Shown here: positions 1 through 52,431 of the stretch, piece after piece
Layout of the letters: every line of letters starts with the position of its first letter
How positions within the stretch are numbered: the stretch's first letter is position 1
NCBI GenBank assembly: GCA_965234725.1
Contig: CBDDUX010000035.1
Span: 2,357-54,787, forward strand
From: Thermoplasmatota archaeon
GTDB lineage: Archaea; Thermoplasmatota; Penumbrarchaeia; Penumbrarchaeales; Penumbrarchaeaceae
DNA length: 52,431 bases
Reading direction: 5' to 3'
Program-made: the position numbers and the translations under genes
The notes under the pieces: generated by a model
What the model was told of the DNA's origin: nothing
The model's database searches: none
The model's input: only the letters and a program-made list of their open reading frames with translations

Positions 1-290
1 CCATCCCCGCGTGGGTTTGGCATTATTGCGAATGAACAGGGATGGCGAGGCTCGGGACGGGAACCGCCTTCGAAGGTTTCCTTCGGAGGCCAGGAAAATC
101 TCTGATTTTCCGATGGTACCGGGCTGAGCCATCCCCGCGTGGGTTTGGCATTATTGCGAATGAACAGGGATGGCGAGGCTCGGTGGGTCCTGTGGACCCT
201 TATACCGGGTCGGGTATCGAAGATACCACCCTCCGTGAACGGAATTCCCAAAGGGAATTGGGTTCTGAGCCATCCCCACGTATGGTTGGG
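1..290. repeat. Interspaced direct repeat array of a ~55-60 bp structured unit (two identical copies plus one degenerate copy), probably truncated by the window edge
   Basis: CCATCCCCGCGTGGGTTTGGCATTATTGCGAATGAACAGGGATGGCGAGGCTCGG is identical at 1-55 and 129-183. CTGAGCCATCCCC recurs at 124-136 and 265-277. Periods are 128 and 141 bp. Unit ends are self-complementary (CTGAG-CCATCCC / GGGATGG-cgagg-CTCGG). Confidence 0.85.
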
Positions 291-510
291 AATTGGTCCT
301 TGATCGAGGATACCAGGCGACCGCAATAAGTTGATTTGATTATTATATCTTTCCGAATATCGATCCATACCGCGTTATCACGATAGAGAGGTTCATTATT
401 GAAATTTAAATTGACTCCTGTCCGATCAATATTTACGATCGGAAGGATCTCTGAATATAGTTGAAGCTAATGAATAAACTTACAGCTTCTTCTCCGATAT
501 TTACCATGGA

Positions 511-3500
511 TCATTTGTGATCCGGTCTGTGATATACAAGTCCCTCAACCGTTTCAACATATCCTGCTGAAGGTGGGAGTAATCTATCATCTTTAGGAGC
601 AATTATAGGAGCGGGGATCCTTATCTGACCCTCTGGTCTCTTTACTGCAGTTGATAGTTTACCTTCCTCTGTAGCCTTTTCTTTACCATCAGACCTTCTC
701 TTTTTCATGAAGAACCAAAGGGAAGCTCCGATCGAGATCAATACCACAGCTGCAATACTTGCAAGGATCATCATAGCTGATCCATTTCCCTCGGATGAAG
801 ATTTGACGACCACTTCTTCTGTGATCTCGAAATTGTAATTCTCTTCATCGACATTCCCAGCATCATCAGTGGACCTTATTGTGATCACATGAGGGCCAGG
901 TTCCAATTCCTCAGATGAGAATACCCTGTTGTTCTTCAGTTCCATATATTCCTCATTATCGAGCTTCACTTCAATTGTCAAGATCCCTATGTCATCGACA
1001 TCGAAGTACAAATCTATTGTATTGTCGTGAACAATTGACTTCATCTCATCGATGGTGATCTTTGGAGCACTTGTATCGATCCTGAATTCATGTTTGAGAT
1101 AGGTTGTATGGCCAACAAGGTCAATGACTCTGAGTTCAAGACTATGTGTTCCATCCTCAAATTCGAGATCCAAACTTGTCTCGAGTTCATTCATTTCCAG
1201 CACTTTTCCATCAAGTGCAAGTGTGATCCTCTCAACTCCTACCGCATCATTATATGTCCATTCGATCACATGGTCCTTTTCATTTGAAACATCTGAAGGG
1301 ACATTGGACCATTCAACAAAAGCTGGTTCATTGTCAGCGAACACGGTAATAATAGCCGAACCCATGTTCCCGCCCTCATCCCATGCCACCAATGTTATGG
1401 TATGTTCTCCATCTTCTTCTACAACAAACGATCTACTTGTAAAACCTGTAGTGTTACGGATCTCGATTCCATCGAGGAGGATCAACGCTTTGGTTATCTT
1501 TCCTTCATCGGAGCTGGTCCATTCCAGGTTCACGAATCCATCTTTCAGGATCTCATCATCCATGGGTGAGAGAATACTTACCTTTGGAGGGGTTGCATCG
1601 ACATTCAGTTCTATTGAATATATCTCTATGTTCCCTGCAAGGTCCATTGCTTCAACTGATATCATATGTTCTCCATCTTCAAGTGTCAAATCCATTGAGG
1701 TCTCCATTCCAATATCTTCCCATTCTCCATCGTCTATCTTCAACCTGTAACCGGTAAGTGTGTTTTCTTCATATCCTATCCAATTGACACTGAACTCGGA
1801 TGTTCCGATATTCGGGAAGCCAGGCATGTTCTCGAACATGACCCTTGGTGCCTTGGTATCTATGATGATGATAGTGGAATCTTCAATATAATTACCATGT
1901 TCATCATATAGCCGGACTGTGACAGTGGATTCTCCATCGGTTACAGTCCTGGCATAGTCACTGATCTTGATATCGGTATTATCCTCATTAAATTCCAAGA
2001 AATCTGAGTTATAACCAATTCTCAACATTGATCGTACCCATTTGAGATCCCCATCATAATCCAATTTCAGATATAGATGATCCGAATTGGTCTCATATCC
2101 ATCCTTTGGGGTCAGTATATCAAGACCATTATCGTTCCCCACTTTGAAGGGGATCTTAACTTCCGTAGTGAGGCCGGCAATATCGACTGCTTTGATGGTA
2201 AGTATATGGTTACCATCAGAAACTCCAAAATAACCTTCCATGTCATCAGGGGATTCACACCAGTCACTCTCATCAATCTTCCACATGATGGCGTCAAGGT
2301 CCATATTATCGGAGACCTTCCAGATCGATGAAATGTAATTGTTTGAATATGTCATCCCAGGTACCGGAGAAACAATGTCAATGATAGGTGCTATTGTATC
2401 TTTGTATAAGATCAACTTTTTCGATGCTTCCACGAATTTTCCATCATCAACGGTCAAGATTATCTCATTCCTTCCGGATAAAAGATCCAGTGTGTAACAT
2501 CTAGTTTCAGGAGAGATCGTTTTAAGAACACCATTTAATATTATCTTTTGTTCAGAGACCATGAAGTTCTTCTGTACCTCCCATGAAAGCTCAGTTGTAT
2601 CTTCGGTCACGAAATCTTCCGAAACATGATCCAGAATCTTGATGATCTCCCTGGTATTTGGCACTTCAATATTGATAGTTGAAGTGTTAACTAATCCAGC
2701 CTTATCTTTTCCAGTAAGGGATACCTTGTGATCTCCCTCTATGAAGAATATCTTGCAGCTGGATAGGTTCAACACATCATATTCTTCTCCATTTGCTTTC
2801 AATGTCAGTTGCTCAAGACCTGATTTTTCATCTTTTGCATCCCATCTCATCTCAAGGTAAGAAGTCTTTTGTGTATCCTCGGTAGGTTGTTTCAGATCGA
2901 TTTCAGGTTTTCTAAAATCAAAGAATGGATTCGTACAAGGGAAATTATCCACACATGAATTGGGAATATCACATTTTGTATCGACCACACCATCCATGTC
3001 GGCGTCAGGACCTGTATGATCCGACCAATAGTTGCCCTCTCCGTTATGATCGAATTTTGGGATCCAATCTCCGGCCCCAACATACAAATTGCTACATTGA
3101 GACTTTAAAGGATCTATATCAACTCTATTGTTATTGATAAATGAATTTCTGTATATTCTATCGTACTGTCCTGCATAAAGGTTTATCGCGTAACCAGTAG
3201 AATTTAGAAATATATTATCTGTGATCTCAAATCCAATAGGACGAGAATATTCCCATTTGAAGTCCGTTCCACCGATCCCCACTCCACAGTTTTCGAATAT
3301 ACAGTCTTTGATTGTGCTTGTTATCCCTCCATAATTGATGAAATTGACCGGTACGAAGAAGATTCCCACCCCAGTTGTGAAACTGTTGTTATGGATATTG
3401 ATATCTTTGCAGTTATCAAGAATTAGACCATTTCCCAAAGCAGAGTTAAAAGTATTGTGATGAATGGAAGAATATCCACTGCTGTTCTTGATGCTCAAAT

Positions 3501-4122
3501 GGGAGTTATTGAATTCATTGTAACTGATCTCATCATACATGCCAAATTCAGTATCAACAACGGTCATACCCTCGAATTTATTTTCACTGATCACCGGACC
3601 TGAACCTTTACTAAAATATAACTCGGAATTTCCATTGCAGCTGAAAACATTGTTAACTAGTGTAGTACTTGGAGAGTCAATGTTTTCAATTGTTCTTGTG
3701 TTTGCAGGTATATTCGAGAAAGTGGATTCTGTCACATAGGTATTCTGTGTTCTTTCTGCATTAAGGAATTTCCTGTTTCCGTTTATTGAGATCTTCTCTA
3801 ATGTTATTCCCCTTGCAAAGTATAGATGAAATGCGTATTCATTTCCTTCAGAAAAAGTGATATTCTTGAATGTTACATAGTAGGTATTGTTCGAGATCCT
3901 GATACTGTTTTCTCTCATTTCCAGATCCGCTATGACAAATGGCGATGAATAGGTTCCATCCCCTCCATCGATAAATGAGCAGTTCAAGAGTTCATCATCA
4001 CCATCGATGTTGATATCATTAGTCAACATTTCTGATGCGTTCACAAGATCAGAGGGGCCCACCAATGCAACCATTGTTGCGGACACCATTAAAACCATTA
4101 CCAAGCTCACCCCCATTTTCAT
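511..4122 (-). CDS. Large membrane-anchored surface protein: signal peptide, right-handed beta-helix (NosD/PbH1-like) region, tandem Ig-like repeats, C-terminal TM helix
   Basis: 1203-aa ORF with a hydrophobic N-terminus. Asn-rich I..N.F..N repeats end in GNYWSDH..PD.D.DG..D. Repeated DG.H.I.V.A.D.AGN...IDT.AP modules follow, then TM segment MMILASIAAVVLISIGASLWFF and KKRR. Confidence 0.85.
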   Translation of the reverse strand: MKMGVSLVMVLMVSATMVALVGPSDLVNASEMLTNDINIDGDDELLNCSFIDGGDGTYSSPFVIADLEMRENSIRISNNTYYVTFKNITFSEGNEYAFHLYFARGITLEKISINGNRKFLNAERTQNTYVTESTFSNIPANTRTIENIDSPSTTLVNNVFSCNGNSELYFSKGSGPVISENKFEGMTVVDTEFGMYDEISYNEFNNSHLSIKNSSGYSSIHHNTFNSALGNGLILDNCKDINIHNNSFTTGVGIFFVPVNFINYGGITSTIKDCIFENCGVGIGGTDFKWEYSRPIGFEITDNIFLNSTGYAINLYAGQYDRIYRNSFINNNRVDIDPLKSQCSNLYVGAGDWIPKFDHNGEGNYWSDHTGPDADMDGVVDTKCDIPNSCVDNFPCTNPFFDFRKPEIDLKQPTEDTQKTSYLEMRWDAKDEKSGLEQLTLKANGEEYDVLNLSSCKIFFIEGDHKVSLTGKDKAGLVNTSTINIEVPNTREIIKILDHVSEDFVTEDTTELSWEVQKNFMVSEQKIILNGVLKTISPETRCYTLDLLSGRNEIILTVDDGKFVEASKKLILYKDTIAPIIDIVSPVPGMTYSNNYISSIWKVSDNMDLDAIMWKIDESDWCESPDDMEGYFGVSDGNHILTIKAVDIAGLTTEVKIPFKVGNDNGLDILTPKDGYETNSDHLYLKLDYDGDLKWVRSMLRIGYNSDFLEFNEDNTDIKISDYARTVTDGESTVTVRLYDEHGNYIEDSTIIIIDTKAPRVMFENMPGFPNIGTSEFSVNWIGYEENTLTGYRLKIDDGEWEDIGMETSMDLTLEDGEHMISVEAMDLAGNIEIYSIELNVDATPPKVSILSPMDDEILKDGFVNLEWTSSDEGKITKALILLDGIEIRNTTGFTSRSFVVEEDGEHTITLVAWDEGGNMGSAIITVFADNEPAFVEWSNVPSDVSNEKDHVIEWTYNDAVGVERITLALDGKVLEMNELETSLDLEFEDGTHSLELRVIDLVGHTTYLKHEFRIDTSAPKITIDEMKSIVHDNTIDLYFDVDDIGILTIEVKLDNEEYMELKNNRVFSSEELEPGPHVITIRSTDDAGNVDEENYNFEITEEVVVKSSSEGNGSAMMILASIAAVVLISIGASLWFFMKKRRSDGKEKATEEGKLSTAVKRPEGQIRIPAPIIAPKDDRLLPPSAGYVETVEGLVYHRPDHK

Positions 4123-4311
4123 TTACACATCTCCAAATCTGTTATAATAAGTGGCTAAAGAGAGTATATAAGAAGATTAGTACAGTTTTGTTTTAACAGT
4201 TAGAATGATAATATATCCCTTTCAATAGAGGATCTCAGAAGAATTATATTCCATCCCCCCTCTCAACTTTTATATTCCTATAATACATGGTACATTCAAT
4301 GGAGGTCCCAA

Positions 4312-4575
4312 ATGGACTGTAAGGAAGCATCCGACTCCTGGAACAAGAAGGGAGAAAATTCCCTCAAGGAAGGGGACCTCATCCGTGCCGCTGATTTCTT
4401 CAGAAGGTCCCTTTACGAGGACCCATGCTCCTTCAAGGCCCAATCGAACCTCGCATATGTGGAAAGCCTCTTAGAGGAAAGGGAAATGATAATATTTCCT
4501 CTGGGCGACATCGACCAGTATAAACAAAAGAAGAAGGAACAGGATCTCTCGATCCTCTTTGAAAATGATCAATAA
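4312..4575 (+). CDS. Small TPR-repeat-like protein
   Basis: WNKKGENSLKEGDLIRAADFFRRSLYEDP...AQSNLA fits the TPR consensus. GGAGGT RBS lies upstream of the ATG. Confidence 0.7.
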   Translation: MDCKEASDSWNKKGENSLKEGDLIRAADFFRRSLYEDPCSFKAQSNLAYVESLLEEREMIIFPLGDIDQYKQKKKEQDLSILFENDQ

Positions 4576-4594
4576 GATTTTTATGAAAAAAAAG

Positions 4595-4616
4595 AAGGGC
4601 CTCTTAAGAGGCCCTT
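4595..4616 (-). terminator. Palindromic hairpin plus T-tract, probable terminator of the 945-aa gene (possibly bidirectional)
   Basis: Perfect palindrome AAGGGCCTCTTAAGAGGCCCTT between convergent genes, followed by a T run on the minus strand. Confidence 0.6.
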
Positions 4617-4626
4617 ATATCATTCT

Positions 4627-7464
4627 TTACCAATCCATATCGTCCTCTTCTTCCTCGTCGTCCTCTTCCTCCTCCTCATCTTCTTCCTCTTCCTCCTCGA
4701 GCTCTATCTTCTTTGCTTTACGTTCTGGCTTGGCAGGGGCTTCTTTCCTGACAGGTTCTCTCTTTCCCTGGAAGGTCTCCCTTACAACTCCCGCAATTAT
4801 ACCTGCAAAGATAATGGCTGCAAAGAGGATCAGAATGCCAAGTATCACATTCCCGGCACCGTCGGAGACAATGGCCCCATCGTCCTGGATGATCTGTTTC
4901 TGCTCGGAGGGGATGATCCGGTCCTTGGTCCTGATCGAGAACGACTCGCTCTCAGCCTCCGCAAAGGTCCTCTCTCTGTTGGTGATATCTGTGTAGGAGA
5001 AGAGGATGGAGAATGAATATGTGGACGAATCCGATATCTCCTTCATGGCTTCCATATCGAAGGTGATGGAAAGTGTATCTCCCGGCCCCAGGTTGGCGAG
5101 GTCCTGCTCCCCGTTCGATATGGTGAACTGATTCGAATTGTAGGGAAGAAGCGCCTTCAGGTTGCTCGCTTCGGAACCACCCACGTTGATAATGACAACG
5201 GTCACCTCGAAATCGTCTCCCCTATCCACAAGGGGAGCATCCACGCTCATGATCCTTATATCTGGAAGTTTGTCGTAGATGTCATATCGAACCTGCATTG
5301 TGGAACCAGTCATTAGCTCGGAGAACTGTCCCATCTCATCGAAATAGGAGAAATACACAGTCCCGTAATAATTTCCATTGAAATACCTATTATTGGACTC
5401 TGGTCTGACATGGAAGGTGTATGTGAACATCTCACCGGGCATTACGGTACCAATTTCCTCCGGTAGATCGGTAGAAACATAACCAGTGTTAGAAGAGACA
5501 AAATAACATGTCAAATTAATAGCTCCTCCAAGCCCTGCATTGAGTACATCCACAGTTATCTCAACTGTCCTGTCCGCGAGGATGTCGGCCACTTCCACAG
5601 TTATCGGCTGGAACCGGGGTTGAAGAGCAGAGATCTGGATATAGGCCATTAAAGTCTTCGAGAAGGGAACCCCGAATTCCGTGTAACCCTGGACATCGAC
5701 CTTGAAGTAGTTCAGACCCGGAGGTGCATCCCTTCTGAGGTTTGCATAGAAGTAAAAGGTATCTGTTTGTGTGTAGGTACCTGAGGATTCGGATAATCCC
5801 GCCCTTAGAACAGTCTCAAGCGCACCGTTATCTGTATCATTCTCGTTCGAGAACGGCCTCTCAAAAGGTGAGCCGTCATCGGTGTGGATCGTATACATGA
5901 GGTTCTTGAATTCGTACATCTCGTAGTTCTCTATTAAAAGTCTGAACCTCCCGTTTATTGTTCCCGGGGGTTGATTGTATCCATTATCGACATATGCCGA
6001 GATCATGGGTCCGTCCGTGTCGGCAAGGATCTCAATTAGCAGGAATGGTTGATATTCTGAGTTCTTGTCCTCGGGATACTCCCTATCCCGCATTATGTTC
6101 CTGTGCTGGTAATATCCTTTATCGGTCCAGTGACCCACGGTCTTCAACCCATAACCATTCCCCGTAGATCCGTCATCGTTGTAAGATCCAATATAATCGA
6201 TGGGTATCTTGTATTTCCCTGGCGGAAGTCTTGGAAGGAATTCCAGAACATCGAAGGTCACGGTCCGACTCTCACCGACCGGGATGTTAGCAATGGTCTT
6301 TTCAACACCATCCTTGTAGGTACCCCCATTTGAATCCTCGTTCAGGTAATAGTTCGCCCCGAAGATGTATCTGGCATTATCCAGGTCCAAACGGACGATG
6401 ATATCCTGAAGGTTGACATTCCCAACATTCTCGATGGGAACTTCGATGGAGGATGGAAGATTGGACCTCGAATAGGTCATGTACGGGTTGGAAAGATCCT
6501 CAAATTGCGGAGGCATGAGAAGAGGTGTATACTCAACCATAACCGTCTGCTTGGTCATACCCTCGGAGACCTCCATGCCGTTTACAGTATATGAGAGGGT
6601 GATCTGCACGGGATATTTACCGGGAGCGATATCTGAAGGAATGTTTACCCTCCATGCAATGACACTTTGTAGAGTTGGACTGAATATTGTTGGTTCAGGT
6701 ACGGTTATCCCGCTGCCGGGGAAAGCTATGTTAGCAGTCACTTCTGTCACGGTATGGACAGCAGCATAGAGTCCTGTCAGACCAACCAGCTTGTTCATGG
6801 CACCGGCATAGATATCATCATAACTGTAGGACTCCTGGAATCCTTGAATTGTATATGCCGGGTATCCGCTTCCCAGGATGTGGCTTTGGATCTTGAATTC
6901 TATCTTTACCTCATAGGATGAATCTGCCCAGGTATAAACGGTGCCCCCATCATAATCCACCATGTACTTGAAATCCGCCCTGAACCCGATCTGATAGGTT
7001 CCTGGTGCTACCCCGGCCGTCTTTATCTGCATCTTCAGATTGTTGGAAAATGAGTCGGCATAATAGTATCGATTAGTATACTGGCCGATGGTATACCCGT
7101 CACCGTTGTTATTGAAAATACTGCCAAGCATCCAGTTCACTGGTGACATTGCAAGTGGCAACCCATCCTCATCAAAGAATCCGGTCATTGTCAATTTGAC
7201 ATCTTTCAATTCGGAATGATTGCCAACCCATGGACCTATGTAATTCGACCCGTTGTATTCATTGTAGGTCCTGATGTAGAACTCCTCCATGTCCCCGAAC
7301 CTCTGTGTGTTGGAGAAATCATTTAATTCGATGATCATAGGTTTGTCCAGACCACCCCTTGAAGGTGTGGCCAAGTTGTTCGCAAAACCGTCATTTCCGA
7401 TGAAGAACAGCATAGAAGCCGTCAACATCGTGATCATTATCAAAAGACTCCCGATTTTTCCCAA
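4627..7464 (-). CDS. S-layer-domain-like (COG1361-type) surface protein with CARDB-like Ig domains, C-terminal TM and acidic tail
   Basis: 945-aa ORF with a signal peptide and repeated PG.Y...V / I.N.G...A.NL / L.PG....TF motifs. TM segment VILGILILFAAIIFAGIIAGVV is followed by a poly-E/D tail ending DMDW. Confidence 0.75.
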   Translation of the reverse strand: MGKIGSLLIMITMLTASMLFFIGNDGFANNLATPSRGGLDKPMIIELNDFSNTQRFGDMEEFYIRTYNEYNGSNYIGPWVGNHSELKDVKLTMTGFFDEDGLPLAMSPVNWMLGSIFNNNGDGYTIGQYTNRYYYADSFSNNLKMQIKTAGVAPGTYQIGFRADFKYMVDYDGGTVYTWADSSYEVKIEFKIQSHILGSGYPAYTIQGFQESYSYDDIYAGAMNKLVGLTGLYAAVHTVTEVTANIAFPGSGITVPEPTIFSPTLQSVIAWRVNIPSDIAPGKYPVQITLSYTVNGMEVSEGMTKQTVMVEYTPLLMPPQFEDLSNPYMTYSRSNLPSSIEVPIENVGNVNLQDIIVRLDLDNARYIFGANYYLNEDSNGGTYKDGVEKTIANIPVGESRTVTFDVLEFLPRLPPGKYKIPIDYIGSYNDDGSTGNGYGLKTVGHWTDKGYYQHRNIMRDREYPEDKNSEYQPFLLIEILADTDGPMISAYVDNGYNQPPGTINGRFRLLIENYEMYEFKNLMYTIHTDDGSPFERPFSNENDTDNGALETVLRAGLSESSGTYTQTDTFYFYANLRRDAPPGLNYFKVDVQGYTEFGVPFSKTLMAYIQISALQPRFQPITVEVADILADRTVEITVDVLNAGLGGAINLTCYFVSSNTGYVSTDLPEEIGTVMPGEMFTYTFHVRPESNNRYFNGNYYGTVYFSYFDEMGQFSELMTGSTMQVRYDIYDKLPDIRIMSVDAPLVDRGDDFEVTVVIINVGGSEASNLKALLPYNSNQFTISNGEQDLANLGPGDTLSITFDMEAMKEISDSSTYSFSILFSYTDITNRERTFAEAESESFSIRTKDRIIPSEQKQIIQDDGAIVSDGAGNVILGILILFAAIIFAGIIAGVVRETFQGKREPVRKEAPAKPERKAKKIELEEEEEEDEEEEEDDEEEEDDMDW

Positions 7465-7538
7465 TTTAACACCCGTTCATGGATGTACAAAAGCTTTATT
7501 AGAGATTTGCCCAGAAATACGATCCAAATAGTCCGATA

Positions 7539-8429
7539 TCAGCTAATTATCAGCAATATAAATGCGAGGAGATTGTTTGCCGAATGGAACACCAAGGAGG
7601 GGACCACAGACCCGGACCTCTCCCGTAACATCCCCATGAAGATACCAAGAATAAAGATCGGGAGAAGGGTGACCGGAGTGAAATGTGCCATGGAGAAGAG
7701 CCCTCCTGTCACCAATATTGCCACCCACGAAGCATATCTCTTCCTGATCCGATCGTACAAATAACCTCTGAAGAGCAGTTCCTCGATGAATGGCGCAACA
7801 ATAACGATCGCCACGAAAAGGTAAAGCTGGTCCGCTGTCCCATTCAATTCCGAAACCAGAGCGGGAGCTCTACCAAATCCGATCTTATCTGCAACACTGG
7901 CAAACATAATACCGGCGACCGCAAGAGGTGCCAAGGCCAGAAATCCGAATATCGTTGTGGAAAGGATCTTTTGTCCTTTGAACATGGAATGAAGGTCCCT
8001 ATCACTTCTTAACAGCCAGAGCATCAGAAAAAGAAGGAGTGAATAAAGGGCAACCATTAATAGAATGTGGATCGCCTGGAAAGAGGAACCGCTGCTTCCA
8101 GGACCCAAGGCCCTTCCGGTTGGGATCTCAGACCCAAGTATGAAACAGGCTCCAACGAAGATCATACCTGCTATGAACTGGGAGAACAGTAAGGCCATCA
8201 TCATGACCGCAGCCCCTTTCCAAGGAGAATCAGCATCCTTTGATCTGCTCTTACCAGTTGCATAAGACACGGTCAAAAGGCATAGAACCGGGGAGAATAT
8301 GTTCAAAAGGATCGCGGGAAGAACCCTTAACTCATCTTTTTTACTCCAGATCAAGATCGCTCCATTGAACCTGAGGATCATGGACACAACCACCATGATC
8401 AGCAATAACCCCGGCCTCAGGTCCTCCAT
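7539..8429 (-). CDS. CPBP (CAAX prenyl protease 2 / Abi) family intramembrane metalloprotease
   Basis: Multi-TM protein with APFIEELLFRG, FSMAH and HSANN motifs. Alternative GTG start at 8444. Confidence 0.9.
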   Translation of the reverse strand: MEDLRPGLLLIMVVVSMILRFNGAILIWSKKDELRVLPAILLNIFSPVLCLLTVSYATGKSRSKDADSPWKGAAVMMMALLFSQFIAGMIFVGACFILGSEIPTGRALGPGSSGSSFQAIHILLMVALYSLLLFLMLWLLRSDRDLHSMFKGQKILSTTIFGFLALAPLAVAGIMFASVADKIGFGRAPALVSELNGTADQLYLFVAIVIVAPFIEELLFRGYLYDRIRKRYASWVAILVTGGLFSMAHFTPVTLLPIFILGIFMGMLRERSGSVVPSLVFHSANNLLAFILLIIS

Positions 8430-8517
8430 GGCCGAAATACACAACGGAACGATAAAACAGCTCCCCTCAAAAAATCAAAATCTCTAATAAGCCCCCTCCC
8501 ATTACCAGGCGATATCC

Positions 8518-9474
8518 ATGACAGACAACCTTGAAACACCTCCCGTGGAGGATATTGATCTCAACATGATCGATTCCGTTTCCGAACTCGTTTCAGCACT
8601 GGGAAGGGGAGGAGGATTTTCTGCAAAGAAACTGGCCGAGGCAGCGGTAATAATGAGGGACATGATCTTAAACGATGATTGCTACAAGTTCCTATCCTTT
8701 CCGGCATGCATCATCTCCACAGGATGCAGGGGTGTCATCAAGGAAATGGTGAAGAGGAAATGGGTGGACGGGATCATCACAACATGCGGTACCCTGGACC
8801 ATGACCTTGCCAGGATCTGGAGAAAATACCATCACGGTTCCTTCGAGATGGACGATTCGGATCTTTACCACAGGGGAATTCATAGGTTGGGCAATATTCT
8901 GATCCCCATAGACTCATACGGTATCATACTGGAGAACAAGATGAGGGAACTGATGACTGACATTTGGGAAACAGGTCAGAGGGAGTTCTCCACAAGAGAG
9001 ATCGTATATGAGGTGGGAAAGAGGCTCGAGGACGAATCCTCCATTACATACTGGGCCGCGAAGAACAACATCCCGATCTACCTCCCGGGACCTACGGACG
9101 GGGCCTTCGGGTCCCAGCTTTGGATGTGGAGGCAGACCCATCCGGACCTTAAACTTGACCTGTTCAAGGACGAGCAGGAGCTATCCGATATTGTCTTTGA
9201 TGCCAAGGAAACAGGGGCCTTGATGATTGGAGGAGGCATATCCAAACATCATGTGATCTGGTGGAACCAGTTCAGGGATGGCCTTGATTATGCGGTCTAC
9301 ATAACAACGGCTGTCGAATGGGACGGATCACTGTCAGGTGCCAGGATGAGGGAAGCGATATCCTGGGGAAAGCTGAAGGAGAACGCCCCGCATCTTACTC
9401 TGGAGGGAGATGCCACGGTACTTCTCCCGATCCTGATGGCATCCGTCAAACAGGACCTGGAAGGATCCAAGTGA
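8518..9474 (+). CDS. dys: Deoxyhypusine synthase
   Basis: Motifs GGFSAKKL, TCGTLDHDL, HRLGNI, GGGISKHH and DGSLSGA...EAISWGK (catalytic Lys). Confidence 0.97.
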   Translation: MTDNLETPPVEDIDLNMIDSVSELVSALGRGGGFSAKKLAEAAVIMRDMILNDDCYKFLSFPACIISTGCRGVIKEMVKRKWVDGIITTCGTLDHDLARIWRKYHHGSFEMDDSDLYHRGIHRLGNILIPIDSYGIILENKMRELMTDIWETGQREFSTREIVYEVGKRLEDESSITYWAAKNNIPIYLPGPTDGAFGSQLWMWRQTHPDLKLDLFKDEQELSDIVFDAKETGALMIGGGISKHHVIWWNQFRDGLDYAVYITTAVEWDGSLSGARMREAISWGKLKENAPHLTLEGDATVLLPILMASVKQDLEGSK

Positions 9475-10790
9475 CCAGATATCGCATAGGTGTGGATTCC
9501 ACCGACTCCGCTGAGATCGGGATGTGCACAACCTACCTGGGAGCAATTCTTCTTGAGAGATTAATGGAGCTCCCAATGGAGCTTTCGACCTATCCGGAGC
9601 TGATCAGGCTGAACCCGAACGTTCCATGGAAGACGAGGGGGAACGGTGCTGTCTGTCTGAGGTATGAGGGAGAACCGGGACTGGGAGATCGTATCAAGGA
9701 ATGCTGTTTCAGGACCATAGATGAAATGGCAGTAATGGAAGACCCCCAGACCAATCCTGGATTCGCCATGATCGAGGGAGACGTCCCCAAGATCCTCAAT
9801 GACCTTTATCAAAATGCACTTCAGAGGATCCTTACCTTGGATGAAGCATTGAACGCCGCTGATATTTCAAAGGCATTCGTTAAAGGCTGGAAGAATGGAA
9901 TGGGAATAATTGGAGCACTTGCATCCATTGGAGCGGACCTCAGGGAATTCACCTACGAGGCGATAATGTACAGGTCAGGGAATAAAAAGGACCGGGAAAG
10001 GACCGTCAACCACTCGGAATTGCAACAGATATCAAGAAAATACCCCTCAACCTTCTTCAATATCGACGAAAAAGGGGATCCCATTTGCATTCCTCACTCC
10101 CCATGCCCCGTGATCCTCGGCATCAGAGGTACAGATCCGGGGGATACAAGAGAAGCACTATTGGAACTGGAACTTCCGGAGGCAGAGAGATGGGTTCTAT
10201 GGAGAACCAACCAGCATACGGATGCACATATTAAGGAAATATCGGCAGGGAAAGAGATCATACCCTTTTCATCAATATCGATGGATGCAGTGGTATCCTC
10301 CAACCCCGAATATGGAGGGGGTGGTCACCTGCATTTCATGGCAGAGGGGCCTGACCATACGATGATCACCGCGTGGGCATATGAACCAACAAGAGGATTC
10401 AGAAAAGAGCTATCCAAATTGGTTCCCGGGGATGTCATCAGGATCTGGGGGTCGGTAAGGGAACCATCCGGGGAATTCGGGGCAGGTGTTAACCTGGAAA
10501 AGGTGGAGATCAAAGGATTGAAAGAGCTGGTGGAATACCGAAATCCAAGATGTTCTTCCTGCGGAGGACCAACGGAATCCATGGGGAAAGGTCAAGGCTT
10601 GAGGTGCAAGATATGCGGATCGAGAGGGGGATTGGAAAAGGGATCATACAAGGTTGAGCGTAATATCGAAACCGGAATGATCCAACCCCCTCTATCCGCA
10701 TGGAGGCATCTTTTCAGACCTGTTGAACTAATTCCTGCAACCGCCATCAGGATCTCAAGACCCTTCTTTGGGACCAATACCCAAAGCTGA
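9471..10790 (+). CDS. tiaS: tRNA(Ile2) 2-agmatinylcytidine synthetase
   Basis: IGVDSTDS..GMCTTY, LIRLNPNVPWKTRGNGA, G.GIIGALA, PHSPCPVILGIRG, TNQHTDAH, OB-fold AYEPT, and C-terminal Zn ribbon CSSC...CKIC. Start placed at the GTG overlapping the dys stop (GTGA). Confidence 0.95.
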   Translation: MTRYRIGVDSTDSAEIGMCTTYLGAILLERLMELPMELSTYPELIRLNPNVPWKTRGNGAVCLRYEGEPGLGDRIKECCFRTIDEMAVMEDPQTNPGFAMIEGDVPKILNDLYQNALQRILTLDEALNAADISKAFVKGWKNGMGIIGALASIGADLREFTYEAIMYRSGNKKDRERTVNHSELQQISRKYPSTFFNIDEKGDPICIPHSPCPVILGIRGTDPGDTREALLELELPEAERWVLWRTNQHTDAHIKEISAGKEIIPFSSISMDAVVSSNPEYGGGGHLHFMAEGPDHTMITAWAYEPTRGFRKELSKLVPGDVIRIWGSVREPSGEFGAGVNLEKVEIKGLKELVEYRNPRCSSCGGPTESMGKGQGLRCKICGSRGGLEKGSYKVERNIETGMIQPPLSAWRHLFRPVELIPATAIRISRPFFGTNTQS

Positions 10791-11178
10791 TCAACAAGTA
10801 ATGGACGATCTCTGCTCCCAAGAGGCGATAGGAAGCAGGATCAAGAAGAGAGGATTGAATGCGTGATGAACAAAAAAGACGCTACCTGCTTCCTATCAGT
10901 TGACGAATAACAGACCAAGATGCGCACATCAGGCCTATCTCATCAACCACATACTATTATAAAAAATTTATTTTTTCTTTTTCAATCCATAACAAATCTA
11001 CCGTATAATGAATTACAATGAGTGAAAATGAATAATCAGAGTGAAAACTATCCATACAAATTTGAACCTCCATCAAATGAAGGATCGACTTGCCTTTTTC
11101 CCACTGTCCCCGGCCTCTGTATGATAACAGTTGCAATTATAGTGAAGGTAAAAGTGGTATTTAAAAAATTATAAAATA

Positions 11179-11198
11179 GGAGGGGGAGAACCCCCTCC
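11179..11198 (-). terminator. Hairpin plus T-tract terminator downstream of the MFS gene
   Basis: GGAGGGGG-AGAA-CCCCCTCC stem-loop 16 bp past the stop codon, followed on the minus strand by TATTTTATAATTTTTT. Confidence 0.65.
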
Positions 11199-11214
11199 CA
11201 TCATTCTTTTGAAC

Positions 11215-12906
11215 TCACTCTTTACTTACGGGGGGTTTCAGAAGGAAAGCAATACCTGCACAGACCAGCAACAGGATACCCGCTGGGATGAATGCCCACA
11301 TCCAAGCAGAGTTATCGCCCATGATACCTCCCGCGATCGGGCCGATGATACCTCCGAATCCGTATGACAGGAAGACCCAGCCATAGTTGAGACCAACTGA
11401 TTTGTTTCCGAAGAAATCCGCGGTTGCAGCAGGGAAGAGGGCAAAGTTTCCACCAAAGTTGAATCCAATGATCGCCGCCCCTGCATAGAGGAGGTATTCA
11501 TTACCACCTATGAAGAAGAAGGCGAGCATCATCACTCCCTGTATGCTGAACATCAGAATGAAGGACATCTTCCTTCCGATCTTATCAGAGACCAAACCCC
11601 AAACGATACGCCCAACACCATTTGCAAGTGAATAGAACAGGGCCATTGCAGTACCAGCGATCACAGATGCTTCCGCTGCCGTGCTTCCGGAGTCCTGCAG
11701 TGCATCGATACCGAACAATTTGATGACGCCAATGACCATCAGACCGGATCCGGCGCCGACCATGAACATGAAGAAGAGCATCCAATATTGGGGGGTCTTC
11801 CTCATTTCAGAGGAAGTGAACTCCACTGAACCGGTTGCTGATTTATCATCCACACTTGGGGGCACCCATCCTTTGGGGAGCCAACCCTCCGGTGGATTCC
11901 TCATTATAAATCCACCAGTTACAACAGCTGCGGCAAAAGCGATACCATAGATCAAGAAGACCTGGGTGACATCGAAGTATTCATAGAGACCGCCCCAGTC
12001 CCCGGTTATCTTCACGGGTCCAAAGACAAACCCGGTGCAGAGCTTTATCCAAAGGAGAGCCCCGAACCCGAAACCTGCGACCGCAAGTCCCGAGATCATT
12101 CCCTTCTTGTCCGGGAACCATTTCACTCCAACGGCGATAGGGACCACATATGCCAGACCTATACCTGCGCCACCCAGCACACCGATGCTAAGGAGCATGA
12201 GGAAGAAACTGGTGCCGACGAAGGAGGCAAGGATATAACCTGCACCAAGTACGATACCTCCTGTTATCGCCATCTTCCTTGGTCCGTATTTCTTTGAAAG
12301 CCTGCCGCCAAAGATGGTGAATATTGCAAATGTGAAAAGACCGATGGCGAATATCATCTGTGACTGGGTCTGTGAGAAACCGAACTTACCAGTCCCCACA
12401 TTCTTCAAAACCTCATATGTGTCAGTGTCATTGCCATTCTGGGCTGTGATCACCATGTGCCAGGATCCGCTCTTGGTCACCTTGACATCGAAGGTCGATG
12501 TGTTGCCATCGACCACAGCATCATAAGGTCCTGCTGTTATGGGGTCCCCTTCTTCGTAGACGTATCCGACATAAGGTATGACCTTGTCACTCTTTACGAC
12601 CTTTCCATCCTTGTCCTTGAGTTCCAACAAGACAGAGACATTGGTGTAACCATTGTAGGGTTCTCCACCTTCGGAAAATGATAGGATTATGGTCTCTTCG
12701 GACCCTACGGCAAGATCGCCATCGACAACCATTACTATACCTGTTCCCAGGTTGTCATTGAAATCATTGTCAGGCAGTGGTGCCACAAGAGGCGGTGTGA
12801 ATACCGACCATGCGTATATTGCTCCCAGGCACAATTGTATCAGGATCGCTCCAACAACTATGAGCCATCTGTTGATCCCAGGTTCCTTTGATGAATCATT
12901 GACCAT
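11215..12906 (-). CDS. OFA family (oxalate/formate antiporter-like) MFS transporter with a large extracellular insertion
   Basis: NRWLIVVGAILIQLCLGAIYAWSVF, GGRLSKKYGPR, KWFPDKKGMISGLAVAGFGFG, NGVGRIVWGLVSDKIGR and GGNFALFP motifs. Start placed at the ATG after a GGAG RBS. Confidence 0.92.
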   Translation of the reverse strand: MVNDSSKEPGINRWLIVVGAILIQLCLGAIYAWSVFTPPLVAPLPDNDFNDNLGTGIVMVVDGDLAVGSEETIILSFSEGGEPYNGYTNVSVLLELKDKDGKVVKSDKVIPYVGYVYEEGDPITAGPYDAVVDGNTSTFDVKVTKSGSWHMVITAQNGNDTDTYEVLKNVGTGKFGFSQTQSQMIFAIGLFTFAIFTIFGGRLSKKYGPRKMAITGGIVLGAGYILASFVGTSFFLMLLSIGVLGGAGIGLAYVVPIAVGVKWFPDKKGMISGLAVAGFGFGALLWIKLCTGFVFGPVKITGDWGGLYEYFDVTQVFLIYGIAFAAAVVTGGFIMRNPPEGWLPKGWVPPSVDDKSATGSVEFTSSEMRKTPQYWMLFFMFMVGAGSGLMVIGVIKLFGIDALQDSGSTAAEASVIAGTAMALFYSLANGVGRIVWGLVSDKIGRKMSFILMFSIQGVMMLAFFFIGGNEYLLYAGAAIIGFNFGGNFALFPAATADFFGNKSVGLNYGWVFLSYGFGGIIGPIAGGIMGDNSAWMWAFIPAGILLLVCAGIAFLLKPPVSKE

Positions 12907-13124
12907 TAAACCCAACTCCAAACCATAAGAGGTCCTATCTGACCTCCAGGGCGGGCTATTACGCACTTAAATATAATAATTCCCCTCTGTGACGCGAAAG
13001 CATTCAAGATCTGAATCTACTGAAGAAGAAGAATCATATTCTAACCATTTCCAAAAAGATGAAAGGGACCATCATGCGGACATTAGTGAAAAGTATTAAT
13101 TCCAAGACAATACAATAATCCAAT

Positions 13125-13379
13125 ATGATACGCGGTTTCGTGATGGTCCAATGTAAAACGGGGTTCGAGCAGAACGCATTCAAGAAGCTCCAAAGTTACC
13201 CGTGGGTGGAAGAGGTACACCCCCTGTTCGGGGAGTTCGATTTTATCTTGAGGGTCACCGCTAATGACCCGAACGATCTGGCCAAATATATTATCGATGA
13301 AGTGAGGTCTATCGAAGGAATAATAGACACAAAGACCTTCCTGGAAGCATCCTTCGGTCCTGAACCCATTGAGAAATGA
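13125..13379 (+). CDS. Stand-alone Lrp/AsnC ligand-binding (RAM) domain protein
   Basis: GFVMV...V.EVHPLFGEFDFILRV...I...VRSIEGIIDTKT. No HTH domain. Confidence 0.9.
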   Translation: MIRGFVMVQCKTGFEQNAFKKLQSYPWVEEVHPLFGEFDFILRVTANDPNDLAKYIIDEVRSIEGIIDTKTFLEASFGPEPIEK

Positions 13380-13403
13380 ACAGGATAAAAAAGATATGGC
13401 CTC

Positions 13404-13937
13404 TCATTCGAGCTCCGGGGCGTATTTGTACCCCCGCTTGGACATCAGTTCCACGGGATCCCCGTAGACATAATAATCGACAGGTACCATCATCCTGCAC
13501 TTCGGGCATGACCGGACCAGTTTGCCATAAAGATTGTTGGGAATGAGACATTTTGGGCAATTCTCTCTTGATTCCACCTCAAAGGATGAGAAGAGCTTGT
13601 GCATCTTTCTGCATCTCCATGACCGGAATCCTACGAATACCTGGGTGGGGGCTTTCATCTCTCCTAATGGACCCTTACCACAGTTCGACCCATATACAGT
13701 GAACTCCTCGACCGATGAGGAGAGTATCTCCACCTCCTCTCCGCAGATAGGACATACTCTTCCAAGGACCGGATGGAAAGGTCCTTGGACCGTTTCGTTC
13801 TTCCTTTTCAATTCAGCTTCGATCCTATCCTTTCTCTCTTTTTCCATACCCAGGTCCGATCCGCATCTGGGACAGGTGTCCAGATCACCTCCTCCGAGGT
13901 AGGCCGAACAACGCGGACAGTAATGGTATGGAGACAT
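13404..13937 (-). CDS. Multi zinc-ribbon protein
   Basis: CPRC, CPRC, CPIC, CRKMH, CPKC and CPKC motifs in 177 aa. Confidence 0.75.
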   Translation of the reverse strand: MSPYHYCPRCSAYLGGGDLDTCPRCGSDLGMEKERKDRIEAELKRKNETVQGPFHPVLGRVCPICGEEVEILSSSVEEFTVYGSNCGKGPLGEMKAPTQVFVGFRSWRCRKMHKLFSSFEVESRENCPKCLIPNNLYGKLVRSCPKCRMMVPVDYYVYGDPVELMSKRGYKYAPELE

Positions 13938-13986
13938 TCAGGACATGAATGGTATTATTGTTTTTAAGCAATATGTCGTCTTCAAC

Positions 13987-14904
13987 TCAAATCGGTTCAA
14001 CTATGTGCCCGGAAGGTCCATCTTTCCACAATGCAGCAAGCTGACCGCAGTTTGAACCGATCCCGTTCTCCCTCTGGTCACCTATGGAGACAATGACATC
14101 GAAACCCAGCCTCTTCAGTTCAGCTATCTGAGGGACCTCCTTCTCAACCAGATCCTCTCTTACAAGTCCATGGAAAAGAGCCTGGGATGTCGGATTGACC
14201 GGAGTGAACTTGAACATGAAGGTTTCGGGAGAGAAAGTCCTCGAAAGAAGCAAGGCGTCTACTTCGTTATCGGATGAGAGGGCAAAGTTAAGGGCGATCT
14301 TCCTTCCACCCACGTAGAATTCTTCACCAAATTCCGAGATCCGTTCAAGATCCCATTTATCAATAGGGATTATCTTGTTCCTCTGGGCTTCACTTGTGGA
14401 ATGGATAGAGAACTGCAGCTGGAAATTACCCCTGAAGATCCGATGGTTAATATCCTTCAATCTATCGAAGAAATGGTCTGTACCGGAAGGAGCCGTGGTG
14501 GATATACAGGGCATGAATCCGGGTGCTTCCAACCTGTCATTGACCATGAGTATGGCATCGATCACGGCAGGGTTGAGGGCAGGTTCGCCCATCCTAGCGA
14601 ACTGGACCTTGAATTTTCTGGAGGGTACATTCCCGTTGGGATATCTCTTCCTGACCATGTGGTCAACCTGAGAATATAATTCCTCGGCCGTGGGATTTCC
14701 CTTGTAATACCCTGATGTGTCGCACATCAGGCAGTTTACGGGACATCCGAACTGAGATGATACTACCAAGACCCATTTATCCTCTATGGAACCACTTCCG
14801 GAAAGGGAGTCCACAAATTCCAAGATAAGGTCCTTTTCGTTCCTATATTGAGCGGCGTGGACGGTAGCCAACCCGTCAAGACCTCTTTCAAGGACCACTT
14901 TCAT
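13987..14904 (-). CDS. RlmN/Cfr-like radical SAM enzyme (divergent; lacks the Cys118-equivalent)
   Basis: VSSQFGCPVNCLMC (CxxxCxxC), ARMGEP, SIHS, PVNP and C-terminal SNCGQL. Confidence 0.88.
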   Translation of the reverse strand: MKVVLERGLDGLATVHAAQYRNEKDLILEFVDSLSGSGSIEDKWVLVVSSQFGCPVNCLMCDTSGYYKGNPTAEELYSQVDHMVRKRYPNGNVPSRKFKVQFARMGEPALNPAVIDAILMVNDRLEAPGFMPCISTTAPSGTDHFFDRLKDINHRIFRGNFQLQFSIHSTSEAQRNKIIPIDKWDLERISEFGEEFYVGGRKIALNFALSSDNEVDALLLSRTFSPETFMFKFTPVNPTSQALFHGLVREDLVEKEVPQIAELKRLGFDVIVSIGDQRENGIGSNCGQLAALWKDGPSGHIVEPI

Positions 14905-15739
14905 CAGATCTCATCCTTCGTGCGATATCCATGGCGCATGAAAGTCCGGAGGACATTGCGAATGCGCTTTGGGAATGATCGACAGAAGCGGCATCTCCGA
15001 TCAAGTATAATCCTTTAACTGAAGTGGAAAATGACTTGTCGACAGGACCCAAAACCTCCACCCCATCGATCAGATAACGTTCAGGAGATCTCCCTATGAA
15101 TACGGCCACCTTATTGAATTTCAACTCATCTTTGAGAACAAAGGACCCATCGGGATCTTTCCTGAGATCCTCCTGATCACCCATAATTGTTCGGATCCCC
15201 GAATTCATTACCTCTTCAACCAATCCTTTGTTGGCCTTGAGGTATGAACGGTAGAGGATCGTCACATTCGCTCCATGATCCGCAGCTCTCAAAGCATTAT
15301 CCAGAGCAAGGTCTCCCCCACCCAATATCAAAAGGTCATCCCCAGGAAGGATATACTCATCTTCCAATTTGTAAACCACATCCTCAAGGTCGATCTTCCG
15401 AGGGACAGAACCGGTTGCAAGGATCAGGTATTCCGAACAGCAGCTGGATCTGTCCGTCCTTACAATGAATTGACCATCATTCCACTCAACTGAGATCACA
15501 GCTTCCAGGGTCGGCCGAACACCCATTCCCAGCGCATGCTCGACCATTTGACCTGCAAGGTCCCTACCGGTCTTACCCCCATGACCAAGGAGATTATCCA
15601 CACGGTTCGCATACCTGATCAAACCACCTGGCGAATCACGTTCGAATACCTTGAACTTCACACCTTCTTTGATTAGTTGGACAGCTGCGGAAAGACCTGC
15701 GGGGCCGGCGCCTATGATCGCAACATCAGTTCTTTCCAT
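14888..15739 (-). CDS. Thioredoxin-reductase-like NAD(P)/FAD-dependent oxidoreductase without the redox CxxC
   Basis: DVAIIGAGPAG, ILATG, LILGGGD.A and TSVKGLYLIGD motifs, with no CxxC between the ATG motif and the NAD(P)H motif. Start at the ATG after GGAGGT. Confidence 0.88.
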   Translation of the reverse strand: MERTDVAIIGAGPAGLSAAVQLIKEGVKFKVFERDSPGGLIRYANRVDNLLGHGGKTGRDLAGQMVEHALGMGVRPTLEAVISVEWNDGQFIVRTDRSSCCSEYLILATGSVPRKIDLEDVVYKLEDEYILPGDDLLILGGGDLALDNALRAADHGANVTILYRSYLKANKGLVEEVMNSGIRTIMGDQEDLRKDPDGSFVLKDELKFNKVAVFIGRSPERYLIDGVEVLGPVDKSFSTSVKGLYLIGDAASVDHSQSAFAMSSGLSCAMDIARRMRSDESGP

Positions 15740-16338
15740 GTCAATACCTCCCCGAACGCCCTTGAGATCACATTCAAGGTCTTTAGATGTCTTTCCTCGG
15801 TCTCGGTTCCTGTGCAATCCGCAAGGAATACGACCTTGAATCCCCTCATGAAAGCATCCCTTGCGGTGGTTTCACAACAAAGGTCCGTCAATACACCTGA
15901 AATTATCACCGTTTCGATCCCCAGATCCTTCAAGAAGATCTCCAGGTCCGTATCGTGGAAGGCGGAATAATGCTCTTTCTCGAGAATAGTATGTCCATCC
16001 GATACAATGGATGGATCGATCTCTGCCATTGGACCGGATATTGGGTCCTTCCACCATTCTGTCATGAGATTCTTACCGTCAATCCTGTTGGAATGGCGGG
16101 TGAAGATCACGGGTCCCTGGTATAGTTCCTTCAACGATCCAATGTTCTCTAGAACGGTCAGGGATGATGGGACGAATGCATGACTTGAAGGATCAGTGAA
16201 GGCTCTTTGCATGTCCAGGACCAATAGGGCCGTCTTTCCCCATCCCCCCTTCCAGCTCCTTTTCCTGTCAAGGGACCTTATCCAAGCCATGGTAATCTCA
16301 TCAGCCTTCTTCAAGGGAAAGTAGTTCACTGCCTTCAT
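15712..16338 (-). CDS. Isochorismatase/nicotinamidase-family cysteine hydrolase
   Basis: ALLVLDMQRAF (Asp), EKEHYSAF (Lys) and GVLTDLCCETTARDAF (Cys) form the catalytic triad. Alternative GTG start at 16356. Confidence 0.92.
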   Translation of the reverse strand: MKAVNYFPLKKADEITMAWIRSLDRKRSWKGGWGKTALLVLDMQRAFTDPSSHAFVPSSLTVLENIGSLKELYQGPVIFTRHSNRIDGKNLMTEWWKDPISGPMAEIDPSIVSDGHTILEKEHYSAFHDTDLEIFLKDLGIETVIISGVLTDLCCETTARDAFMRGFKVVFLADCTGTETEERHLKTLNVISRAFGEVLTWKELMLRS

Positions 16339-16373
16339 TACAGTTGACTGAAGCACTCCATGTTCTAAAAAGA

Positions 16374-16451
16374 TGGTGGGGCCGTCGAAATTTGAATTCG
16401 AGTCGATACCACCCCAAGGTACCAGGATGGTCCAAGCTACCCTACGGCCCC
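16374..16451 (-). tRNA. tRNA-Pro(GGG), CCA encoded
   Basis: Minus strand reads GGGGCCG TA GGGTAGCTTGGACCATCCT G GTACC TT-GGG-GT GGTAT CGAC TCGAA TTCAAAT TTCGA CGGCCCC ACCA and folds as a cloverleaf. It lies downstream of rpoN, a common archaeal arrangement. Confidence 0.95.
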
Positions 16452-16482
16452 ATGCCGTTTTGTAGGGTGAATAACATGAACC

Positions 16483-16495
16483 CTATAAAACTTGC
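16483..16495 (-). promoter_or_regulatory. Probable BRE/TATA promoter of tRNA-Pro
   Basis: Minus strand GCAAGTTTTATAG about 30-40 bp upstream of the tRNA 5' end. Confidence 0.5.
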
Positions 16496-16540
16496 CATTT
16501 AGAGAGAAATGAAGAATTAGTCGAAGGATTGGAAAAATGT

Positions 16541-16732
16541 TCAGGTAAATGGTATTACCTCATCGATCAGCTCAACATGGCTGAGGAACATCCTCCGGCA
16601 GCAATACCTCTCGAGTCCAAGAGCATCCATTACATCCTTCGGGTGCTCACCGGCAGCCACCCTCCTGGCATATTCCTCGTACAGATGACCGATGACCTTG
16701 CCGCATGTGAAGCATCTGACGGGGATTATCAT
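16541..16732 (-). CDS. rpoN: DNA-directed RNA polymerase subunit N (Rpo10)
   Basis: [14 protein letters not shown]...[16 protein letters not shown]. Confidence 0.98.
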
Positions 16733-16830
16733 AATATCGCCTTTCGGAGTGAAATCTCCCTATGATCATTTGCTTTATAAACCTTGCCTATCAAAACTAA
16801 TGGGTAAGTTTTTTAACGAGTTCACTCTAG

Positions 16831-18078
16831 GTGAGTCGTGATCAAATGAAGCTCAGTTTTGCCGGTGGAACGGATGCGGTTGGAAGTCTTGGCATGGTTG
16901 TCGAGACCCAGGATAAAAGGTTCCTCTTCGATTACGGGCTCACACCAGCAAAACCACCAAAGTATCCAAGGAAGGTACCTCCAATAGATGCACTGTTCCT
17001 CACCCATTCCCATCTTGACCATATCGGTATGTCGCCTTATGTCTGCGGTGAGTATGGATCGACAGTTTGGGGATCCGAGGTGACCCTGGAAGTTGCTGTT
17101 GTTCTTTTACAGGACTCGATAAAGATATCCAAACTTGAAGGGTGGTCCATTCCCTATGACATACATGACGTTAGAAGGTTCGTTGAAGAATCCACTATTA
17201 TCCGTTATGGTGACAGGGCCCATATCGGACCTCTGAAGATCCAGGCCATGGATGCAGGACACATTCCCGGATCCATGATGTACAAATTGCAGGAAAATGA
17301 TGGAAAAGAGATCGTTTTTACAGGTGATGTCAACACCATAGATACCAGATTGCAGTCTGGGGCTAAACCTCCGAAGTGCGATGTCCTCATCATGGAATCC
17401 ACCTATTCCGGACGCCCCCATCCTGACAGGAAGAAGGTTGAACGTGAGTTCACCCAGAAGGTGAAAGAGGTCATCGACAGGGGAGGGAAAGTGATCGTTC
17501 CAGCATTCGCGGTGGGAAGGACACAGGAGGTCGTACAGGTCCTCGCCAAAATAGATGAGGAGAAATGGCTGGATGGGATGGGAAAACGGGTCTCCCAGAT
17601 ATATCTGAGGCACGGTGATTCGATAAGGAACCCGGGAGAGCTCAGGAAAGCTATGAACCAATTCAAGTTCGTGAGGACCCCATACCAAAGAAATAACGCT
17701 GCTGATTCCCCGCTCGTTGTGACCACCTCCGGAATGCTGGATGGAGGTCCGGTGGTGGAATATATTCGCAGGTCCAAGGATGACAGGAACACTGCAATCC
17801 TCCTCACTGGATACCAGGTAGAAGATACCAATGGAAGGATGCTCATGGAAACCGGCTCCATGGAGCTGGAGGGAGAGATACAGAAGGTGAGCTGCGAGGT
17901 GGCACATTTCGATTTCTCTGCCCATGCAGGACATGATGAACTTGTCAAGTTCGTCGAAGGGACCGGAGCAGAGGAGATCATCTTGGTCCATGGTGACAAC
18001 CGTGAGGCTCTTGCAAAGGATATTGAAAGCTTTGCAACGGTCAATCTACCCACCGTGGATTCCATATACAATTTCTGA
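16831..18078 (+). CDS. MBL-fold beta-CASP ribonuclease (aCPSF2/YSH1-like)
   Basis: THSHLDHIG, AGHIPGS, FTGD, ESTY, PAFAVGRTQE, SGMLDGG, FSAHA and LVHGD motifs. No N-terminal KH domains. Confidence 0.92.
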   Translation: MSRDQMKLSFAGGTDAVGSLGMVVETQDKRFLFDYGLTPAKPPKYPRKVPPIDALFLTHSHLDHIGMSPYVCGEYGSTVWGSEVTLEVAVVLLQDSIKISKLEGWSIPYDIHDVRRFVEESTIIRYGDRAHIGPLKIQAMDAGHIPGSMMYKLQENDGKEIVFTGDVNTIDTRLQSGAKPPKCDVLIMESTYSGRPHPDRKKVEREFTQKVKEVIDRGGKVIVPAFAVGRTQEVVQVLAKIDEEKWLDGMGKRVSQIYLRHGDSIRNPGELRKAMNQFKFVRTPYQRNNAADSPLVVTTSGMLDGGPVVEYIRRSKDDRNTAILLTGYQVEDTNGRMLMETGSMELEGEIQKVSCEVAHFDFSAHAGHDELVKFVEGTGAEEIILVHGDNREALAKDIESFATVNLPTVDSIYNF

Positions 18079-18146
18079 TCAACCTGGACATGTGCAGGGC
18101 CCTCTGCAAAACACTTATATAAGGACCTGAGAGTTGGCTAATTATA

Positions 18147-21100
18147 ATGCCCCAAGGAGTGGGAAATATGCGGTCGAGTTTTTCTTTACAAATAGTCGCC
18201 CTGACAATTACATTGCTGTTCGTCGTCCCGCTTTTCCCGGCTGGGATCCAGGCAAATGGGATCGCGGACATCAACCTTGCAGGGTCTCCTTCACGGACAA
18301 GGTCTGCAAATGCTTCGGAATGGACCATGTATATGGGAGAGACAACCCACCAGGGGTACTCCTCCTCTCAGATCCCCCTTGAGAGTGATACAAATATACT
18401 CTGGGGACAGAGGATAGATAATCTCCTTGCTTACACATCCCCTGTCATCTGGGATGGAGTGGTCTATGTCGGGACCGGTGACGGTTATATGAAGGGGTTC
18501 GACATCGACACTGGCAAGGAAGTTTGGAATGTTCACATTGGATCCTATAAGATCCAATCTGCCGCCACTATTGACAACGGTACAATCTATTTCGGGGCAA
18601 GCAATGGCCATCTTTACGGTTTCAGGATTGCTGATAAGGTAAAGACCAACGATGTGGACCTTTATGGGAGAGAGATCTTCAGCTCCCCTCTGGTCATTGG
18701 TGACAGAGCATACATTGGAGTCCTGGGTGCCTCCCTCAACAATCATAAGTTCCATGCCGTGGACCTCGGAACGGATTCAATTAACTGGTCCCTTATAATG
18801 GAGGAGGAAGAGAATTTCTTCGGATTCAAGGAGACGGCAGCCTATTCGAACGGAAGGATCTACATTGGAGACGGGAACGGAACCTTCTTCTGTCTCGACG
18901 AGAATGGCTTCTGGGATGGCAACGATGGCGCTTTCCTTTCAGAAACCAATACTTCAATGACTGCTCCGGATATCATCTGGAAGTGGGAGAATCCCATAGC
19001 GATATCCACGGATGCCATGTTGGCCGAGGGTAAGGTCTATTTTGGTATCGTTACAGGTGACCTCTACTGCCTTAATGCAGATACCGGATCGTTTCTCTGG
19101 AAAAAGGAGGTGGGCCGGGGAGAAAGGGGTTTTCAATCTTGCCCGTCTTATAATGACGGCAGGATCTACATCACAGCAAGGAACTATTACAACAACATGG
19201 ATGGTGCATCCGTCTACTGCCTGGATGCAACCACAGGCAGCCAGAAATGGAGGTTCAATATCACAGGACAGATGATCACTGAATCATCACCTGTAGTCGT
19301 CGACGGCGCCCTGGTCTTTGGTTCCAGGAACAGGAAGTTGTACTGCATATCCACCACCGAGGAGAACATTGCAGATGAGGATAGGATTTTATGGACGAAC
19401 AAGACCGGATTCCCCATCACATCAACCCCTGCAGTTGCCGATGGAAGGGTGTTCGTCACCACAGGACCGCTTACGACATATGGTAAATTATTCGCGATGG
19501 GATCACCAGATCCAAGAATAGACAAGGTCTGGATATCAGATATGGCACCCTACGAAGGAGAGAGGGTCACCATTGGAGCAGAGATATTGAACAATGCAAC
19601 AGTGAATTGCAGGGCCAAGGTCGAATTCACAGCATCCACCATAAACAACTCCAGGCAAGAGATCATCGGAATTGTGGAGGATGTATCGATCCCGTTCAAT
19701 GAAAGAACGATCGTTAATGTCAATTGGACAGTAAAGGGAGGTTTCGATTACTTCGCGGTATTTATCAAGGATGTCACTCCAAATGATAAGGACCTGCTCA
19801 ACAATTTCGATTCGGAGGACCTTGTGATACGATTGCCACTAACGGGGGCATGGACAACCTCGGGATCGGGACCTGAAAAGGGGGGTGGAGCAGGAGAGAG
19901 CCTGGAGAGCAATAGGAGCTTCTGGAACCTTAGCTTCTCCAAACCATGGGAAGGAGAACCTGAACCTATATTCTATGATAGTTTCACAGGGAACGGAACG
20001 ATCTCGGCATCAGGAGCGGCGATCTACCTTACTAACCCTGACGGCCAATTATCAGCATACAATACCATCCCCGGGACCGATGGAAGCCCTGACCTCTTCT
20101 GGAGTTACTCGAATTCCTCTGTTGCCATGATCGGCAGGCCGGTCATTCTCGCAGACAGAGAACAAACATTCCAGGGACCAAACCGAATAATCACCTACGG
20201 AGATGATGGGGCGATCTGGTCCTTCGATTGGTCTGGCTTCATGGATGGAACGAACGATGGACCCTTTACAGCCGAGACTGAAACCGGTTCCTCAGATGGC
20301 GATGTAGTTTGGAGAACTAATATCCCCTACGCTCCCTCAGAGCCATTGACCCTCTGCGGAGGCAACCTGATAGTAATATGTAATGATGGCAGAATGAGAA
20401 GCCTCGATGACGACACCGGAGAGATCCTCTGGTCAAACCCCATTACGGATGGGAGCAAAGTGGTATCTGATATGATCCAGCTCTTCATCGTAGGTAATGA
20501 CAGCGTGGAGGTAATGGACCCAAACACAGGATCCATAATTAGGACCATGTCAATGGACCTCCCCTTCGAGTCAACGATCTCTTCAGCTTCGATCACGGAT
20601 TCGGGGTTGCTTGTAACCGGTGGGAACATTACAGCACTCTATGATCTGGACCCATCAGATGGAGTGGATGAAGGCATCAAGGACAATTCAACCGATTCGG
20701 ACCTCATATGGCAGGTCACCTACATCCATGAGATGGATTGCCCTCCCGCCGTATCCCCGATGGGAATGATGATAGGGGTCGTTTCGGGGGGAAGGGTATG
20801 GTTCCACCATCTCTCCAATGGTACAGAGATCGTGAATCTCTCCCTTCCCGAGGCCTTGACAGGCAGGATCGTCTCTGGAGGGGATTCATTCTACCTCTTG
20901 ACTGGCACATCGCCATGGACCGTCAGATCGTATATGACAAATGAGTTAGGGGCCCTGGAACCAACCTGGACTCTGGAACTTGGATCAGAACCGAGAGGGG
21001 AGCTTGTGATCGAGGGGAATCATATGTACATCTCCCTTAGGTCCGGGGATGTTATTGCTATCGGAGCCAATAACAATCCTCCACAGGCCGTAATATCAGG

Positions 21101-22619
21101 TCCATTGGAGGGTATTATGGTATTCCCGGATGAATTGGTAACACTGGATGCAACCGGTTCTACTGACCTTGACGGGGACCCTCTAAGATATGTATGGACC
21201 ATCGAAGGTACATCGATTTCTCTGTATGAGGGACCTGATCCCGTAACAGAGGTGACCCTTCCTGGTGTAGGAAGAAAATCACTGGTTCTCCGGGTATATG
21301 ACGACATGAGGGCATACGGAGAGGCCTCTGTGAACATTACCGTACTGAAAAGGATCACCTCGCCTGACTTCGAGGATTTTCTGTATGATATCAATATACA
21401 CATGTCCTATGGAATATCGGAGTCTTCCGGTAGGGGACTGATTAATGTTTCCATACCCTCCGTACTTCCTGATAGAACAGGAGCGGTCTTCGTTTGCAAC
21501 CTGGAATTCATAACATGGCCCGTCTATGCTCAATACAGGTTCGAATGGGCCAATATTACCATCGGATATGGTGACAAGGAGTTCAAAGATAGGGTGAATG
21601 AGGAGAGAATGGGTATCTTCTACCTGGACAATGGCAAATGGAAGAGGGCCGAGGGATCGGGAGTGGACACCTTGAACAAGAAGGTATACGGAAATTTCTC
21701 ATCTCTCATGACCGGTCAATATGCGATAGGGATCCTGGATAACAACGCACCTGAACTAAGGCACAGGGAAACCGAGGACTACAGGTACAGGATGATAGAG
21801 TCCACTGATTACAAGTTCAGGGTAGAATACAGGGATGCGGACAATGACTTCCCAGTCAAAGTCATACTGATGATCGACAACAAGACCGAATACCAGTTGA
21901 CCGATGAGGGTTTCTCAACATCAGTAACAAGATGGACATTCCACTCCGTGGATGATATCGAACTGGAACCTGGAGACCATACCTATTATTTCGAGGCGGA
22001 TGATGGGAATTTCATCATCAGGTCTGGTTATTTCAACATCAATGTCGGAAATAACCCCCCGGTTGTCATCATTGTAGGACCCACCTCTATTATCAGAACG
22101 GGAGATGTGGCCCTATTCGATGGATCAGGTAGCTATGATCCTGACGGGAATGATATCAAATTCTCATGGGACTTTGACGACAGGGACGGAATTCAGAGGG
22201 AAGAACTGGATGAGAAGGTTGACCATATTTACATTGAGGAGGGTAACTATGTAGTCACTCTGACGGTCTCCGATGGCGTCGACGAGACCTCGAAGACCAT
22301 CCATATCACCGTCCTGGATGATGAAGAAGATAGTAGTATAGGAAGCGATATCCCTCCAACCATATGGATCGGTATAATCATTATCATGGGGATATTGATC
22401 ATAGCCATAGTAATATTCATCACCATCTCCAGAAGAGGACACGAGGAACAATCGGACATTCAACGGAAGTTCGAGGGAAGATGGTCCTGCCCTGAGTGTG
22501 GAACAAGGATTCCAAACGGTGTAGAAGAATGCCCCAAATGTGATTATCTCTATGACCCTGTGGACTTCGAGGACGAAGAAGAGTTCGAGGAGTTTGAGGA
22601 TGATGAGGATGAGATGTGA
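18147..22619 (+). CDS. Surface protein with two PQQ-like/BamB-type beta-propellers, CARDB-like and PKD domains, TM helix, cytoplasmic zinc ribbon and acidic tail
   Basis: Repeated SSPV..DG.VY.G..DG.LY.LD..TG...W blades. PKD motifs LDATGSTDLDGD.L.Y.W and FDGSGSYDPDG...WDFDD. TM IWIGIIIIMGILIIAIVIFITI, then CPECG...CPKCD. Confidence 0.88.
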   Translation: MPQGVGNMRSSFSLQIVALTITLLFVVPLFPAGIQANGIADINLAGSPSRTRSANASEWTMYMGETTHQGYSSSQIPLESDTNILWGQRIDNLLAYTSPVIWDGVVYVGTGDGYMKGFDIDTGKEVWNVHIGSYKIQSAATIDNGTIYFGASNGHLYGFRIADKVKTNDVDLYGREIFSSPLVIGDRAYIGVLGASLNNHKFHAVDLGTDSINWSLIMEEEENFFGFKETAAYSNGRIYIGDGNGTFFCLDENGFWDGNDGAFLSETNTSMTAPDIIWKWENPIAISTDAMLAEGKVYFGIVTGDLYCLNADTGSFLWKKEVGRGERGFQSCPSYNDGRIYITARNYYNNMDGASVYCLDATTGSQKWRFNITGQMITESSPVVVDGALVFGSRNRKLYCISTTEENIADEDRILWTNKTGFPITSTPAVADGRVFVTTGPLTTYGKLFAMGSPDPRIDKVWISDMAPYEGERVTIGAEILNNATVNCRAKVEFTASTINNSRQEIIGIVEDVSIPFNERTIVNVNWTVKGGFDYFAVFIKDVTPNDKDLLNNFDSEDLVIRLPLTGAWTTSGSGPEKGGGAGESLESNRSFWNLSFSKPWEGEPEPIFYDSFTGNGTISASGAAIYLTNPDGQLSAYNTIPGTDGSPDLFWSYSNSSVAMIGRPVILADREQTFQGPNRIITYGDDGAIWSFDWSGFMDGTNDGPFTAETETGSSDGDVVWRTNIPYAPSEPLTLCGGNLIVICNDGRMRSLDDDTGEILWSNPITDGSKVVSDMIQLFIVGNDSVEVMDPNTGSIIRTMSMDLPFESTISSASITDSGLLVTGGNITALYDLDPSDGVDEGIKDNSTDSDLIWQVTYIHEMDCPPAVSPMGMMIGVVSGGRVWFHHLSNGTEIVNLSLPEALTGRIVSGGDSFYLLTGTSPWTVRSYMTNELGALEPTWTLELGSEPRGELVIEGNHMYISLRSGDVIAIGANNNPPQAVISGPLEGIMVFPDELVTLDATGSTDLDGDPLRYVWTIEGTSISLYEGPDPVTEVTLPGVGRKSLVLRVYDDMRAYGEASVNITVLKRITSPDFEDFLYDINIHMSYGISESSGRGLINVSIPSVLPDRTGAVFVCNLEFITWPVYAQYRFEWANITIGYGDKEFKDRVNEERMGIFYLDNGKWKRAEGSGVDTLNKKVYGNFSSLMTGQYAIGILDNNAPELRHRETEDYRYRMIESTDYKFRVEYRDADNDFPVKVILMIDNKTEYQLTDEGFSTSVTRWTFHSVDDIELEPGDHTYYFEADDGNFIIRSGYFNINVGNNPPVVIIVGPTSIIRTGDVALFDGSGSYDPDGNDIKFSWDFDDRDGIQREELDEKVDHIYIEEGNYVVTLTVSDGVDETSKTIHITVLDDEEDSSIGSDIPPTIWIGIIIIMGILIIAIVIFITISRRGHEEQSDIQRKFEGRWSCPECGTRIPNGVEECPKCDYLYDPVDFEDEEEFEEFEDDEDEM

Positions 22620-22683
22620 GGCACCCAGAATTCCCAAGCTATAAATAAGAGAATAATTATCGGCCTATCCCCGAGGTGCCCAC

Positions 22684-22881
22684 ATGGGAAATATCAGACC
22701 TACGTTCATAAAGAGAGCTGCGATCGATATACTCAAATTATACCCTGCTCAGTTCACTGATGATTTCGAAGAGAACAAAATGTTCCTTTCAAAGGTTGCT
22801 GAGTTCCAGTCAAAGAGCCTCAGGAACAAGGTCGCAGGTTACATTACAAGATACAGGCACGTTCTAGAGAACAAGATCTAA
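22684..22881 (+). CDS. rps17e: 30S ribosomal protein S17e
   Basis: MGNIRPTFIKR...FTDDFEENK...SKSLRNKVAGYITR. GAGGTG RBS upstream. Confidence 0.97.
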   Translation: MGNIRPTFIKRAAIDILKLYPAQFTDDFEENKMFLSKVAEFQSKSLRNKVAGYITRYRHVLENKI

Positions 22882-22949
22882 GATCTGGAACTTTCGGCTA
22901 CCTCCCCCACTTCTGCTTATAAATCCATTTTTAATGCTTCATCCTGTAT

Positions 22950-23035
22950 GAGGTTAGGCCCTCTCGGGCCTCCCGCATGCATCCCTAACCGAGGGCGGGG
23001 TTTAATCCCCTTTTTCCCCGTCCACTTTAATTTTC
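22950..23035 (+). ncRNA. Candidate small structured RNA (unassigned)
   Basis: GC-rich nested stems GGTTAG/CTAACC with GCCC-TCTC-GGGC, then GGGCGGGG/CCCCGTCC followed by a T-rich tract. AT-rich TATA-like boxes at 22917-22935. Confidence 0.3.
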
Positions 23036-23083
23036 TTTGCAGTCGGAACGAACCTTTTTCTAATTAGACCTCGATCCATTGTC

Positions 23084-23536
23084 ATGGAAGGGTCCCGAAC
23101 CGATGGACCAGGGTACAGGATACCCAGCAAGGAGATCGTTGAAACGGCGATCCTGGAAGTTTTGAAGGAAGCATTCACTGTCAGATCACAGGTTCTTTTT
23201 CAGAGATTGGTCCTGGGAAGACTTCGAGAGATGGACGGAGGGAAGTTCAGACTGACAGGAAAGAGGCTGAGAAGGATCGCTGCTGACATGGATGATGTTG
23301 ACCTTATAATCCACTGCAGGGACGGGGAACGGGTGAATCGAAGTAAGACCTGCCCTGTATGTGGAAGTACGATGGAGAATATCCAGAACAGCACACTCTA
23401 CGGATGGACGGTCACTACCGGTAAGACCTGTCCGACATGTTCATATTGGACAGGGACCAGGAAAAGGATCCCCACCAGGTATGTTTTCACCATTGAGAAA
23501 GAAAAATACATAGGTGAGAAACTGGAGGAGGCTTAA
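23084..23536 (+). CDS. Hypothetical protein with a winged-helix-like N-terminus and zinc ribbon
   Basis: 150-aa ORF with CPVCG...CPTC. Its stop overlaps the next start (TAATG). Confidence 0.75.
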   Translation: MEGSRTDGPGYRIPSKEIVETAILEVLKEAFTVRSQVLFQRLVLGRLREMDGGKFRLTGKRLRRIAADMDDVDLIIHCRDGERVNRSKTCPVCGSTMENIQNSTLYGWTVTTGKTCPTCSYWTGTRKRIPTRYVFTIEKEKYIGEKLEEA

Positions 23537-24306
23537 TGGAAAAGAGCTTCATTACAGCCTTAGAGAAAGGAAGCCTTTCCGAAGCAGCTGATATTTTAAA
23601 GAGGATCGAGAAGGATGTCCCGAGGACCAGGTTCCTTTTTCTCGAGGGTCTTCTTCTTGAAAAGGAAGGTGAACTGGAGGAGGCCTCTAAGAAATTCGAC
23701 ATGGCCCTTGTCCTTCACCTATCAGACAATTCGTTATGGAAAGCCAAGGCCAGGGTCCTGATGGAACTTGGAAAGGTGGACATGGCAAAAAGAGCGGTCG
23801 AAAGGGCTTGCAGGTTGAAACCGGATGACCATGATGGTCATCTCCTGTTATCGGAAATATTGTACAGGATGAAGGACTATCCCAGAGCGGAAAAGGAAAT
23901 TGATATGTCCCTTGAACTTGGGGGCAGGTCCGCCGCTGCCCTTACCTTGAAAGGCATACTGATCTCTATCCTGAAACAGGATTATAGGTCCGCCCTCACC
24001 TACTTCGATTCTGCAATTGATACGGATGAGGGATACGGCAGGGCTTGGACCAACAGGGGAATTGCATTGAAGGAGATCGGGGACAGGGACGGTTCGATCT
24101 ATTCTTTCCAGAAGGGTCTGATCATTGATCCAGAGGATTCCAATGCTAAAAAGATGCTGATCATATTGGGACAGGCATCATTCGTTGAGAAGATGATAGG
24201 AAGGGGGCCCAAGCTTAACAAGAGATCTGGTCAAGATGAAAAAGGGAAAGAAACCAAGGATGAACTGGAAGAACTTGATGAGTGGGAGGATTGGGGGGGT
24301 CAATAG
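23536..24306 (+). CDS. TPR-repeat protein
   Basis: Several TPRs, e.g. LWKAKARVLMELGK...A..L.P and AWTNRGIALKEIGD...IIDP. Acidic Trp-containing C-terminus. Confidence 0.9.
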   Translation: MEKSFITALEKGSLSEAADILKRIEKDVPRTRFLFLEGLLLEKEGELEEASKKFDMALVLHLSDNSLWKAKARVLMELGKVDMAKRAVERACRLKPDDHDGHLLLSEILYRMKDYPRAEKEIDMSLELGGRSAAALTLKGILISILKQDYRSALTYFDSAIDTDEGYGRAWTNRGIALKEIGDRDGSIYSFQKGLIIDPEDSNAKKMLIILGQASFVEKMIGRGPKLNKRSGQDEKGKETKDELEELDEWEDWGGQ

Positions 24307-24956
24307 GGGTAATCCTGATCGACCAGGTCTGCAATTCCTCGCATAATAGTGTCTGTGACCTCCCGTAGAACCTCCTTGTCATCATCTTTCCCTGCGAGAT
24401 CCTTGAATATAAGAGGTTTTCCGATCTTGATCGTCACTATTTTCTTCATCTTTGGCATATGATCTCCTTTGGGCATAAGGAGATGAGTTCCCCAGATCCC
24501 GACGGGGACCACCGGTACACCTGTCCAAAGTGCAAGTTTCGCCACACCTATCTTCCCTTTTGTTAAATGGAATCCATCACCTCTTGTACCTTCGGGGTAG
24601 ATGATGAGATTATGTCCTTTCCTGATGTATTCCTCGCCCTGTCTTAACGATTCGTCCCCTGTCCCCTGACCTCTGTCAACAGGAACGGCCTGGAATCTCC
24701 AGGCAAGGAACCTGAAGGGTGGCTTTCCCTGGAACCAGTGCTTGCGGTCCGCAAAGAAATGGGTCTTTCGGTGTGTTGACATAACGATAGCGGGCATCAC
24801 TGCGAACTCGTCAAGATGGCTATTGTGGTTTACAGCAAAGATGTAGGGTGTATCCTTGTTAAGGTTCTCCCTGCCTGTCTCTTTTTTGATCATCCTCCAC
24901 CTGAGAAATGGTAGAAGGAATACCCTCTCGGGAAGTAGATAGAACCCTATCGCCAT
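24300..24956 (-). CDS. plsC: Lysophospholipid acyltransferase (PlsC / 1-acyl-sn-glycerol-3-phosphate acyltransferase family)
   Basis: NHNSHLD (HX4D), FFAD, VPVDRG, IYPEGTR and VPVVPVGI acyltransferase blocks. Confidence 0.88.
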   Translation of the reverse strand: MAIGFYLLPERVFLLPFLRWRMIKKETGRENLNKDTPYIFAVNHNSHLDEFAVMPAIVMSTHRKTHFFADRKHWFQGKPPFRFLAWRFQAVPVDRGQGTGDESLRQGEEYIRKGHNLIIYPEGTRGDGFHLTKGKIGVAKLALWTGVPVVPVGIWGTHLLMPKGDHMPKMKKIVTIKIGKPLIFKDLAGKDDDKEVLREVTDTIMRGIADLVDQDYPY

Positions 24957-25187
24957 GATCGTTCAGAAGTATGAATGGATAGATATATTTGTCGTCGGTC
25001 GACCATAATTTAACTTGGTGATCCGCAGGTCAATCCATATCAATAAATATGTGAAGAACCACAATAAGCCAGGAAAACAATACAATTTCACAATTACATA
25101 CCATTGCCATTTTATATATAAGAACGTCTTTGATACCAGTAGGGGTTTCATAGAGAAATCGTTCCAATCGATCAAGAGGTGTTCAGT

Positions 25188-28100
25188 ATGAGTAATTTAG
25201 GAAAAATGGTGGGAGTTCTACTCATAGTGGTCTCCCTGGCAATAGCAGGTATCGGAGCCGCTTTCATGTTCTATATTGCACCCAATGGTGCAGAAGAGGC
25301 AACGTTCCCCACGGATTTTGATGAGCATAACCTGTACGGTGGTTTCCTCGACAGATTGAACACGACCTCAGGCCAGGTCGAGCACGTCGAGTTTACCGTC
25401 GACAGACGGATCCAGGCAGTCGATGAACTCAGTGGTGGAAAGATCAAACTCGATGAGACCATCACTGGAATTGAGAACGGCACCCAGGTCCCGGTACCTG
25501 AGCTGGCAAAGCACAACATCTACAATATAGATGAGAGCTCGATCCAGCTGTATCGTTACGAGGACCTCGTTTCGGGAGATATAGTGGAGTACACCGAGGA
25601 TGACAATGTCCAGTGGATCTTCCCTCATCCGGTTGACAAGGATAAGGACTACAATGTGTTCAACATGAACATTTTGAACTTTTCCGACGCCAAGTTCCTC
25701 GGAGAAGAGGAGAGGTTCGGTGTCAATTGCTATGTTTATAAAGGAGAGGAGATCGAATATGAGATCCCGATCCCTGCCTCCACTGCTGCTAAGCTTGGAA
25801 GCCTAGCGGGAGGTTCTAAAATGATGCTAACCCTCTGGGAGAAGGCTTGGGTCCATCCTCTGACCGGATCGATCATCGATTATGCCAAGGAGATCAATAC
25901 ATATCTCTACCTACCGGAACTTCCAAGTGTCCCGGAAATTAAATATCCGTCAAATCTAAACTCAACTTCCGGATTCGATGGAGACCTCATTCTCTTCGAT
26001 CAGGCAACTGCATCGTTCATGACCTTCAACGGCATCAAAGCAGAACGATACATCGAGGTCATTTCGGCAAGTGATTACAATTTGACAGCAAACGAAACTG
26101 TGACCGTAACAACGGCGGAAGGTGCATCCCTGGCACTTCTTGATTCCAGCATCCAGGTAATGTTCGATGCAAGGGACGGAACTCATACCGGACCCGGAAG
26201 GAGCGGTCATTACCTCTTCTCACCGCAGGGTGCAGGCCAGATGAACTACTCGATCTGGGATGACGGATTCCAGATGGGGGTCAATGCCGAATATATCGGG
26301 CAGGAAACTTCAGCATTCCCAGGATTGGTGGCAAATATCTACCATGTATATGTTGAGAATGGAACTTATGCTGCTGGAGGATTCGCCACACTTGACATGA
26401 CCTACTGGGTAGAGGAAATGTCCGGTATCGTTCTCGATGTGAACAAGAAGATGACCGTCTGGAGACCTCAGGATGCTAGGAGACTCCCAACTGACACCTC
26501 CATGATCAACAAGACTGTCACTCTAAACACCACTGTGACCTCTTACAATCCTATTGATGGAAGCGATTCCACCATGGACATATATGTTGAGCAGATGATC
26601 AACTGTTCCGGGTATACCAATGATACATTCGGAGTTGCAAAGATCACCGAGACCGTGACCAAATATCTGCCGGATGGTACGATGATGGCACCACCCATGG
26701 TGACCCAGTTCGGAGTAGATGCTTACACCATGGACTATATCTTCGTTGACAGCTGGTCAACCATGGACCGGGATGGTCAGTTCACATTCCCACTGGGACT
26801 TCTCAATGATACTGGTGGAGTGATAGAGATGTTCACCATGTACAATTCAGACCTGGGAATGTCGTTCCCAACAGTTCTCATTGAAGAGACCACCATGAAC
26901 GGCTTGGATGTGGCAAAGTATCAGATGGCTCTTCCAAACATTAATCTGACCTATGCCCAGGTTGTTGCAACCCTCGGACAGGACCCGGGACTTCCGGGTG
27001 CAACCGGAACCTATGAGTGTGTTTTTGAGTACATTGTCGATATCGATACCGGGACCATTGTGGATATCACAAGAGATGTCACTATCAAACTCATACCTCC
27101 GACTTATGACTATTTGTGGGACAACCTTGATTCCACCACTGTGTTAAAAGGAGAGATGATGGGGGAGAACGTCACCGTGACCCAGACAATGATGGGAATG
27201 GATTCAGGAGATGGTACCACTCTGATCAATGTCTCAACAATATACAAATATGACAACGGTTCAGACTTCCTTCCATCCACTTCCACAGAGGTTTTCATCA
27301 ACACCACCTCCCATGAGATTCTTTATCCCAATGGGACCGGAATGGGGGTTTACTTCCTCTTCCCAAAATCACCCACGGAATCAGTATATCCAATGATCAA
27401 CGATTTCGGAGGGATAATGTTTTCAGGAGGCGCTGTGAAAGGAGCGGAAACGGATACAACCGTAGATTATAATTTTTCTAGCACTCAAGCAATTGATGCG
27501 GCTGTTTTCGGAATGCCTGGAGTTAACGTCAATATGACAATGGATCTGAACTACCTTGTTGACAAGTTCACGGGGTATGTTCTGGATGTGATGGGGGTTA
27601 TCTTACTTGAGAACAACTCCATGAATTTTACCCAAGAGTCGACGTTCCTTGCTCAGGACGATCCGGTGGAGACTGCCATGTTCAACGCTGTGATGGGGTG
27701 GTCCATCATTGGCACTCCGAAAAAAGTTTTGGATATATCCATGGAGCTTTATGACATGGAAGCACAGGCAGCGGTCATGAAGGCAAAGGCAACATCGATG
27801 CTATTCAAGATAGCCGATGGAGTGGAACCCGCAATGGAGCTTGAGCTCAGGTTCAATGCAACCACTAAAGCGACACTTCTTGCAACTGCAACTGCAACTG
27901 TGGCCCAGCTGGAACAGCTCCCTGCCCTCATAGGTGCTCACATGCTGAAGGACCTCCTTGCATCCAAGGAGAACATGGTCCTCTATGTTTACTACAAGAA
28001 AGTGGATGAGGACAAGGACCTAAAGGAATTCGTGGATGTGGATGGGACTGTAAAGTACTGGGCTGACATCGCCAAGGACAAGGATGCCGAGTACGAGAAG

Positions 28101-28211
28101 TTCGCAGTGGTCATCCCAACGATCATGTATGTATTTGCGGGAATCGGTATCATTGTGGGAATTGTATTGATATTGGCTCCGGGAAGAAAGACAGAGGAAG
28201 CTGAAGAGTAG
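25188..28211 (+). CDS. DUF3068 (PorA-like) multi-domain membrane protein with N- and C-terminal TM helices
   Basis: Four repeats of the ..F.FP......Y......A...GEE...G...Y.Y......WV.P.TG.I.D pattern. Start placed after the GAGGTG RBS; the ORF track starts at 25179. Confidence 0.7.
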   Translation: MSNLGKMVGVLLIVVSLAIAGIGAAFMFYIAPNGAEEATFPTDFDEHNLYGGFLDRLNTTSGQVEHVEFTVDRRIQAVDELSGGKIKLDETITGIENGTQVPVPELAKHNIYNIDESSIQLYRYEDLVSGDIVEYTEDDNVQWIFPHPVDKDKDYNVFNMNILNFSDAKFLGEEERFGVNCYVYKGEEIEYEIPIPASTAAKLGSLAGGSKMMLTLWEKAWVHPLTGSIIDYAKEINTYLYLPELPSVPEIKYPSNLNSTSGFDGDLILFDQATASFMTFNGIKAERYIEVISASDYNLTANETVTVTTAEGASLALLDSSIQVMFDARDGTHTGPGRSGHYLFSPQGAGQMNYSIWDDGFQMGVNAEYIGQETSAFPGLVANIYHVYVENGTYAAGGFATLDMTYWVEEMSGIVLDVNKKMTVWRPQDARRLPTDTSMINKTVTLNTTVTSYNPIDGSDSTMDIYVEQMINCSGYTNDTFGVAKITETVTKYLPDGTMMAPPMVTQFGVDAYTMDYIFVDSWSTMDRDGQFTFPLGLLNDTGGVIEMFTMYNSDLGMSFPTVLIEETTMNGLDVAKYQMALPNINLTYAQVVATLGQDPGLPGATGTYECVFEYIVDIDTGTIVDITRDVTIKLIPPTYDYLWDNLDSTTVLKGEMMGENVTVTQTMMGMDSGDGTTLINVSTIYKYDNGSDFLPSTSTEVFINTTSHEILYPNGTGMGVYFLFPKSPTESVYPMINDFGGIMFSGGAVKGAETDTTVDYNFSSTQAIDAAVFGMPGVNVNMTMDLNYLVDKFTGYVLDVMGVILLENNSMNFTQESTFLAQDDPVETAMFNAVMGWSIIGTPKKVLDISMELYDMEAQAAVMKAKATSMLFKIADGVEPAMELELRFNATTKATLLATATATVAQLEQLPALIGAHMLKDLLASKENMVLYVYYKKVDEDKDLKEFVDVDGTVKYWADIAKDKDAEYEKFAVVIPTIMYVFAGIGIIVGIVLILAPGRKTEEAEE

Positions 28212-28232
28212 TAACAACCTCGAAAACAATTT

Positions 28233-28275
28233 GGACCCGTCAATTTATGGCGGGTCCTTCTTCTTTTAATTTTTA
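28233..28275 (+). terminator. Hairpin plus T-tract terminator after the DUF3068-like gene
   Basis: GGACCCGTCA-ATTTA-TGGCGGGTCC (10-bp stem, one G-U pair), followed by TTCTTCTTTTAATTTTT. Confidence 0.65.
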
Positions 28276-28298
28276 GAACTGATAGCTTGAATGCCATT

Positions 28299-29261
28299 TC
28301 ATCCGGTTTGATATCCCTTCAGATCTTCGGATGATAGTATCCCATTTTCAGTAATATATCCCGTAATGAATTTGGAAGGTGTCACATCGAAGGCAGGATT
28401 GAAACCCAGGGAGCCTTCCGGAGCTGTTCGGGTCCTGAAGATCTGGGTGATCTCACTTCCCGACCTCTCCTCTATGGGTATGGACGGACCATCCGGACAT
28501 TGAGGGTCATATGTTGTTTTGGGAAAAGCAACGTAGAACGGTATTCCAAACTCCCGAGCCAGAACAGCCTTTTCAAGGGTACCGATCTTGTTTGCAATAT
28601 CACCATTCGCAGCAACCCGGTCAGCTCCCACAATAATGAGGTCTACCTCCCCCCTTGACATCAGATGTCCTGAGGCCCCATCAACGATTATGCGATGATC
28701 TATGCCCTCATTGGATAGTTCCCATGATGTAAGGCGGGAACCTTGAAGCAGAGGCCGTGTCTCCGAGACCCATACAAAAAGCGGACCTCCCTCCCGAGCC
28801 TTCATCCTTATCGGGGCAAGGGCCGTTCCCCAGTCAAGGGTTGCAAGAGCTCCCGCATTGCAATGCGTCATCACCCTGGCCCCATCGGGTATGAGGGCTT
28901 TACCGTTCTCACCGATCCTTCGGCAGGATCCAATTGTTGAGGACATGAGGTCCTCAGCGGAGGATAACGCCTTGCTATTACCCCCGTCACGGAAACCTTT
29001 CATAACAATGTCCAGGCAGTTCCTCAGGTCCACAGCAGTTGGTCTGGAATTGACCAATGATCCGTAGCTTATCCCTGGATCCTCTCCCCTTCCAATTGCC
29101 AGAGCGAGTGATAAAGCCCCAAAGACACCGATAGCCGGAGCTCCCCTGATCGCAAGGGTCTTGATAGTATCCACCTGTTCCTCTAGGGTCGCAGGTCTGA
29201 TCACTTCCGTTCTGGATGGAAGTCTCCTCTGATCGATAAGACACAATCTCCCTTCTTCCAT
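28299..29261 (-). CDS. mtnA: S-methyl-5-thioribose-1-phosphate isomerase (eIF-2B alpha family)
   Basis: IDQRRLP, AIRGAPAIG, SRPTAVDL, THCNAGALAT, ETRPLLQGSRLT, GADRVAANGD.ANKIGT and NPAFDVTP. The true start may be upstream at 29309 (see findings). Confidence 0.88.
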   Translation of the reverse strand: MEEGRLCLIDQRRLPSRTEVIRPATLEEQVDTIKTLAIRGAPAIGVFGALSLALAIGRGEDPGISYGSLVNSRPTAVDLRNCLDIVMKGFRDGGNSKALSSAEDLMSSTIGSCRRIGENGKALIPDGARVMTHCNAGALATLDWGTALAPIRMKAREGGPLFVWVSETRPLLQGSRLTSWELSNEGIDHRIIVDGASGHLMSRGEVDLIIVGADRVAANGDIANKIGTLEKAVLAREFGIPFYVAFPKTTYDPQCPDGPSIPIEERSGSEITQIFRTRTAPEGSLGFNPAFDVTPSKFITGYITENGILSSEDLKGYQTG

Positions 29262-29313
29262 CCAGAGGCAGGGTCTGTCAACGATCTCCCCTTGGAGGAG
29301 GAATCGGATGGGA

Positions 29314-32028
29314 TCACCTCATGGGTCCCGGGCCATATGGAGCTCCCGGGGGCTGGCCGTAGGGCCTCATGGGAACCTGTTGAGGGCCTGTGCCCGGTCT
29401 ATATCCGGGAGGTGCCTGGGGACGAGTAGGACCACGGGACCTCAATACCACAGCAATGACCAGGACCAGAAGAACAAGGAATCCCACAATCGAGATGCCC
29501 AGCACAACCTGTGAGCTGAGGAACTCATCGGATGTCTTCTCTTCGGATACCGTGATCGTAAGCTTTATCCTCACACTGTCCGAACCATCACGGGGATCGG
29601 TAACAGTGACCGTGATATTGTATATCCTTGGGGTCAGATTGCCAGGGATCAGGAAATCTCCAGAATAGGTATCATCTTCACCGGGAGAAAGGGAGATGTC
29701 CCCCATATCGAACTCTGAGAGGTCAACCATGACATCAAGGTCGTCCTGGTCCTCATCCAATGCAACCACATCGATGCTGACCCTACTACCCTCGGAGAAT
29801 TCGGTGGTCGCCTGACCACTTTCATCTGTTACATTATAGGTAATGATCTCGGGAGCGGTATTCGCTTTTATCACTCTCAGAGCGAAGGAAGAGGTTCCCT
29901 GAAGCCCCGTGGAATCCTCGGCGATGACATCGATCTTTCCCTTCAAACCTTCGGATACTGACCTGCCCACTGTGAATTGGGCGGTCCAGGTCCCATCATT
30001 TCTGGAAGTGTCCGGGGAGATGCCGTCATCCTTCATATAAAGGAACGAAGGACCTTTCACTGGTGTCAGGTCGATCCAAACCTTATCAACATCATCGTTT
30101 AGGTCCTCCACACTGGCTGTCACAACTACAGGGGTCTCACCATCGTTCTCTACCTCATCTGGCAGAGGACTGACTCCAAGGATCGTTGGGGCAACCGGTG
30201 GAATAATGACATCCACCCACGTCTTCGCTGTTGTCTCGTGTCCTACATCATCCACTGCGGTGATCTCCACCTGATAGATGGATATCGCCACGGATGGGGC
30301 GACCGTGAACTCAACAGAATAATTCCCATCACCGTCGAAGATATCTCCGGATGTTCCGTCGTCATACATCCTGACCTCATCCTCTCCACCGATGTTGGTC
30401 AGGTCCACGTATACCTTGTCCAGATCATCCTCAGGGTCCTCGACTATCGCCCAGATCACTGAGGTCGTCACCCCGTCATTGGGAACACCAAAGGGGTAGG
30501 CTCCTTTATCAATGATCTCAGGGGCCTTGGTCAACTGGGCGGAATCAAGAACGGTCAAAGTGACATTGTCAAATGCCTGGCCGCCCCTGGTGTCCTTTGC
30601 AGTGATCTTGAAGATGTACTCTCCAATGGAGATGGATCCCTTGATCTGGTAGGAGAATATTCCATCACCCGAAATATCATCCCCGTTGGTCCCATCGTCA
30701 TACATCTTCTGTGTGGATGTCTTTCCGATCGAGGTCAGGTCAGCCTCAACGGTACGAATATTTCCATCGGGGTCCTCGACCACGGATGCAATGATCGGTT
30801 GGACCGATCCGTCATCAGGGACGGTTTCCGGGTCGATCATGGAGGCCTCTATGACCGGGGGGTGGTTGAGGAACCCCACAGTTCGAACCTCGAATTTCGA
30901 AGAGGCGCCGATCTTGTCGAAATGGGCGGGTGAACTGACGGTAACATTTCCAGTCCCGTTCAATGTGAAGCTGATATCCTGACCGGGATATTCCCTGTCA
31001 GGAGATCTGATCTTCCATGAGACCTCCTCAAAGGTCCTTGGTCCGGTAATGGTCAGATCGGTGAGGGACCCACCGGAAGTGATCATGTAATCCTCCGGAA
31101 CAATAAGTCTGGCCACCGCGTTCCTTACAGTCACACCTGTCATTACGGAAGGAGCCCAGTAGGTGACATTGACAGAGACCTCGAACTCCTTTCCAGCATC
31201 CACCTCATCAGGGAATTCAAGTTCATCAAGGGTCCAGGGGGCTGCGCAAACACCGACCCGATGTGTTTCGATATTACCTCCCCCTCTCTCATAGATGTTC
31301 CACATCTTGTCAAAATCCCCTCTTGGAATTTGAATACCCTTGCCACCTTTGTAGCCGATACCACTGGGTACAGGATCGTGGACTATCAGCATGCCATTCC
31401 CCAGATTCGAATCATAGCCGACTACCAACCTCCAGACCTTTTCAAGGGCCGCAAGGTCCTCGGGAGTGACCTGAGGATCGGGTGGCTGGGGGTTGTTCGG
31501 GTCAGGGGGTTGCGGATTGGGATTCAATTCAGGGGGTATGTCCAGATACATGTAGCAGAGCACGGGATGATCCTCGGATATCGCCTGATAGATATCTGCG
31601 AACCTCATCTCAGCCCTGTCATCGTTATCATTCCAATCGTAAGTGAAACCACCATATCCCAGAACCCTTTCCTTGTATCCCTTCTGGGTAACAGGATAGT
31701 TTCCGGAATAGTGTGCCGCCCTCATCAGTTCATCCGGAGTTGCGGGGCCGGAACCGAGTATGCCTTTTGTGATGTTCCTGATATCCTGCTGCATCACGTA
31801 GGGTCCATGGAAGTCGAATATCATGGAGAGACCGGCCTCTCCGGTCAGGTCATCTCCTGCTCTAGGATGATAAGGTACCTGACTGCTGAGATTGACCCTT
31901 GAGGGCAGTGCTCTCGAGGGATACCCTTCGTTCTCAGGTAGGAGAAGGACCGTCATGGCAGATCCCAGGAGGATGAGCAAGGCAGCTACGGTCCCGATGA
32001 TTGCTGTTCTATTGGAGACAAAAGACAT
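29314..32028 (-). CDS. Membrane-anchored surface protein: degenerate C39-like peptidase domain, several DDG..GD...GDG.Y(S/T) ('choice-of-anchor X'-like) Ig domains, TM helix and Pro/Gly/Gln tail
   Basis: Start MSFVSNR after a GGTGA RBS. VPYH...GEAGLSMIFDFHG...Q and LVVGYD...VHDP fit the C39-like fold. Repeats MYDDGTNGDDISGDGIFS, MYDDGTSGDIFDGDGNYS and MKDDGISPDTSRNDGTWT. Confidence 0.75.
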   Translation of the reverse strand: MSFVSNRTAIIGTVAALLILLGSAMTVLLLPENEGYPSRALPSRVNLSSQVPYHPRAGDDLTGEAGLSMIFDFHGPYVMQQDIRNITKGILGSGPATPDELMRAAHYSGNYPVTQKGYKERVLGYGGFTYDWNDNDDRAEMRFADIYQAISEDHPVLCYMYLDIPPELNPNPQPPDPNNPQPPDPQVTPEDLAALEKVWRLVVGYDSNLGNGMLIVHDPVPSGIGYKGGKGIQIPRGDFDKMWNIYERGGGNIETHRVGVCAAPWTLDELEFPDEVDAGKEFEVSVNVTYWAPSVMTGVTVRNAVARLIVPEDYMITSGGSLTDLTITGPRTFEEVSWKIRSPDREYPGQDISFTLNGTGNVTVSSPAHFDKIGASSKFEVRTVGFLNHPPVIEASMIDPETVPDDGSVQPIIASVVEDPDGNIRTVEADLTSIGKTSTQKMYDDGTNGDDISGDGIFSYQIKGSISIGEYIFKITAKDTRGGQAFDNVTLTVLDSAQLTKAPEIIDKGAYPFGVPNDGVTTSVIWAIVEDPEDDLDKVYVDLTNIGGEDEVRMYDDGTSGDIFDGDGNYSVEFTVAPSVAISIYQVEITAVDDVGHETTAKTWVDVIIPPVAPTILGVSPLPDEVENDGETPVVVTASVEDLNDDVDKVWIDLTPVKGPSFLYMKDDGISPDTSRNDGTWTAQFTVGRSVSEGLKGKIDVIAEDSTGLQGTSSFALRVIKANTAPEIITYNVTDESGQATTEFSEGSRVSIDVVALDEDQDDLDVMVDLSEFDMGDISLSPGEDDTYSGDFLIPGNLTPRIYNITVTVTDPRDGSDSVRIKLTITVSEEKTSDEFLSSQVVLGISIVGFLVLLVLVIAVVLRSRGPTRPQAPPGYRPGTGPQQVPMRPYGQPPGAPYGPGPMR

Positions 32029-32172
32029 ATTCTCACCTTGTGTAGGCTGGGCAATTACCTCCATCACCCAGAATGGAAGGTCATTGATGGTGGTTATTAT
32101 AATGTTTATGGAAAGGAGGACGCAACCGCACCGAGTGGAAACCGTAAAGTCCTCAATATGAGATACACCCTC

Positions 32173-33627
32173 ATGGCAGATGAGATAGGAACAAGGAAGG
32201 AAAGGGACACTTTGGGCGAAAGGGACCTTCCCGAGGATGTCCTCTACGGGATACAGACCCTCAGAGCATCCGAGAACTTCCCGGTATCGAACCTCCCGAA
32301 TCACCCGTACCTCATCGATGCATACGCTTCCATCAAGGAAGCTGCGGCCTTGGCAAACATGGAGGTGGGTTGGCTCGACCCGGAGATCGGAAAGCTCATA
32401 GTGGAAGCTGCGAAAGAGGTCCGCCAGGGAGGTTTCAGGGAACATTTCATCGTGGATAGGTTCCAGGCAGGAGCCGGGACCTCCACCAATATGAACATCA
32501 ACGAAGTGATAGCCAACAGAGCTCTTGAACTGAAAGGCGAGAAGAAGGGATCCTATGGCATCATATCACCTAACGACCATGTGAACATGGCCCAATCTAC
32601 CAATGACACCTTTCCAACGGCCATGCAGATATCCGTTCACATGATGACAGGGGAACTTATAACGGAGGTGAGGTCCCTGGCCATCTCTTTCAATAGAAAG
32701 GGAGATGAGTTCAAGAACGTCCTCAAAACTGGAAGGACACACCTCCAGGATGCAATGCCGGTCACCCTCGGTGGAGAGTTCAAAGCATATGGTTCGGCCC
32801 TTGATAGGGCGGCAGACGAGATAGAACGAAGGAACAGGATGCTTCTGGATCTGCCACTGGGAGGGACAGCCACAGGGACCGGCATAAACACTCACCCCGA
32901 ATACCGTGAGAGGGTAATATCGCATCTATCAAGGATATGGGGGCTGGACCTCACCGCAAATCCGTCATCTTTCGAAGCAATGCAATCCACTATCAGGATC
33001 GTATCTGTTTCTTCGACCTACAAAGAACTAGCCATCGAACTGGGAAGGATCTCCAATGACCTCAGACTTCTGTCCTCAGGGCCAAATAGCGGTTTCTCGG
33101 AGATCACACTCCCGGCCGTCCAACCAGGGTCATCCATAATGCCCGGGAAGGTCAATCCTGTCCTTCCAGAATGCATGAACATGATCTGCTTCGTTGTAAT
33201 GGGAAACGACGTTGCGATAACCACCGCCGCAGGTGCGGGCCAGCTAGAGCTCAATGTGATGATGCCGATCATGGGAAATCTCATACTCAGATCAGCAGAA
33301 TATTTTGTGAATTTCCTCCCGATCTTTGGTGAAAAGTGTATAGACGGGATCAGTGTGGATGCGGAAAGCCTTAACAAGAGGGCGATGGCAAATCCTATCC
33401 TTGCCACTTTGTTGAACAGAAAGCTGGGTTATCTCAAAGCCGCTGAGGTTGCAAAGGAGGCAATGGAAAGTAAAAGGTCAGTGGTGGATATTGTACTGGA
33501 GAAGGGTTATTTGACCAGAGAAGAAGCTGATGAGATGTTCAACAGGGCATCCCTTGTAGGGTTGGTGAGGGGCATATCAGAGAATGGGGAGGAAAAGAGA
33601 GAGGATCCAGACAAAAAGAGCAGTTGA
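32173..33627 (+). CDS. aspA: Aspartate ammonia-lyase / class II fumarase superfamily enzyme (AspA-like)
   Basis: RKERDTLG, YGIQTLRA.ENF, QAGAGTS.NMN.NE, QSTND, GRTHLQDA, GSSIMPGKVNP and GQLELNVM. These resemble AspA more than FumC, but fumarase activity is not excluded. Confidence 0.8.
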   Translation: MADEIGTRKERDTLGERDLPEDVLYGIQTLRASENFPVSNLPNHPYLIDAYASIKEAAALANMEVGWLDPEIGKLIVEAAKEVRQGGFREHFIVDRFQAGAGTSTNMNINEVIANRALELKGEKKGSYGIISPNDHVNMAQSTNDTFPTAMQISVHMMTGELITEVRSLAISFNRKGDEFKNVLKTGRTHLQDAMPVTLGGEFKAYGSALDRAADEIERRNRMLLDLPLGGTATGTGINTHPEYRERVISHLSRIWGLDLTANPSSFEAMQSTIRIVSVSSTYKELAIELGRISNDLRLLSSGPNSGFSEITLPAVQPGSSIMPGKVNPVLPECMNMICFVVMGNDVAITTAAGAGQLELNVMMPIMGNLILRSAEYFVNFLPIFGEKCIDGISVDAESLNKRAMANPILATLLNRKLGYLKAAEVAKEAMESKRSVVDIVLEKGYLTREEADEMFNRASLVGLVRGISENGEEKREDPDKKSS

Positions 33628-34191
33628 GACCGGAACAAGGAAATTATCGTCTGTGAGGAACCTATGTGGAAGGCAGATGGTCTCCACGACCCCTCCCACC
33701 AGGACTCCGGCAAGAGCTGCCCAGGGCCCTATGATGGAGAGTATCAGGATCCCGGGGACGAGCATAAAAGTGAACATCCCAGCCCATGTCTTCCCGGGAT
33801 TCCAGGGAAGAATCGGTCCTTTGAACACAACTCCTCCTAGAAATGCAAGAGGGTCTCCGAAGGTCATCACGATCATTGATATCAGGGCGATATCCCGCGG
33901 GAAAATGAACCATACCACCACAGAGCCAAGGAAGAACGTCAAGGGTCCCTGTCCAGGAACCTCGTCCTCCGATTTATCATACCTATCGAGGAACCATGTG
34001 ATGATCGGCAGGTGTTTCCTTTCCTGGACAATGCTCAGAACAACTCCGATCCCCAAAACAAAAAGGAAGAACCATCTGAGATCGTCCGAGATCAGCAGGG
34101 ATAGGATGAAGATGGTCCCCAGGAGTAAATGGAATACTTTTCTCCTTATTCCGATCCTCTTCCCCTTGACCGGGGGAGTCTTGGAGACCAT
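33577..34191 (-). CDS. CTP-dependent dolichol/phytol/DAG kinase family membrane protein
   Basis: RRKVFH, GDPLAFLGG, KTWAG and DDNFLVP motifs. Confidence 0.85.
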   Translation of the reverse strand: MVSKTPPVKGKRIGIRRKVFHLLLGTIFILSLLISDDLRWFFLFVLGIGVVLSIVQERKHLPIITWFLDRYDKSEDEVPGQGPLTFFLGSVVVWFIFPRDIALISMIVMTFGDPLAFLGGVVFKGPILPWNPGKTWAGMFTFMLVPGILILSIIGPWAALAGVLVGGVVETICLPHRFLTDDNFLVPVSTALFVWILSLFLPIL

Positions 34192-34470
34192 GTCCAACAA
34201 TCAGGGACACATTGATAAATGTAGCCCGGACAAAAATGACGGTAAAGTGTGAAAGGGCTAGAGAAAGAACAAATCAGAGGGGATGGGATGCACTCTGTAG
34301 TCTCCTAACCCTTTCCGGGCAAACAACGACCATAAAGAGGGATCTCGAACCATTTTTCCCAACTTCTGGTCGGGAACTATCAAGTAGTCTGGCAAGTATA
34401 TAATATTTACCTTTCCCGTAGGAATGAGTATAAAACAAGAATAATCGAGAAAAGGACCTCTTCCAGTGCA

Positions 34471-35196
34471 TCATATATTCCTTCTGCTGCCTGGACCCTT
34501 TTTTACCGGTTTACTATTTTTCCTTATTTCTTCTACCTCCTTTTCCTTTAGAGAAGCGAAGGTGGAAAATCCTCTTGTGAATGTGGTAAGAAGGCCTCCG
34601 ATCAACATCAGGACCATTACCAGTTCCAGTGGGATCAGCTCTCTGCCCAATCCGATATCTATACCTCTGGTATTAAAAAAACCAACGAGAACGAACTGGA
34701 AGGGGAGTACGAACATCATCAGGACCATCCTGTCCGCCCTGCCCATTACCCCACTGTAGTTCCTATCGGCACCGACGGCCTGGGCCTGGGTCCCCATATA
34801 AGATGAGAGCAGGACCGCTGTAACCGAGATCAGACCGAAGGTGGTATCGCAGTAGGGTGAAAAAGCGATACCGGTCAAGAGGACCACATCCGAAAGCCTG
34901 TCGAATGTATGGTCCAGGAAATCTCCCACCTTGGAAGAGGTCCCTGCCAGTCTGGCAACCCTCCCATCCAGTGTGTCAGATATGGAATTAAGACCTATGA
35001 AGACAAGTCCCCCCAGCAAAGCCAGGTCCCATCTGTCAGCCGGCAGCCACTTCCCTGAGAGGGCCAGTATCAATCCTCCGATCAATGCAAAAAGGAAGGA
35101 CATTGTGGAGATCAAATTGGGGTCCACCCTCAAGAACAATCTGGCAAGGGGATCGAAGAAAAGGTCCAGCCTCTGTCTATAGCCTTCTAGAACCAT
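34471..35196 (-). CDS. CDP-alcohol phosphatidyltransferase (archaetidyl-inositol/glycerol phosphate synthase type)
   Basis: PNLIS and DTLDGRVAR...SSKVGDFLDHTFDRLSD signature. Start overlaps the upstream kinase stop. Confidence 0.93.
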   Translation of the reverse strand: MVLEGYRQRLDLFFDPLARLFLRVDPNLISTMSFLFALIGGLILALSGKWLPADRWDLALLGGLVFIGLNSISDTLDGRVARLAGTSSKVGDFLDHTFDRLSDVVLLTGIAFSPYCDTTFGLISVTAVLLSSYMGTQAQAVGADRNYSGVMGRADRMVLMMFVLPFQFVLVGFFNTRGIDIGLGRELIPLELVMVLMLIGGLLTTFTRGFSTFASLKEKEVEEIRKNSKPVKKGPGSRRNI

Positions 35197-35789
35197 TTCG
35201 CCCATTCCTCCAACCAATCTACTTTTCCAGGTCTGTAATGGAGAATAGTGCTTAATCTTTTCTCCCTCTCAGCCTCCATCATTTCAATTATCCAAGCTGC
35301 AATATCCTCTGGCGAGAGTCCTGTGACATCCCTCTCGACGACCACCCTTCCAACCTTGCCAACGCCTGTCCGATCACCATTACCATTTACCCTGTCCTCC
35401 TCTTCCAAAGCCTTTGTCAGAAGATATCCCAGAGCCTCTGCCTCGATATTCTCCTTCACCTTCTCAACAGAATATCCCCTCTCATTCAATCTTTTACTCA
35501 GAAGGGAAGGGTCCAGTCTCATGATGATCATCAGGTCCGAGGGAGCCAGATAGGAAAGGTGTCCCTCGATGACAGCATCTCCCTTGATTCTTCCTACCAG
35601 GTGGGTCAAACCTTCCCTCACAACTGAGAGATCAACGATGTACTCGTCGTTGGTGATGTCGTATTCCTCGTAAAGTCCCATCTCTTTGATGGTTTCCTTC
35701 TCCGATATCACCTCGATCCCACGGTCCCTCAGGAGTGCCGCCGTGGTTGTCTTTCCCACCCCGGGAGTCCCGCAAAGTGAGACTATCAT
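35187..35789 (-). CDS. Atypical adenylate kinase (AK6/Fap7 family)
   Basis: CGTPGVGKTT, IEGHLS, LR.DP..L.KRL.ERGYS.EKVKENIEAE and VDW. Confidence 0.88.
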   Translation of the reverse strand: MIVSLCGTPGVGKTTTAALLRDRGIEVISEKETIKEMGLYEEYDITNDEYIVDLSVVREGLTHLVGRIKGDAVIEGHLSYLAPSDLMIIMRLDPSLLSKRLNERGYSVEKVKENIEAEALGYLLTKALEEEDRVNGNGDRTGVGKVGRVVVERDVTGLSPEDIAAWIIEMMEAEREKRLSTILHYRPGKVDWLEEWAKWF

Positions 35790-36013
35790 GGGCAACGATA
35801 TCTCAGGGGCAGATAAAAAGTGAGCGGTCCTGCATCCATTCCATCCATTCCCTTTGACAAATTACTTTGAAAAGAATAGGTAATCTGTGATAATTCTAGT
35901 GTGAATACTAAAATAGGTTCATATGTGCTGATTCCCTACATGGACTTGTGTGGGAAACATTTAAGTCCGTATCCTGGATTCAAAACCGGGAACAACGTTG
36001 CAGAGGACATATC

Positions 36014-39000
36014 ATGAAATGTAGGAGATATGCGGGGAAGGCAAGGTCTTTTCTTTTACTGACGATGATCCTCGTACAGGTCCTGGCTGCAATTCCTCTC
36101 GGAACAGGTGGAGGGCCAACAAGGGGTCCAGGAACCGATATCCAGGTAAGAGGGATAACCTCACACAGCAATGGAGAGATCGTAGGGTTCCTTCAGCAGG
36201 TTTTCGAAGCTGATGTCGCCAACTCCGGCTCGGATCCCTACCAGGGAAATGTAACTGTTACCCTCGCCATAATGTTTCCAGGAAACGAAACTGAGAACAT
36301 GACAGAGGTCCACAAGCAGACCGTGGACCTCGGAAGGACCCTCGAAGAAGTGGGGAACGAGACCACCGTTGAATTCTCTCCATGGCTTCCATCTGCCGAA
36401 GGATATTACAGGATCAGGGTATCTTCCAATGCCTTTGATGATAATCCGGAAAACGATACCGTTCAGATCATGATAAGGGTTCTCCTATCCCATATTGAAG
36501 GTGTGAAGGTCTCCTTTGCCCCCGGAAGTCCTTCCAACCAGAAGATCAAGAGAGGGGATAATACCACGATGTACGGTTACGAACCTTTTGTATTCGAGGT
36601 GGAGAACACCGGGATCTTCAACGATACGTTCAATATCACCATAGATTCCGCATGGGTAATGACCCCATGGGATAACATGACCCGGGAGCTTGCACCAGGT
36701 GCCCACGACCTTATAGTTGTCAATGTTGAGGTTCCCGGGGATATTGATCCTCTTTCCTTTGATGTTTTGGTCTTCACCGCCATATCCCAGAGGAACGAAT
36801 CGATAAGGGATTCCCTGAGCGCAAATATCTCCATCCCCCTCAAGGAGGATGTGGAGGTGACTGTTGCCTCCCCCGACCCTCAATTGGGTTATCCTGGAGG
36901 CCCCCCTGCGGAATTCGTATTCCGGATAAGGAACACAGGTGATTGGGCCACATACTATTCACTGAAGGTCAGTTCAAGACCCTCCTCATGGAGGTCAGAG
37001 TTCAAGCCCACATCAATGACTACAATGGAGACAGGAAACATCTCCCGGGATAACTACATCGTCGTTCATGCCAGGATCTGGGTCCCACCGCTGAACTATG
37101 ACACCATGGATAAGGACAGGACAGAGGAGGGGCAGATAGGGGCACTTATCCTTACGGCAACAAGCCCTAACAACGTCACTGATTCAGCGGAAGGTACGGT
37201 TGATGTGGGTCTTGTCCATACGGTTCAAATGGAGATCTCGCCCAAGAAGTTGGTGGTCAACTTCACCGAGGAATCGAAGAATTCACCTCAGTTCCTCAAC
37301 ATAAGCGTCAGGGTCAGGTCGATCAACAACAACAGGGCCGACCCCAGTGCCAAGATGGATGTCAACCTGACCACACCGGAAGGACCGAACGGTGTACGAT
37401 TCAAACCCATTTGGCAGATGGGGTTCGACAGCAACCTATCGACAATGTGGTCTGCAACACCTCCGGTAGGTAAGGTCAAGCTCAGATCAGGTGATTGGAG
37501 TGTCGGCCAGCATATCAGGATAATCGTTCCGCCCTTCCCGATCCAAGGTACCGCTGTCATCAACATAGTGGCCATCCCCGAACTGATCGAGGGAAGGGAC
37601 GGCCTCACGATCTCCGCCAGAAAGGATGCGGAGGTCCATGTGGGTGGTTACCTGAACTACTCGATCGTTCCTCCCAGGACCGAGTTCTTCAATGATCCCG
37701 AGATCAGTGAGAACACCGATAAGAACGGAAATGGGGTTGAGGACTGGAGAGAAGCCTATCCGGGCCAGGTCCTTCTCTTGCCGTTCAATATCACAAACCA
37801 CGGTAATGGTTGGGACGGATACAATACCACAGGCAGCCCGATCCCTGTGCAGCCCTCGACCCTGCTTCCTAACGATTGGAAAATCTCCTTCCCTGCAAGG
37901 ACTGTCACCCTTATCCCCTATAGATTCGATCCAAACTCTCCATCGCATTCCACTCTTGTCTGGGTTACTGTTACCATACCCGATGGAGCCCCCATCGGGG
38001 AGAGCGCCATCATCAAGATAGGGGCCTCATCCCTCATCGAGACAGATCTAAGAGGCGGGGATCCGCGCTATCAGTGGGCCGAGATAGAGGTTTTCGTCAT
38101 ACAGGGTTTCGCAGTGGACCTGGAACCAGAGGAGAACAGGAAATCCGCTGAACCCGGGGAAACCCTTGTTTACAGATTGAATGTGACCAATATCGGCAAT
38201 GGCGTCGATATCATCAAATTCCGGATCGAGACCCAGGACCTGATGGGCTGGAACATCTCCTTCGACGTGGATGAATACAATCTCACCCCCAGGGAGAAAC
38301 GTCCTGTCGTTGTCAGGATCACACCGAGCCTTGATGCCGTCAGGGACCAGGAGCTTGCATTGAAGGTAAGGGCCCAATCACAGAGGTCCGTCATTGCCTT
38401 TGACGAGGTCTGGTTGAACACTACGGTCAATTACAGGGGTGGGGTGGAGATCCAGCTTCTTGAAACACCATCACTTCAATGGAAATATCCCGGAGAGGTA
38501 GCCACATACTTGGTGGAGGTGTTCAACCGGGGAAACGGTAATGATACCATCGATCTTGTCATTGACCCTGGAAATAACGCATGGGAAGCTGAGATCGCAG
38601 TAGGGGAGAACAGAGGAATGGGGGCATCGATCAATCTTGAAAGAGGAGGCTCTAAGAAGGTTAGGGTCAATATAACCCTCCCCTCTCTTTCATCTGTATC
38701 CAATGAGGAGGAGCTCTTCGAGAAGGGCATACAAGCCTCCAACAAGGTATCTTCGATCCTTACTGCCAATCCAAAGGGATATCCATCGATATCCTCCATG
38801 ATCAACCTCACCGTTGGAGTTTTAACAGAATATGGAGCCTCCCTGATGTTAAAACCAGGGGATGTAATTGACAAGGTTGTACTTGTGGGGGAGAAGGTAA
38901 CCTATCAGTTCATACTCGAGAACGGCGGGAACGGACCGGACAGGATTATGGCCCTCCCCTCTTCCCCCATCAATTCCATAAGACATCTCTCATGGACACA

Positions 39001-40573
39001 GATAGATGAAGGACCATTCTCACTGAGACCGTTCGAAAGCCGTCTCATCAATATTACCGTTTCACCCTCGATGCTGGACAGGCCGTTGTTTCATGAGGAG
39101 ATAGCTGTGGATGTTCAGGCCATCGCAGGGGATAATCTTACCTACATGAGGATCCAGACCATAACCGAGGTGGTGATGTCCAGAATAATTACCGAATCCC
39201 TTGACATCGATCTCGGGACCACAGGTAATGTTATGATCAGGATATGCAACATGCCGGATCCGGGGGTCACACCGATCCTGGACCTGCCGATGCAGAGGAC
39301 ATATCTGATCAACAGCACTCTGGAATCAGGCGGTTTCTCAAGAGGTTGGACCGTCCTACACCGGGATATTGAGATCACCCTCACTTCCGCATACCAGCTC
39401 CAGGATGTCCAGGTCCAGATCATGGCACCCCCCGATTTCGTCACTGGCTCGGAGTCCGCATTCATCAATATTGACGTCATAGGCGGACCGGAAAAGAGGG
39501 AGAGTCTGGATTCCTTCCTCAGAGCAGTTTATTTTGACATTGCGATCGATGTATCGGCGACTCGGTTCAGGAACCTCTTCGAAGGGGGAGAGGGCATAGC
39601 GGTCCTCACACTAACAGCAACCGGTAACAGAGGTCAGGGTTCGATTCCCGTAATAATCATGATGGATGGGAAGGAGCTCGGGAGGTTCGACGCAGGTCCC
39701 GCCTATCCTCAGGAGTACAACACCGGTCTTGCTGCAGGCGGGGGTAGCCAGCAGATACTGTATGAGTTCGGGTTCAACCTTCCGCGTCTTAAATGGTATG
39801 AGAAAGGGAAGGAGATGAAACTGGAGGTCATCCTGGATCCGGACAACGAAGTAGTGGAGAACTCTCCCCAGGGGAATTCTCTGTCAGAGGCAAACAACAT
39901 CATGGAAACGGAGTTCACCATCAAGAACTACGTTCCCCCTCTGGCGGTATGGGTCCTTGCACTTCTCCTGCTCCTGTTCATGATGATCGGAGGATTCATA
40001 GGATATTTCTTCCTCAACAAGAGGGAAAGCTGGTTCCTCTTACCCTTATCCGCAGGAGCTGCTGGAGGGTTCGGAATGATGTTCTTCGTACCACTGGAGG
40101 ATGCACTGAACATCGGTATTGCCAACGGGATCGGATTGGCAATAATCCTGATAGACCTTCTATTCATAATGCCAGTAATGATCTACTTCTTCACTAGGGT
40201 AGGGGATGCCCACATTCTATACCTGATCAATGAGAGGAGGGGAGATGAGCCCATTGTCGGAATGGAATCGACCAGGTCCGTATGGAAACCGCTGACCATC
40301 TCCCTTGCCGGAGGATTCCTCATGGTTGCGATCCCGATGTTGTTCTGGGTCATACCCTCGGAGATGGATGGGGGCCTCTCAACGATCCTGGAAGTATTGA
40401 CGAACCTGGATAGCGGGATCCCCGTGATCATACTGATACTACTTGTCCCTCTTGTCTCAATTGGTCTTCAGGTAGCCCTCCTGATGACCAAGAAGAGGGC
40501 CTTCGGCAAGATCAGGAGGTCCTGGGACACATTGAGCAGACTCAAGAGCGAGATAGAGGAGGGATTCCAGTGA
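36014..40573 (+). CDS. Very large surface protein with tandem COG1470/NEW3-like Ig domains, CARDB-like domains and a C-terminal multi-pass membrane domain
   Basis: Signal peptide, then repeated PG....F.I.N.GNG.D...... modules and VILDPDNEVVE......E.NN (CARDB-like). About 5 hydrophobic helices near the C-terminus. Confidence 0.82.
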   Translation: MKCRRYAGKARSFLLLTMILVQVLAAIPLGTGGGPTRGPGTDIQVRGITSHSNGEIVGFLQQVFEADVANSGSDPYQGNVTVTLAIMFPGNETENMTEVHKQTVDLGRTLEEVGNETTVEFSPWLPSAEGYYRIRVSSNAFDDNPENDTVQIMIRVLLSHIEGVKVSFAPGSPSNQKIKRGDNTTMYGYEPFVFEVENTGIFNDTFNITIDSAWVMTPWDNMTRELAPGAHDLIVVNVEVPGDIDPLSFDVLVFTAISQRNESIRDSLSANISIPLKEDVEVTVASPDPQLGYPGGPPAEFVFRIRNTGDWATYYSLKVSSRPSSWRSEFKPTSMTTMETGNISRDNYIVVHARIWVPPLNYDTMDKDRTEEGQIGALILTATSPNNVTDSAEGTVDVGLVHTVQMEISPKKLVVNFTEESKNSPQFLNISVRVRSINNNRADPSAKMDVNLTTPEGPNGVRFKPIWQMGFDSNLSTMWSATPPVGKVKLRSGDWSVGQHIRIIVPPFPIQGTAVINIVAIPELIEGRDGLTISARKDAEVHVGGYLNYSIVPPRTEFFNDPEISENTDKNGNGVEDWREAYPGQVLLLPFNITNHGNGWDGYNTTGSPIPVQPSTLLPNDWKISFPARTVTLIPYRFDPNSPSHSTLVWVTVTIPDGAPIGESAIIKIGASSLIETDLRGGDPRYQWAEIEVFVIQGFAVDLEPEENRKSAEPGETLVYRLNVTNIGNGVDIIKFRIETQDLMGWNISFDVDEYNLTPREKRPVVVRITPSLDAVRDQELALKVRAQSQRSVIAFDEVWLNTTVNYRGGVEIQLLETPSLQWKYPGEVATYLVEVFNRGNGNDTIDLVIDPGNNAWEAEIAVGENRGMGASINLERGGSKKVRVNITLPSLSSVSNEEELFEKGIQASNKVSSILTANPKGYPSISSMINLTVGVLTEYGASLMLKPGDVIDKVVLVGEKVTYQFILENGGNGPDRIMALPSSPINSIRHLSWTQIDEGPFSLRPFESRLINITVSPSMLDRPLFHEEIAVDVQAIAGDNLTYMRIQTITEVVMSRIITESLDIDLGTTGNVMIRICNMPDPGVTPILDLPMQRTYLINSTLESGGFSRGWTVLHRDIEITLTSAYQLQDVQVQIMAPPDFVTGSESAFINIDVIGGPEKRESLDSFLRAVYFDIAIDVSATRFRNLFEGGEGIAVLTLTATGNRGQGSIPVIIMMDGKELGRFDAGPAYPQEYNTGLAAGGGSQQILYEFGFNLPRLKWYEKGKEMKLEVILDPDNEVVENSPQGNSLSEANNIMETEFTIKNYVPPLAVWVLALLLLLFMMIGGFIGYFFLNKRESWFLLPLSAGAAGGFGMMFFVPLEDALNIGIANGIGLAIILIDLLFIMPVMIYFFTRVGDAHILYLINERRGDEPIVGMESTRSVWKPLTISLAGGFLMVAIPMLFWVIPSEMDGGLSTILEVLTNLDSGIPVIILILLVPLVSIGLQVALLMTKKRAFGKIRRSWDTLSRLKSEIEEGFQ

Positions 40574-41709
40574 AACCGCTTGGACCGGACAACGCTCATG
40601 AGATGCTCCGCATGGCCGAACTGACCCTTGCAGGAGGCAACTTCCTCAAGGCCAACAAGATCAGGAAGGACGCCACAGGGCTCATGGATATGACCCTGGA
40701 CCTCCATCGTAAATTCCTGAAGAAAATGAAGAACTTCCTGTCAAAGATATCCGATATGGAGGACAGGGGATACGACATTTCAGAGGCCATGAGGGTCATG
40801 GACAAAGCAAAGGAAAGAGCGGTCAGGGCGGATTATGATAAGGCCATAAGAACATTGAATCTGGTAAATCCTGCCCTTGACAGGGCAACATACCTGCCAT
40901 TTCCCCTTTTCAACAAGACAGTGGATATCATCTCCACCATCTTCTATTCGTCTGGTAGGGTCTCCTATACTGTCAGGATAGAGAATCCTACCAATGAAAC
41001 CCTTGGAGAGATCATAATCAGACCCACCTTTCCGGAAGATGAGTTCCATGAAGTATCCGAGAAACCTTTTGGAGTTGTGGGTGCCAGGGAGTACAAGGAG
41101 TATACTTTCTATCTTACACCGAAGAAAGGTAAGGACTGGAACCTGGGAGTCGGAAGGGAGGTCCTGATGGAGGAAGGTGTGACAATGAGGACCAAGCTTT
41201 CATCCCAGCAGGGGAAAGCCAGGTACCTTATTATCATAGAGAACAACAGCGATCAAGTGATCAGGGACCTGGTGGTCTCACCACAGACCCCGGGCGGACT
41301 TTCGGTAGAACCCCCTCAGGGAGTGATCGAGGCTGTTCCCCCCTTCTCAACCGGTCAGGTCACCTTCGATCTCTTCCCCGATATCCTCGACAGAGGTGCC
41401 AGAGAGGAGATTAAGGAGAGGGCAGCGGAAAGAGTCGTTGTCATTGAAGAGGAGTCAGTTGTCCTGGATGAAGATAACGATTTCATGATCACAGAGACAG
41501 AAGAGGAAGATGACATCGAGGGTTTTGATGATGACGAGGAGCTCTCATTCGATGTTGACGATCTTTCGGAAGGGGAGGTTGAGGAAGGGCCGAATGATTT
41601 CACCCCCATCAAGGAGGAATACGATCTGATAGAGATGGCCCCCAACAAGTACCCCGAAGATGTTGAAAAAGCCATGAAAGGACCTGTAAAAAGGAGATTA
41701 AGATCATAA
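40570..41709 (+). CDS. Hypothetical cytoplasmic protein: helical N-terminus, two related beta-sandwich modules, acidic region
   Basis: 379-aa ORF with a GTGA overlap to the upstream gene. Internal duplication YTVRIENPTNETLGEIIIRP / YLIIIENNSDQVIRDLVVSP. Confidence 0.75.
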   Translation: MKPLGPDNAHEMLRMAELTLAGGNFLKANKIRKDATGLMDMTLDLHRKFLKKMKNFLSKISDMEDRGYDISEAMRVMDKAKERAVRADYDKAIRTLNLVNPALDRATYLPFPLFNKTVDIISTIFYSSGRVSYTVRIENPTNETLGEIIIRPTFPEDEFHEVSEKPFGVVGAREYKEYTFYLTPKKGKDWNLGVGREVLMEEGVTMRTKLSSQQGKARYLIIIENNSDQVIRDLVVSPQTPGGLSVEPPQGVIEAVPPFSTGQVTFDLFPDILDRGAREEIKERAAERVVVIEEESVVLDEDNDFMITETEEEDDIEGFDDDEELSFDVDDLSEGEVEEGPNDFTPIKEEYDLIEMAPNKYPEDVEKAMKGPVKRRLRS

Positions 41710-41728
41710 TAATGAATGAGGTGACGGC

Positions 41729-42364
41729 ATGAAAAGAAGAATACTGAAAAAGGAAGATGGAGCCATTGGTATAGGTACGATGATAGTTTTCATCGCACTG
41801 ATACTTGTGGCTGCCATAGCAGCAGCAGTTATAATCGGAACGGCAGAGGACCTTGAAGAGAGAAGCCAGGAAGCGGCAGGGGATGCAAAGGACGTCGTAA
41901 AACAGACACCGAGGATGATAAGGGCCGAGGGTCAGGTCAACGCCGCATCCCAGATCCAGGAACTGGAGATCTACATAAATTATGTCGGTTCCGAAGGAGT
42001 GGATATGAACAATGTGGTAATGCATGTCATAGCAACACAGAGAAATGGCCAAGGGGCAAAGGCCGATCTGGTAATGAATGAACTCCAGGTAGATACAGCT
42101 ACTGCAACTCAATTCGGGATCGTGGTAGTTGCAGATCCGTTGGACCATTTCGATGAGACAGATAATCCTCCGAGGTATGTAATGGGAGAGACGACACAGC
42201 TGAAACTGTTGGTCGATCTTTCACTCTGTGCTGTTACACTTCCCACGGCTTCTACCCTCAGGATCGAGCTCACTACCACCGATTCCGGTGGAAGGACCAC
42301 AGCTATCTGGGAAACCCCCAACGCTTTTCCCCAGCAGGGCGGATGGGTCATCCTGGTGGATTGA
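41729..42364 (+). CDS. arlB: Archaellin
   Basis: Class III signal peptide and conserved N-terminus (G)AIGIGTMIVFIALILVAAIAAAVII. GAGGTGA RBS. Confidence 0.95.
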   Translation: MKRRILKKEDGAIGIGTMIVFIALILVAAIAAAVIIGTAEDLEERSQEAAGDAKDVVKQTPRMIRAEGQVNAASQIQELEIYINYVGSEGVDMNNVVMHVIATQRNGQGAKADLVMNELQVDTATATQFGIVVVADPLDHFDETDNPPRYVMGETTQLKLLVDLSLCAVTLPTASTLRIELTTTDSGGRTTAIWETPNAFPQQGGWVILVD

Positions 42365-42381
42365 GGTCTGGAGGATACCTG

Positions 42382-43338
42382 ATGGCCAGGAACAAGGCCG
42401 GCAAGGAAAAGGCCAGGGTCATCCTTGCAGAGGATGATGACGAGGACCTGGACTTCTCTGAGATCAAAGGGGGCGAAGTGGAGAGATACGAGGTAAGGGT
42501 CGAACCGCCCATCATCAGCGGAAGGAAGGCAAAGGTTGTGAGATCCCCTGAGGAACAGGCGGTCATAGTGGAAGGTGGAGGCAACCAATCCATGGGTTCA
42601 ACTGGAGGAAAGGGAGGTGGTCCCCGTATGCAGATGCAGGCAGGGGGCAGTTCCCAGCAGATCTACAAGATCGAGGACGACCTCAGAAAGACCAGGGATA
42701 TTGTGGAGGACCTGCGCCACACGGTAGATGTCATGGAGGTCGACTTCAAGGACCTGAAGGCAGAGATGGACAGGATATCCTACCTTCTCAGAAGCCTGGA
42801 GGGACTGAAGAACACCATGAAGGATATCGAATCCACCGTAAGCGAGCTTTCGGGTCTTTACGATATGATCTCCGCCAACGTCAACCCCTTCATCGATATA
42901 GAGCCGTTCAGGCCCTCCAACGGGAACGGACTGAACCATGACAGGATCATCGATCAAAGAGGAGTCGTCCATGAGGGTAGAGGGAGCGGGGAGACAACTT
43001 TCTCCGAGCTTTCCGAGATATTCACCGATGATGATGGGGAAGATGAGACCAAGGAAAAGGCCTCTGCTTATCCATCTGACCTCAGGTCCGAGGAATGGGC
43101 CCTCAGATGGACACAATTCCTGATAGACAAGGTCGGCAAAGAGGGTCTGGAGATGACCCTTGATTACTACAAGGACCTTGGTTGGATCGACGAGGGAATA
43201 ATCGATAAGGTCATGGACATCTCAAGAGGAACGGTCGGACCCCCCAGAAAAAGAGAAGAGGGAAAGGTCCGCTGGAGAATGAACGCTGAAGACCACGTCA
43301 AGACGCTGGAATTCATCAGGAACATCAGGGGGAAATGA
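42382..43338 (+). CDS. arlCE: Fused archaellum accessory protein ArlC/D/E
   Basis: Coiled coil ending LYDMISANVNPF (ArlC-type) and C-terminal W..FL..KVG...L...LDYY..LGWI...M.AEDH.KTL.FI (ArlD/E-type). Start after GGAGG. Confidence 0.85.
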   Translation: MARNKAGKEKARVILAEDDDEDLDFSEIKGGEVERYEVRVEPPIISGRKAKVVRSPEEQAVIVEGGGNQSMGSTGGKGGGPRMQMQAGGSSQQIYKIEDDLRKTRDIVEDLRHTVDVMEVDFKDLKAEMDRISYLLRSLEGLKNTMKDIESTVSELSGLYDMISANVNPFIDIEPFRPSNGNGLNHDRIIDQRGVVHEGRGSGETTFSELSEIFTDDDGEDETKEKASAYPSDLRSEEWALRWTQFLIDKVGKEGLEMTLDYYKDLGWIDEGIIDKVMDISRGTVGPPRKREEGKVRWRMNAEDHVKTLEFIRNIRGK

Positions 43339-43355
43339 GCGGAGGTTGAACCTGG

Positions 43356-43784
43356 ATGTCTGGTACAGGGACCGCAGCGGCGGCGGCAATAATCCTGATC
43401 GGAGTCGTTATCGGCCTTATCCTCGCCGAGCCGTCACTCGAGGAGGCGATGGACGACCTTAAGGAAACGAGAAAGGAGAGTTCCGAAAAGTCGCTGGACC
43501 TGGCAAATACCCGTATAAAGATGACATCCGTAATATTCAACAACACCACTGGTCAACTGGCCATTACCCTGGAGAATACCGGATCAACGGTCCTTGAGAT
43601 CGGGCACCTGGACCTGCTCCTGAACGGAACATGGGCCGCTCCTGATTACGGAAATGAAAATTACATATACCCCTCCAGCCAGGTGGTTGCAACATTAACA
43701 AGCGTTACCGATCCATTATCGGTAAAGGTGGTCACAAGGTATGGAGTATCGGACCAGACGACAGATATCCGGATAGAGACATGA
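43356..43784 (+). CDS. arlF: Archaellum stator protein ArlF
   Basis: N-terminal TM, L.ITLENTGS..L, LLLNG, YIYP and VKVVT.YG motifs, plus operon position. Confidence 0.85.
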   Translation: MSGTGTAAAAAIILIGVVIGLILAEPSLEEAMDDLKETRKESSEKSLDLANTRIKMTSVIFNNTTGQLAITLENTGSTVLEIGHLDLLLNGTWAAPDYGNENYIYPSSQVVATLTSVTDPLSVKVVTRYGVSDQTTDIRIET

Positions 43785-43794
43785 GGTAAATGAA

Positions 43795-44286
43795 ATGGCA
43801 GGAAGCGCTGTATCGGAACTGATATTCTTCATCGCGGCGGTGATGATCTCATCAGCCGTGGCTGTCACTTTAATTGAGGTGATTGATGATTATTCCACCA
43901 ACCTCAAGGACGAGGCATCGGTCCTTCGGGGGGAGATGATATCCGACATGGTGCTGGTCAACGATGTTCAGCGGGTCCCCTACGATGCAGCCAATGGAAA
44001 CATAACATTCTACCTGAAGAATACGGGAACCGGCGATCTCTCAACGGATGATCTGGTGTTATCTGCCAACAGGACCATTGGGACCGGAAGCAACCTGACA
44101 GTAAATCTGCTTGGGGGAGGTTCGAGATGGTCCCCTGGAAAGACCATACAGGCGAATCTCATTGTCAAGGACCTTGGGAAGGATATCGATCATTTCGGAT
44201 GGGCCACAACCTCTGGATTGACATCCGAGGGAAAAAGGAGGGGGAGCACGGACATCTCCTTCGTATTCAGGATCGAGGAGGCATGA
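43795..44286 (+). CDS. arlG: Archaellum stator protein ArlG
   Basis: MAGSAVSELIFFIAAVMIS, ITFYLKNTG and W.PG motifs. Confidence 0.9.
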   Translation: MAGSAVSELIFFIAAVMISSAVAVTLIEVIDDYSTNLKDEASVLRGEMISDMVLVNDVQRVPYDAANGNITFYLKNTGTGDLSTDDLVLSANRTIGTGSNLTVNLLGGGSRWSPGKTIQANLIVKDLGKDIDHFGWATTSGLTSEGKRRGSTDISFVFRIEEA

Positions 44287-44289
44287 TAA

Positions 44290-45000
44290 TTGCCAACCAA
44301 CAACAGATCCAATATCCTGAGGTTCGATTTCGAAAGGGACGGCCTGCACAGGCACCTGGGTGGTGGGATCCCAAAAGGAGCACTCGTTGTGATCTCCGGT
44401 TCGGTGGGAAGCGGGAAATCTGCCATCATAGAGAGGCTTGTATACGGCTTCATGCTCCATCACCACAGTGCCAATATCATCTCCACTGAGTTGACCACCA
44501 AAGGCTTCATGGACCAGATGGATTCACTGGACTATCCCATCAAGAGGAACCTGATGGAGGGGACCCTTGGATTCGTTCCGGTCTTCCCCTTGATCGGAAA
44601 AGCAAGGAAGAGAACTGATTTCCTCTCAAGATTGATGTCCACCCCCGGTCTATATGATCATGAGGTGATAATCGTTGATACGTTCTCTGCTCTTGTAAGG
44701 AACGATCTGGATGAGAGCAACGCTTTGCAGACGATCTCGTTCTTCAAGAAGATAACCGGAAGGAACAGATCCGTGATCCTTACCATTGACCCATCCGATA
44801 TATCACAATCCATAATGGCTCCCTTCAGGTCCGTAGCAGACATCCTGATAGAACTAAAAACTGAGGTGATTGAGGGGGCCATGGAGCATATACTCTACGT
44901 TACAAGATATTCACAGGCACAGGGACCGGTAAGTACCGCTGTGGGATTCAGGATAGAACCCAGAGCAGGATTCATCGTGGACATTACCACCGTTGCATGA
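44290..45000 (+). CDS. arlH: Archaellum KaiC/RecA-like ATP-binding protein ArlH
   Basis: LGGGIPKG, GSVGSGKS, ISTELT...F..QM.SL.Y, IIVDTFS and FRIEP..G. Confidence 0.93.
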   Translation: MPTNNRSNILRFDFERDGLHRHLGGGIPKGALVVISGSVGSGKSAIIERLVYGFMLHHHSANIISTELTTKGFMDQMDSLDYPIKRNLMEGTLGFVPVFPLIGKARKRTDFLSRLMSTPGLYDHEVIIVDTFSALVRNDLDESNALQTISFFKKITGRNRSVILTIDPSDISQSIMAPFRSVADILIELKTEVIEGAMEHILYVTRYSQAQGPVSTAVGFRIEPRAGFIVDITTVA

Positions 45001-45011
45001 GGTGAAATGAT

Positions 45012-46634
45012 ATGGACCTTGAATCGGCAATGGAGAAGAACCCGCATCTCAGGTCCTATATCGAGAAGTTGTTAAAAAGTGGGACCAGTCCTTCATTTGA
45101 GGAACGGCTGACAGAGGCCATGTCCACACTGAAAAGGGCCAATATCATCTACCCTGTGGGGGATCCTATCTTCATCCATATCTATGAAAGACCTGACGGA
45201 GGACGATCCTACGATGCAGTGGAACCCGTATTGACAGAAGAGCAAATGGATAGAATGGAAATACTCAGGGACCAGCTCCTCGAGCTGGCCCCCACACACA
45301 AGATTGATGATGAAAAGGATACGAATATGGAAGATCGGATCGAGGAACTTTTCGAGAAGGTCACCTACTCCAAAGGGTCCAAACAGAACCTGTTTGACAA
45401 GATCAGAGGTAGATCGATCCCCATAGAACCGTCCGAGAAGAAGATCATGCTCTATATGCTGAAAAGGGACCTTGCACGGGGCGGTCTCATTGAGCCTCTT
45501 CTAAGGGATCCTTATCTGGAAGATATCCATGCGGTGGGCCTGAGGAACATCTCGGTTGTGCACAAGGTCTTCGGAATGCTCAGGACCAATCTGAAGTTCA
45601 GGTCCGAACGGGAACTCGACCTGTTCATCAGGTCAACCTCGGAGAGAATGGGAAGACCGGTTACCGATGCCAGACCCATTGTGGACGGAGCGCTTCCCGA
45701 TGGGTCAAGGATGAACATCATCTACTCGGAGGATGTTTCCAAGGGGGGTCCTTCGTTCACCATAAGGAAATTCTTCGAGAAGCCTCCCACAATGCCTCAG
45801 CTTGTCCAATGGGGCACTTTCTCGGCCAAGATGGCCGCCTACCTCTGGCTCTGCCTAGAATATGGAATGTCCGGATTCGTATCCGGAGAGACAGCATCGG
45901 GGAAGACAACCACCCTGAACGCAATGCTGTCTTTCATCAATTTCAGGAAGAAGATATACTCAGCAGAGGACACACCCGAGGTGGTTGTTCCGCACGAGGT
46001 CTGGCAGAGACTGATCACCAGGGAGACGGTCTTTGACGAGGCAAAGGTCGAGCTGTTCGATCTGGTCAAGACAGCTCTGAGATCAAGACCTGATTACATC
46101 ATTGTGGGAGAAGTGAGAGGAAAGGAAGGATCCGCTGCCTTCCAGGCAATGCAGACGGGACATGCAGTGATCTCAACTTTCCATGCCTCTTCCATTGCAA
46201 AGATGATCCAGAGGTTCACTGGAGATCCCATTAACGTTCCCATCAGGTTCATAGACAACATGAACCTGGCCCTCTTCCAGGAGATCATCTATCACGAGGG
46301 CAGGATATTACGAAGATGCTCTGCCATCGAGGAGATCATCAAATACTCCAAGGAGAAGGGAGGGGTCCTGACAAGGACGATCTTCGAATGGGATCCCATC
46401 AGGGACAGGCACTATTTCACAGGCATGTACAATTCCTACATCCTGGAGCACAAGATAGCTCCCAAGATGGGATTGGAGTTCTCCAAGGATATCTACACGG
46501 AACTCGACAAGAGGGAGAGGGTCATCCGCTCCATGGTGGAAAGCAATATCCTGGGTTACGATCAGGTGAACGAGGTATTCAGGCTTTATTCCGAGGGAGG
46601 CTGGGAAGCCATTCCCAAGGAGCTCAGGGGTTGA
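45012..46634 (+). CDS. arlI: Archaellum motor/assembly ATPase ArlI
   Basis: NIIYPVGDPIFIHI, DPYLEDI, GETASGKTT, AEDTPE, RSRPDYIIVGEVRG and GH...STFHA. Confidence 0.95.
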   Translation: MDLESAMEKNPHLRSYIEKLLKSGTSPSFEERLTEAMSTLKRANIIYPVGDPIFIHIYERPDGGRSYDAVEPVLTEEQMDRMEILRDQLLELAPTHKIDDEKDTNMEDRIEELFEKVTYSKGSKQNLFDKIRGRSIPIEPSEKKIMLYMLKRDLARGGLIEPLLRDPYLEDIHAVGLRNISVVHKVFGMLRTNLKFRSERELDLFIRSTSERMGRPVTDARPIVDGALPDGSRMNIIYSEDVSKGGPSFTIRKFFEKPPTMPQLVQWGTFSAKMAAYLWLCLEYGMSGFVSGETASGKTTTLNAMLSFINFRKKIYSAEDTPEVVVPHEVWQRLITRETVFDEAKVELFDLVKTALRSRPDYIIVGEVRGKEGSAAFQAMQTGHAVISTFHASSIAKMIQRFTGDPINVPIRFIDNMNLALFQEIIYHEGRILRRCSAIEEIIKYSKEKGGVLTRTIFEWDPIRDRHYFTGMYNSYILEHKIAPKMGLEFSKDIYTELDKRERVIRSMVESNILGYDQVNEVFRLYSEGGWEAIPKELRG

Positions 46635-46638
46635 GATA

Positions 46639-48321
46639 TTGAAAGGTGGACTGGTCCTTGCCTACAGGGACCTTGGAATAGATCCAAAGGTCTGGACCCT
46701 GAAGAGGGTCATTCCAGCCGGTATGGTATCGGTTATACTGGCTATTATCCTCGTGATACTATTTCCATCCATATTCATGTCGGGATACGGTCTGTTACTG
46801 CTTTTCATTGTCGTGATCTTCCTTGTAATGACAGCAGTCCTTTGGCCCTACCTAATGAGAGAGAGGAAGAGGCAGGAAATGGATGATGAACTGCACCTGT
46901 TCATTGTCAGAGTGGCCGTCCTTTCACTCTCATCATCCACAAGAGCGTCCATATTCGAAATAGCCTCCAAGGAAAAGACCAACAAGCACATCCTGAACGA
47001 GATCATAAAGGTCAGGTCCCTTGCCAAAGAATGGAACATCTCGCTCCCCAGGGCACTGAGGATCGTTGCCAAACAGACACCCTCGTCGAGGTTCGGGGAT
47101 TTCATAGAGAGGATGGCATATGCTATCGAAAGTGATGAGGACCCCAAAGTATTCTTCCAGAACGAACAGGAAGCGGTGATGGAGGAATTCAAATCGAGGT
47201 ACACAACGACACTTGACCGGGTCGATGTTGTCAGAGAGGTCTATATCTCCATGGTAACGGTCACCATGTTCCTCAACGTCATGCTCGTCGTCCTGTCCAT
47301 GCTGGTGGGTATCAACCACTACCTCATGAGCTTCCTGATAATATTCATCTTCATTGTGGTGGAGATGGTTCTGTGGATCGCCGTGAACAGTGTTCTTCCA
47401 AGAGAGCATATCTGGTACGATCCACCCCCCAAACCCCTTGATTCCAGATTCCACAGGAGCCTTAGACTTTCACTGATAATGGGTATCTCTTTGACGGTCC
47501 TTACCGCAATCGTCCTGCTTCTCTTTCCCCTCAACTGGACCACCTTGATCCTCTACCTGGCTGCCGTGTCCACACCCCTGATAATACCGGGCTTTGTAGT
47601 TGCCAGAGAGGAGGGCACGATCATCAGAAGGGATGATGCCTTCGGAGCTTTCATTCGAACCATAGGATCCACCTCTGAATCAAAGGGAGGAGCTCCCAGT
47701 ATGGGATTGAAAAGGATCAGATGGCATGATTTCGGGGCCCTTACGGACCAGGTGAGGAACCTATACGACAGGTTGAAGATGAGGATCGATTCGGAGAAGG
47801 CCTGGAGGTTGTTCGTCAAGGAGACCAGGTCCGAACTTATCTCACAGTTCCTCAATACTTATCAGGAAGGAATAGCCGCAGGGGGAAGCCCCAAGGAGGT
47901 CTCCAGCCTGATCTCGGGTCATTTCACGACACTCTCATCCCTGAGAAAGAGAAGGTACCTCATGGCTGACAACTTTGGTGCCATTTTGTATGGTCTCACG
48001 ATCTTCATCTCCGGAGGAATGTTCATGATCTACCGGGTGGTCCTGGAGATGCTGGACAGGTTGGGTGGACTTGATACGGCTTCAGAGAACATTGAGAGCT
48101 TCCAGCCACTTGTCCTCCTTAAGGATGTTTCAGGTCTCGAGGTCGTGATGCTGATCGCAATAGTCCTCGTTATCATTCTCCACGTTGGTTTCTCTGCCGA
48201 TGCTCTCAGGAGATTCAGAGGAGGTCACATACTAACCCTGTTGCTGCATTTCCCTCTGCTCCTCTGGACAGCTGCGATATCCGGTTTCCTGGCCCAGTAT
48301 GCAGTAGAGACCATTCTATGA
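46639..48321 (+). CDS. arlJ: Archaellum membrane platform protein ArlJ
   Basis: Two T2SS-F-like domains in a multi-TM protein, with RRDDAFGAFIRTIG and DFGALT motifs. Last gene of the arl cluster. Confidence 0.93.
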   Translation: MKGGLVLAYRDLGIDPKVWTLKRVIPAGMVSVILAIILVILFPSIFMSGYGLLLLFIVVIFLVMTAVLWPYLMRERKRQEMDDELHLFIVRVAVLSLSSSTRASIFEIASKEKTNKHILNEIIKVRSLAKEWNISLPRALRIVAKQTPSSRFGDFIERMAYAIESDEDPKVFFQNEQEAVMEEFKSRYTTTLDRVDVVREVYISMVTVTMFLNVMLVVLSMLVGINHYLMSFLIIFIFIVVEMVLWIAVNSVLPREHIWYDPPPKPLDSRFHRSLRLSLIMGISLTVLTAIVLLLFPLNWTTLILYLAAVSTPLIIPGFVVAREEGTIIRRDDAFGAFIRTIGSTSESKGGAPSMGLKRIRWHDFGALTDQVRNLYDRLKMRIDSEKAWRLFVKETRSELISQFLNTYQEGIAAGGSPKEVSSLISGHFTTLSSLRKRRYLMADNFGAILYGLTIFISGGMFMIYRVVLEMLDRLGGLDTASENIESFQPLVLLKDVSGLEVVMLIAIVLVIILHVGFSADALRRFRGGHILTLLLHFPLLLWTAAISGFLAQYAVETIL

Positions 48322-48655
48322 TATTTGTTCAACCTTTGCCCCATAAGTTATTTATCGGTGATAGACAAACTCTCTCTTGTTAGTGGATGTTAGATCTGCA
48401 ACATTTAACAATGTTCAGCGAATGCACTATTTTCTTTATATAATATGATCTCTTAGTATGAGTTTATAAAACAATAAGACCGAATTTTCCTACTTATACA
48501 GGAAAATGTGGCTTTTCCATAATATTATTTAAGCTTATTGTACACATGTGCAATAATATCAAAATATTATAGTATTTTGTTTCATTTTTGCACTATTATC
48601 TTTAAATATCTACTGCATCGATTGTCCTTCACAATAAAAATGGAGGCGACGAAAA

Positions 48656-49417
48656 ATGAAAAAGAAAATGATACTCATGGCATCTCTCCTGGGCTTTGTG
48701 ATGATCGCATCAGCGGTTTCAGCCCTCAATCCCCTGGAGGGGAATGATTGGAATAAGGACCCGGACAGGGATGGCCTGAACAACAGAGATGAATTCACAG
48801 CAGGAACGGATCCCAACCAGTGGGATTCCGATGGGGACGGCCTTCCCGATGGATGGGAAGTGGACAATTCCCTGAACCCTACCGATCCCTTTGATGCGGA
48901 AGATGACAATGACTACTTCAGTGGCGAGGAGTTCGCTACGGGAAGTCAGGTAGACGTTCCATATACCAACTTCGATGAGTTCTACAGATTAGCTTATATC
49001 GATCCGGAGACAGGTGAGAACGTTTACGTCCCAACGGACCCCAACAATCCGGATACGGACGGGGACGGAATATACGACCCCGATGACTCATATCCATGGA
49101 CCTATGACCCCAACGATCCAAACAACGGTCATGGAAACCCCGTACCACCCGCCCCGAATCCGGGCCCACCCATGCCCCCAGATAATAAGGATTCGGACAA
49201 GGACGGAATCCTGGACAAGGATGAATTCGTGATCGGCACCGATCCATACAACCCCGACACCGATGGTGATGGTCTATCCGATCCCATGGAGCTCTCCCTT
49301 GGCCTCGATCCCAACGACTGGGATACGGATAATGATCTGCTGGTCGACGGAGTGGAGGAAGGTTCCGGAAACTCCACCGATGGTCATGTGGAAGATACTG
49401 ATAACGATGGTATCTGA
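48656..49417 (+). CDS. Secreted acidic protein with thrombospondin type-3-like (DxDxDG) calcium-binding repeats
   Basis: Signal peptide MKKKMILMASLLG...AVSA, then DPDRDGL, DSDGDGLPDGWE, DTDGDGI, DSDKDGI and DTDGDGLSD repeats. No C-terminal anchor. GGAGG RBS. Confidence 0.85.
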   Translation: MKKKMILMASLLGFVMIASAVSALNPLEGNDWNKDPDRDGLNNRDEFTAGTDPNQWDSDGDGLPDGWEVDNSLNPTDPFDAEDDNDYFSGEEFATGSQVDVPYTNFDEFYRLAYIDPETGENVYVPTDPNNPDTDGDGIYDPDDSYPWTYDPNDPNNGHGNPVPPAPNPGPPMPPDNKDSDKDGILDKDEFVIGTDPYNPDTDGDGLSDPMELSLGLDPNDWDTDNDLLVDGVEEGSGNSTDGHVEDTDNDGI

Positions 49418-49433
49418 GATCAGAACAGGAACC

Positions 49434-49475
49434 GGGCCCTCTGAGGGGGAGGGCCCTAATTTTATTTTTTCTCAA
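49434..49475 (+). terminator. Hairpin plus T-tract terminator
   Basis: GGGCCCTC...GAGGGCCC stem (49434-49456) followed by TAATTTTATTTTTTCTC, between convergent genes. Confidence 0.6.
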
Positions 49476-50643
49476 ATAATTCCAAAATTATCATTTCGGA
49501 TGTCGTACCGATCCTCATAGGTGGGCCCCAGGTCCCGGTCCCCTGGCATACGTAAAGAAATGAATCCTTCCATCTGTGCAGACCCCTGTCCCCTTCCCTG
49601 AACATTGCTTTTGTTCCGAGACCAAATGGCCAGACCTGGCCTGCATGGGTATGTCCTGACAATTGCAGGTCCACCCCCATCTCGGCTGCCTTGTGGAATA
49701 GAACCGGCTGGTGATTCACAAGAATTGTTGTTTCCTCTTCCCTAATATCCTCTAGTAGCCGGGAATGGACCTGTTTGTAATGATCACCGTCCTTGAATGC
49801 GGATGGGTCATGTATGCCTATCATCCGAATACCTGTCACTGGGTCCTTTACAGACCTGTTGTCCAGTATTTTAACTCCAAATGACCCCAACCACCCCATT
49901 GAATCACCCATCCCGTTATAGAATTCGTGATTGCCAGTGACAGCATATACCGGGGCGGAAGATACCAATTCCCTGACGAAGGAGCCGAACCTTCCAAGGT
50001 GTCTTGGATTGGTATCTATGAAATCACCTGCGATCACTATGATATCGGGTCTCTCTTCCTTCAATGTCCGCATTATTGCGTTGAGCCTTGTCTTTCCAAC
50101 AAGGAGACCAAGGTGAAGGTCCGATATCAGAGCGACCTTGACCTCACCATGGCGATGAAGTACCGGAAGCCTTTCCTTCCTCCTTCTGAGATACCTGGCG
50201 TTCACAGCACCGTACAACACAAGGGATATCAGCAGCAGGATCGGGAGCATTCTTATGACAGTAGCCGCACCAAGATCATGGAAGGGGATCCCAGTCAATA
50301 AAAGAGCAAGGAGGAATATCCCAATTACCATCGATATCAGAAACGAATAGAAGAACACGGCAAGTCCGAAAGAGGAGAGAAGATAGAGCGGGAACATCGG
50401 TCTGCTGTGGTTCATATGGGTAATGAATTGGGTGAGGATCAATATCATTGCGAAGAGGACCGAACCAATGATGAACTGCCATTCGATGGTTGAATCGGCA
50501 GTATAGAGTACCGACATCACCACTCCGATACCAGCACATATTGTTGAGACGAAAAGAGATATGAAAATGAAAAATCCCAGCATCTCCCTCCATCCTCTTG
50601 ATGGAGCCTTCTCCTCATTGCCCTCGCTGCTAATAACGATCAC
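49462..50643 (-). CDS. Membrane-anchored metallophosphoesterase (YkuE-like calcineurin family)
   Basis: N-terminal TMs, then SDLHLG, GDFID, GNHE, NHQP, SGHTHAGQ and GTGTWGPPMR. Confidence 0.92.
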   Translation of the reverse strand: MIVISSEGNEEKAPSRGWREMLGFFIFISLFVSTICAGIGVVMSVLYTADSTIEWQFIIGSVLFAMILILTQFITHMNHSRPMFPLYLLSSFGLAVFFYSFLISMVIGIFLLALLLTGIPFHDLGAATVIRMLPILLLISLVLYGAVNARYLRRRKERLPVLHRHGEVKVALISDLHLGLLVGKTRLNAIMRTLKEERPDIIVIAGDFIDTNPRHLGRFGSFVRELVSSAPVYAVTGNHEFYNGMGDSMGWLGSFGVKILDNRSVKDPVTGIRMIGIHDPSAFKDGDHYKQVHSRLLEDIREEETTILVNHQPVLFHKAAEMGVDLQLSGHTHAGQVWPFGLGTKAMFREGDRGLHRWKDSFLYVCQGTGTWGPPMRIGTTSEMIILELFEKK

Positions 50644-52355
50644 TCCGGATATTCCATCTCGTACAACCAGACAAGTTCATAACCACCATGCTTGTAAACG
50701 AATATCTCATTTTGTTCCCTTGCAAGATCCGTGAAATCCGGTTCTATATCCCTGTTGGTATCCGCTCTATAAAGAAGAATATATTCGACATTATTCTCAT
50801 TGGCCTCTGACATGTTCGTGATCGGGCCGGTCACATCATCCCAGTAGTAAGATGCAAGTTTCTCCCACCGCACGGATACGGTTCCCGTAAGATGATGATC
50901 GTCCATCCAATCGAATGTCTCACTGAATCCCTGACCGTCAAGGTCCTTCATCCCGCTATCATCTCCCAGAAAATAGGTGACCTCTCGGTAATATGGACTA
51001 GCAAGGGATAATGCAGGGATCATCAGGCCGATGCAGATCAAGGTCGCTGCCGTCCCTCTGATATCGATCTTCAGGAAATGAAGGGACCGATTCAGATAAT
51101 ATGCGACGAGACAGATGAGAGGAAGCAGGATCCACTGGACATATCTGATGCCCTTGAATGGCAGGAGGGACATGATGATGAAGCCGATGACCACCCAACA
51201 GAACAGCATCCATTTCAAAGGATCCTCCCTCATATGAGAGCCGATCCTGTCCATGAGCAGATCCTTTCTCTTCTTCCATCCCTCAGCCTTTACAACTGTG
51301 GTATTGTTTCTCCATGGAAGTTCCAGAAATCCCCATATTACTGCGATCCCGCCTCCAATGGATATCAGCGGGGCGACACGCCCGATGAACACTATCTTGT
51401 AGAACCAGATCGGGGGATAGGTATAGGTCCTTCCAAGGAAATAGGTGGAATGACCGGTTGCGGATTCCCAGATCCAGTGCCCTATCCCCAATGCAAGCCA
51501 GTATGGATTCAGATAATACCATGATAGTATCAAGAATGTCACAATCATTATGAAAAGGAATGCCGGACCCTTTCTCCATATCCAGCTCTTGTTGGTCAGG
51601 ATGACAACCGGAAGGACGGCAATGGCATAGATGACGAATGTGTATTTTGATGCAAGTGCCAGTCCTGAAAGGAATGCAGCCGTCATTGCATATCCATCCA
51701 GATTCCCAGGATGTATGGCCTTTTTAATGGAAGCAAGATCGAGGTTCGATCGGATCCGACCATCGTTACTTCTTCTTCCCGGGTCCCGTTCCGCTTCGAG
51801 TGACACCGAAAGGAAGAGCAGGGATAACAGGGAAAGGAAATTGACAAGAGTGTCCTCCTTGGCAACAAGTGAGTACCCGATCAGCATTGGTGAGAGTGCC
51901 CCGATCGCAGCTGCTGCCTGTCCGATCCAGGGGTCCTTGCCCAGTCTCATCCCCACAAGAAAAAGAGCCAAAGGGATCAGTGAACCGATGATAACATTGG
52001 GCAGCTTGATCGTCTGGTCACTGTTCCCAAAGATAGAGGTCGAAAGGAGGATCAAATATTTTTCAAGCGGAGGATGTTCAAGGTCCACCCAGAACCTGCC
52101 TTCTCTGAACTCTTCTACCGCAAGAACCTTCTCGGCCTCATCCGTCCCGATAGTAGAATCTGGAAGTGAAGAGAACCTAAGAAAGGCCCCTGCAAATAGG
52201 ATCACCAGTAGAATGGAGATGTGGATGGGGCCTGCTTCTTTTAAAGGACCCAGGATGCTTGTGAAGGATCCTCTCTCCTTTTCTGGTTCCATGCCGGGTC
52301 GAGGTCCGGGTCTTTTTCGGGAGGGACCGTTCCGACCGGCTTTTCTCTCATTCAT
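50640..52355 (-). CDS. GT-C fold glycosyltransferase (ArnT/PMT, family 39-like)
   Basis: LRF.......DE, EHPPL, GLALASKY in a multi-TM protein, plus K.IRY. Stop overlaps the start of the phosphoesterase gene. Confidence 0.88.
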   Translation of the reverse strand: MNERKAGRNGPSRKRPGPRPGMEPEKERGSFTSILGPLKEAGPIHISILLVILFAGAFLRFSSLPDSTIGTDEAEKVLAVEEFREGRFWVDLEHPPLEKYLILLSTSIFGNSDQTIKLPNVIIGSLIPLALFLVGMRLGKDPWIGQAAAAIGALSPMLIGYSLVAKEDTLVNFLSLLSLLFLSVSLEAERDPGRRSNDGRIRSNLDLASIKKAIHPGNLDGYAMTAAFLSGLALASKYTFVIYAIAVLPVVILTNKSWIWRKGPAFLFIMIVTFLILSWYYLNPYWLALGIGHWIWESATGHSTYFLGRTYTYPPIWFYKIVFIGRVAPLISIGGGIAVIWGFLELPWRNNTTVVKAEGWKKRKDLLMDRIGSHMREDPLKWMLFCWVVIGFIIMSLLPFKGIRYVQWILLPLICLVAYYLNRSLHFLKIDIRGTAATLICIGLMIPALSLASPYYREVTYFLGDDSGMKDLDGQGFSETFDWMDDHHLTGTVSVRWEKLASYYWDDVTGPITNMSEANENNVEYILLYRADTNRDIEPDFTDLAREQNEIFVYKHGGYELVWLYEMEYPE

Positions 52356-52431
52356 CCCTTACCGAAATCCTATCGGATTGATAGAAGTTGTCATTCGATC
52401 GGGAGGGTCACTGCTGGTCCTCACTTATTAC

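Follow-up and report, generated by a model that had tools for sequence, protein, structure and literature searches.

The closest described relatives of the protein reported here are LmcA and PgfA of the Mycobacteriales (MSMEG_0317, Rv0227c, NCgl2760; PDB 7n3v), which belong to the same Pfam family, PF11271, and are its best structural match. In LmcA, the barrel is shut by its final strand, beta13, which pairs with beta1, and helix alpha14 follows just ahead of the transmembrane helix, in contact with the N-terminal region; the protein is described as containing cavities (PMC8972800). PgfA is reported to bind trehalose monomycolate and to work with MmpL3 (PMC13492138). One eLife paper calls the family exclusive to actinobacteria (PMC9678360). 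The archaeal protein shares with LmcA/PgfA a plan of membrane anchor, barrel with a final hairpin, closing strand, helix and membrane helix, with the closing strand likewise between the first and last strands. LmcA has one barrel, whereas four nested barrels are predicted for the archaeal protein, whose host, unlike the LmcA/PgfA hosts, lacks a mycolate envelope and a linked MmpL gene.

The archaeal protein has the topology of the CD36/LIMP-2/SR-B proteins, with a membrane helix at either end, and its predicted barrel ectodomain may be of similar fold. CD36 proteins have a single barrel with an apical helical bundle, and CD36 is a fatty-acid transporter. In LetB/MCE and AsmA/TamB-like proteins, repeated modules set the span of an envelope lipid path, built as stacked subunit rings or as one continuous groove. 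These are a working analogy at most, as no relation to them in sequence or fold was seen; the archaeal protein would consist of nested barrels in a single chain.

Homologous domains placed one inside another over several levels are described for SI3 of the cyanobacterial RNA polymerase beta' subunit, where small beta (hybrid-motif) domains are recursively nested, up to six levels in Prochlorococcus rpoC2 (Protein Sci 2026, PMC13114784). The same article presents domain insertion as common and mostly single-level. SI3, as described there, has another fold, belongs to a cytoplasmic enzyme lineage and forms a branching nest. In contrast, the archaeal nest would be linear, extracellular and membrane-anchored at both ends, with the guest always in the same loop. 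A literature search on DUF3068/PF11271/LmcA/PgfA and on nested insertion, with subscription journals and supplements outside its range, returned no archaeal or multi-barrel member and no recursive nesting for this family or fold; a further one gave CD36 papers without relevance and nothing else.

The window, which is the whole stretch of 52,431 nucleotides of Thermoplasmatota DNA analysed here, contains a mechanical open reading frame at 25179..28211 (+) with a GTG start. An in-frame ATG at 25188 agrees with the consensus start of the orthologues, MxxxxKIxGV, and the orthologues are 1007 aa long. The product is about 1007 aa, with one membrane helix at either end. Hydropathy of the whole protein gives hydrophobic stretches at residues ~10-35 and ~975-1002 only, and TM2 is followed by a short charged tail. 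The features are as follows (nucleotides of the window, strand, description).

24300..24956, minus strand: PlsC-type acyltransferase gene, divergently transcribed, 222 nt upstream (PF01553, E 2.9e-22)
25188..28211, plus strand: four-module DUF3068/PorA gene (ATG 25188; stop codon 28209-28211)
25206..25283, plus strand: TM1, N-terminal membrane helix (residues ~10-35; hydropathy, AF2 helix 5-39)
25284..25913, plus strand: N1, predicted outermost barrel, strands beta1-beta12 (residues 36-245; hairpin 224-234; Pfam; jackhmmer h16-255; required for C1 folding in the models)
25914..26483, plus strand: N2, predicted second barrel without closing strand (residues 246-435; hairpin 410-420; Pfam; docks C2 in trans)
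26484..27113, plus strand: N3, predicted third barrel without closing strand (residues 436-645; hairpin 619-629; Pfam; hhalign)
27114..27626, plus strand: N4, predicted innermost barrel (residues 646-816; hairpin 793-803; hhalign; jackhmmer 657-1007, h71-325)
27627..27722, plus strand: C4, predicted closing strand 817-825 and helix 829-844 of the N4 barrel (AF2 DSSP; retained in the N1-deleted model)
27723..27827, plus strand: C3, strand 848-857 and helix 859-879 (AF2 DSSP; given to barrel 3 by elimination)
27828..27968, plus strand: C2, strand 886-892 and helices 894-912 and 914-929, predicted to close barrel 2 (closing-strand HMM; docking)
27969..28103, plus strand: C1, strand 933-941 and helix from 958 running into TM2, predicted to close barrel 1 (closing-strand HMM; N1 deletion)
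28104..28184, plus strand: TM2, C-terminal membrane helix (residues ~976-1002; hydropathy, AF2 helix 958-999)

All nine peptide motifs quoted in the earlier note are found at their places in the translation of 25179-28208 (+). Among them are four hairpins, at residues 224-234 (nt 25848), 410-420 (nt 26406), 619-629 (nt 27033) and 793-803 (nt 27555), and four C-terminal segments, at residues 817-837, 849-871, 884-904 and 933-969.

The whole protein matches PF11271 (PorA/DUF3068) in three stretches with 88.3 bits (cut-off 29.5, E 7.4e-25). Scanned alone, module 1 covers profile positions 2-233 of 297 (E 2.4e-11), module 2 covers 29-230 (E 1e-6), and module 3 covers 151-230 (E 2.5e-6). Module 4 and the C-terminal 190 aa, scanned alone, match neither PF11271 nor any other Pfam or NCBIfam family. 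A 3HBOH match in these two scans is at chance level (E 0.028-0.06). Profile-profile comparison with hhalign joins N1 and N2 with 96.6% probability, N2 and N3 with 96.4%, and N3 and N4 with 84.5% (E 7e-6). All four modules, including the fourth via N3, are thus linked in one chain of homology, as had been suspected from the hairpins. The complete profile (~2-297) is nowhere found in one contiguous stretch. Since the modules end at profile positions 230-233 and the closing part has moved to the C-terminus, the protein can be counted in PF11271 on grounds of homology, its domain being discontinuous. A profile HMM made from the closing strand and helix of single-module relatives matches residues 884-911 (E 6e-9) and 937-972 (E 5e-8), and so recognises two of the four tail units, missing C4 and C3. 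When the four C units were compared with one another by hhalign, no similarity was significant (best pair, C3 and C2, E 0.0096).

Against the PgfA equivalog NF053601 of NCBIfam, the protein scores 74.4 bits, below the cut-off of 160; judged from its sequence, it is not a PgfA orthologue. There is no match to PF01130 (CD36 family) at E up to 10. A profile search of PDB sequences gave a best E of 0.058, for antibody chains at chance level, with LmcA absent from the results. Feature matches in an Atlas search were all below 0.9.

Structure predictions with AF2 were all built on one alignment of 26 rows. The full-length model has a pLDDT of 86.2 and a pTM of 0.53; the pTM of 0.53-0.59 across models means that the mutual arrangement of the barrels is uncertain. 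Four beta modules are followed by four strand+helix units (E817-825/H829-844, E848-857/H859-879, E886-892/H894-929, and E933-941/H958-999), predicted with high confidence and separated by linkers of 3-6 residues. This corresponds to the four segments that had been read from the sequence as stacked before the last membrane helix. The earlier note also held that no module is directly followed by a closing strand and helix. That is the case for the outer modules. It is not the case for the fourth, since AF2 places C4 straight after N4, strand 817-825 beginning five residues past strand 801-812, and such a position is what the N4-C4 scheme of the note itself required. By Foldseek, the predicted model has the closed beta-barrel fold of the LmcA type. 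Its top match in PDB is LmcA of M. smegmatis (7n3v/7shw; E 3.7e-8, probability 1.00, TM by target 0.57, 235 columns). LIMP-2 (4q4b/4f7b) also reaches probability 1.00, but with a TM by target of only 0.31 and an rmsd of ~12 A.

A single-barrel member of the family consists of a membrane helix, beta1-beta12 ending in the WVEPxTG hairpin, beta13, alpha14 and a second membrane helix, and beta13 closes the barrel between beta12 and beta1. In the archaeal protein, each further barrel would enter the beta12-beta13 loop of the preceding one, so that the chain would run outward via N1 to N4 and back via C4 to C1, with one closing unit per barrel. Every junction between barrels would then be crossed twice, by the outgoing linker and by the returning helix. 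Both ends of the protein would be cytoplasmic, and the large extracellular part would comprise four barrels of the LmcA/PgfA type, in a fold related to that of CD36. It is very probable that LmcA-type barrels are recursively inserted in this way, in the order N1-N2-N3-N4-C4-C3-C2-C1. The AF2 layout, the deletion of N1, the docking of C2 to N2 and the homologue series agree with the insertion into the same loop that had been proposed earlier. The prediction itself provides the fold, the contiguity of N4 and C4, the complementation of N2 by C2 and the dependence of C1 on N1; we infer a head-to-tail tower projecting from the membrane.

Residues 36-975 contain 24 N-x-S/T sequons, against 7.3 +/- 2.4 expected (2000 shuffles, maximum 18), and the four-module protein is probably extracellular and N-glycosylated. 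The number of barrels, from 1 to 6 in the relatives, would set its reach. It can be suggested tentatively, with the balance somewhat against it, that the protein has a lipid or another hydrophobic molecule as its ligand and binds it or passes it between the cytoplasmic membrane and whatever lies farther outside. This is based on the analogy with LmcA/PgfA, with their lipid cavities and periplasmic lipid trafficking, and with CD36. It is a further and unlikely speculation that the barrel cavities align as one long hydrophobic path. The protein would then be a lipid conduit made of a single chain, its length adjusted by the number of barrels (1 to 6 in different Thermoplasmatota). Together with the neighbouring PlsC-type acyltransferase, it would move lipids, acyl-bearing ones or others, between the cytoplasmic membrane and a target that may be an outer layer, the environment or a partner cell. 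If so, it would represent a new class of envelope-spanning lipid transporter, which grows at the tip by self-insertion.

The acyltransferase, which scores E 4.8e-17 against TIGR00530, under the cut-off of that model, adjoins the orthologue in 18 of the 19 orthologue-bearing genomes and at 13 of 14 named loci. It is a possible functional partner. The wider block is syntenic as well (a TPR gene at 12 of 14 loci, mtnA at nine of 14), and because of this, the adjacency is weakened as evidence of coupling. Large surface proteins are encoded by adjoining genes. A partner of the MMPL/RND type was considered and rejected, as the four such genes of the genome all lie on contigs other than those that carry this gene and its paralogue. 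No transporter is a conserved neighbour.

The nest could be as described and the tower purely structural, serving as an adhesin or as a glycosylated pillar or spacer by which an outer layer is anchored or its distance fixed, with the barrels as rigid bricks only. The stepwise change in module number from 1 to 6 across lineages is as expected for a ruler, and the enrichment of sequons, the surface proteins encoded nearby and the missing transporter linkage also point in this direction. On the other hand, the only studied relatives, LmcA, PgfA and CD36, bind or traffic lipids in the accounts available, and an acyltransferase of the PlsC type is conserved as the divergent neighbour, in 18 of 19 genomes. 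A purely structural role is a reasonable but doubtful reading.

The order of the nest was examined with two further sets of predictions. In an AF2 model of residues 246-1010, from which N1 is removed, C4, C3 and C2 are kept (pLDDT blocks of 74-94), and strand 933-941 is lost. The pLDDT of residues 936-965 falls to 39-41, compared with 80-90 in the full model. The removal of N1 therefore abolishes the strand and the confidence of C1 only, in line with the expected pairing of the first module with the last C-terminal segment. These models support a dependence of C1 folding on N1 and, indirectly, the closure of barrel 1 by C1.

N2 (246-444) and C2 (880-931) were modelled as separate chains. The ipSAE is 0.86 in all three runs, and that of the best of three controls is 0.00; the runs share at least 94% of contacts, with partner pLDDT of at least 82. 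Of 80 solved complexes, 58 reach the mark used in this complex test, as do two of 110 mismatched pairs. Close cousins of the true partner also pass it, C2 was the only tail unit offered to N2, and a pass can stem from resemblance to solved structures such as LmcA and LIMP-2. The closest N2:C2 residue pairs (270:888, 271:887, 423:890, 425:888, and 424:889) place the C2 strand between beta1 and beta12 of N2. It lies between residues 264-273 and 417-429, and the C2 helix contacts the N1-N2 linker at 248-254. Barrel 2 is thus predicted to be closed in trans as in LmcA, with the last strand between beta12 and beta1 and then a helix on the N-terminal linker.

As N4 and C4 are contiguous, C1 depends on N1, and C2 docks to N2, C3 alone is left for N3, and the pairing of N3 with C3 is inferred by elimination. 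That the two middle units stand in mirror order would follow from the same elimination and from the short linkers of 3-6 residues. Profile coordinates, deletion and trans docking indicate at least two levels at which a host is split by a guest that is in turn split by another, and the third level comes by elimination. It is conceivable that the tail units complement the barrels out of mirror order, C3 going to N2 and C2 to N3, for instance, or across molecules in a domain-swapped oligomer. The direct tests cover N2-C2 docking and N1-C1 dependence only, in monomer models, and related partners can pass the complex test. Such an arrangement is nevertheless very unlikely. The N2-C2 docking is confident and its runs agree, the elimination above leaves C3 for N3, the linkers of 3-6 residues seem too short to skip a barrel, and the monomer model is confident throughout.

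The family is carried by 65 of the 401 sampled Thermoplasmatota genomes. The search for homologues with 1, 2 or 3 modules proposed in the earlier note was carried out; proteins with 1, 2, 3, 4 and 6 modules were found, and the tail scales with module number. Module boundaries were set with a jackhmmer model seeded from a single-barrel archaeal protein. With this model, 139 of the 177 matches of outer modules end before beta13 and 19 run past it, while among the 71 matches of innermost modules, 60 run through beta13 and four stop before it. The early end of the outer modules does not fit four complete tandem domains with an independent C-terminal domain, the outcome that had been named as fatal to nesting. 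Single-module relatives have exactly one strand+helix tail unit.

The closing-strand HMM, iterated on whole proteins and tails, usually finds one or two units per relative and is unfit for counting them, so tail length was used instead. Hairpins were counted by HMM in 64 complete proteins, which form 17 clusters at 40% identity. Measured between the last hairpin and TM2, the tail has a median length of 51, 87, 121, 170 and 235 aa for 1, 2, 3, 4 and 6 hairpins, respectively. Per module, the slope is 39.7 aa (r 0.98) in 57 proteins, after dropping the seven in which the HMM undercounts hairpins (P0022, P0024, P0037, L044, P0043, L041, and L053; missing hairpins judged by eye or with a relaxed E-value). 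With all 64 proteins, it is 47.7 aa per module (r 0.66). In the 6-module proteins, the expanded modules are placed symmetrically, so that mirror and parallel pairing predict the same pattern for recently duplicated modules.

A rival arrangement would be four tandem barrels, complete or stably open alone, and behind them a C-terminal alpha/beta (beta-alpha-beta-alpha) domain or coiled stalk that is independent of the barrels and does not complement them. The alternating strands and helices of the tail could in principle make up a Rossmann-like sheet, and the lack of significant similarity among the C units and the Pfam blank over the last 190 aa also speak for it, but this arrangement is highly improbable given that N1 deletion unfolds C1 alone with C2-C4 intact, that C2 docks between beta1 and beta12 of N2 at 0.86 against 0.00 for the best control, that the outer modules lack the family closing strand, and that the relatives' tails lengthen by ~40 aa per module from exactly one unit in single-module proteins.

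With recursive insertion as the preferred reading, four homologous barrels nested in linear order, each in the same loop of its host, would be a rare and clean natural case, and relatives extend the series to six. It would mean that a large closed barrel tolerates a closing strand hundreds of residues away. It would also pose a folding problem, as N1 could not close before residue ~940 is made. The LmcA/PgfA/CD36-like fold, of which the earlier study was confined to Mycobacteriales, is extended to archaea. The natural length variants may serve as a series for testing whether the protein acts as a ruler or a conduit on the surface of archaeal cells.

The ORF of the barrel protein lies at window 25179..28211 (+) and is 1010 aa counted from GTG. 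The ATG at 25188 agrees with the orthologue start (consensus MxxxxKIxGV; closest orthologue, 1007 aa). The earlier note observed four modules, each ending in a WVEPxTG-type hairpin, followed by four stacked strand+helix segments. This observation is confirmed, and every motif quoted is found in the translation where it was placed. Hydropathy indicates two membrane helices only, at residues ~10-35 and ~975-1002. The ectodomain contains 24 N-x-S/T sequons; shuffled sequences give 7.3 +/- 2.4, and 0/2000 of them reached 24. The excess fits an archaeal surface glycoprotein that would have both termini inside.

Pfam assigns the protein to PorA/DUF3068 (PF11271; 88.3 bits, cut-off 29.5). The PgfA equivalog model of NCBIfam gives 74.4 bits, below its cut-off of 160; the protein is thus a relative of PgfA, not an orthologue. 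Database entries of the family carry the names 'porin PorA family protein' or 'DUF3068 domain-containing protein'. Three of the open barrel modules (N1-N4) match the profile when scanned separately.

Separate Pfam scans against PF11271 (297 positions)
Residues 1-245 (N1): positions 2-233
Residues 246-435 (N2): positions 29-230
Residues 436-645 (N3): positions 151-230

Residues 646-820 and 821-1010, each scanned alone, have no PF11271 match. In profile-profile comparison of slices cut from the 26-sequence orthologue alignment, neighbouring modules are linked chain-wise (N1 and N2 96.6%, N2 and N3 96.4%, N3 and N4 84.5%), and non-neighbouring pairs score lower (42%, 36%, and 2%). The C-terminal units C1-C4, compared pairwise in the same manner, show no significant mutual similarity.

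The AF2 alignment comprised the query and 25 of the 29 homologues near it in length; fragments P0010, P0025, P0026, and P0030 were left out. The full-length model (mean pLDDT 86.2, pTM 0.53) contains four all-beta modules and then four strand+helix units, and the final helix runs into TM2, the C-terminal membrane helix.

Strand+helix units in the AF2 model (residues)
C4: strand 817-825, helix 829-844
C3: strand 848-857, helix 859-879
C2: strand 886-892, helices 894-912 and 914-929
C1: strand 933-941, helix 958-999

The top Foldseek PDB match is LmcA of M. smegmatis (7n3v, 7shw; E 3.7e-8, probability 1.00, TM by target 0.57). LIMP-2 (4q4b, 4f7b) reaches the same probability, 1.00, at a lower TM by target of 0.31. 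The many remaining matches, with rmsd above 40 A, were discarded as meaningless. PMC8972800 describes LmcA as a closed barrel of CD36-like fold with enclosed cavities. Its first strand, beta1, is paired with its last, beta13, and helix alpha14, after beta13 and directly before the TM, touches the N-terminal region. By this closure, the archaeal modules are split at the beta12-beta13 loop. The earlier note proposed that each barrel is inserted in this loop of the previous one, in the chain order N1-N2-N3-N4-C4-C3-C2-C1. Structure prediction and comparative sequence analysis support this nested architecture, which is very probable.

Nesting was probed by two indirect tests. Deletion of N1 affects a single unit. 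When residues 246-1010 are modelled with the same homologues (pLDDT 84.1), C4, C3, and C2 retain their strands and helices, with pLDDT blocks of 74-94 over 816-925, near the full-model values. Strand 933-941 of C1 is lost, and the pLDDT of residues 936-965 is 39-41, versus 80-90 in the full-length model. C1, and only C1, therefore requires N1. In a complementation in trans, N2 (246-444) and C2 (880-931), the only tail unit offered, were modelled as two chains. The complex score is 0.86 in 3/3 runs versus 0.00 for the best of 3 controls; resemblance to single-barrel structures already solved may account for it. The alignment used was built in this analysis. The mark set for this score is reached by 58/80 solved complexes and 2/110 mismatched pairs. 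Contact agreement between the runs is at least 94% and partner pLDDT at least 82. C2 strand 886-893 docks between the first (264-273) and last (417-429) strands of N2, and its helix rests on N2 412-417 and the N1-N2 linker 248-254. LmcA has the same placement of closing strand and helix. By elimination, C3 would close N3, as N4 is contiguous with C4. A crossed pairing order appears disfavoured, since the inter-unit linkers of 3-6 residues in the model argue against it.

A phmmer search of the whole sequence library finds 25 relatives (E up to 0.001; 114 to 1910 aa), and the close relatives are all from uncultured Thermoplasmatales or Thermoplasmatota genomes. In multi-match frames of the phylum survey, early PF11271 matches stop at profile ~228-236, and the last long match reaches ~283-296, followed by extra short matches to positions 223-297. 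An independent jackhmmer model seeded with a 333-aa single-barrel protein (beta13 262-271, alpha14 272-294, TM2 295-314) matches 84/93 sequences of the collection. Among the 71 proteins with at least two module matches, 139/177 outer matches stop before beta13 and 19 pass through it; 60/71 innermost matches pass through and 4 stop short. The tail, from the last hairpin to TM2, was measured in the 64 complete proteins (TM at both ends) of 79 with a hairpin match; clustering reduces these 64 to 58 groups at 90% identity and to 17 at 40%.

Tail length by number of hairpins
1 hairpin: 5 proteins, 36-81 aa, median 51
2 hairpins: 8 proteins, 72-98 aa, median 87
3 hairpins: 17 proteins, 115-341 aa, median 121
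4 hairpins: 29 proteins, 153-178 aa, median 170
5 hairpins: 2 proteins, 495 aa, median 495
6 hairpins: 3 proteins, 230-235 aa, median 235

Tail growth per module is 47.7 aa over all 64 (r 0.66). In seven of them the HMM obviously missed a hairpin (the fourth, a middle one, the first, or the sixth), which can be recognised by eye or once the E-value is relaxed; the other 57 give a slope of 39.7 aa (r 0.98, intercept 5.5). The simplest reading is one closing unit for each barrel.

PF11271 is carried by 65/401 sampled genomes of the phylum (40/262 high-quality genomes; 32/162 genera). It is patchy: two families have it in 14/14 and 17/23 genomes, and three others in 0/48, 0/36, and 0/53. Three-module proteins (about 740-820 aa) predominate where the genome size is about 1.1-2.0 Mb. 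The window's own genome (G000) encodes a second PF11271 protein, a paralogue of 544 aa (L003 616-2250 (-), contig C100). It carries two hairpins, and its 87-aa tail contains, by eye, two strand+helix-like units; the profile match of its first module starts only at about position 118. This paralogue looks like a two-level nest. Six-module relatives are L044 (P0037, 1910-1953 aa), L045/P0041 (1555 aa), and P0038 (1607 aa). In P0037 the HMM finds 5 hairpins, a divergent sixth is recognised by eye, and TM2 is followed by about 290 aa rich in Pro, Arg, and Glu. In P0038 and P0041 an acidic N-terminal extension precedes TM1, and the close similarity of their four middle modules to one another suggests recent expansion. 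Two-hairpin proteins L049 860-3820 (-) and L048 1088-4441 (-) (987 and 1118 aa; genome size about 1.0-1.4 Mb) carry large insertions in their second module, which measures 560-660 aa, whereas the tail is just about 87 aa long and, by eye, contains two units. An 893-aa Thermoplasmatota protein cluster with CD36 (PF01130) in 68% of members ranks 4 by language-model features, at a score (0.85) below the reliable range; as a lead, some archaeal relatives may be recognisable as CD36 by sequence.

The neighbours of the barrel gene in the window include the following; the rest are either housekeeping genes or genes for large surface proteins.

18147-22619 (+): very large ORF, 1490 aa, PQQ-like beta-propeller and PKD domains
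24300-24956 (-): PlsC-type acyltransferase, divergent, 222 nt upstream (PF01553 E 2.9e-22)
29314-32445 (-): predicted surface protein, 1043 aa, C-terminal TM, Pro/Gly-rich tail
34471-35217 (-): CDP-alcohol phosphatidyltransferase (lipid head-group synthesis), about 6 kb downstream
35948-40573 (+): very large ORF, 1541 aa

The 1043-aa protein has several repeats of about 100 aa with DDGT.GD..GDG-like motifs, and resembles a known family only weakly, through a PKD-like match (E 1.5e-4). The acyltransferase scores under NCBIfam cut-offs and shows HX4D and PEGTRG motifs. By coordinate comparison, its divergent orthologue adjoins the module-1 orthologue in 18 of the 19 genomes (of 37 in the class) that have the latter; these 18 belong to one taxonomic family (7 genera), and the sole exception to another. 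At named loci, the acyltransferase is upstream in 13/14, the TPR gene is kept in 12/14, and mtnA in 9/14. The syntenic block holds TPR, acyltransferase, barrel gene, and mtnA. Since TPR and mtnA are likewise kept, the acyltransferase adjacency is block synteny, and is weak evidence of coupling to the barrel gene. No MMPL gene is linked to the barrel gene; the genome's four are on other contigs.

The predictions show each barrel closed by a strand and helix that would be made only after all inner barrels. The LmcA beta12-beta13 loop should be located at the membrane-distal end, so each guest barrel would be stacked on its host and oriented like it. This would give a linear tower, with an outgoing linker and a returning helix crossing each junction. 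The junction linkers belong to the best-conserved parts of the orthologue alignment (invariant L248, P252, Y256, P257; R434, R435, L436, P437; P640, P641, Y643). The chain-like module similarity is compatible with tip growth through self-insertion of the innermost barrel, either by a full copy inserted into the loop or by two matched partial duplications.

CD36 is a fatty-acid carrier. LmcA cavities are lipid-sized (PMC8972800) and PgfA binds trehalose monomycolate as partner of MmpL3 (PMC9678360; PMC13492138). On the analogy with these three, the reading tentatively favoured is that the barrel protein is a shuttle or conduit for a lipid or hydrophobic ligand, with barrel number setting its reach. 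The main rival, a spacer or adhesin with a purely structural role, is nearly as likely.

Published work found on the DUF3068/PorA family concerns Mycobacteriales only, and PMC9678360 calls the family exclusive to actinobacteria. Its presence in sampled Thermoplasmatota genomes contradicts this statement. In cyanobacterial RNA polymerase, the SI3 region contains homologous domains recursively nested to six levels, and domain insertions in the same survey are mostly single-level (PMC13114784). Nested DUF3068/CD36-like barrels are not described in the literature searched, which excluded most subscription journals and supplements. The barrel protein adds a new architecture to a known family, and its topology is of a kind rarely seen in proteins.
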